Shown: piece after piece, positions 1 through 64,000 of the stretch
Position numbering within the stretch: the stretch's first letter is position 1
How the letters are laid out: the number at the start of each line of letters is the position of its first letter
NCBI GenBank assembly: GCA_024679065.1
Contig: JAGIQG010000009.1
Coordinates: forward strand, 102,424,001-102,488,000
DNA: 64,000 nt
Direction: 5' to 3'
DNA from: Sphyrna mokarran
Taxonomy: Eukaryota
Notes under the pieces: generated by a model
The model's database searches: none
What the model was told of the DNA's origin: nothing
Seen by the model: the letters and a program-made list of their open reading frames with translations, nothing else
Program-made: the position numbers and the translations under genes

Positions 1-594
1 CATCCACTCATGACTTCCACTACTCAGAAGGAAAAGGGTTGAAGGTGGATAGGAACACTTTCTCCTCCAAGTCACATGCTGTCCGAACCCGAATATCTAT
101 CACAATTCCTTAAACATTGCTGCATTAAAAACCTGGAACCCTCTTCTTAACAACACTGGTGGTGAACCTACACCACAAGAACCTACACTACACGTGGGTT
201 TCCTCTGGGTGCCCAGGTTGCCTCCCACAGTCTGAAGATGTGTGGGTTATGTGGATTGGGTATGTTAAATTGACGTTAGTGTCAGGGGATTAGCAGGGTA
301 AATATGTGGGGTTACGGGAATGGGGCCTGAGTGAGATTGTGATCGGTGTAGACTCGATGAGATGAAATACTTCCTCCTGCACTGTAGGGATTCTATGATG
401 GCTGCAGTTTTTGAAAAAATGGGGATCATCATCACTTTGAGCCAATTAGTGATGAGTGGCCTTTCCACTGATGTCCACATATCAGGAACTAATGTATAAA
501 TCTGTACTTCCATGCAATATTCCTCAGCAAACTTCAGAGAATGACATCTGAATAACTTTGAAAGTAAATATTTTATCTGAGAAACCATACTTAC

Positions 595-649
595 CTGTCA
601 TAAATTGAATGAAGCCAATCAGAAGGATCAGTTTCAAGAAACAGTGCAT
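595..649 (-). CDS. Signal-peptide (leader) exon of a second gene continuing off the left edge
   Basis: ATG at 649, MHCFLKLILLIGFIQFMT+G, consensus donor CAG|gtaagt at 594. Phase 1, as is typical for Ig-superfamily leader exons. Confidence 0.78.
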
Positions 650-2107
650 TCTGTCTGGGGAAGCGTCACTCGAGATGGAAAAATCCTTGTGAAATGTTTT
701 TATTCACGGTCTGTAAACTTAGCAATTCAAATATATTAGAGACTGTGATGAAATGGCAATAAAAGTCTTGCATTTAATTCCTTTCATGACCTCAGGATGT
801 TCCAGAGTCTTTTCCAGCCAATTCAATATATTTCAGATGTAGTCACTGTTGGAACATATATGAAACTAAGAGCTAAGCTACTACAAGTAGAAAATGTGAT
901 AATCTTCAGATAATGTTTCTTTTCAGTGATGCTGGCTGTGGGATCAGAACCTCTGAACACCCTGATATTTCAGGCAGCGAAGTGGCACAATGATTAGCAC
1001 TGCTGCTTCACAGTGGCAGGGACACAGATTTGATCTCCGGCTTAGGTCACAGTCAGCGCAGAGACTGCACATTCTCCTCATGTCTGTATGAGTTTCTTCC
1101 AGGTATTCTGTTTTCCTCCCACAATCCAAAAGACGTGGGGGTTAGGATAATGACCGTGCTAAATTCTCTCTCTGTTTATCCGGACAGACACTAAAGTTGC
1201 AGTTTTAAGTAAGCTGACTTGTAACATCAATGAAAAAAACTTTAAACTTCAAAATAGTGTGTCAAGGATTTATTTTTATCTATGAGAGGAAAAAAGGGCT
1301 TAAGTTTAAAGTCTAACTGTAAAATAGCACTTCTGACCATGTAGCACTGCCAACAACACGACTCTGGTGTGCTAACCTCAAGTCTGCAGTAATTCAGTCT
1401 CGATCCTGAACGAACGTCCATACAGAAATATCGATTTTAGCATTGTACAAGCACAAACAAACACGTGCGCTGGGTGGAAAGGTGATTTAGTGGTTAGCAT
1501 TGATACCTCACAGCGCCAGGGACCAGGGTTCAATCCCCAGTTTGGATCACTGTCTGTGTGGAGTTTACATGTTCTTCCTGTGTCTGCATGGGTTTCTTTT
1601 AGGTGCTCTGGTTTCCTCTCGCACGTAATGAGATGCAATGTGGTTAATCTGTCATTCTCACAAAGCAATCGGTGACTAAATTATTTTGGCAGAGCTGCAG
1701 GTATGGGACTGCAAATGTAATGCAGTAACCAGAGGCCTAGATTGATTCTCTGAAGACACCAGTTCAAATCCTAATATAAGAATTTATATTCCATTACTTT
1801 ATAAATCTAGACAACAACAAAAGATTAGTCTTAGTAAAATTGATCAGTAAATGATTACATTGTCATGATAACGCATTTGGTTCACCAGTGTCCTTCCAAA
1901 ACCCTACCATACAGTCATACTCTCTGTGTTGGGGGTGACAAGAATTCAGAATATATTTCAGTGACCATCATCACGATGGCCCTGGTAGCACTATACCTAA
2001 ACCATTAACTGAATTCCCAAGTAATATATCTGGGCGTATCTGGCAAAAGTAGCCTGTGGAAAATGATGAGACCTAACAAGAGGGAAACTTCATCCTCAGC
2101 ACTTTAC

Positions 2108-2187
2108 CTCACAGATGCACCTGCCCATGACAGCATTTCTAGGAGTAACAATTGCACAAGCCCTTGTGGAGATAAAGTTCTGTCTTC
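2108..2187 (-). other. Candidate internal 5'UTR exon of the left-edge gene
   Basis: Acceptor acattttttacag and donor GAG|gtaaag bounding 80 bp of non-repetitive sequence. Confidence 0.4.
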
Positions 2188-2724
2188 CTGTAAAAAATGT
2201 AACCAGTGACAACTTTGTATTGGATCTAATGTGACAAATGGGAACAAAATGTAAGGGTCCGCTGACCCAATAAAACATGGAACCAATCACAGTGTAATGT
2301 AATAGTCAGGTGACCAGCTGATTGATTTTCAATAAAGAACTATACAAAATTGTGGGGAGTTTGGAATGGCTTAGGGTGAGGCCCCAAGTTTGGAGTAATG
2401 ATGTTTCTTTATTAAACCCTTTCTTTGATTTATAAGTTGGAGTATGTTTTGTTGTATTTTCATTAGCTGCATTTTGAAGAGTTCCTTTTGAAGGAGCAGA
2501 GGACACATTCCATCATGTTGTGTCATGCAACCTTTCAACTTGTAATAAGATGATTTGCTCCCTCCTTTCAGCCAGCTGAACTTTCAGATTCTGCTGGTTT
2601 CTTCTAATCACTCCAAACAATCAAGAAGTGGTTGAGTGCCAGAGTTCCAAGGTATCCAGATCACCACCAATCTGTCCTGGTCCCTCCATGCTGACGCTAC
2701 AGTTAAGAAATCCCCCTAATGCCT

Positions 2725-3105
2725 TTACTTTTCCATGGAGGCGAATGAAATTCCATAACAATTGTCAATTTTTACAGATGCACCATAGAAAGCATCCTTC
2801 CTGGTTGTAACACAGCTTGGTATGGGTCTTGCTTTGACCCAACCCACAAGAAACCACAAAGGATTGTGAATGTAACCCAATCCATTATGCAAACCAGCCT
2901 CCCATCCATTGACACCCATTTAAATTTCCTGCTGCATTGGGAAAGCAGAGCATAATCAAGAACCCCACACAACCTGGGCAAACTCTCTTCCACCTTTTTC
3001 CATCAGAAAAAAGATCCAAAAGTCTGAGATCACAACCTACTTAAGAACAGCTTTTGTCTGCTGCCATCAGACTTTTGAATGGACCTACCATATATTAAGT
3101 TGATT
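2725..3105 (+). mobile_element. Rex1/Babar-type LINE fragment
   Basis: Homologous to 17160-17470. Confidence 0.75.
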
Positions 3106-3119
3106 TTTTTTTAAATGTG

Positions 3120-4720
3120 ATCAAATCTTGACCCTAAGAATCTTCTCCAATAATTTGCTTACCACTGATGTAAGACTCACCAGCCTGTAATTTTCTGGAT
3201 TATCCCTGTTGCCCTTCTTAAACAAAGGAATAACATTGGCTATCCTCCAGTCCTCTGGGATCTCTCCTGTGACTAAACCGAATACAAAGATTTTGTACAA
3301 GGCCCCAGTAATTTCCTCCCCTACTTCTGTCAGTATTCTGGGATAGATCCGATCAGGTCCTGGGGTCTTGTTTACCTGAATGCTTTTCAAAACACCCAAC
3401 ATCTCCTTTTTTATATAGACATACATTAAAATATCAACATAGCCTCTCTAGACTCATCCACCATGTTGTTCTTCTTTGTCAATAGCGATGTAAAACATTT
3501 GTTAAGGACCTCCTCCACTTTCTCTGGCTCTATGCATAAATTCCATCCTTTGTCCTAGCTTTCCCCGAGTACCTACCTTCTTGCTTATATATGCAAGGCC
3601 TTGGGATTTTCCAAGGTTTTCATCCAATGTTCCTTAATTTTGTCATCCTGATCCTCCAGAAATGTATGGATTAGCTTGAGTGGCCATGCTAAATTGCTCC
3701 TTAACACCAGGGAGACTGGGGTAAATACACTGGGTTACGGAGAAAAAGTCTGTGTGGAATTGTTGTCAGTGCAGGTTCAATGGGTTGAAAGGCCTCCTTC
3801 TGCACCGTAGAGATTCTATAATTCATTTTCACAAGAACACGCTGGTCCTGAACTCTAATCAACTAGCCTTTAAAAGATTCCCACATGACAGATGTGTATT
3901 TACCTTCAAACAGCTGTCCCAATCTACATTCCCCAGTTCCTGCCTAACATTGCCTTCCCCCAATTTACTACTTCCACCCAAGGACTACATTTATCCATTA
4001 GTAGTTTAAAACGTAAGGAATTATGACTCACTTGATGAAGGAGCAATGTTCCCGAAAGCTCGTGCTACCAGATAAACCTGTTGGACTTTAACCTGGTGTT
4101 TGAGGCTTCATGGTCTAACGCTGGCATCTCTACGTTACGGAATTATGGTCACTGTTCCCAAAATGCACCTGCACTGAAACTTTGATCACCTGACCGGGCT
4201 CATTCCCCAATACTGAGTCTAATGTGGCCTCTTTTCAAGATAGACTATTTACATATTGCTTCAAAAAACCCTCTTGGACACACTAAAAAATTCTACCTCC
4301 AATCCCCACGCTCCCCCACCCGCTCATCTTCCCAGTCCAAGACGCTGGCACTAAGGGAATCACAGTCAATATAGGGAAAATTAAAATCACCCACAGCAAT
4401 AACCAGTCCATGTATCTGTTTCTCTATCTCCTGCAGGTTGTTGGGAGGCATGTAGTACAATCCCAAAGTGATTAGACCCTTCCTATTTCAGAGCTCTACT
4501 CCTATGGCCTTGCTGAATGAATCCTCCAAGGTGTCCTCCCTCACTACAGCTGGGATAGTCTCCATAATTAGTAATACAACTCTCCCACCTCTTTCTTACA
4601 CCACTCTCTAATGCACTTGAAACATCTAAATCCTGGAATGATAAACTGCCACCTTGTTACTGTCTCAAGCAAGTGTCTGTAATAGTTACAACATCAGAGT
4701 TAGAATCTCCAAGTTCATTT
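3120..4720 (-). mobile_element. CR1 LINE remnant interrupted by SINE and pLTR fragments
   Basis: ORF 3121-3426 PGPDRIYPRIL...DWRIANVIPLFKKG...NYRLVSLTS; degenerate upstream ORF2 sequence to ~4720. Confidence 0.8.
4026..4138 (+). mobile_element. Solo Penelope pLTR fragment with degenerate hammerhead, nested in a CR1
   Basis: Matches 12737-12830. Flanking direct repeat ggaattatg at 4017-4025 and 4139-4147. Confidence 0.8.
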
Positions 4721-4755
4721 GTCTTATCTATCAAGATTCTCATGTTAAAATAACA

Positions 4756-5100
4756 AGGTGGCACAGTGATTAGCACTGCTGCCTCACAGTGCCAGGGACC
4801 TGGGTTCATCTCTGGTTTTGGGTCTCTCTGTGTGGAAACCACACCTTCTCCCTTGTGTCTGCATGGGTTTCCTCCAGCTGCTTCAGTTTCCTCCCACAGT
4901 CTAAAGATGTGCAGGTTAGATTTATTGGCCAAGCTAAACTATCCTTCAGTGTACCAAGATATGTAGGTTAGGAGGAGGGTGGGATTAGTGGTAGAAATAT
5001 GTGGGGGTTACAGGGATAGAGTCCAGGTAAGATGCTCTGACAGAGTTGGCGCTGACTCAATGGGCAAATGGTCTCCTTCTGCACTGTAGGCATTCTGTGA
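4756..5100 (+). mobile_element. HE1/V-domain tRNA-derived SINE (representative; dozens of copies across the window on both strands)
   Basis: tRNA-like head ggtggcacagtgattagcactgctgcctcacagtgccagggacctgggttc, V-domain gggtttcctcc...ctcccacagtc, CR1-like tail. Similar copies at ~193, 975, 1478, 5200, 6405, 7413, 7913, 13567, 14957, 19720, 20180, 26158, 27375, 28800, 37797, 43190, 47436, 50570, 51120, 53655, 55630, 58132, 58868. Confidence 0.9.
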
Positions 5101-5199
5101 TCCTAAAAACATTTCAGACCATCAGTCCTGCCACGTTCAGTAACCTTTCCCTGCCTGTTCTTCTTAGTCTTGAAATCCTCCTCAGGCATTTCACTTGCT

Positions 5200-7010
5200 C
5201 ACCACAGTAGTTAGCATTGCTACCTCACAGTGCCAGAGACCAGCTTGGGTGTGGAAATTGTGTGGATTTCCTCCGGGTGCTCCAAAAGATGTGCTGGTTA
5301 GGTGCATTGGCCTTGTTAAATTCTCTCTCAGTGCGCCTGAAGAGGTGAGAGGGGATCTTCACAATAGCCTCATTACAGTGTTAATGTAAACGTACTTGTG
5401 ACAATAAATAAATATACTTTAAACTTAAATTTATCCCCATTATTACTCCATCAAAACATTCCAACAGATTAGCAGACACGATCTTGCCTTCCCTTAATCT
5501 TATCTAACTTTTCACTTACCTCTTGGTATTTTTCTTTATGGGGCAGTGCCCCACCTTCTGGTACAGAAATAGTCCTTTGCAATTAAACTCATTTAGCAAT
5601 TTTAACAATCGTACAAAAGTTTGTATTTTAACAGATAATCAATATTAACAAAATCGGTAGCTCGGCCACTCATTCATTCAATAATGTTAAAGTGTCTGCA
5701 ATCTGACTGTGCTGATCTATCACTCGGTTACCACATGTTTCATCCAAATATTTTCCCTTTAATATCAGTAACCTCCTCCCCAAAGTCCCGTTTTTTGCCG
5801 CGCCTCCAAACTATAGACAGAGCTAAACGGTGGGCTCAGAAACTCCCCACTCGCACCTCAGACGCTAATATTCAAATCCTTGTGAAGCTTTACTCACTCG
5901 AGATAGTCTGGAGCCGATCTCATCTAATCTGAGCACCAAGGAAATATATAGCGAATCTTGCTCCTCCCACAAGATTTTATCCACCACATGCGCGCATTTC
6001 ATTTCCTCCGACAGATGAGCTGTTTGACGCGCTTCCAAAGTTTGGCATTTTTCCACAAAAATGCAGACAATATCTGAGTCGTACTGAAAATGCACCCAGG
6101 GAACATCGCTCTCCCAACCCTCCCATTTTGAAACAGCAAATTATTGCGGATGCTGGAAATCAGAATTTTTTTTAAAAAAATCCAGAAAATGCTGGAAGTA
6201 GTCAACAGGTCCGGCAACATCCGTGGGGAGAAGCAACTTCTCTCCACAGTTGCTGTCAGATCATTGCATGCCACCCGTTTTTAGTCATCCTATAATCATC
6301 TGTTTTAAAATTTCAAACTGTTCTATTCCAGAAGAGGCCTCGACTTTATCTTTTCATTAGATACACTTTGAACATTCTCTTAAACCTTTACAGATAATAA
6401 TAGTTGGCATGATGGCATAGTGGTTAGCACTGCTACCTCACAGTGCCAGGGACCCGGGTTCATTTCCCAACTTGGATCATTGTGCAGAGATTGCATGTTC
6501 TCCCTGTGTCTGCGTGGGTTTCCTCCAGGTGCTCTAGTTTCCTCCCACAGTCCTAAAGAAGTGTTCGTTAGATATATTGGCCATGTTAAATTCTCCCTCA
6601 GCGTGCCTGAACAGGTGAGAGAGAATCTTCACAATAATTTCATTGTGGTGTTAATGTAAGTGTACTTGCGACATAAATAAATAAACTTAAATTTATCCCC
6701 ATTGTTACTCCATCAAAACATTCCATCAGATTAGCAGACACAATCTTGCCTTTCCTTAATCTTATCTAACTTTTCACTTACCTCTTGGTATTTTCCCTTA
6801 TGGGACAGTGTCCCATCATCTGATACAGAATAAGTCTTTTGCACATTAACTACCCCACCCTCTGGTACAGAACAAGAGCTTTGCACATTAACTAGCACCC
6901 TCCGGTACAGAATCTTTGCGCATAAACTCATTTAGCAATCCTAACAAACATACAAAAGTTCATATCTTAACACAGATAATCGATAGTAACAGAAATCGGC
7001 GGCTCAACTA
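5200..7010 (+). repeat. Direct duplication (5200-5670 vs 6410-7010)
   Basis: Same SINE plus unique flank aaatttatcccc...cacttacctcttggtatttt...aaatcgg; second copy has three ~39-bp internal repeats. Confidence 0.88.
5780..6130 (-). promoter_or_regulatory. Candidate promoter/first non-coding exon with ETS-IRF composite motif
   Basis: Locally CpG-rich unique sequence. GGAAATGAAA on minus strand 5997-6006, TATA-like tatatat near 5944-5950, donor A|gtgagt at 5897. Confidence 0.45.
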
Positions 7011-9819
7011 CATCTTTGTGTTACAAAGCTAATCTTACCACTTTTGTTCCATATCAGAATCGCAGTCTTATCTTCATCAAGTTAGTATTTTGTTTTTTTG
7101 TGAAAGCTGATGCAGTACCTGAAATGCTCTCCTATAGTTCTCATTGAACCAACGTTGGCCTTCTGGCGTAATGGTAACAGTAGACTGGGGTTTATACTGC
7201 ACCATTGCAAACTGTGGTGCTGCTGTTTATAGTCGACAATGCTTCAAAGATGCTCAATTTGATGAGAAGATCTGTTCTGAACCTATTTAGTGTGGTGACT
7301 GGAGAGTTTCCCCAGTGTCTCTATCAATTTGTGTGGCAAATTTTCAAGACTGGTTTATCCATTCCTTACGTGCATTACTCACAAGCTCCTTTCTCAGCTT
7401 CTTGTGGGCAACAAGGTGGCACAGAGATTAGCACTACTGCCTCAGGGAACCTGGGTTTGATTCCCCGCTGGAGGTCACTGTTTGTGTGGAGTTTACACAT
7501 ACTCCTTGTGTCTACATGGCTTTCCTCCAAGTGCTCCGGTTTTCTCCCACAGACCAAAAATTGGGGGTTAGGTGGATTGGCCATGCAAAAGCCTAATCCT
7601 GTTTTCTCCCCATAACTTTTGACCCCTTTCAACCCATGTGCTATATCCAGCTGCCTCTTGAATACATTCAGTATTTTGGCATCAATTACTTCATATGGTA
7701 ATGAATTCCAAAATTCATAATGATTTCCTTCCCTAAAGAAGATTAGTGAACCAGATGGGTTTTTCCTGACAATCATTTCACATTTATCAGTAGATTCTTA
7801 ATTTCAGATATTTTTATTGCCGTAGTGGGATTTGAACCCAAGTCCGCAGAATGTTAGCTGAGTTTCTGGATTAAAGGTCTGGCGATAATACCATTAAGCT
7901 ATCACCTCTTCCATGGTGGCACAGCAGTTAGCATTGCTGCCTCACAGCCTAGAAAACCTGGTTCAATTCTGGCCTGATTCACTGGCGCTTGTGTTTTCCC
8001 CTTGTCTGTATTAGTTTCCTCTGGGTGCTCTCACAGTCCAAAGATGTGTAGGTTAGATGGACTGGACATGGGAAATGTGTGAGATTATGGTGATAGGGCA
8101 GGGAGAGGGCCTGGGTAAGATACTCTATCAGAGAGTTGGTGCAGACCTGATGGGCTGAATGACCTCTTCTGCACTATAGGGATTCCCTAAGTGGGAGTAG
8201 TCTGCACACCCAGTGTCCAGGAGCATTCTGACCCTCCATATTTTGGTTAAAATACCCCTTGTTACATGAATGTAAAAAGCAGATAAAACACGACGGTGGT
8301 GTTAAAGTCACACCATGGAAATACATGACAAATATTATCTCTCCTGTTTATATTAGCTTTCCTAAAATGCTGTTCTGGTTTACTTATTGAGGCTGAGTTG
8401 ACTGAAATAGTTACAACTTTTTTTTAAACTGAGGTTCAAGCATTATCAGTTGCATTGAGATTCCTGGAACAAGAAATCAAAATATGACATACACAGAAAG
8501 CACAGAAAATCATGGTCTTTAGTTGAAGTTCCTTTAAGTTTTATTGTTTGTCAGGCTGAATTAATTTGTTTAAAAATAAATCCAAATAAATGTCATTTTG
8601 TTTTAAGATCCAAATTTAAGGTTCCCATTTACTCAACAGCTATAACTTGCAATTTCCACTATTTACTTAACCCAACGAGGATATCATGAGTTAATCACAA
8701 TTACATTGACAACGCACCAGAAAATTGAAGAGTTTCACTATGTGTTGCTGGGTTTTTCCCTGGTAACTGAGAAAACAGATAATTAAACTGGAGTTTGTGT
8801 GTCTAGGGGTGGGATGGGGGGAGAAAGTGGGAACATTGATCTTTTTTAATTTGATTTATTATTGTCACATGTCTGAAACGTGGAAGTGACAGATTGCTCA
8901 GGATTGTACACAGTGGAGGATTGTTTTCCAATGGACTGTGGGGGTTTCCTCTTTCCTGAGGCTGTCTCAGGCAGTGTCTGATATCTGGGGCAATATATAA
9001 AAGCTGTGACTCTTGTGACCCCTACTTCTCTCAGGAGGATGGGAGATTTCCCCCAAAGCACAGAAACTCACACCTATATACTATTAAAATCTCAGTCGAG
9101 GGTATGGGTACAATTGGCTTGATGTGGAGATGCCAGCGTTGGATTGAGGTAAACACAGTAAAAAGTCTCACAACACCAGGTTAAAGTCCAACAGGTTTAT
9201 TTGGTAGCACAAGCCACTAGCTTTTGGAGCACTGCTCCTTCGTCAGGTGAATGGAATTTCAGTTCACAAACAGAGCATATAAAGACACAAATTAATAATG
9301 GTTGAAATGCGAGTCTATACAGGTAATCGATTCTTAAAGGTACAGACAGTGTGAGTGGAGAGAGGGTTAAGCACAAGTTAAAGAGATGTGTATTGTCCTC
9401 AGCCAGGACAGTGGTGAGATTTTGCAAGCCCAGGTGAGTTATGAGGGTTACAGTTAGTGTGATATGAACAGAGCAACACTCCAAAAGCCAATGGCTTTTG
9501 CTACCAAATAAACCTTTTGGACTTTAAACTGATGTTGTAAGACTTCTTACTGTGTTTACCCCAGTCCAATGCTGGCATCTCCATATCATGGTTACCATCC
9601 TCACTGCAAACTGCCGCCTTCAAACAGAGGGGATCTCCAAGAAGATCGCGCATATTGACCCAGACATTAAATTACTATAAAGATGCAAGAAAGCAGACAA
9701 GATACCAAAAAGACTACAAATCACAAACCCACTCAGGTCAACCTATAACACAGACTACGCTGAGAGATTTTGCCATCGCACCTCTCTCACACTCCTTAAC
9801 AACCTCATATACCAGCTCT

Positions 9820-10170
9820 AGATCAGCTGGATAGTCAATATCTTTTCACAAAGGTAACGGAGTTTAAAACTAGAGGGCATAGGTTTAAGGTGAGAGGTGA
9901 GAGATACAAAAGTGTCCAGAGGGGCAACATTCTCGCATAGACTTTGGTGAGTGTCTGGAACAAGCTGCCAGAAGTAGTAGCAGAGGCGAGTACAATTTTG
10001 TCTTTTAAAAAGCATTTAGATAGTTACGTGGGTATAATGGGTATGGAGGGATATTGACAAATGCAGGCAATTGAGACTAGCTTAGGGGTTTTAAAAATGA
10101 AAGTGTGTCATGGACAAGTTGGACGAAAGGCCTGTTTCCATGCTGTAAACCTTTATAACCTGTATGACCT
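9820..10170 (+). mobile_element. CR1 3' end nested in the Penelope element
   Basis: actagagggcataggtttaaggtgagagg...ggcctgtttccatgctgta; Penelope ORF resumes after it. Confidence 0.85.
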
Positions 10171-12739
10171 CTACATCAAAGGCTGCATTCTGGAAACCAA
10201 GATAGAGTCCATATTCTCAGCTTGCGCTCAGGATGCAGACATGCTGCGAAACTCTGCCAAGCAGATAAGACAAAGGTGTCATTAGAAACTTGAGAAATTC
10301 AATATCACCACCAGCAGCACCCAAGCCTCCCCCACAGTACCACAGTAGAAAACAGTACCACTGCAGGGAACTACACACTCAACCAAATTAAAGTTTTCAG
10401 CAAAGGGTTCAATTTCGGCCCCACCACCAAAGTAGACCCCATCAGTCTCGCAACAGACACAGGGGAATTCATAGACAAATGAGGCTGCGGGAGTTCTTCC
10501 ACAAACCTCAAGGGGCCAACAGTGAACACAACGAGACAGCCACTGAGCCAGAACAGCTGTCATAGCGAGATTGGTGGCGCAGCAATCAAAGAGAAAATAG
10601 TCGAATTAGACTCCTCCGGAAGGCCGCTGCCCTCAACTTGACATGTATGTATGTGTGTCAAGGAGGTGTGTCAATGCCAAATTCATCAGCCGCACTCATA
10701 AGAGAACCCCCGAACGTCACCCAAGCACAGCACAGCACCATCTGAGCTCTCAAGATCAACCGCAACACTGTCATCAAACCAGCAGACAAAGGAGGGGCTA
10801 ACATCATACTGAACAGAGTGGATTACTGCAAAGAAGTGTACCAACATTGAAACAATGAGGAATGTGACAGTTATCCTCAGATCCAATCAAAGAACACACC
10901 CGTCACTAAGACTGATCAAGTCATTTGATCCAGACTTTCAGAACACCCTCCGTGCTCTCATCTCACATATTCCCCGCATTGGAGATCTCTACTGCCTCCT
11001 GAAGATACACAAGGCAAACACCCCTGGCCATTCCATCATATTGAGCAATGGGACTCTGTGTGAGAACCTCTCTGGCCATGTCGAGGGCATCCTGAAACCC
11101 ATTGTACAAAGAACCACTAGTATTTGATTCAACACTACAGGCTTCCTCCAGAAACTCAGCATAAATAGAGCAGGTGAACCAGGGACACTCCTCATCTCTG
11201 TGCTCTACGCCAGCATCCCCCAGGAAGATGGCATTGCTGTAACTGCCTCAGAGCTCAACACTGACAACTGCCAGTTTCCAGATGCAACTTTACAATTCAT
11301 CCGCTTCATCCTAGACCACAATGTCTTCACCTTCAACAACCAGTTCTTCATCCAGACACATGGGAAAGCCATGGGGACCAAATTTGCACCTCAATATAAT
11401 AACATCTTCATGCACAGGTTCAAACAAGATTTCTTCACCACACAGTACCTTCAACCAATGCTATAAACTAGACACATCGATTACATTTTCTTCCTTTGGA
11501 CTCATGGTGATCAATCACTGAAACAACTATATGATGACAGCAACAAGTTCCATCCCACCATCAGACTCACTATGGACTACTCTCCGGAATCGGTTGCATT
11601 CTTGGACACACACATCTCCATCAAGGATGGTCACCTCAGCACCTCACTGTACCGCAAGCCCACAGATAACCTCACAATGATCCACTTCTCCAGTTTCCAT
11701 CCTAAACACATTAACGAAGCTATCCCCTACGGACAAGCCCTCCTTATATGCAGAATTTGCTCAGATGAGGAGGATCACAACAAACATCCCCAGACGCTGA
11801 AAATGGCCTCATAAGAACAGAATATGTCGCTCGACTTGACTCGAAAAACTGCACTGACCTCCTCAGAAGACAAACATGGGACAAGGTGGACAGAGTAACC
11901 TTTGTCATCCAATATTTCCCCGGAGCACAGAAGCTACAACATCTTTTCTGGAGCCTTCAACATGTCATTGATGAAGACAAACATCTTGCCAAGGCCATCT
12001 CCACACCCCACTTCTTGCCTTCAAAAAATTGCACAATCTCAAACAGAACATTGTCCTCAGTAACTATCCGCCCTTCAGGAGAACAGTGACCACGACACAA
12101 CACAACCCTGCCACAGCAACCTCTGTAAGACATGCTGGATCATCAACATGGATGCCATCATCTCACGTGAGAACACTATCCCTCGGGTACATGGTACATA
12201 TACTTGCAACTCGGCCAACATTGTCTACCTAATACGCTGCAAGAAAGGATGTCCTGAGGCACGGGTACATTGGGGAGACCATGCAGACGTGATGACAACG
12301 GATGAATGAACATCGCTCGACAATCACCAGGCAAGAATGTTCTCTTCCTGTTGGGGAACACTTCAGCGGTCATGGGCATTCAGTCTCTGATCTTTGGGTA
12401 GGAGTTCTCCAAGGCGGCCTTCATGACACACGACAAAGAAGAATCACTGAGTAGATAATGATCGCCCTAGTACCACATACGAGGACAGCCTCAACCAGAG
12501 TCTTGGGTTCATGTCACACTATCTGTAACATGCGTAACGACTTGCCTGGGTTTGCAAAATCTCACTAACTATCCTGGCTGGAGACAACACACATTTCTTT
12601 AACCTGTGCTTAACCCTCTCTCCACTCATATTGTTTGTACCTTTAAGACTTGATTACCCATAAAGACTTGCATTCCAACCATTATCTTGTAAATTGAGTT
12701 TGTGTCTTCACTTACACTGGTTGTGAACTGAAATCCCAC

Positions 12740-12776
12740 TCACCTGATGAAGGAGCAGCACTCTGAAAGCTAGTGG
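12740..12776 (+). ncRNA. Hammerhead ribozyme motif in Penelope 3' pLTR
   Basis: CAC-CUGAUGA-A-GGAGCAGCACUCU-GAAA-GCUA-GUG. An antisense copy at 9211-9249 has GAAA mutated to AAAA. Confidence 0.7.
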
Positions 12777-12973
12777 CTTGTGCTACGAAATAAACCTTTT
12801 GGACTTTAACCTGGTGTTGTGAGACTTCTTACTACAATTGGCTTCACAAGTTTCTTATTGTTATCCCAGTGTTTGCTAATGATCAGCTTTTAACCTCCCT
12901 TTTGCAGAATGCGCCTAACTCTGAGGAAAGCCATGCTCTTCTAATAGCATCTTCCGAAAGATATTTTTTGTTT

Positions 12974-13365
12974 ATCATCCCCTCCTACCCGTTGCGGAGG
13001 AAGCCAGGAAGGAGGAGGACCTCCTTGTGAACCTGCTCCTGGGCCTGGCAGGTTCAGGAGGCGGGCAACCAAGAGTTTCTTTGGACTCGACTATCTGTCC
13101 CTTTATGATGGCTATATCCGCAGCCATAAGTCCCTGGAGAGGGTGTATGTGGTGTACAAGGGCACTGTTAACACCTTCCATGCCTACTGGGCACCTCAGG
13201 GATTGGGGTGTATTACTAAGCCCTTTAGTCACATTTTGATTTCATGTTTTAAGTTTCCTTTCCACCTTGTCTTTTGTTTCAGGCACTTCCCCTCCTTTTG
13301 GGAGCTGTCCCTTTTAATTTGTCCCTTCATTAATTTGATTTAGTTTTTTTGGTTGGCCAGAAAAA
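12974..13365 (+). mobile_element. Tx1-like LINE 3' fragment
   Basis: RKEEDLLVNLLLGLA motif typical of Tx1 ORF2 C-terminus, followed by T-rich 3'UTR. Confidence 0.65.
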
Positions 13366-15261
13366 TTAGTTCCCTTGAATTTTGTTGTTTGTCATCAGAC
13401 TCAATTCATTTGGTTAAAAATAATCCAAATAAACGTGTTTTGGTTTACAGATCCAAATTAGTAATTCAAAAAAGAAGTCCACCATTACTTTCCCCATTTA
13501 CTTAATAGCGATAACTTGTAATTTCCACAGTTTGTCTTAACCCAAACAGGATATCAGCAGTTATCACAGAATCCCTAGAGTGTGGAAGGAGGCCATTTGG
13601 CCCATTGAGTCTACTCTGACCACAATCCCATCCAAGCCTTATTTCCATAATCCTATTTAGTTTCCCTGACACTAAGGATCAATTTAGCATGGCCAATCCA
13701 CTTAACCTGCACACCTTTGGACTGTGAGAGGAAACTGGAGCACCGGGAGGGAACCCACACAGACATGGGGAGAATGTGCAAACTCCACATAGACAGTGAC
13801 CCAAGTCGGGAATCAAAATTGGCTCCCTGGCATCATTGGACTACTAGTCATTCAATCTCTTCACATCTTTTCTTCCCTCTCTTTAAGGTGTTGGGTGAGA
13901 AATTGAGCTTGTTAACCCTCAATTTTTGAATGCGATAAACTTCCTTGAAGCTCCAAGAGGGTATCTGTGACGCACAGATTAACTGGGGGGCTGAATTTCA
14001 TGTTGCTTCAGGCTTACAGTGAATGGACATTGGGATATTCAAAGCAGGCCAGTGTCAATTAGCATGCAACACTGAATGTTGGCAATGCTGTCATTTTAGA
14101 ACTCAATGCACCAGCTTCACTATCCCTTCACCTTGCAGAGTTGAACACACACTAAGCAGTTGAAAGGGCACCCCACCATTATTACTAAAAGAGTAATCAC
14201 AGTTACAATAAATTGAAGAGAACAGGGAGTGAGGCTGTGGTGTTTCACTATTGTGCGTGTGGGGTTGGGGGGGAAGTGAGAACACTTTCAGGCAATTTCA
14301 GACATTATTGTTAAATATCTGAAACTGATGTGTGAAAGTGACATGCTACTCAGGTTGGCACACAGTGGTGGGTTTTTTACTATGGGCTGGGGGAGGGGAT
14401 ACCAGCCTTCTCTGAGGCTGTCCCTGGCAGTGTCTGAGAACTGGGGCAACATGTACAAACTGCGACTCTTGTAAAACTCATGCTGCTCCCGCCAGACGGA
14501 CATAAGATTCCCCCCCTCACCGGCAAAACACAGACAACCCATACCCACATACTGTTAAAATCCCAGCCGAGAAACTGGCTACAATTGGCTTCACAAATTA
14601 CTCATTTTTTTCAGATCCCAGTGTTTGCTAATGAACAGCCTTTAGCTTCTCTTTTGCAGAACCTGCCTAACTCTTAGGAAAGATTTTATTGCTTATAATT
14701 CCTTCCATTCTAGTGCTAAATTCTTGTCTCACCCAGTCACACTCCACCCCACCCCCTACCCCTCTGGCTTCAAGTTGACAGCTTAAAGCCTTTTGTTTCT
14801 ACTTTTCAGAGGATGTTGTGGGCCACTGACTAGTCCTTTGGGTTGAGTGAATTATGGAGTCAGCTACGAGTTGGGCATGGAAGTTTCTTTGATGCAGCAA
14901 AGAGTTGGGGTTTGGATGCACTATTTGTGGTGGAGAGGGGTTCAGTTGAAGCATTCCAGCACGGTGGCACAGTGGTTAGTGCTGCTGCCTCATGCTGCTG
15001 GGGACCTGGGTTTAATTCTGGCCTTGGGTCAACGTCTGTGTGGAATTTGCATGTCCTCCCCGTGTCTGTGTGGGTTTCCTACATGTGCTCCACTCCAAAA
15101 GTATGCAGGTTAGTTGGATTGGCCATGTTCAATTGCCCCTTAATATCTAGGGGATTAACAGGGTAAATATGCGGGTATTGGCTTGGCTGGGATTGTTGTT
15201 GCTGCAGGCTCGATGGGCCGAAAAGCTTCTTTTTCGCAATGCAAAGATTCTATGATTCCAA

Positions 15262-15715
15262 GAGAGGTGATCGCCTAGTAGTAATATCACTTGATTATTA
15301 ATCCAGAAACTCACAAATATTCTGGGGACAAAAACAGAAAATGCTGGAGAATCTCAGCAGGCCCGACAGCATATATGGAGCGAGAATAGAGCCAACGTTT
15401 AAGTCTGGATGACCCCTCATCAGAGTTGCTAATGTTCTGGTTCAAATCCTGCCACAGCAGATTGAAGTTGAATTCAATAAAAAGAACTGGAAATAAGAAT
15501 CCACTAATAACCATGAAACCATTGTCAGTTGTCAGAATTGTCTAATTCACTACTGTCCTTTAGGGAAGGAAATCTGCCATCTTTACCCGGTCTGACTGAC
15601 GTGTGGGTTCAGAGTCACAGCAATGTGGTTGACTCTTAACTGTCCTCAGGCAGCTATGAATGGGCAATAAATTTTGGATGGCCACTGACCCCCATGTCTC
15701 ACAAATGAATTTTGA
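15262..15715 (+). mobile_element. Deu-domain SINE (SacSINE-like; representative)
   Basis: tRNA-like head gcctagtagtaatatcact...ggttcaaatcc and Deu-like core tttagggaaggaaatctgcc...cacagcaatgtggttgactcttaactg. Related copies at ~7720, 21060, 23180-23870, 24195, 33575, 50300, 52060, 52290, 61680, 63295. Confidence 0.8.
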
Positions 15716-16134
15716 AACATAATGACATCTTCAACAAGAGAGAAATGTTCCCCTCCAATCCACACACCGTCTCGACTTGGAAATATATTACCATTCCTTT
15801 AGAGTGAAAATTCTGGAATTCCCTCTCTCACAGCACTGTGGGCTCACCTATACCACATTGACTGAACAGTTCAAGAAGGTCTCTCATCACCACTTTCTCA
15901 GGAGAAATTAGGATGGACAATAGCAGTGACACTCGCATCCCACAAACACATTTTTAAATGATTTTGAATTTCAGATGTGGCCAATTTGCCAGAAAGTGAA
16001 CATTATTTTTGTTTCATATCTTCACACACACATTTCTCCCTTTGGGAAAAAGCTGGGGTTGAATTAGAAAGGTCAACGGGCTGATTGCCAACTTGTTGAA
16101 CTGTAGGTTTATTCATTTATTAGTGTCACAAGTC

Positions 16135-16530
16135 ATCTCATAAGATAAAGGTGCACGGTGTTACAGGTAATCTATTAGCATGGAGAGAGGATTGGTTCAC
16201 TAACAGAAAGCAAAGAGTGGGGGTAAATGGGTGTTTTTCTGGTTGGCGATCAGTGACTAGTGGTGTGCCTTAGGGTTCAGTGTTGGGACCGCAATTGCTA
16301 CGATTTACATAGATGATTTGGAGTTGAGGATCAAGTGTATTCACAATTCGCAGATGACACTAAGATGGGTGGAAGGGTAAAATATGCAGAGGACACTGAA
16401 AGTCTGCAAAGGGATATCGATAGCTAAGTGAGTGGGCGAGGGTCTGGCAGATGGAATACAATGTTGATAAATGTGAGTCATGCATTTTGGTAGGAATAAC
16501 AGCAACGTGGACTATTATTAAATGGTAAAA
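16135..16530 (+). mobile_element. CR1 RT fragment
   Basis: gtgactagtggtgtgcct...gttcagtgttgggacc and ttcgcagatgacactaag (FADDTK). Confidence 0.8.
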
Positions 16531-16819
16531 GATGAGCTGAGCCAGACCGACCAAATAATTAGTATGTCTTCTTTGTCCACCAACTCCTGGTTTTGGACTT
16601 GAACCCATGATCAACTGAGCTAAAATTCCAGGAATTGGAAATGGGGAGTACAGAAAAACATAATTGCAAAAATCTGACTGAAAATGAAGCACGGTTCCAC
16701 TCTAAATATACAGAAATAGGAGCAGGAATAGGCCATTCATTATGTCATGGCTGATTAAAAAGCCAAAAGTCTTTTAGCACACTCAGATTGGGATCAGTTG
16801 GGGTCAGGTTTGCTCACAA

Positions 16820-17630
16820 TGCTACAGTCGTGGGTCAGATCGCAAACAATGATGAGATAGTGTACAGGAATGAGATAGAGAATCTGGTGAAGTGGTGTGA
16901 CAATGATAATGTCTCACTCAATGTCAACTAAATGAAGGAGATTGTCATCGACTTCAGGAAGCTTAGTGAAGAACATGCCCCTGACCACATCAATGAGGAT
17001 GAAGTAGAGATCATCAAAAGGTTCGTGTTTTTAGGTGTCCAGATCACCAACAAGCTGTTCTGGTTCTCCCATGCTGACACTATAGTTAAGAAAGCCCACC
17101 AATGTTTCTACTTTCTCAGAAGACAAAGGAAAATTGGCATGTCAGCTAAGACTCTCACCAACTTTCACAGATGCACTAAAGAAAGCATTCTTTCTGGTTG
17201 TATCACAGCTTGGTATGGCTCCAGCTTTGCCCAAGGCTGCAAGAAACTACAAAATGTAGCCCAATCCATCACGCAAATCTGCTTCCCTGCTGCCTCGGAA
17301 AAGCAGCCAGCATAATTAAGGACCTCAAGCACCCCAGACATATTCTCTTCTGCTTTCTTCCATCAGGAAAAAAATAGAAAAGTCTGAGCTCATGTACCAA
17401 CTGACTCAAGAACAGCTTCTTCCCTGTTGCCACCAGGCTTTTGAATGGACCTACCTTTCATTAAATTGATCTTTCTCTACACCCTACCTATGACTGTACA
17501 ATTACATTCTGTACTCTCTCCTTTCCTTCTTGTTGAATAGTATGCTTTGTCTCTGCAGCATGCAAGAAACAGTACTTTTTACTGTATGCTAATACATGTG
17601 ACAATGTTAATTCAAATCAAATCAACTCAA
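16820..17630 (+). mobile_element. Rex1/Babar-type LINE 3' portion
   Basis: KEIVIDFRK...KKAHQCFYFLRR...ESILSGCITAWYG, with (TCAAA)n tail. Confidence 0.85.
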
Positions 17631-17668
17631 AAATCAAATAGCGGACTGTGGGTTCAAGTGCCATTCTG

Positions 17669-19132
17669 GAACCAGAAAAAGAGAAAATGAGAAATAAGGA
17701 GAGGAGGGGAGAGAAAAGAAGAGATGGAGCGAGAGGAAGCAAAGTAAGGGATGTGAGAGAAAAATCAGAGAGAGGGAATGGAGAAAATGTCACAGAAAAC
17801 AGAGAGAGTGAAAGGGAGCAAATCTGAGTGAGAGATTAAGTAGGGGAAAAGAGATTAAGAGGGAGTTAAGAAGGGTTAGTGAAAGTCAGGAAGACAAAAT
17901 TCCAGATCCCTTCTGGATCCTGAAGGAATAAATGTCTGAGGTCCTGGAATTTAAGCACCAAATCCACGTTGGCATTTAAATGCAGTGAAGGATTGTTGCA
18001 TTGTCAGGGGTGCCATTTTCTGCATGAACTTCACCAGAGAATCCTCAAAGATAATTAGGGAAGATTTATCTCTCAAATAAAAACAAAGATAACTTAAACA
18101 TTATCACTCGCTTACGAAAGCTTTCTGCAGGCAGATTGGCTTGTGTTTCCTGGGTTACTCATGACCAATTGTTTGCATTCAATTACTCCCACACCTTTAT
18201 CATCTCTAAGAATTTGGTGAGGTTTTCCAAGCATTTTCACACTACTTCAAGTCTGTGTTTTCTGTTTCTGATTGTTGTCTCTCAGTTTGAGTATTTCATC
18301 GCTCTGCGCTTAAGTAAAGACTCTAAAGTTTTCCTTCCCCCAGAACATAAATCTAGTTGGTTCCTTCCTCCTTGTTGAAATAAGTTTTACTTTAGTTCAC
18401 TCTTCAGTTCTCAACTACACAACCTCAATCAGTAATGCCTGCAAATATTTTAACTAAATGTACACTCACTGATTTTATTTTCACGTGATTTTATACTGTT
18501 TAAAGATCACGAAAAGTGAAGTATCAGTATTAGTATTAAACTGTATGTTTTCAGTTCAAATTGAAAAATCCCTACAGTGCAGAAGTAGGTCATTCCGCCT
18601 ATCGAGCCTGCACCAACTCTCTGAGAGAGTGTCTTGCCCAGACACTCTTCACCCACTCCCCCCCCCCCACCAAAAATCCCCCTAATCCTGTACTTTTACC
18701 ATGGGTAATCCATCTAACCTACACATCTATGGATTGTGGAAGGAACCGGAGCACCCAGAGGAATCCATATTTTAGAGAGAATGTGCAAACTCCACACAAC
18801 TCCAAGCTGGGACTCAAACCCATTGCTAACCATTGTGCTACCGTGCCATAATTTCCAGGACCTCAGACATCTATTCCCTCAGGATCCAGAAGGGCTCTGG
18901 AATTTTGTCTTCCTGACTTTCACTGACCCTTCTTAACTCCCTCTCAATCTCTTTTCCCCTACTTAATCTCTCACTCAGATTTGCTCCCTTTCACTTTCTC
19001 TGTTTTCTATGACATTTTCTCCACTCCCTCTCTCTGATTTTTCTCTTACATCCCTTAATTTGCTTCCTCTCGCTCCATCTCTCCTTTCCTCTCCTCCCTC
19101 TCCTTATTTCTCATTTTCTCTTTTTCCGGTTC
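17669..19132. repeat. ~282-bp inverted duplication (arms 17669-17950 and 18851-19132)
   Basis: Purine-rich left arm is the near-exact reverse complement of the pyrimidine-rich right arm. Confidence 0.93.
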
Positions 19133-20747
19133 AGGGTGCAAAAGAACAACTCAAGAAAGTGAAAGCTGGACAGACAGCATCACTGGAGACCAATAGAAAT
19201 GGCCAAGACACTGTAAGAGTGACAGAACACCGATGGAGGGTCAAGAAACTGAAAAGCTATTTGTCTCATTTACAGTGCTTTTCATACAACTGGGTACTCT
19301 TATACTTTTCAGCAGTACCCAGCCGCTTTGTAGTTAAACACATTTATCAACAAGGCAGTAAAGGAAATGCAAAAGAGAGAGAAAATTGGAATGTTCAGAT
19401 AAGCCATGAACTTAAGGAGAGCACGGCAACCTGCATGGGTCAAATGGCATACTCCTGCTGTGATTTCTTATCATCTTGTCTGTGAGGGCAGAGAGGAGCC
19501 ATGCAAAAAGAATGGAGAGTGTTCTCAACACATCATCCTGTCACGCTAAATTAAGAATTCCATAATGGCTCCCAGTCCAGTCTAACATCCCAGCTGCTGA
19601 CATACAGTGGAAGGCAGAATAGTGAAAGACTTGGACCACATTGAAGTTAACCCAGATGTGTCAATCATGTATTAGTCCAAGCCTCTGGATAACATATGCA
19701 GTATTAGTAGAGTAGTAAGCTGGCACAGTGGTTAGCACTGCTGCCTCAAAGTGCCAGATATCCTGGTTCAATTCCCAGCTTGGGTCACTGTCTGTATGGA
19801 GTTTACACATTCTGCCCGGATCTGCATAGGTTTCCTCTGGGTACCCTGGTTTCCTCCCACAGTCTATTAGGTGCATTAGCCATGCTAAATTCTCTCTCAG
19901 TGAATCTGAAAGGCATCAGAATATGGCGACTACAAATTTTCATAGCAACCTCTTTGCAGTGTTAGTGTAAGCTACTTGTGACACTATTAACATACTTTTC
20001 TACTTCCCCGACTCAACGTATTCTGTCAGTTCCAAATATTTATGAACATAGAGTTACTCTGGTAAAAAGAGGCCATTTGGCTCAAAAAAAATGTATGTTG
20101 GCTTCTAAAGTACAACCAGTCCAAATCCCCCCTCAATTTTGTAATCCTACAATTAATTTCCCTCAAGTATCCATTCAATTTAGAATCATAGAATCCCTAC
20201 AGTGCAGAAGGAGGCCATTCGGCCCATCGAGTCTACATCACCTACAATCTCACCCAGGCCATATTTCTGTAACCCCACATATTTACCTTGCTAATCCCCC
20301 AAAATTAGGGTCAATTTAGCATGGCCAATCAACCTATCCTGAATATCTTTTGACTGTGGGAAGAAATTGGAACACCCAGAGGAAACCGATGGGGAGAATG
20401 TGCAAACTTTACACAGTCAATGACCCGAGGCCAGAATTGAACCTGGGTGCCCAGTACTGTGGGACAGCAGTGTTAATAACTGTGCTTTTGGAATAATTGA
20501 TTATCTTTACATTTAACATCTTCAATGGCAATGAGTCCCAGGATCATGACCATTTGCTGCATAAAAAAGCTATTTCAATATTCCCATTGCATCTTAGCCA
20601 CAAGCCTTATATTTGTCACTTCTACCTTATCTAAACCTGCTATAAGCTTGTACACCTCCATCATGCCTCTCAATCTCCAAGTACAACCCTAACTTCTCCA
20701 ATCTAACCTTTAGCAAAAATCCTCATCCATGGGCTAAATATCCTCTG

Positions 20748-21025
20748 TAAAGTTTTACAATACCAATTTTAAATCCAACCAATTTATTTGATAGTAAATC
20801 CACGAGCTTTCAACTTTACAGCCTTCATCATTACAGATTGCAATCTGTAACTGTCTGTGTGGATATGAGTGCCTCTGCAGATCAGAACACTGCATTTGCC
20901 TGACGAAGGCTGTAAAGTCGAAAGCTCGCGGATTTACGATCAAATAAATTGGTTGGATTTAAAATTGGTGTTGTAAAACTTTACTGAGTTTACCCCAGTC
21001 CAACTCCGGCATCTCTACATCATGA
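20748..21025 (+). mobile_element. Short fold-back Penelope pLTR insertion
   Basis: ~84-bp inverted arms (20747-20830 vs 20901-20984). Ends catctctacatcatga like other pLTRs. Perfect 14-bp TSD ctaaatatcctctg at 20734-20747 and 21026-21039. Confidence 0.88.
20894..20933 (+). ncRNA. Minimal type I hammerhead ribozyme motif
   Basis: Stem I AUUUGC/GCGGAU, core CUGACGA 20900-20906, stem II GGCU-GUAA-AGUC, GAAA 20920-20923, palindromic AGCU stem III, CUC cleavage triplet. Confidence 0.8.
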
Positions 21026-23904
21026 CTAAATATCCTCTGCACCATAGCAGAATGGTGCTATAGCAGCAAGGTCACTGAACTAGTAACCCAGAAGTCATGA
21101 TCTTGGAGATATGGGCTTGAATCCCTTTATTGGTGGGTTCAAACTCAATTAATAAATCTGGAATGTAAAAAGAATTAGTAATGGCAGCCACGAAACTATT
21201 GTTAAAGCCCATCTTCTTTAATTCATTCATGTGACATGGCTGGTAGTATTTATTGCCTATCCTTAAATCATTAATATCCCTTTAGGGAAGGAAGTTTGCC
21301 ATTCTTACACAGCTTGGCCTACATGATGTGACTTCAGACCCACACAATGTCAGGGGTAAGTTTTTCACTCAGAGGGTGGTGAGTGAGTAGAATCGGCTGC
21401 CGTCGGTGGTGGTGGTAGAGGCGAACTTGCTGGAATCTTTTGAGGCACTTCTGGATGAGTACATAGGATTTAATGGGATTGAAGGTTATAGATGGGTCTG
21501 GTAGATGGGGACACGATCAGCGCAACTTGTGGGCCGAAGGGCCTGCTTGTGCTATAGTGTTCTATGTTCTATGGAGTTGACTCTGAAATGGTCTGACAAG
21601 CCACTAATAAAGAAAAATAGAGCCTCGTTAAGTGTGTTCACTAGAATTGAATGTAATGTGGCTCAATCACAGATACATGAAGGTTCATCGTAACTTTTAT
21701 TGCTGTGGACTGAACACTTTGCCTAATAAAGCTTTGGGTTGCTTACTCTTTGCTGATTAAGTCAATGAATCAATAACACCTGCAAAGATTAATGCAAATG
21801 AACTCACAGCTTCTTCCCTCCCTGCACCCTCTTGAGGGTTATGTTAAAAGGCATCATCTCAAATATCTTTCTCTCTGCCTTTTCCCGTTGGCCCATGCCT
21901 TCTTGCTTTCAATTTCTATTTTGTTCAAAGTTTGTCACTGCAGGTTAGATATCATTAACAAATATTGGGTAGGAATTCTCATGTCAGAATTTCCAGCACC
22001 CCCACCTGTGGGATTTCTGCTGGTGTGGAGGCAGGGGCTGGAGGGTGACATCAATGAGAATTTCCATTGACAATGGTGAGACCAGAGAATCCGCCACTAG
22101 CAAACAACCCGCCACCTCCCACCAGTGCAAAACACACAGTCAGGAGTCTGAAGAATCTTGTCCTTAGAAATTCAACAGATGATATCAAAGTTTGAAAGCT
22201 TATTTGTTAGTGTCATAAGTAGGCTTACATTAACACTGCAATGAAGCTACCATGAAAATCCCCTAGTCGCCACACTCTGGCACCTATTCGGGTACACGGA
22301 GGGAGAATTTAGCATGGTCAATGCTCTCTAACTAGCACAGTTCTTTTGGACTGTGGGAGGAAACCGGAGGATCTGGAGGAAAACCAGGGAGAATATACAT
22401 ATTCCCACCCAAGATGAGAATCGAACTAGGATCGCTGGCACTGTGAAGCCACAGTACTCACCACCGTCACTAAACTGGTGATCTGGAAATGCACGTTGTG
22501 CTCTGGGGACCCAGGTTCAAGTCCCTCAATGGCAGACGGTGAAATTTCAATTCAATAAAAATCTGGAGTTAAAGTCTATCGATGACCATGAAACCATATA
22601 TCTTGAGAGAAAAAGTAGTCCTCACCCTCAGGAGACACCACTGTCTACCTTCCTCCGGTTAGAGAAAAAACATTTACTACCACCCATTGTTCACTATTCT
22701 TGTGCTAATAATTTTGTCCAAGTTAACAACTATCCTCCTATTCCATGAGCTTCCATCTGATTGGCCATGCTAAATTGACTCTATAGGGTCAATAGGCCTG
22801 GATGGGATTGTGGGCGGTTCACAATGTTGTGAAAAATATTGTCAAAGGCTGTCTTAAAATCTATGTAGATAATATTTATTCCATTGCTTTCACCAATTCA
22901 CTTTGCTACTTCATCAACAAATTCAATCAGATGAGTAAGCAAGATTTGGCTTTTACAAATCCACGCTGGTTGTCCTGAATTAACTCAAATCTCTCAGAGA
23001 GCATGTTGATACGCTTCCTGGTCATTGCTTCTCATACCTTGCCCTCTAAGCTGAGCAACCATGTGCCAGTCCATCAGATGCCACGCACTTAACTATGAGT
23101 ACTGTTGCTGCTTCCTTGAGTTGTGATATGGCTGGGTTTCCTTTGGTGCCTGATCCTGCTGCGTATGGCCAGCCAACCAGGGGGAGGCAGTAGCGTAGTG
23201 GTATCGTCATTGGGCTGGTGATTTGGAAATGCACAGCAGTGCCCTGGATTCCAGTCCCTCGATGGCAGTTGGTGAAATTTGAATTCAATAAACATCTGGA
23301 ATTAAAGTCTAATGATGACTATGAAATAATTGCCGTAAAAACCCACTTTTGTTTTTCAGTCATGAATAACTGTTGCTGGCCAGGACAGCATTTGTTGACT
23401 TTCCCTTGTGGCCCTTATTCAGAGAGCAGAAGAGAGCTAACCACATTGCTGTTGCTCTGGAGTCACGTGTAGGCCAGAGCAGATAAGGATGGCAGATTTC
23501 CTTCCCTGAAGGACAGTAGTGAACCAGATGAATTTTTCTGACAATGGTTTCACTTTCATCAATAGATTCTTAAATCCAGGCACCTTTTTTTTTACTGAAT
23601 TCAAACTCCATCATCTGCTATTGCGAGATTCAAACCCAGGTCCCAAGAACATTAGCAAATTTCTGGATTGACAGTCTAGCCACACACCTGCCCACCCCAT
23701 TTGATTCACTGATGTCGTTTAGGGAAGGAAATTTCCTGTCCTTACTTGGTCTGGTCGGCCTATATGTGACTCCAGCCTAACAGCAATGTGGCTGACTCCT
23801 AATCTGCCTTCGACAGATGGACAGCAAATATAGGCCCAGCCAGCAATATACACAACCTCTGAATAAATAAAATAAAGGAGCAATAGTTGGTGCCTTACTG
23901 GGAC

Positions 23905-24030
23905 AGTTCAGGAAGTGAAAGAGAGAGTATTCTGGCAACAGAAAATTTGCAGAAAGGAAGTGCTAATTACAGAATTATGTATTTTTTTCAATTTGCAATG
24001 TATTAGTAAGCAGTCTCTATGACGTAAATA
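23905..24030 (+). promoter_or_regulatory. Candidate immune enhancer motif cluster
   Basis: GGAAGTGAAA (ETS-IRF composite) 23911-23920, AGGAAGTG 23955-23962, TGACGTAA 24020-24027 in unique sequence between SINEs. Confidence 0.3.
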
Positions 24031-24794
24031 TTTGTTTTTGAGACATATTATGGACTGGAAATTATGGAGACATATTATGCACTTGAGAATCAGCTTCCTT
24101 AATGCAATGGTTCCATTGTTTGCTCTCTTGTTGCCTGCTCTACTTCTAACAAGTTCTGCCATTTAATCAATCCTGGGAAATGAAATTTTAAAAAATTTAT
24201 TTATGGGACATAGGTGCCAGTGGCTTGCCAGCATTTATTGCCCAACCCTTTTTGCTCTTGGTGGGCAGTTGAGGGTCAATCACAATGTTGTGACTCTGGA
24301 GTCACATGTAGGCCAGACCAGGTAAGGATGGCAGATTTCCAACCCTAAAGGATATTAGTGAACAAGATAGGCCTTTCCAACAATTGACAATCATCAGTAC
24401 ATTCTTAGTTCCAAGTATTTTCTATTGAATTCAAATTCCACCAACTGCCATGGCAGGATTCAAACTTGGATCCCCAGAACATTAGCTGACTTTCTGGATT
24501 AATCATCCAGCAATAATATCATTAGGCCATCACTTTCCCACCTCAAAGCTAAGGAAATGAAGCACAAAACCAGACCAAATGCAGTTCATGCCTTGCCGCT
24601 CTTTACAAATATGAGAGAAAAATTACAGTGGGACCTATTCCCCAAATATGTGAATAAGAGAGGCTTTTTTAAGAACTCAATATTTATTGACTGTAATTCC
24701 AAGCTTATTGAATGAGTAGTTAACGATGTTTGCTGGACATTATATTTACAGGCTGAATCCTCCCTCTCTCTCTCGTGGTGAGTTTCAAGGAGGA

Positions 24795-25317
24795 ATAGAA
24801 CATAGAACATAGAACACTACAGCACAAACAGGCCCTTCGGCCCACAAGTTGTGCCGAACACATCAAAACCTACCCAGCCATAGACCTATCTATAACCCCA
24901 ATCCCATTGGATCCCATATACTCATCCAGAAGTCTTTTAAAAGACCCCAGCGAGTTCGCCTCGACCACCACCGACGGCAGCCGATTCCATTCACTCACCA
25001 CCCTCTGAGTGAAAAACTTTCCCCTAGCATCCCCTCTGTACTTGCTTCCCTGCACCTTAAATCTGTGCCCTCTCGTCGCGACCATTTCAGCCCTGGGAAA
25101 TAGTCTCTGAGAGTCCACCCTATCTATTCCTCTCAACATCTTGTAAACCTCTATCAGGTCGCCTCTCAACCTTCGTCTCTCCAGGGAGAACAGTCCCAGC
25201 TCCCTCAACCTGTCTTCATAAGGCATGCCTCCCAATCCAGGCAACATCCTTGTAAATCTCCTCTGCACCCTTTCAATAGCTTCCACGTCCTTCCTATAGT
25301 GAGGCGACCAGAACTGA
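24795..25317 (-). mobile_element. CR1 3' end
   Basis: ERVQRRFTRMLPG...LFSLERRRLRGDLIEVYK...FFTQRVVSEWN; (catagaa)n tail. Confidence 0.93.
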
Positions 25318-28300
25318 ATGGGTATTTAATTAGTCGGGGGTTTGGGGGGGGTGGGGGGGGGGGGCGTGTGGATGGAGATGGTTGTCTCTGAATCCGATTG
25401 CTTCCCCAGCTCCAGCAGAATTAGTTTCTGGGTGGAAGGTCCATGGTGAAACATCTTGCCTCACTGCCAATTGAGTCCCTTAAATAGTCAATTAAATGGC
25501 AATTTAAAGCTTTCTGCCCTCTATACCCTGGGATTAACCCAGGTACATGAAATGCAACTTCAACTGTGTGGGCACCTTATCACCACGGTGGGGGAGGGCC
25601 TTTATATCAAAGGCACTCAGTGTCTAATTGGGAGACTGGACAGATAACACCATGCACTTCCTGCTCAGTCGGCCTCCGCCCAGAGAAACCCGTACGTTAT
25701 TTCCTCCATTATTTACCTGGGCAACATTGTGGCACAATGATTAGCACTGCTGCCTCACAGCACCAGGGACCTGAGTGAAATTCTGGCTCGAATGACTGTC
25801 AGACAGTAGTGCACACCACTGCGCCATTGCACTGCCCACTGGTTCAATTAGACATGTCGTCCCAATTACCAGGGGAATTGGAGAAGGCGAGGGGCAGACC
25901 ATGGAAAGGTCTGTTAGCCTCGGTGGGATTTTATGGTTTTGGGATGAGTGAGGCTATACAATTCTGCCCACAATGTTAAAAAGCAATGGTTACTTAAACC
26001 AACACAAGCTCATTGCAACACATGCAAACTTCATTGAATTCAAATCTATTGTTTAGACAATAAGACCATAAGATATAGGAGTAGAATTAGGCCATTTGGC
26101 CCATTGAGTCTGGTCTGCCATTCAATCATGGCTGAAAAATCTTTCAATCCTAGTAGAAGAATCATAGAATCCCTCAGTGCAGGAGGCTACTCAAGCCATT
26201 GAGTCTGATCACAGTCCTACTCAGATCCCTATTCCCCTATCCCCACACATTTCACCTACTAATCCCCCTGACACTAAGATCAATTTAGCATGGCCAAGCA
26301 GACTAACCCACACATCTTTGGACTGTGAAGGAAACGGGAACACCTGGAGGAAATCCACACAGACACGGGAAGAATGTGCAAACTGCACACAAACAGTGAC
26401 CTGAGGCCAGAATTGAACCCAGGTCCCTGGCACTGCGAGGTAGCAGTGCTAACCACTGTGCCACTGTACTACCCAAGGGATAAGACATGATTCTTCCGCC
26501 TTTTCTCCATAACTTCTGATCCTTTCACCAGTCAAGACCCTATCTGTCTCTGTCTTAAATACACTCAATGAGTTGGTCTCCACAGCCTTCTGTGGCAATG
26601 AATTCCATAGAGTTACAACCTCCCCGCCCCCAACCGGCTGAAGAAATTCCTCCTCATCTTGGACCTAATGGTCACCCCTTTATTCTGAGGCTGTGCCCTT
26701 GGATCCTAGTCTCGCCTACTATTGGAAATATCTTTGCCAAGTCCACCCTATCCAGGCCTTTTAGTATTCTATAAGTTCCAGTGAGATTCCCCCCACATTC
26801 TTCTAAACTCCATCGAGTACAGACCCAGAGTCTTCGAACTCTCCTCATTTGTCAAGGTTTATTATAGTGAACCTCCTCTGGACTCTTTCCAAGCCAACAC
26901 ATCCTTCCTTAGACATGGGGCCTAAAATTGCTCCCAATATTCCAAATATTCCAATAGCTGTCTCAGGCTTTTAAGAGGCAGATAAACACACGGCATTATG
27001 GCGATTGGGCTTGGCTGGATTATTGTTGGTGTAGAATTGATGTGCTGAGTGGCCTCCCCTTCTACAATGTAGGGATTCCATGATTCTATGGTCAACCAAC
27101 AAAGTGGGAAATTCTATATAAGGAGATGGTCTCTCCAGTTTGTGGATGGAAAAAGAACGGCTGCAACAATAATTTAATGACAATAGTAGCTTTAAAATGA
27201 TGTTTCTGACAAGAGTGAAGCATGCTGGTGATTTGGCTAATGTACAGATTAAAAGCAGATGCAGGTCATAAAATTGAGGGCTGTGATCTGAAGCTTGCCG
27301 GGTAAAAGGAGTTATTTAAATTAGCCCAGACATTATGTCTCTGATTTGTATGGCTGTTATGTATGGGACATCAAGATATTTATTTATTAGTCACAAGTAA
27401 GGTTTACATTAACACTGAAATGAAGTCATTGTGAAAATCCCTTAGTGACCAGCATCTGTTCGGGTCAATGCACCTAACCAGCACGTCTTTCTGACCTTGG
27501 GAGGAAACTCAAGCACCCAGAAGAAACCCACGCAGACACAGAGAGAATTTGCAAACTCCATACAGACAGTGAGCCAAGCTGGGAATTGAACCCAGGTCCC
27601 TGGTGCTGTGAGGCACCACTGCTACCCCATGTCAAATGAACTAAGTAAAATGGCATTGTTCAAAAGTAATTTTATTGGATATTCTAGCCATGTGATCAGT
27701 TCCTGGTTACACAGTTGGCTGAATGATAGAGAATAATCCAGAAGTGATTTGTGAATTGTGGATAAAGAGACATGTGAGCCTTTGTTTGCCAGCGATAACT
27801 CAAAGAGACCATCCATTGAGAGAATGTGCCCTGAAGGATGCTTCAGAGAAGAAGAAGATAGATTCTACATCAAGAATATTTCTTGGCCAAAGTTTCGCTA
27901 AGCTCAGTAGTATCCATCTTCAGTTAAATAGTTAAAGTTGATGCTTAGTTAAAGTTGGTGTTCGGTTAAAAGTAAAATCCAATTGAAAGGTCAGGTTCAG
28001 TTAGAGTTAAAGTTCAGTAAAGACATCATGAGTTGCAATTGCTATTGTTTGAGTTGGTACTAGAAGTGTTAAATCAAGGAATAACTGAATTACTGTCCTT
28101 TGGTATCTCATTAAACTGAATGTTTGGAAGGTTGTTTAAATTAAAGCTGTATAAAGAGCTCAAAGGTGAAATTGTAAAAACAAAACCTGAACAAATCTAG
28201 ATGCAAGACTGGGGAAAATATCCAGTGCTGGCATAGTTGAACTGTAAAATTTGTGCTAACATCCAGTGACTTAGGCTGGCTACAAGCTGAACTATTCAAA

Positions 28301-29399
28301 GGGGCATTTATTCATCAATCTGCTTTGCATATTCATAGAAGCATGAAATCTTGTCCACTGAGATTTGGAATAATTCAACATCATTAAGGACAAACTGATG
28401 AGACTGGAACTGGTGGAAAAGGAACAATCAACTTGACAATGCCTCACTTTCACAATAAAATTTGTCTCCAATGCTAAGCAAATTGATTGTCTTTTATGCC
28501 TCAAAAGATTCTTGAAGACTCCTGAGATTTTATAGTGTTAATTTTATATTTAGTTTAATCTAATTATTAAACAACGCACTTTGTTAATTACACCCTCTTT
28601 AAGTATTTTCTTGCCTCTAGAGTATCTGTTTTTAGAAATGTATTAGATATTTCATGTAGGTTTTCGCCACACTGTTTAACACTGTTGAACATGAATAGGA
28701 AACAATAGACCAAACGTTTGCCTAATTGCTGAAATCTACCGCTGCATATTCTTCAAAACTCCACTAGTTAGTTCATACAAAAGGGGTGTTTATTTTTAAA
28801 ATTTATTTATTAGTGTCACAAATAGGTTTACATTAACACTGCAATGGAATTACTGTGAAATTCCTCTCATTCCGGTTCCTGGTTGGGTACACCAAGGGAG
28901 AATATAGCATGGCCAATACACTTAACCAGGAAGTCTTTCGGATTGTCGGAGGAAACAGGGGCACCCGGAGGAAACCCATGTCGAGAATGTGCAGACTCCG
29001 CACAGACAGTTACCCAAACGGGGTCCCTGATGAGTGAGGCAGCAGTGCTAACCACTGGATTTGGGCCCAGTGAACACAATATTGCCATTTGCTGTCAATT
29101 CAAAATTAGACTGAGGCAACCCTGACCATTAATGACTCAGGGAGGACAGAAATGTGTCAGCTGCATAAACAGATCAATACAATTTAATGTGAATAGAATT
29201 AATTTGGACAGGACCGTGCTAGTTAGATGCATTGGCCATGCTAAGTTCTCCCTCAGTGTCCCCAAACAATTGCATGGGGTGTGGTGGCTTCATTGCAGTG
29301 TCATTGCAAGCCTACTTGGGCACTAATAAGTAAACTTTAAACGCACATAAATTCCCTTTGAAGTGGCTAATCTGCCCCCCTCCCCCTCTCTGTCTTTTA

Positions 29400-30600
29400 T
29401 CCATGACTTTTCCAGTCGATATACGGCAATTAAAGTTCCCACGGGCAGCAAGTATGGGGATTTTCACCGCAGCTTCACTTCAACTTACATGTGAGACTAT
29501 TTAAATAAATACAGCTTCCCCCCCCCACCACCAGCCCATTCATTGCTGCACGGCCCCAGCCTTTTTTCGGGTGTACACCCTTGCTGGAGTTTTCTTGGAC
29601 AGCAGCACAGACTGGATGTTTTGGGCGGGAGTTGTGGGTGATACCTCCCCAGCAGTTTGTTGAGCTGATGGATCCGTTTCGGCTGGCGAGCTGGAAGGGG
29701 GTGGGGGAAATGATGCGGGTCTCCTGGTTGTCCCGGGTCGTGTTAGCTGGAGGATTTCGGTAGACGGCCAGCCCGGCGCCCACCCTCTCGGCCCCTCCCG
29801 GGAGCTGGAGACCAGCTCTGGAGGAACCTCAGCGCGGCCCTTTGCCTCCGGTTTTACAGGCATGACCGGACCATTTCGGAACTGCCTTCTCCGACTAACC
29901 CCCACCCCACACACACAGTGGGTGGGTGGCAGCAACGCTGTACCACCGTGCTGCTAAATACAACTAACCCGTAGCCCCGCTGCGATGGGCCGAACAGCCC
30001 CCCCCCTCCTGTGCTGTATCCTTTTACCATTATAAAGCCGTTAACACACATCTCTCCCTCGAATTATTATTTGTTTTGGTTCATAATCGAAATCTGCACA
30101 CTGTTTTGACTACATTCTCATCGCCACTCACTTTCTGGATTAATCAAAACTGCGGCTGTTGATGTTAGCGGTACTTGCGACTAGTAAATAAACTCTCTCC
30201 AAAAATTACTTAATTTCGTTTACCAATTTTAAGCATGGCGTAAATTTGCGTCCACAATTGTGTTTCTAACTCCGCAGGTTAACAGTACAATGTAAAATTA
30301 AAATTTTGGCACCCGATAGATTCATTCATGAATCTAATTTTGTGAATGCCTGTCAGTCACAGATAACCTCAATGTAGCGGATGCGACAAGAGGCGCCGGT
30401 TCACTGGTCAGATATTTCTGAATGTAAGAGACTTACCCAACGGTATTCGTGCACGAAATCGACCTGTTCTTTCTACCGCTGCGTACACGTGTGTGTGTGT
30501 ATCAATTTCAACAGGCTTGTATACAATGCCTGCTTCAAATGACAGGAAGTCGACATTAATAATCAATTTACTTCCTACTTTTAATTCGTAGAATTACTTT
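29400..30600 (-). promoter_or_regulatory. CpG-island-like region, candidate minus-strand promoter and non-coding first exon
   Basis: Many retained CpGs against a depleted background. ETS cores (acaggaagt ~30542, acttcct ~30569). Minus-strand donors gtaagt 30436, gtgagt 30131, gtaagt 29488. Confidence 0.5.
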
Positions 30601-31377
30601 CTACTAAAATCGTTCTGCCTATTCAACTGGCATTCTGGAAAAAAATACATATAAATGTCACTCAAATTGTCCTGTTCTAAGATCCAAACTTTTTTTAAAA
30701 AAAATTGATGTATTATTGTCGCAATGAATTGGGATACAGTGAAAAGTGTTTTTTTTTGTGCTACACAGACGAAGCATACCGTTCATAGAGCACATAGGGG
30801 AGAAGGAAAGGAGGGGATGCAGAATGTAGTGTTGCAGCTGGAGTGCAGAGAAAGGTCAACTTGAGGTAGAAGAGAGTTTATAAGAGTTAAAATTTCAAAA
30901 ACAGAATAAGAGTAAAAAATAGAATTAATGTCGGGGATAGCCCGAAAGAAGTTCGGCAGTTGTGATTCAGATGAAGGTGATTTCACTAGCGATACTCAAT
31001 AGCAGGAATTTGAATTCTTGCAGCTTATTTCACCTAATATAGAATTCCGTCAGCGTAGAAGGCTCTTCAGAGCATTGTGTCTGCATCAATCCTCCATCTT
31101 AGGCATGCCCAATCCCCATAACAATGCTGCTAATACCTCTAACCTACACATACTTGGAAATTAAGGGGCAATTTAGCGTGACCAATCTACGCATTTTTGG
31201 AGTGAGGGAGAAAACTGGAGGAAACCCACGCAGACATGGGGAGAATGTGCAAACTCCACTCACTGGGCCCAAATCCAACCTGGGTCCCTGGCAGCAATGC
31301 TAACCATTGTACTGCCATGACACAAGAATACTAAAGTAAAACGTGACCCCAGAACAAAAGAGATATTAATGAAAGAC

Positions 31378-32158
31378 GTCGGCTTAGAGGGGATCTCATA
31401 GAGGTGTATAAGATTATAAGGGGTATAGATAGAGTAAATGGAGGTAAAGTTTTTCCGCCTTTAGAAATGGATAGGACGAGGGGTCATGGCCATAGGGTGA
31501 GGGGGGCTATGTATAGGACGAATATTAGAGGGCAGTTTTTCACACAACCGGTAGTGGGGGTGTGGAATGCACTGCCGAGTAAGGTGGTGGGAGCAGGCAC
31601 GCTGGGGCTGTTTAAGGGTCTCTTGGACAGCCACATGATATGCAGATAGAGGGATATAGTAGGACTGTTTAACTACGGCTTTTTCCACAGGTAATTCGGT
31701 CCATACTTGACCAACATTGAGCATGCATTCGGCAGGTGGTGCGGGTACAGCTCTTGGATGTTGATTCATGGTTTGCCTGGTACCTCATGTCGTAAATGAG
31801 TGCTTTATGTGGACCATCTGAAGGGCACCATGACAGCTCAGAGACTATCGGTGTGGCTGTGCAGACACTTGGAATTGGGCCGGTGTCTGCGGGAGTTTGC
31901 GCGTTCTCCCTGTGGTTGCGTGGGTTTTCTCCGGGCACTCCGGTTTCCTCCCACAACCTAAAAATTCGCTCTTAGGCTGATTGGGAAACAAATTGTCCCT
32001 ATAGTGAGAATTTTCCATATTAGGAATAATATATATATTATTATATAGGAATAATATAATAGGAAATGGATTTGCTACTATATAGTTATGACGGCGGCGC
32101 GGGCTCGTTGGGCCGAAGGGCCTGTTTCCCATGCTATGTTGCTCTTAATCTTAATCAC
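31378..32158 (+). mobile_element. CR1 3' end with V-domain-like segment inside the 3'UTR
   Basis: RLRGDLIEVYKIIRG...FFTQPVVGVWNALP; V-domain-like 31822-32000; CR1 terminus gggccgaagggcctgtttc. Confidence 0.85.
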
Positions 32159-33899
32159 AATTGCTCAATCCATAAGCAAGCTGTATTTAGTTTACAGACT
32201 TCCCCAGGCCTCCTGACGCAGCCCCTGCTGAATTTTCACCATTTGCTATTACTTTTATTGTCGAGTTCTTTCCGATTCTGGTGGTCACCGAGGGAGTGGG
32301 CATACCAGACACTGAAGCGTTTGTCCTGTGTGTGGAAAGTGGCTAGTCCCTAGTTCCAAAGACTGCAAAGATTAGCTCTTTCTCACTGCCAGACTTGCTG
32401 AGCTTTTCCCGTACTTTCTGTTTTTATTAACACTGATCAGATAGGCACATAAACTTTCTTGTAAACACAGCAGGTTCCTCAGGTTGGTACAGTCGTGGGT
32501 TTCCGATGGGCACCTTTCCCCTCTGGCTATCCCAGGCACGGTCTGAGAACTGGAGCAGAATTCGGAACTGCCCCTGCCTTGCAAAACCCAGCTGAAGAAT
32601 GGGTTGCTCCTGTCACAACGATGGACTCAGGTGAAGGCACAATTCGGAAGTGCTTAGATAAGTGAGCCTCCAACAACACTCAAGAAGCTCACGTCATCCA
32701 GGCCAAAGCAATCCTCTTGATTGGTACCACCCGTCCGCCACCTTCAAGCTCCACTGCCTTCCACCACCAATTAATAGTGGCCTCTGCAGCAACTCACTGA
32801 GGCTCCTTTTGCAAGTCTTCCTAGCCAGTGACACTTAACACCGAGAAGGACAAAGGCAGCAGATGGGTGGAAATACCACGATCTGCAAGTTCAGACACGT
32901 TCCTGACATGGAACAATATGGCTATTCCTTCACTGTCACTAGGTCAAAAATTTCTCCCTGAGCAGCTAGTGTTCCTACACTAGCTGTACTGCAAGAACTT
33001 GGCATACCATCAAATTCTTAAGAGCAAAAGAGGGTAAACATCAAGTGCTGATTTACCAGAAATGTCCAGAGTGCAAAGATACTATTTTTAGAAGTATTGC
33101 AAGATATACATTTGTAGAATAGCAATAGTGCATTAGTGAAGGGAAGAGATTTTATTAATGTTATAAGTAGGCATTAATTGCATTGAAGTTACAGTGAAAA
33201 CCCCTAGTAACCATATCTGCTACCTGTGGGGATTTTAATTATGCAAATATTAATGGAATATCACAGGTAAAAGGCAGAGAGAGCCAATTAGGGTCTCATA
33301 ACGGAATATTCATGTCTCAAGTAGGGTCACATTAACATTTATAATGAAATCCCCTAATCACCCACACTCCTGCACTTGCCCATAAAGGACAATTTAGCAA
33401 AGCCGTAGCAAAACTTAACCTGTACATCTTTGGAGTGTGGGAGGAAACTGGAGCACACAGAGAAAACCCATACAGACACAGGAGAGAATGTGCAGAATCC
33501 CCAGAGACAGTGATCCAAACTGAAAATTGAAACCAAGTCCCTGGGACAGCACCGCTAACCACTTCCTCCAGTGGGTTGTGGTCATGTTACGAGACTAGGG
33601 GAAAGAGTTCATGTCCCACTAATAGCAGCTGCTGGAATTTAAATTCAATGAATAAATCTGGAATGTGTGAATTTAGTCTAAGCAGTGTTGACCATGAAAC
33701 TTGCATTAAGAAACCCACCAACTTTATTCCTTTCTTCAGGGGAAGAAATCTGCCAGCCTTACCCTCCTCAGTCTGGATATGTATTACTCTGTCTACTAAA
33801 GTGCTGGACCCTTTCTTGCCCTCTGAAAAGGCTCATGCAAGCCTCTCATTTGGGATGCACAAATGCAGGCCTCAATCATGAAAGAATAATAGGATGCAG

Positions 33900-34715
33900 A
33901 GCTGGGCTGTAAACTGGCAAATAAAGTTTAACCTTGATAAATGTGAGGTGATTCATTTTGGTAGGCCAAACTTGAATACAGATTACAGAGTCAATGACAG
34001 GGTTCTAAGGAATGTGGAGGAATAGAAAGACCTTGAGATTTATAACCAAAGATCCCTAAAGATTGCCACTCAAGTAGATAGAACCATGAAGAAGGCTTAT
34101 AGTGTGTTAGCATTTATTGACAGGGGGTTTGAGTTTAAGAACCGTGGGGTTATGCTGCAACTATTCCAGATCTTGGTGAGACCACATTTGGAATATTGTG
34201 TTCAGTTCTGCTCACTTCACTATAAGAAGGATGTGGAAGCATTGGAGAGAGTGCAGAGGAGATTTGTCAGGATGCTGCCTGATTTGGAGGGTAGGTTTTA
34301 CAAGGAAAGGTTGAGGGAGCTGAGACTTTTCTCTTTGGAGCGGAGGAGGATGAGAGGCAATTGAATAGAGGTTTATAAGATGATGAGAGGGATGATATGA
34401 ATGGACATGCAGAGACTATTTGCTTGGGTGGATGTGGCTGTTATTAGGGGACACAACTATAAGGTTCATGGTAGGAGATATAGGAGGGATGTCCAAGGTA
34501 GATTCTTTACTCAGAGAGTGGTTGGGGTGTGGAATGCACTGCCTGTTGTGATGGTGGAGTTGGACATTTTAAGAACTTTCAGGCGGTTATTGGATAGGCG
34601 CATGGAGCACACCAGAATGATAGGGAGGGGATAGCTCGATCTTGGGATTGGATGTAGCTCAGAACAACATTGAGGGCCGAAGGACCTGTACTGTGCTGAA
34701 ATGTTCTATGTTCTA
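33900..34715 (+). mobile_element. CR1 3' portion
   Basis: ORFs 34086-34364 and 34401-34634 (RPHLEYCVQF, FFTQRVVGVWNALP); ttctatg tail. Confidence 0.92.
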
Positions 34716-35083
34716 ATAAGAAAGTAATTACAGTGCAAAGACAGGTAACTTGACAGGTCTTGATGGAGAACAAATGATAAACATGGATATAAAAATATAC
34801 AGAGAGGAGGCAGAATAGGTGAGCATTACTTTAGCAGCCCAAAAACAGGGTGATTTAGGGAAGGCCTTTAAGGAGAAATCAACTTTCAAAACATTGTGGA
34901 ATTACCACAAATACAAAAATTCAAAATTAGAAAATATAACGAAGTTAAGCGAAGTTTAAAAATTGCTCCTGCTGCTGAATTAGAGATGGGAGTTAATATT
35001 TGGTTCATAGAGCCACCCAGTGGCCATATGTATATTTACAAGCTGTGAAAATCTGGGCAGGGTAACGTGTCATGCCTGACAAA

Positions 35084-37690
35084 TGATGTACAGATGCCGG
35101 CGTTGGATTGGGGTGGTAAGAACTCAGTAAGAATTTAGCAACACCAATTTATAATCCAACTGATTTATTTGATTGTAAAAAAGCGAGCTTTCGACTCCTG
35201 TGTCTTCTTCAGGCAAATGCAGTGTTCTGGTCTGCAATAGCACACATCAGCACAGACAGTCAGAGATTGCTGACTAGAATGCGAATCCTTACATCTAACC
35301 TGCTATTCAAGTGTTAAAGTGGCGAACAATGTGTGTGAAGGGAATCCTGAGCATTGTTGGAGAATTGTGTGTTTTCTCCATTGGTGTTGCTAAATTCTTA
35401 CTGAGTTCTTACCACCCCAATCCAACGCCGGCATCTGTACATCATGACTACTATCGACACCGCATACTGCCGGATCCAAGTGGAGAGGATCTCCAAGAGG
35501 ATTGCACATATCGACACAGACATCAAGTTTCTACAGAGATGCAAGAAAGCAGACAGGATACCAAAGGGACTGCAGATCACGAACCCACTCAGGTCAACCT
35601 ATAACACAGACTACGCTGAGAGGCTTTGCCGTCGCACCTCTCTCACACTCCTCAATCGCCTCATACACCAGCTCTATAGCAAACGCCGCACCCTGGAAAG
35701 TAAAATGGAATACATATTCTCAACTTGCACTCAGGACGCAGATCAGTTGCGAAACTTTGCCAAGCAGATGAGACAAAGAAACTACACCATTTACATGCAC
35801 ACCAAGAACAGGAAACTTGAAAAACTCGGCATCGCCACCAGCAACAACCAAGCCTCCCTTGGCACCACAGTAGAAAACAACACTACCGCAGGGAGGTCCA
35901 TTGTTAACCTGTCGGACTACACACTTCAATCAGAGGAAATCGAAGTTCTCAGCCGAGGGCTCAATTTCTGTCCCACCACCAAAATGAACCCCATCAGTCT
36001 TGCAGCGGACACAGAGGAATTCATCAGGCGAATGAGGCTGCGTGAGTTCTTCCACAAACCCCAAGAGGCCAATAGCAGACACAATGAGATAGCTAATGAA
36101 CCAGAACAGCCGACAGAGGGATCAGCAGTGCAGCAACCGAGGAGGAATGAATCCAATTGGACTCCTCCGGAAGGCCGCTGCCCCCGACTGGACATGTATG
36201 CCCAAGCCATCAGGAGGTGCGTGAACACCAGATTTATCAACCGCACTTACAAGACAGTCCCGAACATCACCCCAGTACAACGCAAGGCCATCCGTGCTCT
36301 CAAGACCAACCGCAACATTGTCATCAAACCAGCAGACAAAGGAGGCGCCACCGTCATACTGAACAGAACAGACTACTGTGAAGAAGTGTACCAACAACTA
36401 AACAATGAGAAACACTACAGACAGTTACCAGCAGATCCAACCAAAGAACACACTCGTCAACTCAACACTCTGATCAAAACCTTTGATCCAGACCTTCAGA
36501 ACACCCTCCGGGCTCTCATTCCACATACTCCCCACATTGGAGATCTCTACTGCCTCCCAAAGATACACAAGGCAAACATACCCGGCTGTCCCATCGTATC
36601 GGGCAACGGGACCCTGTGTGAGAACCTCTCCGGCTATATCGAGGGCATCCTGAAACCCATCGTACAAAGAACCCCCAGCTTTTGTCTTGACATTACGGAC
36701 TTCCTACAGAAACTCAGCACACATGGAGCAGTAGAAACAGGGACACTCCTTGTCACAATGGATGTCTCGGTGCTCTACACCAACATCCCCCACGACGATG
36801 GTATTGCTGCAACTGCCTCAGTACTCAATGCCAACAACTGCCAGTTTCCAGATGCAATTTTACAACTCATCCGCTTCATCTTGGACCACAATGTCTTCAC
36901 CTTGAACAGTCAGCTTTTCATCCAGACACACGAAACAGCCATGGGGACCAAATTCGCACCTCAGTATGCCAACATCTTCATGCACAGGTTCGAACAAGAC
37001 TTCTTCACCACACGAGATCTCCAACCCAGGTTATATACTAGATACATTGATGACATCTTTTTCCTTTGGACTCATGGTGAACAATCATTGAAACAACTGT
37101 ATGATGATATCAACAAGTTCCATCCCACCATCAGACTCACCGTGGACTATTCTCCAGAATCAGTTGCATTCTTGGACACACGCATCTCCATCAAGGACGG
37201 TCACCTCAGCACCTCACTGTACCGCAAACCGACAGACAACCTCACAATGCTCCACTTCTCCATCTTCCACCCTAGACACGTTAAAGAAGCCATTCCCTAT
37301 GGACAAGCCCTCCGTATACACAGAATTTGCTCAGATGAGGAGGATCGTGACAGACACCTCCAGACACTGAAGGATGCCCTCGTGAGAACAGGATATGGCG
37401 TTCGACTCATCGATCGACAGTTCCAACGTGCCACAACGATAAACCGCACTGATCTCCTCAGAAGACGAACACGGGACACGGTGGACAGAGTACCCTTTGT
37501 TGTCCAGTACTTCCCCGGAGCGGAGAAGCTACGACATCTTCTCCGGAGTCTTCAACATATCATTGATGACGATGAACATCTCGCTAGGGCCATCCCCCCC
37601 CCCCCACTTCTTGCTTTCAGACAACCGCACAACCTCAAACAGATCATTGTTCGCAGCAAACTACCCAACCTTCAGGAGAACAGTGACCAC
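35084..37690 (+). mobile_element. Penelope-like retroelement, young, inverted pLTR, lacks GIY-YIG domain
   Basis: Inverted pLTR 35084-~35360. Homology to the first copy stops at cagtgaccac 37690. 15-bp TSD cagggtaacRtgtca at 35058-35072 and 37699-37713. Confidence 0.93.
35183..35218 (-). ncRNA. Hammerhead ribozyme motif in inverted pLTR
   Basis: Minus strand GC-CUGAAGA-A-GAC-ACAGGA-GUC-GAAA-GCUC-GC. Stem I is short. Confidence 0.62.
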
Positions 37691-37744
37691 AATTCTTACA
37701 GGGTAACATGTCACCAGTTGTACGCTTTTCCTCGTTATGATTAG
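35444..37744 (+). CDS. Penelope-type reverse transcriptase ORF (766 aa), truncated before the endonuclease
   Basis: Motifs IKPADKGGA, YCLPKIHK, TMDVSVLYTNI, AMGTKFAPQYAN, RYIDDIF, FLDT, LYRKPTD. The last ~17 codons read into flanking DNA. Confidence 0.92.
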   Translation: MTTIDTAYCRIQVERISKRIAHIDTDIKFLQRCKKADRIPKGLQITNPLRSTYNTDYAERLCRRTSLTLLNRLIHQLYSKRRTLESKMEYIFSTCTQDADQLRNFAKQMRQRNYTIYMHTKNRKLEKLGIATSNNQASLGTTVENNTTAGRSIVNLSDYTLQSEEIEVLSRGLNFCPTTKMNPISLAADTEEFIRRMRLREFFHKPQEANSRHNEIANEPEQPTEGSAVQQPRRNESNWTPPEGRCPRLDMYAQAIRRCVNTRFINRTYKTVPNITPVQRKAIRALKTNRNIVIKPADKGGATVILNRTDYCEEVYQQLNNEKHYRQLPADPTKEHTRQLNTLIKTFDPDLQNTLRALIPHTPHIGDLYCLPKIHKANIPGCPIVSGNGTLCENLSGYIEGILKPIVQRTPSFCLDITDFLQKLSTHGAVETGTLLVTMDVSVLYTNIPHDDGIAATASVLNANNCQFPDAILQLIRFILDHNVFTLNSQLFIQTHETAMGTKFAPQYANIFMHRFEQDFFTTRDLQPRLYTRYIDDIFFLWTHGEQSLKQLYDDINKFHPTIRLTVDYSPESVAFLDTRISIKDGHLSTSLYRKPTDNLTMLHFSIFHPRHVKEAIPYGQALRIHRICSDEEDRDRHLQTLKDALVRTGYGVRLIDRQFQRATTINRTDLLRRRTRDTVDRVPFVVQYFPGAEKLRHLLRSLQHIIDDDEHLARAIPPPPLLAFRQPHNLKQIIVRSKLPNLQENSDHNSYRVTCHQLYAFPRYD

Positions 37745-38824
37745 GTCACTAGACTGGAATTACAACATTCCTCCATCTGGCCTAGTTTTACCTAGGGGTG
37801 GCATGGTGGTACAGTGGTTAACACTGCTGCCTCACAGTACCAGTGACCCAGATTCGATTTCCGGCTTGGGTCACTGTCTGTGTGGAGTCTGCATGTTCTC
37901 CACATGTCTGCGTGGGTTTCGTCCCGGTGCTCCAGTTTCCTCCCACTGTCCAAAAGATGTGTTGGTTTGGTGCATTGACCTAAACAGGTGCCAGAATGTG
38001 GCAGTTAGGAGAATTTCATAGTAACTTCATTGCAGCGTTAATGTAAGCCTTATTTGTGACGAATAAAGTTTAACTTTTCATGACTCATGAACTTTAGCTG
38101 TAGGACAAAAGGGCACAGCCAGAAATTGGGAAAAGTTGAGTTCAGAAAGAATCATAGAGCGGGATTTTACTGCCTCGTTCGCCCCGAAACCGGAAAGTCT
38201 TACCCGAGGTCCACGAACCTTCTTACATTCCACCTCTCACCCACTCCAATTCCGGTGGGATGATAAAATTCTAATTATGGAATAATTACAGTGCAGGAAA
38301 CCATCCAGCCCATACAGTCTGCACCAGCTCTCCAACAGAGTATCTTAATCAGGTCCTATCCTCACAATCCAGATATTTGCCTGGCTAATCTCCCTAACAT
38401 AATCATCTTGTAAAAATGAGGAGCGATTTAGCATGGCCAATCCACCTAACCTGCCCATCTTTGGACACTTAAGGGGCAACTTAGCATGGCCAATCCACTA
38501 ACCTGTACATCTCTGGAATGAGTGGGGGAGCGTGGGGGGTAGCTGGAGCAAGCAGAGAAAATGCATGTAGACACGGGGAAAATGTGCAGACTTCACATAG
38601 GCGGTGATCCAAAGCTGGAATTGAAGCCAGGTCCAGGTGTTGTGAGACAGTTGTGCTAACCACTGTGCCACCCCACATATATCAGGAATTGATTTTCATT
38701 TTAAGTTTTATTTATTTATTAGTGTCACAAGTAGGCTTACTTTAACGCTGCAATGAAGTTACTGTGAAAATCCCCTAGCGGCCACACTCCAGAGCCTGTT
38801 CGGTTACACTAAAAGAGAATTTAA

Positions 38825-39858
38825 CAAAGAACAAAAACAGCACAGGAAACAGGCCCTTCGGCCCAACGAGCCCGCGCCGCCACCTCGATGTTCCTACCTC
38901 TACCCACGATCCCTGTCTATGTTTATAGATCTATGGATTAAAAAACCAATTTGAGACAATTTAGGGAGAATTTGTTTTGCCAATTAGCCTAAGAGCACAT
39001 CTTTGGGATGTGGGAGGAAACTGGAGCACCCGGAGAAAAGCCACACAAGCACGGGGAGAATGTGCAAACTCCCACAGACACAGGTCCAAACCCATGTATC
39101 TGCACAGCACAGCGATAGTCACTGAGCTGTCGTGTTGCCCATCAAATAATCCAGGTCAAGCGTACACTAACGATGTGAACCACTAGGATAGTCTCGAAAA
39201 AAATCCAAAAGCAGCCCTCTCACGACCCATTGCGTCTATGCCCCTTGTTAGACAACAAGGTGAACCAAAGCACCTGTAGGATAAAAACAAGTACATCAAT
39301 ATCATCATCTATTTACACACTTCCCAGGGACTCCAAAGGCTCATGATCCCTATTTTAAATCAGTTTTCTATACCCCTCCAATCCCATTCTGTTCATGTGC
39401 CCATCTAAGTATTTCTTAATAACTCCAGAGTACCTGCCTCCACCACTTTACTTGGCAGTGCATTCTATACCCCCACCACCCTCTGTGTGAAAAAACTCCC
39501 TCTAGCATCCAAATTATACCTTACCCCCCTCACCCTAAGCCCGTGACCCCTCGTGCTATTCGAGTCCATCCTAGGAAAAAGCTTAACCCTGTTTATTCTA
39601 TCTATACCCCTCATAATCTTGTACACCTCTATCAGATCTCCTCTAAGTCTACGTCTTTCTAAGGAAAACAGTCCCAATTTGCCTAATCTCTCCTCATACC
39701 TCAGACCTTCCATACCAGGCAGCATCCTGGTAAACCTCCTCTGCACTCTCTCCAGAGTCTCCACGTCCTTCCGGTAGTAGGACGACCAGAACTGGACGCA
39801 GTATTCCAAATGAGATCTAACCAACATTTTATACAACTGCAACATTAAAGGCCAGTTT
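38825..39858 (-). mobile_element. CR1 3' end with V-domain-like segment in the 3'UTR, nested in a SINE
   Basis: ORF 39465-39845 CR1 C-terminus; V-domain-like 38960-39140. Confidence 0.88.
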
Positions 39859-40180
39859 TAGCAGGGCCAACACATCTAACCAGCATGTCATTCAGACTGT
39901 GGGAGGCAACCCATGCAGACAGGGGGAGAATGTGCAGACTCATCACAGGCAGTGATCCATACTGAGAATTGAACCCGGGTCCCTGGCAGTATGAAACAGC
40001 AGTACTAACCACTGTGCCACCATGTCACCAACTGAAGTTGGATCGTGCATAGAGGAAAATCCCTTGAGTCATACAAAGTACAGTAAAGGGAGCTCCGGCT
40101 TTTATGGAAAGACAAGTTCAAAACAGCCACCTCAGCCATATTTCACTCCATGATGCTATTAAAATATCAGGAAGAGGAAT

Positions 40181-40886
40181 CACTTGGCTGGTGGTGAGAA
40201 GGGCACTCCCCATCAAGTCTTTTAAGCACGCTCAAGGTCTCAGCAGCATTGCACGCTGCCCTCGAAGCGGCTGCGGGGCTGATGAGACGATCGCACACCT
40301 CCTTGTGGAATGTGCCTTTGCAAAGAAGGTCTGGAGTGAGATGCAGTGGTATTTATCAAGGTTCATCCCGAGCAACTCGGTAATGCAGGACTCTGTGCTC
40401 TACGGGCTGTTCCCGGGGAGGCACACCGAGACAAATATCAACTGCTGCTTGAGGGTCATCAAATCGGTGAAGAACGCACTTTGGTCCACCTGAAACTTGC
40501 TGATCTTCCAGTTGAAAGAACTGTCCTCGACCGAGTGTTGCAGACTGGCACATTCCAAGGTTCAGGACTACGTGCTGAGGGATGCGCTGAAACTTGGGGC
40601 AGCCGCTGCAAAGGCACAATGGGGAAAGGCCACACTATAAGGCCTTTTAACGGAGGCAGATCGAGGGCCCGGGAACTGCAGAATACCTTCGACCTGCGTG
40701 ACTTGTGCCAATCTGAGCAATAACGGCACGCAGTAATTTTTTGAGGCATGTATATAGTTGTAAGTTTGAAACGTTACGACTGTAATTTGAAAAAGTTTTA
40801 ATTCTGCACTGTTTACAATTCAAAGACTTGTAAATCGCATGATTTATTTGAGATTTTTATGAATAAAGTATATTTTTGAAAAAAAA
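40181..40886 (+). mobile_element. Tx1/L1-clade LINE, 5'-truncated
   Basis: ORF2 C-terminal zinc knuckle CPRSGCGADETIAHLLVEC, AATAAA plus poly(A), 15-bp TSD atcaggaagaggaat at 40166-40180 and 40887-40901. Confidence 0.9.
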
Positions 40887-41231
40887 ATCAGGAAGAGGAA
40901 TGTCATGAGAATGCATTATACTTGTCTAAACAAAGGCACAAATTGCAGGGCAACATCCCTGGTTGCAACGTTTTCCAAGAGCTTAAAGAGGGACATAGAA
41001 AAGAATGAAATGTTCACAAGATTAAATCAAGAACCAGTCACAGAATATGAGGACAGATGCTAGGCCTGAAAGGTCATCCAGTGGATTGAACTGAAAAACA
41101 AAGGGCAATAATGCTAGTTGTGGCACAATATAGATCCCAGTTACAGGGAGTTAGAAGACATTAGAAACATACAGGCAAATTACTGAGAAGTGTGGAGGAT
41201 GTAGGGTAGTAAGACATAGCAATTACTTTCA

Positions 41232-42090
41232 TAAAACATAGAAATATAGAAAGTAGGTGCAAGAATAGTCCATTCGGTCCTTTCAGCCCGCTCTACTTTT
41301 TATAGGCCGGAATTTTGCCCTTCCCGGAATCGGGATGGGTGAAGATCGGAGAACGGCATTTTCCAATGGCCTCAGGCAGGATTGTACAAGCCTCACTCAA
41401 GCAGGCAAGGCGGTAACTTCTAATCATTATGTTCGTGGGTGATCATCCAACTCAGTAGCCTGTTCCCACCTCCCCCCGCCCCAAATCATTTGGTCCCAAG
41501 AGCTATATTTAACTCCTATTTGATAACATTAAACATTTTGGCGTCAACTACTTTCTGGAATAGTGGATTTCACAGATTCACCCATCCCACCGAGTGAAGA
41601 AATTTCTCCTTATCTTAGTCTTAAATGATCTACCCATATCCTCAGACTGTGTCTGCCAGACACCCCATTATCAGGAACATCCTTCCTCCAAAAACTCTAT
41701 CTAATATTGTCAGAATTTTACAGGTTTCTATGAGATTCCCTCTCATTTATTTAAACTCCAGTGAATATAATCCTAATTGACTCAATCTCTCCTCATCCCA
41801 GGAATCAGGCTGGTAAACTTCACTGCACTCCCTCTGAAGCAAGAACATCCTTCCTCAGATAAGGAGACCAAAACTGACACAATATTCCAGGTGTGGCCTC
41901 ACCAACGTCCTGTATAACTGTAGGAAGATATCCCTACTCCTGTAATCGAATGCTTTCGCTATGAAGGCCAAAATATTATCTGCCTTCTTTATTGCTTGCT
42001 GCACCAGCTTGCTTACCTTCAGTGACTGGTGCACAAGGTCACCCAGGTCTCATTACACATTCTCCTCACTCAATGTATGGCCATTAAGAT
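41232..42090 (-). mobile_element. CR1 3' portion, degenerate
   Basis: aatattccaggtgtggcctcaccaa (RPHLEY antisense); catagaaa tail. Confidence 0.8.
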
Positions 42091-42959
42091 AACAAGCTGA
42101 AATTCAGTGTAAATAGGTGCAGAATTTGTAAAACATCAGGACAGTATTTTTTGCTGATACATAACAAACCCAGAAAGAGGAAACAGCAGTCCTGGGTTCA
42201 GCTTTAGTGAATAAATCTGGCATGTGGAAAGGGTATCAGAGTAAGGGTATGGTAGTATTCATTATTTAGTTAGTATTAGAAAAGGTATGGAAAAGGATAA
42301 AGAGATAGATAAAGTACAAAAGTTTTTAACTGGGGAAAGGCCAATTTTATTAAACTGCGATGTATTTCACCCAAAGGAAATTGAAGGAGATATGTGCTCT
42401 ATGGGAAGCACTCAAGAAATAGAGAATTCAGAACAAAAATGTTCCCAAAATTCAAACAGTGACATTCCCAATTCCACCTCACCCCGACACAGCAGAGCAT
42501 GGAATGTAAGATAATGCAAAGAAAATACCTGTCAGATACCAAGAACTCTGTACAACAAAAAAGTCTAGAGGCAGATAGCGAGTGTGAGGGGCCGGAATTG
42601 AGTTGGTGCCTCACCCACAGGAAAGGTGTTTCTTCAAAGTAGTTTGTGAGCTCAGGTTTAGTGTGTTTTTATTTAGCTTTCTTTAAAGTTGTGAGCGGTT
42701 CTCGGTCTTTTGGCTAAGGTCAAGCCAGGTTGGAGTGTAATGCATGCATCTTGTCTGTCTTGCTTGTGGGGACCATGAATTGGATTCAATTTGAATCTGT
42801 TTTTTTTTGGAGCCAGCAAGGAGATGGGTTAAGGGCTTGCTCGGCCCATTCTGTGCATTGGCTTTGTAATTTCAAGAAAGGAATAAACTTTTTAAAACCC
42901 TTGAGTAGTCCAGTTGCCTCCTACTAGCTGATGTTTGCGCTACAGGGAGGCTTTGACTT

Positions 42960-43142
42960 GGCGTGAGTGCATCCACTGCCTGGGACAATCAGCATCTTCT
43001 GTTGTCAGTGTGCAGACAGACCAACATCTGCGACCAGTCTGAAATAGCCCCAGGTGCCAAGGCAAAATGTGGCAAGAGCAAGGCCATGTTCTTTGGGAAT
43101 TGGGCTGACCATCCCTTGTCCCCTTCTGCGTCAGGTCAGACA
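42960..43142 (+). mobile_element. Tx1-like RT fragment
   Basis: PGAKAKCGKSKAMFFGNW resembles the Tx1 RT SGAKVNxxKSEAM motif. Confidence 0.55.
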
Positions 43143-43904
43143 CAATGAATGGAATGGTGTTTGGCACAAACTCATCGAATCCATTAAATCTCTACCCTGC
43201 AAAAGGAGGCTAATCAGCCCATTGAGTCTGCACTGTCTCCCTGCCAGAATATCTTAATCCAGGTCCTCTCCTCCATAACCCCACCCATTTATCATAGCTA
43301 ATCCCCCTAACCTACACATCTTGGAACACAAATGGGCAATTTAGCGTGGTCAATGCATCTAACCTGCACATCTTTGGAGTGTGGGAAGAAACCGGAGGAA
43401 ACCCACGCAGGCATGGGGAGAATGTACAAACTCCACACAGACAATGACCTGACACCAGAATTGAACTGGGGTCCCTAATGCTGTGAGGCAGCAGTGCTAA
43501 CAACTGTGCCATCATGCTGCCTTCTTAATCACTGCTTCTAATTCCAAAACACAATGAGCATAAACCTGAGATAGCTATATTCAGCATAATTTATTAGAGG
43601 GGATGTGACATTGTGTTTCTGCACTTGTCAAAAACACACAAGGGAAATGGTTCTCTGACTCTTCAATCTTTAACCTTAAAGGGCTAATGTTGTAGGGCAA
43701 AATTGGGGATTGGGTCTTTTATATTTTAATCCATGTACATGCAGGGCTACATAGAGAAAGCCCAGAGGGCCAGACCTCACTAGAGGAAAGGAAAGGGTTA
43801 ATGCTAGAGGCCTGCTCTGCCAACAGAGAATGATTAGTGCATGCTATCAACTTCTGATGTGCAGTAGATTGCTCAAATGATCATAATAACGTTGCCTAAA
43901 GTTT

Positions 43905-44215
43905 TAGATCCCCAAAAGTAGGAGAGTCTAAAACTAGAGGACATAGGTTTAAGCTGAGAGGGGAGAGATCCAGAGGGACATTTTTTCTCACGCAGAGTGG
44001 TGAGTGTCTGGAACAAGCTAGCAGAGGTAGTAATAGGGGCAGGTACAATTTTGTCTTCTAAGAAGAATTTAAACAGTTGCATGGGTAAAGTAGGTATAGA
44101 AGGGTGTGGGACAAATGTGGGCAATTGGGACTACCTTAGGGATTTAAAAAAGGGCAGCATGGACAAGTTGGCCAAAGGGCCTGTTTCCATGCTGTAAATC
44201 TCTATGATTCCATGA
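43905..44215 (+). mobile_element. CR1 3' end
   Basis: Homologous to 9850-10170. Confidence 0.85.
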
Positions 44216-44602
44216 TAACAGGAGAACCGGCATTAAGACAGCCTATAGCCAAGGGAGGATATAGTCTTCCATAAAAATGATCATCTAGAGAGGAGAAAAA
44301 ACAATTAACACAACAGTGCAAATCAGTTGGGTAAACACAATGCTTTAACATTATAATCGGGTAAACGGAACTGTCTAGATACTGATTAACAAAGTTGTAC
44401 TGAATAAAATGCAGTCTGCATAGTGAGAATAAAAGAGCCATTTTGTATCCAACTTGAGGAATTAATATGTTAATATAAACCTTTGTGACTCAAACAGTAT
44501 ATTAACCTGTAGCAAATCTAGCAGGGGCAGAGAGGACTTGCAGCTCTCCCTCTTGCGTGTGAAATAAAAGCTTTTCTTGAAGTTCGACATGGTCTCCAAG
44601 GC

Positions 44603-44623
44603 TCAACTTGTTTCATTTCCATC
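44603..44623 (-). CDS. Terminal coding exon DGNETS-stop
   Basis: Acceptor cctttagctgtag after a 124-bp intron, phase 0, TGA at 44605-44603. Confidence 0.5.
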   Translation of the reverse strand, partial: DGNETS

Positions 44624-47600
44624 CTACAGCTAAAGGTAATGAGCTGGGTGCTCGCATTTAAATAGTTTAAGATAGTTCTTCTCCAGTAGAGTTCCTCCAA
44701 TTTAAGCCAGTTTGTCACTGATAGCTGTGCTCCTGGATTTAATTTACCTCTTCATCAGTAGTTGTGGCTTTCAACAAGGGTTCCTTCAGCTCCTCGAGGA
44801 AGAAAAATATAAAAATATGAATTCAAATATCTTCAGCAATGGAAAAATGTTCATTTTTATCAACTCGCAAAAAAAAAGGACAGATCTGTAACTACTGATA
44901 CAAAAATGGAAAATGCTGGAAAATCTCTGCAGATCTGACAGCACCTGTGAGGTGAGAATAGAGACAACGTTTTGAGTCTCGGTGACTGTTTTATCAGAGC
45001 AGGTAACCTGAATTTGATTTGCCTCTACTTTTGAAAATCATGCTTTCAATTTAGTTCTTTCCTTTAAACATGAACAAGTTTAGCTTTTTTTTTGTTAGAC
45101 AGAAGCAACCTGTCAAGGTTTCAATGTATAACTTCAATTTTGATCTTTCTCTAATCTCTGACCATCCATTAGATCATTTATTGTAATTTTCAAACTATAA
45201 ATTTCAACATTAACTATTAATTTTTCTTTAAAGTTTATTTAGTCGTGTCACAAGTAGGGTTACATTAACACTGTAATGCAGTTACTGTGAAAATCCCCTA
45301 GCCTCTTCGGGAACCCTAAGAGAGAATTTAGCATGGCCAATGCACCTAACCAGCATGTCTTTCAGATGTGCAAGAGCAGATTTGGTTTTATTTAACTTCC
45401 CTATGAAAAATTCAGCAGGATGTAATTTCAAAGAAATAATCCCCTTCATCCTTGGATTAAACAACTCTGCTTACAGTAAGCACAGTGGCATGCATGCAAT
45501 TCAGCAGATACTAGAACCTCTCATTTTCCCAAAGTAATTGTTTGGTAGATATGCCGATGACAATAATCTCTCCCTTGATATCAATAAAATAAAGGAGATA
45601 GTTATCAGTGTCAGGAGGACATGCCCCTGTCTACACCAACAGTGATGAAGTGGAGACGGTCAAGAGGTTCAACTTTCTAACTGTTCAAATCACCTGTCCT
45701 GCTCCCTCCACGCTGCACCATAGTTTAGGAAGCCCACCAGCGCTACTACAGAAGGCTAAGGAAATTCAGTACATCCGCTACAACTCTCACCAATTTTTAC
45801 AGAAACACCCTTCCTGGATGTATCGTAGCGTAGTACAGCTCCTGTTCTAACCAAGATCACAAGAGACTACAAAAGGTCATGAATGTAGCCCAGTCCATCA
45901 AGCAAACTAGCCTCCCATCTACTGACTCCGTCTACACTTTCTGCTGCCTCGGAAAAGCAACCAGCATAATTAACGACCCCACGCACCTCAGACATTCACC
46001 TTCTTCCTTCAGGAAAAAGATACCAAAGTCTGAAAACATCTGCTGCCAGCATACTTTTGTATGGTCATGTCACATATTAAGGTCATCTTTCTCTTCACCC
46101 TATCTGTAATTGCAACACTATGTTCTGTACCCTCTCCTTTCCTTTTCCCCAATGTACTCTATGAGTGGTATATTTTGCCTGTATAATGCATAAGAAAAAA
46201 TATTTCTTACTGTATTCCAATGTATGTGACAATAGCAATTCAATTCAATCCAAAGCAATTCAATACAATCAAATTGATTCGATCAAGTCAAGTCAAATCA
46301 AATCAAATCAATTCAATTCAAATCAAATCAAATCAATTCAATCAAATCAATTAAATTCAATTCAAACCAATTCAATTCAAATCAAATCAATACAATCAAT
46401 GCAAATCAAATCAATACAATTCAATTCAATAATCACAGCTGAATAGCAAAAAAGAAACAAAGAACAAGATTCTCTGGCCTCCCCGCGGCATGTTTCTTGG
46501 CAGTAGGGAGTGGCCCTCTGTCAATGGGATGGGAAGATCCCACTGCCATGAACAACTGGAAGATCTTACTCAAAATCTTCCTTTTCTGACAACAATAACT
46601 TGAGAAAGGAAAGTCCATTTAGAGAAAAGTTGAGAGCAAAGGCTGCTTTTCGAAACCTGTGACTTGTAAATGGACCAAATACTTACAAACTGTTGACATT
46701 CATCAGGATCTTTTCCACTGGGAACTGTGAATGCTGTTCCATTTGTCCCCTTATTCAATTTTTTACCTGTTGATGTGAACAGAGAATGAAAAGCAAACTG
46801 AGCAAAGGTTCCGCTGAATAGATAATGAGTAATTATATCGCTCTGTAACATCTTTCCCAAACACGATCTCCTTCACATTTTAACATGCAATTCAACAAAG
46901 TTTAGCAGTCCAAATGAAACTGCTTGCTCATTATATTATTGACTTGCTTATTTTAATGTCTCTGTTGAAAGGGAATTGGTCCATTTCACAGAAATATTAT
47001 ACTCAAAAAGTTAGTTCTATTACCACAGGCTGGTTAGAAGGTCTGTCTTAGTGCTATGAGAGTTCGTCACAGTTATAATAATAGCAGTTAAGGAATGTCA
47101 GCCCACAACCAAGGCAGACCAAAGGCCCAGTAAATGTAGAAAACTCTCGGGCTGCATAACTGCATGCTAATCTATAAAAACAGCACACAGTAAAATGTGA
47201 TGAATGTATATAGTTTGTTAAAGAATTGAACTGTAATGTATGTAATTTCTTGGAACTGAGCACTGTAAAATATTGAAGTTAAGGAAATTGTAAATATGAT
47301 TTTTTGCACTGTTTATAATGATTAGAAATGTCATTTCTGTAATCGTCTATTTCGGAATATTTATGAATAAAATGTTCTTTTGAAATTAAAAAAAATTGGA
47401 AAACCCAGCCCTTTGTAATCATTACAACATGGTGAGGCAGCACAGTGGCACAGTGGTTTGCACTGCTACCTCATAGTGTCAGGAACTCAGGTTTGATTCC
47501 CGGTTTGGGTCACTGTCTGTGCAAAGTCTGCATGCTCTCCCCGTGTCTTCATGGGTTTCCTCTGGGGTGGTCCAGTTTCTTTCTACAGTCTAAAGATGTG

Positions 47601-50600
47601 TGGGTTAGGTGAATTGGCCATGCTAAGTTGTCCCTTAGTGTCAGGGGGATTAGTAGGATAAATACATAGAGTTCTGGAAATAGTGCCTGGGTAGGATTGT
47701 GATTGGTGTAAACTCAATGGGCCAAATTGCCCTCTTCTGCACTGTAAGAATTCTATGATAATAGTTTGGAATCAAGCTCTAAATGCATCAGTATTACTTA
47801 CATATGATATGAAGCACAAAGGCTATTAAAAAGGAAACAAACAGAATTCCCAAAGAAGCAACTATGGTTCCTTGTAGATTGGCTGCTGGTTCACAACCTT
47901 TACCTGTAATGGATAACATCATGAACTGCGGTTATTAAAATTATACAAATGGTCTGACCTCTTGGTTGTATCACAACCACTCACCGCTCCCCAATATTGC
48001 TGCTTGGATTATTATTTCCAGTACGCTGAAGATCATACACTAGAAGGTGGCATAGTGCCACAGTCATTAGCATTGCTGCCTCACAGCACTAGAGATTTGG
48101 GTTTCATTCTGGCCTTAAATGACTGTGCGGAGTTTGTACATTCTTCCCCATTTGCGTGGGTTTCCTCTGGGTGCTCCGATTTCCTCCCACTGTCTAAAAA
48201 TGTCCAGATTAGGTGGACTGTCCATGCTAAATTGTCACTTAATGTCCAGACACGTGCAAGTTAGTTAGATTGGCAATGCTAATTGTCCCTTAGTGTTCAA
48301 AGATGTAAAGTTTAGGTGGATTGACCATGCTAAATTGTCCTTTTGTGTCCAGAGATGTGAAATTTAGGTGGATTGGCCATGCTAAATTGTCCCTTTGTGT
48401 CCATAGATGTGAAGTTTAGGTGGATTGGCCATGCTAAATTGTTCCTTAGTATCCAAAGAACATAGAACAGAGAACATTACAGCGCAGAACAGGCCCTTCA
48501 GCCCTCGATGTTGCGCCGACCAATTAAGAAAAAGCAATGACCCTCTAACCTAAACCATTCCCTTTTCATCCATAAACCTATCCACTGACCACTTAAATGC
48601 CCCCAAACTTGGTGCATCTACAACTGCAGCAGGTAGGGCATTCCTTATCCTTACCACCCTCTGGGTAAAGAACCTACCTCTGACATCCATCCTATAACTA
48701 CCACACCTTAATTTAAAGCTATGTCCCCTCATGCTAGCTTTCTCCATCCTAGGAAAAAGGCTATCACTGTCCACCCTCTCTAATCCTCTGATCATCTTAT
48801 GTGCTTCAAAAAGGTCTCCTCTTAGCCTCCTTCTTTCTAATGAAAACACCTCAAATCCCTCAGCCTCTCCTCATAAGACCTTCCCTCCATACCAGGCAAC
48901 ATCCTGGTAAACCTCCTTTGCACCCTCTCCAATGTCTCCACATCTTTCTTATAATGTGGCGACCAGAACTGTACACAATACTCCAAGTGCAGCCGCACCA
49001 GAATTTTGTACAGTTGCAACATGACGTTGCGGCTCCAAAGTTCAATCCCCCTACCAATAAAAGCCAAGATTTCATATGCCTTCTTAACAACCTTATCGAC
49101 TTGATTGCCAACTTTCAGGGATCTATGCACATATACACCTAGATCCTTCTGTTCGTCAACACTATTAAGAGTCCTACCATTAGCCCTATACTCTATACAT
49201 TTGTTATTCCTGCCAAAGTGAATTACCTCACACTTTTCCACATTAAACTCCATTTGCCACCTCTCGGCCCAGCTCTGCAACTTGTCCAAGTCTCTCTGCA
49301 AACCATAACACCCCTCTTCACTGTCTACCACTCCTCCAACTTTGGTGTCATCTGCAAATTTAGTAATCCATCCTTCAATACCCTCATCCAGATCATTTAT
49401 AAAAATTACAAACTGCAGAGGCCCCAAAACAGATCCCTGAGGTACACCACTTGTAACCGAACTCCATAATGAATAATTCCCAATCAACCACCACCCTCTG
49501 TCTTCTATCAGCTAGCCAATTCCTAATCCAATTAGCTAAATCACCCTCAATCCCATACATCTGCATTTTCTGCAGAAGCCTTCCATGGGGAACCTTATCG
49601 AACGCCTTACTAAAGTCCATATATACCACGTCAACTGCCTTACCCCCATCCACCTCTTTGGTCACTTTTTCAAAAAACTCAATAAGGTTAGTAAGGCACG
49701 ACCTACCCTTCACAAAACCATGCTGACTATCCCCAATCAATTCATTTCTCTCTAAATAACTATAAATCCTATCCCTAATAATTCTTTCCAATATTTTGCC
49801 CACGACAGAAGACTCACCGGTCTATAATTCCCAGGAGAGTCTCTATTCCCTTTCTTGAACAATGGGACAACATTCGCTATCCACCAGTCATCCGGCACTA
49901 TACCTGTAACTAACGATGACCTGAAGATCAGAGCCAAAGGCTCTGCAATCGCCTCTCTTGCCTCCCAGAGAATCCTAGAGTAAATCCCGTCCGGCCCAGG
50001 GGACTTATCTATTTTCAAACCCTTAAGAATATCTAACACCTCCTCCTTATCTACTTCAATACTTTCCAGTTTACAACCCTGTATCCCAGTGTTCTCCACA
50101 ACTACATTTATGTCTCCCTGCGTGAATACCGAAGAGAAATACCTCTCTGTACCTCTGTGATCTCTCTGATCCTCTCTGATCTCTTCAGGCTCCACGCACA
50201 ACTTCCCACTGCTGTCTCAGACTGGCCCTAATCTTGCCCTAACCAATCTTTTATTCTTAACATATCTAAAGAAAGCTTTGAGTTTACACTGATAACTGAT
50301 AATGTACTGATGACAATGAAATCATTGTTGGAAAAACCCATCTCGTTTAGTAATGGACCTGCGGAAAGGAAATCTGCCATCCTTATCGCTTCTGGCCTAC
50401 ATGTGACTCAAAGCTACAGCAATGTGGTTGATTCTCAACTTCCCTTAGGCAAATAAATGCCGGCCAGTGACGCCTACGTCCCACAAATGAATTAAAAGAA
50501 GTTCACCTGAGTCCCAGGATAATCAGATAGAAAGGCACGTGCATCCATAATCGAGACTGGGTGACTGAAGATGTGCACATTAAGTGGATTTACCATACTA

Positions 50601-53600
50601 AATTGTCCCTTAGTGCCCAGGGATGTGCCGGTTAGGTGGATTGGCCGTGTTAAATTGTCCCTTAGGTACAGGGGATTAGGCAGCGTACGTGGATTACAGG
50701 GATAGGGGCTGTTGGGTGGGAGTGTTGTTGGTGCAGGCTTGATGGGCCATATGCCTTATTCTGCACTGTAGGGATTCTACTTGGTACGATTTGTTATCTC
50801 TTATTATAATAAAACAACTAGCCAGGACATTGTGCTTTTAGCATTCTGGACACAGCTTGAAGTATGCATCATAAAGTCACGCATTCTCTGCCTTTGGTTT
50901 CCAATTGCCAACTCTAATTATCTGAAAATTATGGGCATCTTTGTGTAATTTTCAAACTTCACTGCTGAGATGATAACTCCCATTGCACTTTACTGCTGAG
51001 ATGATAACTCCCATTGCAAATTTCTTTTGCGCTTTGAAAATAAAAACCTCGCATAAAATCTTTAACTTATCCCCATTTGTAACTGGTCCATCATTGTTGA
51101 TCATTCTATCAGCCCCAGGGACGGCCTCGGGTTATTGTCTGTGCAGAGTCTGCACATTTTCCCTGTACCTGCATGGGTTTCCTCCAGGTGCTCCGGTTTC
51201 CTCCCACAGTCCAAAAGATCTGCAGGTTAGGAGGGTTGGCCATGATGAATTGCCTGTTAGTGTCAGTGTAAATATATGGGGACAGGGTGGGTTTGTTGTT
51301 GGTGCAGGCTTGATGGCCTGAATGGCTTCCTTCTGCACTGTGGAATTCCAGTCTATGACTTGATGGGATTAGATTTGGACTGGTCTGCAAAACAGCTAGT
51401 ATGGACACGATAGATGGAGTTAATGGGGAGGGGGAGCGAGGGAACAGGAATCACTGTTGACAATAGTGGGACCAGTGATCCCATCGCTGGCCAGTAGTGG
51501 GTGGTATCTCCTGCTGCAATACATGCCACGGGGTGGAACAGAACATCTTACTCTATGGAACGAATAGCCTTCTGCACTGTGACCCTCAATACGAAACATT
51601 GGCAATAACAACTGCATAACTTGCTCTCCTGTTCGGACTGTTCCTAGGATGTGACATCTGGAATGAGTTTATTGACCGTGGTTTAATCACTGAACACTCA
51701 CCAGTACGCTTCACAATTTCAGCGATCAGGACGGTTGACATACATATCACAATGATTCCACTCAGTGGAGTAACGATTGGGGTCAGTCGGCAAGCTGGCA
51801 ACAGATAAAAGACAGAATCACAGAGTATGCACACACCCAACAGATGCCCTGGTCCGCCTGCCGAACTTTGAGAAATGTGACTGGTCAAGGACAGCGCAGG
51901 GGCGATTTTCTCAGTTACTGAGTTTGGGATTACTGGGTCATCAGGACTTTGAAGGGCTAGGTTTGTCATGGTCATTTCCGGTGCCTGGGTCAAGTCCAGG
52001 AGTCCGTCCAGTTTCATTTGTTATTGGTTTTCTAACAGTTTGGTACAAAATAATTGGTTGTGTGACCATTTCGGTGGAGTCGTCCATATTGTGGCTCTGG
52101 AGTCACACGTAGGCAAGGACAGCAGATTTCCTTCCCTAAAAGACATTAGTGAACCAGGACAATTGGGAGGAGAGGGCAACAGGCCTCTCACAGTCCATCA
52201 ATGATAGCATTGAATTAAAATTGACAAATAGAAATTCACCCAGCCTCGATTATGGATTCTATCTGACTATCCTGGGACTCAGGTGAACTTCTTTTAATTC
52301 ATTTGTGGGACGTAGGCATCACTGGCCAGCATTTATTTGCCAAAGGGAAGTTGAGAATCAACCACATTGCTGCAGCTTTGAGTCACATGTAGGCCAGAAG
52401 AGATAAGGATGGCAGATTTCCTTCCCGCAGGTCCATTACTGAACCAGATGGGTTTTTCCAACAATGGGTTCGTTGTCATCAGTACATTATTAATTCAAGA
52501 TTGTTTTTATTGAATTCAAATTTCATCATCTGCCATGGCAGGATTTGAACCCAGGTCCCCAAACATTAGCGGAGTTTCTGGATTAATCGTCTAGTGATAA
52601 TATCACTAGGCCATCATCTTCCCAGGTCTAAATGGTCCNNNNNNNNNNNNNNNNNNNNNNNNNNNNNNNNNNNNNNNNNNNNNNNNNNNNNNNNNNNNNN
52701 NNNNNNNNNNNNNNNNNNNNNNNNNNNNNNNNNNNNNNNNNNNNNNNNNNNNNNNNNNNNNNNNNNNNNNNNNNNNNNNNNNNNNNNNNNNNNNNNNNNN
52801 NNAGTGTGTACATATCTGTGTACACATAAATATCTATGTGAATGTATCTGTATGTGCGTGTGTATGTGTGTGTGTGAATATGTATGTGAATGTGTGTGTG
52901 AATGTGTGTGTGAATGTGTGTGTGAAGTGTGTGTCTGTGTAAATGTATCTGTGTGAGTGTGTGATTGAGTGAATGAATGAGTGAGTGAGTGTGTGTCTTC
53001 TAGCCTTGTAGAATCAGAAGACTGTGGGATCAAACTCACTTGAAGACTTGACTGTATATTCTAGGCTAGCACTTCAGTGCAGTAGTGTGCAAGTGTGACT
53101 CTGTCAGCAACACTGTGTTCTGAATGTCAAACTTCGGTTTCTTACTCTCCATCAACTCAATATAACAATCCCAAGGCACTATTTTCAAAGAAGAACGAGA
53201 AAATCTTTCATCATTCAACCTTCAAACATCAAACCAAACTACCCAGTCAGTTACCTCACTGGTGTTTGTGGGACATTGGTTAATCTCAATCTAGCTGATG
53301 TTTCCCACATTATAGCAATGGTTAGATTTCAAGGTCAATTCATTGACAATGAAATGTTTGAGATTCGAAAGGTGCTATACAAATGCAAGTGCTTTTTATA
53401 TAATTTACAGTGCATGGCAGTCTCAGTCTTGTTCAAACTGTACAGAAGGAAGTCATTAATGTAGCCATAACATTCACAAACAGTGTTTCAAACATTTGCA
53501 ATTTCCTGCAGAACTGTTCCTCAAGATAGATCCATTTAAAAAGACAAAAGTAGGAAATAACTTGACAAATCTCATGTTATTTCTGTCAGCCCTTGTCCCC

Positions 53601-56600
53601 AGTTTGTTCAAATAGTAAAATAAAGTGACTTATGTGGTTGAAAAAGGATCATGGACATAGAATCCCTACTGTGTAGAAGGAGACCATTCAGCTCATTGAG
53701 CCTGCACTGACCACCCAGGCCCTTTGTCTGTAACTCCATGTATTTACCCCGCTAATCCCCCGATACTAATGGGATAATTTAGTGTGGCCAATCTACCTAA
53801 TCCACACGTTTGGAGCATGGGTGCAAACCGGAGCACCCGGAGGAAACCCACACAGACACAAGGAGAATATACAGACTCCACACACACACTTAAAGCCCGA
53901 ATCAAACCTGGGTCCCTGACTCCATGCTACTGTGCTACTATGCTACCATTGTATTCAACCAAATACAATTGGTATTATTTGGAAACTCCAGGGTAGAAAT
54001 TTGTCTGTTTTCTATTTCTTGGGCGTGAAATTGCTGCATTATACACAATTTCTCGTTCTGCACCGAATCCACTTCTGGTAGCTAGGCTGCTTTAGTTTTG
54101 GTCCTCTCTGCTTTTAGGCTTCCCAACAGTTGCCTTCAATCAGCAACAGATCAATGTAAAGGCACAAAGAAGGGCCCAGCACTTGCTGCCAGACCCTTCT
54201 GTGAAATATAATTTAAAGAACAAGATTGAATAGGTGCTATGCATTTTCCTTCCAGTTTCTTTCATTATGGCGCACAGCTGTTAGCACTGCTCCCTTACAG
54301 TGCCAGGGACCCACGTTCAGTTCCAGTCTGCGTTGAGGTGGAGATTCCCAAAACCATCAGAAATGATCATATCAATGAAACAGCGTTCAGTTGGAGGTGG
54401 CTGCGGGAAATCAGAAACTGAAGGCCCTTTTGTTGAGGTTGCCTTGAGTTTGTCATCAGGCTCAGATAGCTTGGGTGGCGCAGTGGGTTAGCACTACTGC
54501 CTCACAGTGCCAGGGACCCAGGTTCAATTTCAGGCTCGGCTGATTATCTGCATGGGTTTCTTCCTGGCTTTTCCTCTCACAGTCCAAAGATGTGTAGTTT
54601 AGGGTGATGAGCAGTGTAAACGCACGAGATTATGGGGTTAGAGTGGGGAGTAGGCCTGGGTGAGGTGCTGAATCGGCGTGGATTTGATGGGCCGAATGGC
54701 TTCCTTCTACACTGAGTGAGTGTTTTGAAGGGGCTATGCTGAGTACTGCCTTCCCACACTCAATGGAATTTTACCATCCTGCCTCAGAAATTGTGGCGGG
54801 TGGGACGTGGGCCGTGCAAAGCCCCATTAACCTTACCGGTCTTGGTTAGAGCACAGTGGAAAATCCCACCCAGAGTGTGTTACTCGACTCATCTCCCAAG
54901 ATTAACGGAAAGTCAACAGGTCTGAATCCAAGCCAGTACGTTGAGCAGGCTGTCCCATCGCCTCCTCAACTCCCGCCCCAGCTTAAATCTCCACCTTACC
55001 AATCCTCCACCCACTTCACACCCACTCTCCACTTTAAATGCGCACCGCATCAACTCCCCACCCCCACAACATTACCCGTAAGGGCTTTGATAGTGTGATA
55101 CGAATATGTAACTTGTATCTCAACTTACATTTGAGAATCGTATTTAACACTTTTGAGTCACAGACCTTCATATTACCAGCCAAAAGTAAGGCTCTTATTG
55201 ACAGGAGGCACACAAACACCAACGAGAACACTGTGATTTCAGAAGCTCCTGTTGAAATAAAACAGAACATGAACAGAGTCAGAGACATTCAGAGATTAGA
55301 CACCATTAAATACCATTGTTATTTCATTCACCACTCTGTCTTTCACAAGAACCCCCTAAGAATTCATAGAGGAGTCTATATTTGATAATACATTTTGTTT
55401 TTTTTTTAAAAAAGCCTTTGCAAAGACTCATGACTAAGTTAAAAGCATATAGAGTGACTCAGGGAACAAGTAACAAAAATGGTTAAGAAGCTGCTTAGGT
55501 TGGTAGGAAGAATGAAGATTCACACATGGCTTGGAAAATATTAGTTTAAATAGGATGGAACAGCAAGGGATATAGATAGAAAACCCGTAAAACTAGTGGT
55601 TACCACTGCTCCCTTGCTGCTGCATCTCCACATCATGGCCTCACTGCGCCAGGGTGCCAGGTCCAATTCCAGTTTTGGGTGACTGTCTCTGTGCGGTTTG
55701 TATGTTCTTCCTGTGTCTGCTTGGGTTTCCTCCCACTGTCCAAAGATGTCTAGGTTAGGTGGATTAGCCATGCTAAAATGTCCCTCAGCCTCCAAAGATA
55801 ATCAGGTTAGGTGGATTGGCCATGCTAAATTGTCCCTCAGTTTTCAAAGATGTGCAGGTTAGGTGGATTGGCCATGCTAAATTGTCCCTCAGTTTTCAAA
55901 GATGTGCAGGTTAGGTGGATTGGCCATGCTAAATTGCCCCTTAGTGTCTAAAATTGTGTAAATTAGTCATGGTAAATGCATGGGGTTATGGGGATAGGGC
56001 AGGATAAATGCTCTAAGTGCTTTTTCAGAGGGAGAGTCAGTGCAAACTTGACAGGCCAAATGGCCTTCTTATGCACTTTAGGGATTCTATGGTGCAATAG
56101 TTAAAAATGCGTTTAAACAAAAGTTGGGGCCCATTACAAGGGGAATACTGTTGAAATGATGAGAAGTAACTTCTGTTAAAACTTTGGCTAGACCACGTTT
56201 AGTTCTGCCTAAAAAATGATAGAAGCACTATAAACATACAAAAGAAATTTATAAGAATTATACAAAACTGAAAAGTTATACCTGTGAGGAAAGGTTGGAG
56301 CTCAACTATATCAACTGAGAGGTTATTTATACCTGTGAGGAAAGACTGGTAGAATAAATGTAATGAATGTTTCCACTTGCGGACAAAGTGTGCATCGTCA
56401 ATATAAGATAATCTAATAAGAATTCAAGTGAAACTTTTTTTGCCCAGAAATTGATTCAAAAGTGGATTGGTTACCATATAATGTCTGAGGGGATAACGTG
56501 GATTCAGTTCACCCAAAGCACACGGAGGAGAATGAAATAGAAGGAAGTGCTAAGTGCATAAATTGAAGAGGAAGGAGAAAAGGCTCAGATGCAGCATCAA

Positions 56601-59600
56601 TGCTAGTATGAAAGGGCCGAAGGGCCTGTTTCAATGCTGGAACTCATGTCAATCGTTGAGTACAATATTTCATTGGGGAGCCAATGGGAAACGTTCTCTG
56701 ATCAGGTGTATGGAAAATTTTGGGAAATAAGATTATACAGCTCATCATGCCAGCATTCTTAACTTCAGACCAGACAGAGCTAACAGGACCCACGGAGTGA
56801 TACTGTACAGGACAAGTGCGATAACTCTGTCAAAGCTAACACACAGATTGGCACAGAAAACACATCCCTCGTCCATTGACAGGTTAAGGATGACTTGCAT
56901 TAGTGTCATAGAGCAAGACAGCATGGAAACAGACCCTTTGGCCCAACCAATCCATGCCAACAATGATGCCCTCCCAGCTAATCCCAATTGCCCGCATTTG
57001 GCCCATAACCCTCTATTCCTCTGTCCCTGTTCTTTATCGAGAAGGAGATCAGTCTGAATTGCATTAACTTTTTCCCATTGTCTTTGGCTGGTGTTAGCAC
57101 ATTCCTGCATTGACAGAATATCCGAGACTCGTCTGCAATTGGTTTCTGGGAGAACAGAAGATTGACACTTTGCAGTCTCAATGACTGACAGCATCATACA
57201 GGCAAGCTTACCAATACGTGGCAGCAGTACCTTCTAATTCCCGGTTTTTAATCAAGTATTTTCTTTGGTAAACAAACCTGACTGTTTACCCCACTGACGT
57301 TATGCCCCAGATAATTTTAAACAAAGATCAGGAAAACACAATTTCAAAACTCAAGTGACTGGAAAACCTCAGCAGTTCTTTCATCTGTAAGAAGAGGAAA
57401 GAGCTAATGTTTCAAGTCCAGATGATATTTTATGAAAGCCTAAAGTGACTGATTCACTGTTGTCATGCAAAACAGAGCTGGGTAATCTCAGAAAGGTGCT
57501 GAAAAACATTGCATGACAACACTGCACATATTAAGGGTTAAACTGAGCAACTGGTTGCTTTCTCTTTAAAAATTTCAAAAGAAAATCTTTCAACTATTTC
57601 GTTCATAATCTACTATGCAGAACAGGTCTCGATAATTTCACGCTATTTCTTGTTTTCTTCCCATCTATATTTAAGCATTTGATAGAATTAATTGTCATTT
57701 AGAAAGGCAAGAACCAGTCAGAGATGGTCAGCATGGATTTGTCAAAGGAATGTATTGCCTCACAAACTCGATTGAGGAAGTGACAAGGAGAGTTAATGAA
57801 GGTAGTTAATGCGGTGGATATTGTGTACATGGATCGCAACAAGGTGTTTGACAAGGTCCTACGTGGCTCTAATGAAGGGTTATCCAGAGTCGAAAGTTTG
57901 GCTCCATTCTTTTTCCACAAATGCTGTCAGACCTGCTGAAACTTTCCAGCATTTTCTGCTTTGTCCTACATGATCAAAATAAGTAAAGGCCTATGTGTAA
58001 CAGGGTAATATGGCAAACTACACAAAAGTTGCCTTGGTAACAGGAAACAAAGGGTAATTGTTGATAGCTGCCCTTTTGAATGGAAAATTGTTTCAAGTGT
58101 GGCTCGGTGTTGGGACCTTATTACTTGTGAGGGTGACATGGTGGCACAGTGGTTAGCACTGCTGCCTCACAGCACCAGGGACCCAGATCGATTCCCAGCT
58201 TAGGTGACTATCTGTGCAGAGTATGCATGTTCTTCTCCAATCTGTATGCATTTTCTCAGGGTGTTCCAGTTTCCTCCCACAGTCCGAAAGATATGCTGGT
58301 TAGAGCACACTGGCCATGCTAAATTCTCTCCCAGTGTACCCGAACAGGCGCCAAAGTGTGGCGACTAGGGAATTGTCACAGTAACAGTGTTAATATAAGT
58401 CCACTTGTGACACTAATAAATAAGCTTAAAACTTAAACATACCTTCAACATATATCCAACATCCAAAAGCACCAATAAGAAATTGAAACTGCAGGACGTG
58501 TAATTCAGGTTGAAGAAGCAGAACAGCTGGAACAAAAAGAGAATTCATTTCAATGTTGGTTGAGAAAGAAATAATCTCACATCCTACAAAGAAACAGAAT
58601 TCAGTTTTAAACAATAGAAATGTCTGTGTTTCAGACATGAAAATAAGTGTTTCATTGGGTCTGTATTATTAAACTATAATATTTTAAAACTTCCAGCATT
58701 AAAGTTGCAAAACTCAAAAAAAAAAGTGTTCTTACGTATTGTTTTGGGTCCAAAGAAGAACAAAATTAAATTTAAAGCCAAGGCAGCCACAGCAGTGATG
58801 AGTGCAGCAATGGAGAATACCTCTGCATAACGGTGCAATGGTGCCACAGCTACAATAGAAAGTTTAAAAGTTTATTTATTATTAGTGTCTCAAATAGACT
58901 TACATTAACACTATAATGAAGTTACTGTGATAATCCTCTAGTTGCCACACTCCAGCACCTGTTCCAGTACACCAAAGGAGAATTTAGCAACTAACCAGCA
59001 CATCTTTTGAACTGTGGGAGGAAACCCACGCAAGCATGGAAGAAAGTGCAGATAGTGACCCAAGCTGGGAATCGAACCCAGGTCTCTGGTACTGTGAGGC
59101 ACCAATGCTGACCATGGTTAGCACCCACAAAGTTTATTTCAAATGTATACTACTTTAAATCTGTTAACAATTGCAAAAAGTGTCTTCTTTATCTTAAAAT
59201 GTATTTATCGACATTCTTGAATGTTGGAAACTAAATATATCCACCAGGCATGCCTACTACTTCAAGGTGAAACACTTATTCTCTATTTTTCCACAACAGT
59301 GTACCACAACAATAGAAACATAGAAAATATGAGGAGTAGGCCATTGGGTCTTCGAGCTTACTACGTCATTCATTAAGATTATGCTGATTCTCTATCTCAG
59401 TGCCATTTTCCAGTGCTCTTTGCATCCCCCTTGAAACCTTTAGAGTCTAGAAATCTATTTACTTATTAAATACCTTCAGTGATTTGAAGCCCTACGGCCT
59501 TCTGCAGTAGAGATTTCCACAGGTGCACTGTCCTCTGAATGAAGCAATTTCTCCTCATCTCAGGCCTAATTGACCTACCACATCCTAAGTCTGTGACCCC

Positions 59601-61596
59601 TTATTCTAGACACCCAGAAAATACAACATCCCTACATCCAATCTATCCAATGCTGTCAGAATTTTATACATTTCAATTAGATCCCCTCTCATTCTTCTAA
59701 ATTCCAATGAATACAAGCTTGGTTGACCCAATGTCTCCTCAGTTTGTTTCACTGCATCCTCTTGATAGCAAGTATGTGGCAAGGAGACCAAAACTGCATT
59801 CAATATTCTGAATTTGGTTTCAGCAAGGCCATATGCAGCTGCAATAAGACATCCTTGCTCCTGTACTCAAGTCTTCTTGCGATGAAGATCAACATATCAC
59901 TTGCCTTTCTAACTGCTTTCTGCACTTACATGCTTGCTTTCAGTGGCACCATGGTCAGAGTTGTACCATGTCTCCTATCATGGGAATCGGAGCGGGTGAG
60001 GGGCGAACCATGGAAAGGTCTGTTGACTTTGGGCAGGGTTTTACTGTTTCGGGATGTAAAACCCTGCCCCATGAATATATCAGAATGTAATGTTCCATTT
60101 CCCATATTGGGCAAATTATCAACACTCTTAAAGGGAATGTGAAGTTAAAATTGTGATTTTTCACGTTGGCGCTTTCAGTGTGTCAGGAAATTGCACATGA
60201 CCAGTCTATTCCTCGTCCTATCTCCTACCTTGAAGATATATAACATTATTCCCATAACATCTTTGGAGAGACTGAGTGAAAGGCAAAGTCAATGGAATGT
60301 AGATTCAACTAATGAATGGAATAGACTGACAGGCGTGACTCACTGGAAATGACAAGAGTATAGGAGTGGTTCTTCTTGCTGACGGCGTTCTCCACTGTAC
60401 ATGTGTAGATCCCACAGTCTGACTTGCTGGCTTCAGAAATTATGAGCTTGCTGCTGTTTTGCGCGAACTGATAATGTTGGCCGTTTTTTAATACTTCAAC
60501 ATCTTTCCTCCACAAAATGGATCTCGCTTTCCCCATGGACACTCGATAGGTCAGCTCAATGGTGCTATCCACGTAGATAGCATTGATCAATGGTTCTGAT
60601 AGTGCCTCTGTGGGGAGAGAAAATGTTCAGATAAACAGGTCTGAGTATGTAGATACCATTGTTACAAGTTACAATGGTGTAGTTAACTAAAAAGAGTTGT
60701 GACCTTCACAGATGCATCAGAGTACCCACAACCCTAAACTGATTCTGTAATCCGGTCACTTAACTCCATCATCTCCTACTTCACCCATCACCCTTCTAAC
60801 TCCCAGACTCTATTAATCTAATGGTCAATGTACTGCCTCGCATCCCCCATTCTTTAACTCATCTAAAATTCTGCTGCCTGTTTTGTATCCTGTACCATGT
60901 CCCAGCCACTCCTGTCCTCACTGCCCTGCACTGTGTCCTCTCTATCAATTGTCGAAATGTAAAATTCTTGCCTCATGTCAAAATCCTATTTTTATTTTAC
61001 TCTTTGTATTTCTGTAAACTATTCCAATTCTTCAAAACTACTCCTTCCACCTCCCTGCCTCTCCCACAAAAATCTCCATTCCTTCCACAAAAATCTCCAT
61101 TCCTCCCACTCTGGTCTTTGTTGCATTCCATCAGTGGCGGCCACTGTCTTTGGAATTATTCCTTTGGCAGAATAGGCATGTGAGGGCCTGTTCCCAGTCC
61201 TATCTTATGACAAGAGTTCTCAAGTGGAAAACAATCCATGTGATGAAAAGTCTGTCAGTTTCAAAATGTCGAATTGTTGAAAGCACTTACCGATAAGGTT
61301 CAAATCAGTACTTCTTATCAATTTACCCTCTACGTTGATGGAATAAACTCCTTGGTCACTAGGCTTTAAATGGTTTAATCTCAATGACCCAGTGGATGAA
61401 CTGAAGAGTAAACGAGATTTGAAGTGCTTATTTGGTTTCTTGATTGGGTGATTTGGCATGTAATCCAAAATGGTAACCAGGTTCCCATCAGCGCCAGTGA
61501 ACGTCCACACAACTTCACTCTTACTGAGGTCAACTCCATATCCTGGGTCCAATAAAACTGATGAACCAATGGCAGCAAACATTTCATTTCTTCCAG
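44603..61596 (-). CDS. Spliced gene (10 coding exons in window): IgV + IgC2 + five transmembrane helices + short cytoplasmic tail; CD2/SLAM-like ectodomain on a CD47-like membrane domain; possibly a decaying paralog
   Basis: Join on minus strand 61596-61291, 60607-60344, 58849-58736, 58526-58443, 55248-55129, 51794-51702, 47903-47802, 46766-46687, 44792-44748, 44623-44603. All introns are GT-AG with matching phases (1,1,1,1,1,1,1,0,0), giving one open frame of about 409 aa ending in TGA. No start/leader exon found in window. Confidence 0.85.
44748..44792 (-). CDS. Exon: cytoplasmic tail 2
   Basis: Long pyrimidine tract ending in atypical gag acceptor, donor GAG|gtaaat, 45 bp, phase 0-0. ELKEPLLKATTTDEE. 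Confidence 0.65.
45550..46236 (+). mobile_element. Rex1/Babar-type LINE 3' portion
   Basis: Homologous to 16820-17630; runs into pentanucleotide tail. Confidence 0.8.
46237..46430 (+). repeat. (TCAAA/TCAAT)n microsatellite expanded from the LINE tail
   Basis: Mixed pentamer array directly 3' of the Rex/Babar element. Confidence 0.95.
46687..46766 (-). CDS. Exon: cytoplasmic tail 1
   Basis: Acceptor ttctctgttcacatcaacag, donor T|gtaagt, 80 bp, phase 1-0. CKKLNKGTNGTAFTVPSGKDPDECQQF. Basic stop-transfer residues directly follow TM5. Confidence 0.82.
47080..47396 (+). mobile_element. Tx1-like 3'UTR/poly(A) remnant
   Basis: Ends tttatgaataaa...tttgaaattaaaaaaaa like the 40181-40886 element. 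Confidence 0.5.
47802..47903 (-). CDS. Exon: extracellular Cys loop plus transmembrane helix 5
   Basis: Acceptor ttatccattacag, donor T|gtaagt, 102 bp, phase 1-1. GKGCEPAANLQGTIVASLGILFVSFLIAFVLHII. Not shown in the ORF track. Confidence 0.88.
48200..48457 (+). repeat. ~52-bp tandem repeat inside a V-SINE
   Basis: About five copies of gatgtg..gttaggtggattggccatgctaaattgtcccttagtgtccaaa; continues at 50569 after a LINE insertion. Confidence 0.85.
48458..50281 (-). mobile_element. CR1/HER1-type LINE, 5'-truncated RT region with frameshifts
   Basis: DKSPGPDGI, NYRPVSL, QHGFVKGRSCLTNL, YMDFSKAFDKVPH, SGVPQGSVLGP, KFADDTK, RLHLEYCVQFWSP; (TTCTATG)-type tail. Confidence 0.95.
50961..51018 (+). 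repeat. 27-bp direct repeat
   Basis: actgctgagatgataactcccattgca at 50961 and 50992. Confidence 0.9.
51702..51794 (-). CDS. Exon: transmembrane helix 4
   Basis: Acceptor ttttatctgttgccag, donor G|gtgagt, 93 bp, phase 1-1. SCRLTPIVTPLSGIIVICMSTVLIAEIVKRT. Confidence 0.87.
52639..52802. other. Assembly gap (run of N)
   Basis: 164 N characters inside the TM3-TM4 intron. Confidence 1.
52803..52996 (+). repeat. (TG)n/(TGAA/TGAG)n simple repeat
   Basis: Degenerate TG array adjoining the gap. Confidence 0.95.
55129..55248 (-). CDS. Exon: transmembrane helix 3 plus cytosolic loop
   Basis: Acceptor ttttatttcaacag, donor T|gtaagt, 120 bp, phase 1-1. GASEITVFSLVFVCLLSIRALLLAGNMKVCDSKVLNTILK. Confidence 0.87.
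55740..55955 (+). repeat. ~52-bp tandem repeat inside a V-SINE
   Basis: About four copies of the same unit. Confidence 0.85.
58443..58526 (-). CDS. Exon: transmembrane helix 2 (more polar)
   Basis: Acceptor ctctttttgttccag, donor AG|gtatgt, 84 bp, phase 1-1. PVLLLQPELHVLQFQFLIGAFGCWIYVE. Confidence 0.85.
58736..58849 (-). CDS. Exon: transmembrane helix 1
   Basis: Acceptor ttctattgtag, donor C|gtaaga, 114 bp, phase 1-1. TVAPLHRYAEVFSIAALITAVAALALNLILFFFGPKTI. Confidence 0.9.
59312..59945 (-). mobile_element. CR1 3' portion, degenerate (intronic)
   Basis: LYSLEFRRMRGDLIEMYKIL; catagaaa tail. Confidence 0.8.
60344..60607 (-). CDS. Exon: Ig C2/I-set domain
   Basis: Acceptor ttttctctccccacag, donor A|gtgagt, 264 bp, phase 1-1. 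EALSEPLI...IELTYRVSMG...ILWRKD...NSSKLIISEASKSDCGIYTCTVENAVSKKNHSYTLVIS. N-glycosylation sequons NSS and NHS. Confidence 0.92.
61291..61596 (-). CDS. Exon: N-terminal Ig V-set domain without the canonical disulfide (CD2/SLAM/CEACAM type)
   Basis: GRNEMFAAIGSSVLLDPG...EVVWTF...FKSRLLFSSSTGSLRLNHLKPSDQGVYSINV...TDLNLI. C-strand Trp and DxGxY motif present, no Cys. Donor G|gtaagt at 61290. Acceptor ambiguous (in-frame gag at 61597 vs out-of-frame aag at 61626). Confidence 0.9.
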
Positions 61597-61889
61597 CTCA
61601 TTAATGTAAAATACAAAATTTATTCCTTTAAAATGTGACAATGAAGCACCGACATTCAGCGACAGTAGTGAAGAAAGGGGCAATGGCTCAGTGGTATTAT
61701 CGCTAGAGTAGTAATCCAGGGAAATTTTCTGGAGACCAGGGTTTGAACCTCACCATGGCTGATGGTGAAATTTGAATGAATAAAAATGTGGAATTTAAAG
61801 TCTAATGATGACCATGAAATGATTGTTGTAAAAACCTATTTGGTGGGCAACACAGTGGTATAGATGTTTTCCTGGGCACCCGTTAGCCT

Positions 61890-63100
61890 CCTACACTCCA
61901 GGGAAAAAAAGTCCCAGTCTATCCTGCCTCTCCTTATAACTCAAACCATCAAGTTCTGGTAGCATCCTAGTAAATCCTTTCTGCAGGCTTTCTAATTTAA
62001 TTTCTATAATAAGGTGACCAGAACTGTTCAAAGTGTTCCAAGTGTGGCCTTATCAATGTCTTGTACAACTTTAACAAGATGTCCCGGCTCCTGTATTCAA
62101 TGTTCTAACCAATGCTGAATGCCTCCTTACCACGCTATCCACCTGTGACTCCACTTTCAAGACCTATGAACCTGTACCCCTAGATCTCTTTGTTCTATAA
62201 CTCTACCATTAACTGATTAAGTCTTGCCCTGATTCAATCTACCAAAATGCATCACCTAGCATTTATCTAAATTAAACTCCATTTGCCATTCATCGGCCCA
62301 CTGGCCCAATTGATCACCATCCCATTGCAGTCCTCTATAACCTTCCTCACTGTCCACTATGCCACCATTCTTAATGTCATCTGCAAACCTACTAACTGTG
62401 CCTTCTCAACTCTCATCAAATCATTTACATAAATGACAACTAACAGTGGACCCAGCATTCCTCAGTACTGATTCCTGAAACATACCACTGTCACAGGCCT
62501 CCAGTTTGATAAACACACCTCTACAACTATTCTTTGTTTTTTGTCATCAAGACAATTTTGTATTCAATTGGTTACTTTGCCCTGGATCCTATGAAATAAA
62601 CTTATGCAAGAATCTACCATGCAGTACCTTGTCAAAGACCTTGCTAAAGACCACATGGGCAACATCTGCTGCACCGCCCTCATCTACCTTCTTGGTTAGT
62701 CCTTGAAAAAACTCAATCAAATTTGTGAAATATGGTTTTCCACTCACAAAGCCATGCTGACTGTCCTTAATCAGTCCTGGCCTCTATAAGTGCCTGTAGA
62801 CTCTGTCTCTCAGAATATTTCAAACAACATTTCCACTACAGATGTTAGGCTCACCAGTCTGTAGTTCCCAGGCTTTTCCCTGCAACACTTCTTAAATAAA
62901 GGCATAATATTTGCTACCCTCCAATCTTCAGGCACCTCACCAATAGCTGTCAATGATCCAAATAACTCTGCTAGGGGATCTGCAATTTCCTTCCTATCCT
63001 CCCACAACATCCTTAGATACATTTCATTAGGTCCCAGGGATTTATCTACTTTGATACACTTTCAGACTTCCAGCACCTCCTTCTCTGTAATATGTACACA
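61890..63100 (-). mobile_element. CR1 RT region, degenerate
   Basis: EVPEDWRVANIMPLFKK...NYRLVSLTS; FADD antisense at ~62375. Confidence 0.85.
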
Positions 63101-63649
63101 AAGATGGTGAGTTTTTTTTCTCTCAGAAGGTTGTGCGACTTTGGAACTCTCTGCTTCAGAACACAGTGGAAGCAGGATCATTGAATATTTTTGAGATTAT
63201 GCTGGATAGATTGTTAGGCAAGGGATTTGAAGGTTATCAGGCATGAATTCTAAGCACTGAAAGTAAGCTTGTAGGTTCAGTAGGCAGTTTTTTTTAAATT
63301 GAAGTCTGGGACAAGGATGTCACAGACTGTCCACCATTTATTGCCCATCACTAGTTGTCCAAGGGCGGTTGAGAGTCAACCACATTGCTGTGGCTCTGGA
63401 ATCATATGTCAGCCAAACTAGGTAAGGACGGCAGATTTCTTTTCCTAAAGGGACATTAATGAACCAGATGGATTTTTCCAACAATCGACAATGGTTTCAT
63501 GGTCATCAGTAGATTCTTAATTCCAGATTTTTTTATATGTATTTCAAATTCCACTATCTGCTACGATGGGATTTGAACCCAGGTTCCCAGAACATTAGCT
63601 GAGTTTCAGTGTCAATACTCTAGTGATAATAGCACTGGGCCATAACCTC

Positions 63650-64000
63650 CCCAAAGGCAAATGGTATGTTGGCCATCACAGTGAGAGGATTTGAATATAG
63701 AGATAGGGATGTTTTGCTGCAATTGTACAGGTTGTTGGTGAGACCACATTTAGAATATTGTGTGCAGCTTTGGTCTCTTTATCTGAGGAAGCTGGAGCTA
63801 TAGCTGGAATACAGTGAAGATTTATCAGCTGATACTGGGATGGCAGGTCTGTCAGATGAGGAGACACTAAGTTGGTTAGGATTGTATTTACAGTAGATTC
63901 AAAAGAATACTCCCAAAGTTGGGGGAGTCCAGGATTAAGGTTCATCATTTGAGGATAAGGGGTAAACATTTTAGAACTGAGAAGAGGAAAAATTTCTTCA
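63650..64000 (+). mobile_element. CR1 fragment running off the window
   Basis: ttggtgagaccacatttagaatattgtgtgcag (LVRPHLEYCVQ). Confidence 0.8.

Follow-up and report, generated by a model that had tools for sequence, protein, structure and literature searches.

The window analysed here is a stretch of 64,000 nucleotides from Sphyrna mokarran (contig JAGIQG010000009.1, positions 102,424,001 to 102,488,000), and all positions below are counted from its first letter. It holds a minus-strand gene at 44739-61596, with nine exons in order from an IgV exon to a second tail exon. Identities in the following list refer to P0004, a database protein of 427 aa from Mustelus asterias.

61291..61596, minus strand: IgV exon, phase 1-1, 306 nt, 101 whole codons, AG/GT borders; 91/101 identical to P0004 residues 24-124
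60344..60607, minus strand: IgC2 exon, phase 1-1, 264 nt; 76/87 identical to residues 126-212
58736..58849, minus strand: TM1 exon, phase 1-1, 114 nt; 35/37 identical to residues 214-250; hydropathy 2.56
58443..58526, minus strand: TM2 exon, phase 1-1, 84 nt; 20/27 identical to residues 252-278; hydropathy 1.65
55129..55248, minus strand: TM3 exon, phase 1-1, 120 nt; 29/39 identical to residues 280-318; hydropathy 2.6
52639..52802: assembly gap (N) inside the TM3-TM4 intron of 3,334 bases
51702..51794, minus strand: TM4 exon, phase 1-1, 93 nt; 26/30 identical to residues 320-349; hydropathy 2.67
48550..50201, minus strand: retrotransposon reverse-transcriptase ORF fragments in the TM4-TM5 intron, not part of the gene
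47802..47903, minus strand: TM5 exon, phase 1-1, 102 nt; 28/33 identical to residues 351-383; hydropathy 2.93
46687..46766, minus strand: tail exon 1, phase 1 to 0, 80 nt; 20/26 identical to residues 385-410
44739..44792, minus strand: tail exon 2, with the TAA stop at 44741-44739; 16/17 identical to residues 411-427
44603..44623, minus strand: proposed third mini-exon of the tail, with six codons followed by a stop, absent from the P0004 model

The splice borders of the nine-exon model are canonical (AG at 9/9 acceptors, GT at 8/8 donors), and the first seven exons (IgV, IgC2 and TM1 to TM5) are all symmetric, of phase 1-1. A tblastn search of the window with P0004 aligned all nine exons, in order and on a single strand (E-values from 7e-55 to 1.5e-4). 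Overall, 341 of 397 codons are identical (86%), and six of the seven codons that introns split encode the residue found in P0004. The reading frame is open in each of the nine exons, with no frameshift and no internal stop codon. This exon-by-exon match is far beyond chance, and judged by sequence P0004 appears to be an ortholog-like protein of the window gene. We found no signal-peptide exon in 61597-64000, the ~2.4 kb upstream of the IgV exon; apart from this unseen exon, the window copy is an intact gene. A preliminary description of the locus had proposed ten in-frame GT-AG exons, with the tail on three small ones and none listed for a signal peptide. Nine exons stand, by their borders and their match to P0004, and two of these encode the tail (46687-46766 and 44739-44792); the tenth, which was to be the third tail exon, is not supported by P0004, which stops in tail exon 2 (44741-44739). 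The span of this mini-exon (44623-44603) was derived from the start coordinate of the earlier finding. It may be the tail exon of an alternative isoform, which is conceivable because some paralogues have longer tails. The same description gave an IgV domain, an IgC2 domain and five hydrophobic segments, with one symmetric phase-1 exon for each of these segments, and the Pfam matches, the exon phases and the P0004 alignment bear this out.

The IgV exon matches the Pfam V-set family (E 1.9e-6), and the IgC2 exon matches I-set (E 2.6e-13), Ig_3 (1.3e-9) and also Ig_2. The IgV exon encodes no cysteine, and neither do residues 24-124 of P0004. The IgC2 domain of the window copy has an additional cysteine in its E-F loop and a tyrosine in place of the B-strand cysteine, which is present in 26/26 rows of the family alignment that cover IgC2. 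When models bearing the head were searched against the PDB by fold, the closest structures were CD58, CD48 and 2B4, so that the head is CD2/CD48/CD58/2B4-like by fold. The Pfam family Receptor_2B4 scores above its cut-off in the paralogues P0001 and P0176. As in the CD2 family (CD2, CD48, CD58, 2B4/CD244, NTB-A), whose ectodomains come closest to the head in structure, a V-set domain that lacks the canonical inter-sheet disulfide precedes a C2-set domain. CD2-family proteins, however, have a single membrane pass or a GPI anchor, and SLAM receptors use ITSM tails for signalling, whereas here the head is mounted on a five-helix body. An IgV plus IgC2 ectodomain is also common to HEPACAM and HEPACAM2, and automatic naming therefore chooses the HEPACAM label. 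HEPACAM proteins are single-pass, with one helix and a long cytoplasmic tail, in contrast to the five helices and ~43-residue tail of the window gene; the label comes from automatic names alone and ignores the five-helix body.

With the IgV exon as query, an exhaustive phmmer search retrieved 296 proteins (E≤1e-3); over this exon, the top full-length relative is 90% identical. An HMM of the body matches 101 of 215 retrieved proteins. Every named member is from an elasmobranch (18 species, sharks and rays), and two come from a separate annotation project (chiPu_ and scyTo_ names). The preliminary description had spoken of a poorly characterised Ig family of cartilaginous fish. The family exists, in sharks and rays; holocephalans are missing from the family matches, and for this reason we state its range as elasmobranch. 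Its members are called 'uncharacterized protein', 'hepatocyte cell adhesion molecule-like', 'HEPACAM family member 2-like', 'CD48 antigen-like', 'CEACAM1-like', 'CD276 homolog', 'hemicentin-1-like' or 'contactin-6-like', much as that description had anticipated SLAM- or HEPACAM-like labels from annotation of the Ig exons alone. Naming by Ig domains alone can thus mislabel whole families. Conservation extends over the body as a whole: jackhmmer E-values reach 1e-69, and for members from stingrays they are about 1e-38. Because the exons are symmetric, there are variants with extra or missing Ig domains and bodies of seven segments in which the TM2-TM3 part is repeated. Several isoforms lack one TM exon (e.g., P0013, P0029, P0154 and P0160), and forms with an IgV directly before the body occur only as isoforms or paralogues (P0164, P0180, P0046, P0071). 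We found no published description of the family in the literature. This is a large, undescribed multigene family of elasmobranchs, with a two-Ig CD2/CD48-like head on a five-helix body. To our knowledge, the only other protein that combines an Ig head with five membrane helices is CD47, the "marker of self". The family thus represents a second design of this kind, present in shark and ray genomes as many genes each and hidden under HEPACAM-like or CD48-like names.

The five helices foreseen from the letters alone are recovered in the AlphaFold2 models of both P0004 (pLDDT 73; helices 216-245, 250-278, 282-307, 318-351 and 359-391) and P0164 (pLDDT 74.3), packed together and with pLDDT mostly of 70-90. 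A crude hydropathy count over the 101 body-bearing members gave five segments in 47, four in 26 and six in 11; the counts other than five arise in part because TM2 is weak, long helices are split and isoforms skip a TM exon. TM2 is the least hydrophobic of the five segments. It ends with a near-invariant tryptophan (W274 of P0004), followed by a turn of three residues into TM3 that contains a glycine (G279 of P0004) invariant in 32/32 aligned members; in the window, the codon of this glycine is split between the TM2 and TM3 exons. The TM3 exon carries a basic, cysteine-bearing loop predicted to be cytoplasmic, the TM5 exon starts with a predicted extracellular TM4-TM5 loop with a conserved cysteine, and tail exon 1 encodes a juxtamembrane cysteine and basic residues. 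The Ig head would face outward and the tail the cytoplasm, because the number of helices is odd and both the TM3-TM4 loop and the start of the tail are basic. The TM4-TM5 loop of the window copy has a net positive charge although it is placed outside, a mild conflict with the positive-inside rule. The window tail, of about 40-43 residues on two small exons, has no tyrosine. Across the family, the 66 unique tails have a median length of 42 aa; 3/66 contain an ITIM-like and 1/66 an ITSM-like motif.

The E-F loop cysteine of the Ig domain and the cysteine of the TM4-TM5 loop are both encoded in the window copy. Among 51 non-redundant members, 42 have both, 6 neither, 2 only the loop cysteine and 1 only the Ig cysteine (Fisher p 1e-5, a test that ignores kinship). 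A kinship-aware test, which is underpowered, had 5 independent pairs, of which 2-3 went the same way and none the opposite way (p at least 0.25). The predicted disulfide between the two loops probably helps to fix the orientation of the head. In CD47, the C15-C245 bond has this effect.

We consider it probable that the window gene belongs to an elasmobranch multigene family whose products, with a two-Ig head, five helices and a short tail, are cell-surface recognition molecules in the manner of CD47, CD48 or CD58. The V domain, of the CD2/CD48/CD58 type, would contact a partner on another cell, either a member of the family or a CD2/SLAM-type receptor, while the five-helix bundle would keep the head in a fixed orientation. 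Since the tails are short and variable and hardly ever contain an ITIM or ITSM, any signal would be passed on either by contacts that the helix bundle makes laterally or by the partner cell. By analogy, such a mode of action would resemble that of CD47, and also of CD48 or CD58 where these act as ligands. The ligand, the site of expression and the immune role are all what we infer; for elasmobranch immunology, the family would be a candidate system of ligands or receptors.

As described in PMC8410850 and PMC10902115, CD47 has an Ig head that leads straight into five helices, short tails that small exons encode and that mostly lack a tyrosine signalling motif, and extracellular loops of very few residues; the window family is alike in all of these. 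PMC8410850 further describes a disulfide, C15-C245, that joins the Ig domain to the TM4-TM5 loop; the window family likewise has a cysteine in that loop, matched by one in the neighbouring Ig domain on the side that faces the membrane. The paper also reports a conserved G191 at the top of helix III, kept even in poxvirus copies; the invariant glycine of the family has the corresponding extracellular position, a single glycine being weak evidence. There are also differences. CD47 has one IgV before its helices, whereas the window gene has an IgV and an IgC2; the bonded Ig domain of CD47 is this IgV, whereas here it would be the C2/I-set domain; and the distal V domain is cysteine-free and of the CD2 type. 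The linker between the Ig domain and helix I carries an SWF loop motif in CD47 (PMC8410850), which is missing in the window copy and in P0004, the family consensus keeping a Leu-His pair. CD47 is a single gene, in contrast to a multigene family, seen only in elasmobranchs, whose variants have between three and seven hydrophobic segments. The neighbours of human CD47 are BBX and IFT57; no other genes were found within the 64-kb window.

It is possible, though in our judgement rather unlikely, that the family is a true but very divergent relative of CD47: an ancient Ig plus five-helix lineage, expanded in elasmobranchs, that gained a distal CD2-like V domain, with the membrane-proximal Ig domain and the body homologous to the IgV and membrane domain of CD47. 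The identical order of parts, with one helix per exon, is consistent with such descent, as are the cysteine pair that parallels C15-C245, the glycine at the position of G191 and an ECL2 of 7 residues, against 8 in CD47 (these CD47 features from PMC8410850). CD47 is covered in Pfam by two families, PF08204 (V-set_CD47) and PF04549 (membrane region). The former gave sub-threshold matches on the membrane-proximal domain of 5/6 members (E 0.012-0.38). In BFVD, a library of viral structures, a poxvirus CD47-like protein ranked first (E 5.1e-7, 290 columns) and others ranked 5, 13 and 33; these entries are OPG166, 128L and 'Leukocyte surface antigen CD47', OPG166 and 128L being the CD47-like genes of poxviruses. 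The matches are full-length (284-311 columns, identity 12-13%), but their TM-scores are only 0.22-0.28 and their rmsd 20-25 Å, which suggests a common order of parts and not a common bundle. Against shared descent, PF04549 had no match at E≤10 in six full-length members, eight isolated bodies and nine window exon translations, and a profile of eight bodies matched none of 177,635 PDB sequences at the same threshold. CD47 was also outside the top 50 in four whole-model PDB fold searches, whose lists were filled by Ig matches, and did not appear when we looked again. The absence of the SWF motif and the CD2-type distal V domain point the same way. In the bundle of CD47, helix III is central. According to PMC8410850, the membrane domain of CD47 resembles no other protein, and its crystal construct has BRIL inserted in ICL1.

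A further step, for which the odds seem to us poor, would be that the family and CD47 are the two surviving branches of an ancient jawed-vertebrate lineage of disulfide-tethered Ig/five-helix proteins; elasmobranchs would have expanded it into clustered, fast-evolving 'identity' ligands whose CD2-type heads are read by paired receptors, and tetrapods would have kept CD47 only. The 'unique' fold of CD47 would then gain a family and an origin. Any relationship to CD47 would supply missing relatives for the origin of its fold and of the disulfide tether. The preliminary description had allowed for either a distant relationship to CD47 or convergence with it. If the two are unrelated, they have converged on the same arrangement, with an Ig head carried by a membrane bundle, which would suggest that it solves a general problem.

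Two other alternatives concern the gene itself. That the window copy is a non-functional or unexpressed, decaying paralogue of a real family seems improbable. The tyrosine at the B-strand position of IgC2 could reflect a decaying copy or a base error, and the signal-peptide exon not found within 2.4 kb upstream and the retrotransposon fragments in the introns would fit decay; but one A/G difference may stem from polymorphism or from an error in the assembly, a first intron of more than 2.4 kb is ordinary, and the copy retains nine open exons with canonical splice sites, zero frameshifts or stops and its overall identity to P0004, which reaches 85-95% in the TM1, TM4 and TM5 exons. That the multi-pass models are artefacts, with hydrophobic exons that are alternative single TMs or a separate neighbouring gene wrongly chained to the Ig exons, is hardly credible: the database members are predicted models, some isoforms skip one TM exon (and the topology would therefore invert) and the hydropathy count is not always five, but Ig domains are followed by the same colinear body of five parts in 18 species, across sharks and rays, and in two annotation projects, this body is conserved as a unit, the Ig and loop cysteines are nearly always both present or both absent, AlphaFold packs the five helices, and the phase 1-1 common to seven exons means that these can only be read through together.

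In the TM4-TM5 intron, the reverse-transcriptase-like ORF translations are of 99, 216, 136 and 149 aa; we assigned them to a retrotransposon by reading the translations, without a family search. The exons flanking the TM3-TM4 intron encode residues 280-318 and 320-349 of P0004, and the split codon gives residue 319; since residues 280-349 are thus encoded around the N gap, it removes no coding sequence relative to P0004, and it may contain an additional alternative exon. Adjoining the gap, at about 52803-52960, is a simple G-, T- and C-rich repeat.

The minus-strand gene in the window is real and belongs to a real family. Both Ig-like open frames of the ORF listing lie on this strand, and Pfam identifies the first Ig exon as V-set (61594-61292, E 1.9e-6) and the second as I-set (60605-60345, E 2.6e-13). 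The short hydrophobic exons matched zero Pfam families, as expected at lengths of 23-39 residues. A scan of the minus strand for open, hydrophobic, AG-to-GT-bounded stretches of phase 1-1 gave four clear exon candidates and several weak ones. The exon chain was checked independently, with no exon joining, by using the IgV exon alone as a query against 1.84 billion representative proteins. This search identified 296 proteins at E<=1e-3. The reference for the exon chain is P0004, a 427-aa protein with the source name "uncharacterized protein LOC144497485 [Mustelus asterias]", which is 90% identical to the window gene over the IgV exon and comprises a signal peptide, V and C2 domains, five hydrophobic segments, and a short tail. 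Searched back onto the window by tblastn, P0004 aligned in nine colinear minus-strand pieces (E 7e-55 to 1.5e-4), and this alignment fixed the set of nine exons.

Exons of the window gene, with residues identical to P0004
61596-61291, minus strand, IgV exon, 91/101
60607-60344, minus strand, IgC2 exon, 76/87
58849-58736, minus strand, TM1 exon, 35/37
58526-58443, minus strand, TM2 exon, 20/27
55248-55129, minus strand, TM3 exon, 29/39
51794-51702, minus strand, TM4 exon, 26/30
47903-47802, minus strand, TM5 exon, 28/33
46766-46687, minus strand, first tail exon, 20/26
44792-44739, minus strand, second tail exon, TAA stop included, 16/17

In total, 341 of 397 residues are identical. The GT-AG sites and compatible phases claimed in the preliminary description are borne out by the borders of these exons: all nine acceptors are AG, all eight donors are GT, and each of the first seven exons is a multiple of three in length and begins and ends in phase 1. 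At six of the seven split codons, the encoded residue is that of P0004 at the same place. Because the database protein next closest to P0004 is only 64% identical to it, we infer from these identities that the window gene is probably the P0004 orthologue in a nearby shark species, or else a very recent paralogue.

The comparison with P0004 also served to prune the models. The hydrophobic candidates 56332-56240, 53888-53829 (within a SINE-like repeat), and 51857-51702 were dropped because they are not in P0004, and for TM3 the 55129 donor was preferred over a shorter variant with its end at 55177, because P0004 lacks the short form. The ten-exon architecture originally proposed stands for nine exons (IgV, IgC2, five TM, and two tail exons) by the match to P0004, and falls for a third tail exon reaching down to 44603, which P0004 does not use. 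The sole reading that ends at 44603 is a six-codon mini-exon (44623-44603), spliced from a GTAAAT donor inside the second tail exon. Since longer tails are present in some paralogues, this mini-exon may be an alternative form of the window gene; nothing here supports it. The signal-peptide exon (P0004 residues 1-22), which the preliminary description does not list, was not found in 61597-64000 by a scan for an ATG, a hydrophobic stretch, and a donor, nor by short-word tblastn. The sole product of the scan (62458-62389) is reverse-transcriptase (RT)-like, and the translation of a 7-residue tblastn match at the window edge is non-hydrophobic.

The window copy departs from its relatives at one canonical position. 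The B-strand cysteine codon of the C2 domain is replaced by a tyrosine codon at 60553-60551 (minus strand, IgC2 exon), whereas the position is a cysteine in P0004 and in 26/26 of the rows that include the IgC2 domain in the 32-sequence family alignment. The tyrosine codon is one base from a cysteine codon, and it may reflect a genuine substitution, a polymorphism, or a mistake in the assembly. As the codon reads, the F-strand cysteine of this domain is left without its usual partner.

The AlphaFold2 model of P0004, made with the 32-sequence family alignment (mean pLDDT 73), has two beta-sandwich domains and five long helices (residues 216-245, 250-278, 282-307, 318-351, and 359-391), and so shows both the two-Ig head and the five helices that had been proposed. 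P0164, a natural isoform made of a V domain and the membrane body, is also modelled with five helices (pLDDT 74.3). In fold comparisons of the head, unrelated Ig domains come within one Z unit of its closest matches. The V exon of the window gene lacks cysteine, as is the habit of the CD2 family, and Receptor_2B4 exceeds the Pfam cut-off in two paralogues.

The membrane-body profile, constructed from retrieved proteins, has a match in 101 of the 215 proteins retrieved. Those with a source organism are from elasmobranchs in every case (33 and 36 rows of two listings, and 30 proteins looked up with their cluster members). They come from eleven shark species (Mustelus asterias, Carcharodon carcharias, Scyliorhinus canicula, S. 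torazame, Heptranchias perlo, Heterodontus francisci, Chiloscyllium punctatum, Stegostoma tigrinum, Hemiscyllium ocellatum, Pristiophorus japonicus, and Rhincodon typus) and seven batoid species (Rhinoraja longicauda, Pristis pectinata, Hypanus sabinus, Mobula birostris, M. hypostoma, Hemitrygon akajei, and Amblyraja radiata). Among the matches listed, from non-exhaustive word-indexed searches and the best 150 of the 296 exhaustive matches, neither holocephalans nor bony vertebrates are represented. Searching for homologues with only the body region gave 3 matches, a number limited by the word index, and a search of the ESM Atlas with the body gave no usable match. Members of one species share one chromosome-sized record, with four loci on a 140,552,254-base record in Mustelus and at least seven on a 19,913,265-base record in Pristis.

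The source names of these proteins are either "uncharacterized" or taken from Ig-only relatives (HEPACAM-like, CD48-like, CEACAM1-like, CD276, hemicentin-like, contactin-like, and VEGFR2-like), exactly the kind of mislabelling anticipated for annotation based on the Ig exons alone, which was expected to yield SLAM- or HEPACAM-like labels. Two members were named by a different annotation project (chiPu_, scyTo_). A full-text literature search, with most subscription journals outside its scope, found no description of the family, and the retrieved parts of a 2026 survey of the conservation of the human IgSF (PMC13262535) do not mention such proteins. As far as this literature search reaches, the family is undescribed in print.

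Family members differ from one another in whole exons; with symmetric phase 1-1 exons, shuffling of this kind leaves the frame intact. Three paralogues have two V domains (P0001, P0005, and P0006), one has two C2 domains (P0011), three lack the C2 domain (P0164, P0016, and P0180), and some isoforms miss TM1 or TM2. In P0022, P0155, P0165, P0169, P0171, P0170, and P0016, the body profile matches the TM2-TM3 part twice, which suggests seven-segment bodies arising by duplication of a symmetric TM exon pair. Four proteins (P0002, P0007, P0003, and P0182) resemble fusions of two or three bodies in a single model, and may come from the merging of adjacent genes. Counted by hydropathy, 47 of the 101 members have five hydrophobic segments, 26 have four, 11 six, 9 three, and 8 another number; this crude count is a rough guide, as TM2 is too weakly hydrophobic to register and long helices are counted in pieces.

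Descent of the family and CD47 from one ancestor is possible but, in our view, less likely than not. The Pfam profile of the CD47 membrane region (PF04549) has no match at E<=10 in six full-length members and eight isolated bodies, and a profile of these eight bodies, made from stretches of family proteins, matched 0 of 177,635 PDB sequences at the same threshold. Whole-model fold searches of the PDB yielded lists filled with Ig domains, CD47 being absent from the top 50 each time. In the construct used for the CD47 crystals, the first cytoplasmic loop carries an inserted BRIL domain, according to PMC8410850, the paper on the CD47 structure, and this insertion would hamper a fold match. In a library of viral structures, poxvirus CD47-like proteins rank first (E 5.1e-7, 290 columns) and also 5, 13, and 33, and their alignments run end to end with TM-scores of only 0.22-0.28. 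These matches show a common order of parts rather than a common bundle.

Three parallels with CD47 stand on the other side, the CD47 details again coming from PMC8410850: a cysteine pair, a glycine, and loop lengths. One family cysteine lies in the TM4-TM5 loop, and an extra one in the neighbouring Ig domain, in its E-F loop, which should face the membrane by the usual Ig strand order. Of the 51 non-redundant members, 42 carry both cysteines, 6 neither, 2 only that of the loop, and 1 only that of the Ig domain (Fisher p 1e-5, kinship ignored). The tree offers no more than 5 independent pairs, of which 2-3 go the same way and 0 the other way, an underpowered comparison (p>=0.25). Both cysteines are absent from P0152, P0153, P0164 (Scyliorhinus), P0024, P0166, P0053, and P0002, where Trp, Arg, Thr, or Leu takes the loop position; these are natural "double mutants" comparable with the cysteine-bearing paralogues. 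The glycine of the TM2-TM3 turn is invariant in 32/32 members, and CD47 has G191 at the equivalent place, kept even in viral copies (PMC8410850). The loops are of similar length in both. The SWF linker of CD47 is absent from the family. On CD47/BBX synteny, the full-text literature search found nothing.

The family has short tails (66 unique ones, median 42 residues), with ITIM-like motifs in 3/66 and an ITSM-like motif in 1/66. That of the window gene lacks tyrosine. Cysteines adjoin the cytoplasmic ends of its TM3, TM4, and TM5, and we speculate that they are lipidation sites. The most likely role would be that of a surface recognition molecule whose CD2-type V domain is presented to a second cell. 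Orientation of the head and lateral contacts would be provided by the five-helix bundle together with the putative disulfide. By analogy, the partner would be another family member or a CD2/SLAM-like receptor, and the system would have an immune role.

In the rest of the window we found no second family member, only repeats and an RT-like ORF. This 766-aa ORF (35444-37744, plus strand), the longest in the window, resembles the reverse transcriptase of a retroelement, with an N-terminal extension. LINE-like reverse transcriptase ORF fragments lie at 48550-50201 (minus strand), inside the TM4-TM5 intron, and at 24870-25286 (minus strand), and C-terminal RT tails of this kind occur repeatedly in the window. 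A run of N (52639-52802) sits in the TM3-TM4 intron. The P0004 residues encoded on either side of it are contiguous, so that no coding sequence is lost relative to P0004, and the ORFs drawn across the run are artefacts of it. A G/T/C-rich simple repeat (52803-52960), translating as Cys-Val-Cys-Glu runs, abuts the gap and probably explains the assembly break. A short interspersed repeat is present at many sites in the introns, on both strands (e.g., 47445-47612, 51135-51321, 53744-53996, 55654-55951, 58099-58368, and 58938-59130). Its translation repeatedly reads "LPHSTRDPG..." and "RWIGHAKLSL", and its open frames mimic hydrophobic exons, which accounts for false exon candidates.

Follow-up and report, generated by a model that had tools for sequence, protein, structure and literature searches.

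The window (the whole stretch of Sphyrna mokarran DNA that was analyzed, 64,000 nucleotides) holds nine coding exons of a minus-strand gene encoding a V-set domain, a C2 domain, five hydrophobic helices, and a tail.

The gene and its surroundings

The reading frame is continuous over all nine exons, with one terminal stop only, and every intron is bounded by AG/GT; the exon limits and splicing of the shark gene are predicted from homology and from these AG/GT ends. Protein P0006 from Mustelus asterias matches each of the nine exons, and from C2 to the tail the two proteins are 84% identical across 302 columns. The membrane region is laid out over five exons with one hydrophobic segment in each. 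Residues are counted from the first V-exon codon, which gives Cys167 in the E-F turn, Cys172 on the F-strand, and Cys331 in the loop between TM4 and TM5. Residue 167 is the first cysteine of the protein, with none earlier. The features are listed below; "rows" are those of the 58-row alignment of the family.

61291..61596, minus strand: V-set Ig exon, Cys-free, of the CD2/CD58/CEACAM type (Pfam V-set, E 3e-6; 90% identity to P0006; AG/GT ends)
60344..60607, minus strand: membrane-proximal C2/I-set Ig exon (Pfam I-set, E 2.6e-13; 87% identity to P0006)
60546..60548, minus strand: TAT, Tyr123 at the site of the canonical B-strand Cys (Cys in 56/58 rows)
60414..60416, minus strand: TGT, Cys167 in the E-F turn (D-C-G), predicted Ig-side tether residue (Cys in 51/58 rows)
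60399..60401, minus strand: Cys172, canonical F-strand Cys (Cys in 58/58 rows)
58736..58849, minus strand: exon for the linker and helix 1 (homology to P0006; helix 216-245 in the P0006 model)
58443..58526, minus strand: helix 2 exon, with Cys251 and the conserved Trp252 (homology to P0006)
55129..55248, minus strand: exon for helix 3 and a basic inner loop (3' end set from homologs; P0006 match)
51702..51794, minus strand: helix 4 exon (AG/GT ends; P0006 match)
47802..47903, minus strand: exon for the TM4-TM5 loop and helix 5 (84% identity to P0006)
47893..47895, minus strand: TGT, Cys331 in the TM4-TM5 loop, predicted membrane-side tether residue (Cys in 53/58 rows)
46687..46766, minus strand: first cytoplasmic-tail exon (P0006 match)
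44739..44792, minus strand: last coding exon, stop-terminated (94% identity to the end of P0006)

The hydrophobicity of helix 2 is weak in the shark copy and clear across the family. Neither a signal-peptide exon nor a further gene of the same family was found in the window.

The earlier note on this DNA had placed an unusual cysteine in the C2 domain (SDCGIYTC) and a lone cysteine in the predicted TM4-TM5 loop (GKGCEP), and had proposed a disulfide between them. Each of the two codons is TGT on the minus strand, at 60416-60414 and 47895-47893, and they belong to one frame; Cys331 is indeed the sole cysteine of its loop. The description of a C2 domain with an extra cysteine stands for Cys167, which is real, but the domain is otherwise abnormal, since its canonical B-strand cysteine is replaced by Tyr123.

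Several features of the surrounding sequence were also recorded. An N-filled assembly gap (52639-52802) adjoins a CA-rich repeat in the intron between helices 3 and 4, where the Mustelus ortholog indicates no missing exon. In the V-C2 intron, at about 61064-61105, there is a 21-base tandem duplication that is missing from contigs of the sequencing runs of two other organisms. A 779-codon open stretch at 35405-37744 on the plus strand resembles a retroelement reverse transcriptase, with a broken copy near 10813-12232; from its motifs it is presumably Penelope-like. Broken pieces of LINE-type reverse transcriptase lie on the minus strand in introns and upstream (48550-50216, 59500-59950, and 61900-63060). 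The window also has many short interspersed repeats, with very high read depth in sequencing runs.

Family members and alignment

Word-based searches returned 39 proteins, every one from a shark or ray. A profile built from 26 of the 39 was run against 1.84 billion representatives, and the best 150 of 12,031 matches were used. Looking up names added members from chimaera, caecilian, newt, turtles, kittiwake, gulls, rhea, echidna, and platypus, as well as more sharks and rays; among the 20 proteins looked up from the best 150 of the 12,031 profile matches, no teleost or therian names were found. The names in use are all automatic, either uncharacterized or HEPACAM-, CD48-, 2B4-, CEACAM-, or VEGFR-like.

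The test alignment of 58 rows consists of the window protein, 28 of the 39 word-search proteins, and 29 of the 150 profile matches. Omitted from the 39 were P0003, P0007, P0010, P0011, P0013, P0014, P0017, P0020, P0029, P0039, and P0041 (isoforms of genes already represented, truncated models, one isoform without C2, and one single-pass protein). Omitted from the 150 were 95 proteins of at least 1000 residues, 9 duplicates, and 17 isoform, partial, single-pass, or unrelated proteins. The 95 long multi-Ig proteins served as a background set, where 6 of 1433 D-x-G-x-[YF]-x-C motifs have cysteine as their second residue, against 51 of the 58 family rows; outside the family, cysteine is rare at this site.

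The portions of the open-access literature available, with few subscription journals in scope, contain no description of this V-C2 five-helix family, and the available passage of PMC13262535 mentions neither SLAM nor HEPACAM nor multi-pass proteins. In the ESM Atlas no usable match was found for the membrane region; for the bird protein the best match there is an automatically named cluster of 110 members, possibly its own.

Predicted membrane topology

Mean hydropathy over the family has five peaks. The per-row counts of K+R/D+E are 2.9/1.7 for loop 1-2, 0.5/1.4 for loop 2-3, 4.5/1.7 for loop 3-4, 2.1/2.4 for loop 4-5, and 3.5/0.8 for the stretch beyond helix 5, so that K+R minus D+E runs +1.2, -0.9, +2.9, -0.35, and +2.7 from loop 1-2 to the tail. 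Because the charge alternates and there are five passes, the N-terminus and loop 4-5 would both lie outside. The TM4-TM5 loop of the window copy, having 3 K/R vs 1 D/E, is by itself no mark of an outside location.

Models of P0006 and P0122 were used as stand-ins for the window's protein. In the AlphaFold2 model of P0006 (26 sequences; mean pLDDT 74, pTM 0.51), helices span 216-245, 250-278, 282-307, 318-351, and 359-391, and the loop cysteine, residue 353, falls between the last two in a block (351-360) with a pLDDT of 58. The AlphaFold model of P0122, a natural partial protein (46 sequences; pLDDT 79, pTM 0.64), has the matching five-segment pattern plus an extra short inner helix. These predictions favor a five-pass, N-out topology with an extracellular TM4-TM5 loop. 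A cytosolic loop, which the earlier note had held up as a difficulty for its own proposal, does not agree with the five helices and the positive-inside charge bias, which place the loop outside.

Joint conservation and joint loss of the two cysteines

The prediction that both cysteines would be conserved together in homologs was borne out: 51 of the 58 rows have both, 5 have neither, 2 have the loop cysteine only, and none has the Ig cysteine only. Both are retained in chimaera, amphibian, turtle, bird, and monotreme proteins. The double losses belong to three separate lineages of the tree (residues given as Ig/loop):

Scyliorhinus P0015 and P0016: Y/W
Carcharodon P0024 and Cetorhinus P0050: S/R
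Pristis P0140: S/F

When five Ig losses and three loop losses were placed randomly on length-weighted branches, all three loop losses fell inside lineages with an Ig loss in 0.13% of 200,000 draws (p=0.0013); calculated from branch share, the same coincidence of loop and Ig losses has a probability of 0.0004. Twenty-two columns are conserved in 80% or more of the rows. Of these, P0015, P0016, and P0140 deviate only at the two tether cysteines; P0024 and P0050 deviate at the same two sites and by one further substitution, I to V. Since the double-loss rows are nearly intact at the other conserved columns, there has been no general decay of these proteins.

The association is also strong by measures that, unlike the simulation and branch-share figures, ignore kinship. 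The Ig and loop cysteines head the list of 235 conserved variable pairs (phi 0.83, with the runner-up at 0.65), stand third among 32,212 pairs by normalized mutual information, and are mutual best partners within a set of 259 columns (phi 0.83, against 0.42 and 0.44 for the next). The TM2 cysteine was considered as the tether partner and rejected, with a phi of 0.28 with the loop cysteine and a place outside the eight best partners of the Ig cysteine. P0014, which has the Ig cysteine without the loop cysteine, was rejected as an exception, as its longer isoform P0227 has both.

A few sequences outside the count depart from the pattern. P0150, a Hemitrygon model, has the E-F cysteine with a single helix and is perhaps a fused gene model. 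In P0003, P0004, and P0005, the distal duplicate of C2 also has the E-F cysteine, with no loop within reach; these duplicates have a cysteine on strand A' as well, a possible partner. The loop cysteine is kept in P0071 and in two isoform models that have no C2, P0092 and P0112, all three with the V domain adjoining the membrane.

A substitute cysteine on strand A'

The two rows that have lost the Ig cysteine and kept the loop cysteine, P0022 (Chiloscyllium) and P0085 (Pristis), both have a cysteine on strand A', 9 residues upstream of the B-strand cysteine. These proteins are distant from each other on the tree, and P0058 (Hemiscyllium), the sister of P0022, has the D-C-G cysteine and a tyrosine at the A' site. 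A cysteine 7-11 residues ahead of the B-strand column occurs in 11 of the 58 rows, the window copy being without one. It is present in 9 of the 51 rows with both tether cysteines and in 0 of the 5 double-loss rows, and the probability of both swaps by chance is about 0.03. Pairing is ambiguous in the 9 rows with an A' cysteine in addition to the two others; the remaining 42 of the 51, the window included, have none. By the general anatomy of Ig domains, the E-F turn and the A' site would both face the membrane. Our reading is that the loop cysteine requires one free cysteine at the membrane end of C2, and that either the E-F residue or its A' neighbor can serve.

Other variation in the family

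Six proteins (P0012, P0021, P0030, P0031, P0004, and P0005) form one clade in which about 29 additional residues separate helices 2 and 3. This insert resembles a copy of the helix 4 exon and contains a cysteine, and all six members also have the A' cysteine, a hint of a further tether between Ig domain and loop. The ray proteins P0081, P0099, and P0071 have a longer membrane region, with at least 7 hydrophobic segments by eye, and keep a cysteine before the last helix; the layout of one helix per exon seems to allow such repeats. In the single-pass Scyliorhinus proteins P0105 and P0041, C2 is joined to an exon like that of helix 5; both are without the E-F cysteine and have cysteines on strand A', on the G-strand, and in the stalk. 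P0017, P0092, and P0112 are C2-skipping isoform models, in which V and five helices give the CD47 layout. The tetrapod members P0154, P0133, P0148, P0160, and P0177 have an additional cysteine in mid-C2, and some have another near the C2 start, which suggests an added intradomain disulfide.

The C2 domain of the window copy

Only in the window copy among the 58 rows is the canonical B-strand cysteine replaced, by Tyr123 (TAT); the other row without it is a partial protein missing that region. A contig of a sequencing run that may be the source of the window covers 60008-61700 with 0 differences from the window and is the sole contig across 60509-60619. Its agreement at the Tyr123 codon argues against an assembly slip, and it is not independent support. 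P0041, the single-pass relative, has a serine at this position. With the B-strand cysteine missing, Cys172 has no partner and could compete for pairing, and the C2 of the window copy may fold or pair abnormally. The tether is less certain in this copy for that reason.

Proposed mechanism and alternative explanations

In this gene the two cysteines lie on exons for C2 and for the predicted last extracellular loop, and over the family they are conserved together, lost together, and, where only the Ig cysteine has been lost, accompanied by a substitute on strand A'. As judged from sequence comparison, a bond between the Ig cysteine and the loop cysteine is very probable for the family as a whole, and an intra-chain Cys167-Cys331 tether like that of CD47 is probable in the window copy (roughly 80%). 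The suggestion in the earlier note of a CD47-like tether from a different position on the Ig domain has thus gained support from conservation, joint loss, and predicted topology, the bond itself being inferred. In the proposed arrangement, C2 would rest on the extracellular side of the five-helix bundle, clamped there by Cys167-Cys331, and the clamp would hold the ectodomain in place on the helices in the manner of C15-C245 in CD47. The Cys-free V domain would be held at a fixed angle toward a ligand on a cell surface, and ligand binding would be coupled to the helix bundle through the tether. By analogy with CD47, the tether would have a role in V orientation and coupling, and the type of ectodomain suggests that the family may have an immune role.

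The same pattern of joint loss is predicted if the C2 cysteine of one molecule pairs with the loop cysteine of another to form a covalent cis dimer, or if both pair with one partner protein, and co-variation over three loss events is blind to whether a bond is within or between chains. Such inter-chain pairing is nevertheless improbable: in the available portion of the report on CD47, the bond taken as precedent joins the receptor's own two domains (PMC8410850), and a swap to the nearby A' cysteine is explained more simply within one chain. The small number of loss events, just three, could also be taken to mean that there is no bond, the cysteines being kept for separate reasons (as free thiols, for acylation of a cytosolic loop, or in an A'-EF intradomain bond) and lost jointly by chance or under relaxed selection. 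P0150, P0071, and the distal C2 duplicates are exceptions that would agree with this, and the 9 rows having both of those cysteines could form an A'-EF bond; 42 of the 51 rows with both tether cysteines, however, have no A' cysteine, the tree-based probability of the coincidence is about 0.001, the double-loss rows retain nearly all other conserved positions, and the parity of five helices places the loop outside. The absence of a bond is accordingly very improbable.

A tethered family with an untethered window copy, whose C2 misfolds or pairs Cys167 with Cys172 in a weak or decaying allele, is also unlikely, although three features of this copy are in its favor. Tyr123 is unique to the window row, helix 2 has an extra proline and is the least hydrophobic of the window's helices, and the terminal branch is 0.12 long vs 0.082 for P0006. 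Against decay, the frame is open, splice sites are canonical throughout, and both tether cysteines are retained; Tyr123 is the sole deviation of the window at the 22 conserved columns, where the median is 1. Ig domains are able to fold without the core disulfide, and the V domain of the window protein is itself Cys-free. The intra-chain tether between Cys167 and Cys331 is preferred for the window copy.

Significance of the family

The tether as a device is already known from CD47; a separate V-C2 five-pass family, another Ig position for the anchor, and natural losses and swaps were not found in the available portions of the open literature. On balance the evidence somewhat favors a second lineage of five-pass Ig receptors, of jawed-vertebrate age, expanded into a variable cluster of genes in sharks and rays and kept as far as monotremes. 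Such a lineage would have either the CD47 membrane domain by descent or a convergent clamp under a CD2/SLAM-type ectodomain, with the clamp lost three times and the Ig anchor moved twice. A separate Ig family with the CD47 layout and a co-evolving pair of Ig and loop cysteines would show that this design is not unique. Lineages with the tether, without it, and with it on another strand are natural experiments on its role, and the bird, turtle, and amphibian members are amenable to ordinary cell assays. In databases the family is obscured by automatic names of the HEPACAM-, CD48-, and VEGFR-like kind.

Comparison with known systems

The ectodomain resembles that of CD2/SLAM and HEPACAM/CEACAM-type molecules in having a V domain that lacks the core disulfide and precedes a C2 domain, the arrangement found at the N-terminus of CD2/SLAM proteins. 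Searches with the full P0006 model gave Ig matches only, led by CD58, nectin-like, and CD48 chains, tied at Z 13.3-13.6. CD2/SLAM and HEPACAM/CEACAM-type molecules are single-pass or GPI-anchored, unlike the shark protein with its five hydrophobic segments, and the E-F cysteine is rare elsewhere. SLAM members have tyrosine switch motifs in the tail; no YxxL/I/V motif was found in the tail of the window protein. Skint proteins, which are butyrophilin-like, have an IgV and IgC ectodomain on several membrane helices and would be alike in placing two Ig domains on a multi-pass membrane region. No Skint or butyrophilin names were found among the named homologs, and we know of no tether in Skint proteins.

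Structural comparison of the membrane region was made with the P0122 model, which consists mostly of that region. Its best matches among solved structures align helices 1-4 with generic four-helix bundles (Z up to 10.9), and a Foldseek search of solved structures gave nothing at E 0.001 or below. In the search of viral folds, poxvirus CD47 proteins rank 3 and 5 and OPG166, which we take to be a poxvirus CD47 homolog, ranks 10 (E 0.16-0.53). These superimpose poorly (TM 0.24-0.28, rmsd 19-22 A), which, for a predicted model, points to a common order of elements rather than to a common fold. Human CD47 is absent from the best 50 matches of each P0122 fold search, the Pfam CD47 membrane family is absent among the best 25 of 97 families for 46 members, and phmmer with P0122 against PDB sequences has no CD47 among the best 60 of 117; each of these results is compatible with kinship.

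The closest parallel is CD47 itself. In the portion of the CD47 structure paper available, a conserved cysteine of the loop between helices 4 and 5 is predicted to be bonded to the Ig domain (C15-C245), a bond counted there among the two points that anchor the ectodomain, and earlier work cited there found that Cys-to-Ser change reduced SIRP-alpha binding, adhesion, and signaling (PMC8410850). That portion also calls CD47 the only five-pass immune receptor and reports that its membrane domain was found to have no relative in sequence or structure (PMC8410850). The available part of a second report places the tether residue, Cys33, 8 residues ahead of Cys41, and gives exon 2 to IgV and exons 8-13 to the tails, from which the membrane domain would apparently occupy five exons (PMC10902115). 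The shark protein is like CD47 in having an Ig ectodomain on five predicted helices with a short tail, a conserved cysteine in the helix 4-5 loop (here in 53 of 58 rows), and an apparent one-exon-per-helix membrane domain, and the substitute A' cysteine of P0022 and P0085 is close to the CD47 tether position. It differs in having a Cys-free V domain and C2 rather than a single IgV with a core disulfide, and in a usual tether cysteine that is in the C2 E-F turn and not on strand A'. It also has no SWF linker (the window's linker is without Trp or Phe ahead of helix 1, and the family consensus is G-x-x-x-L-H) and belongs to a multi-gene, variable family in cartilaginous fish. With two Ig domains, a different usual anchor, and no SWF linker, the protein is not classed as CD47, yet it would work like CD47.
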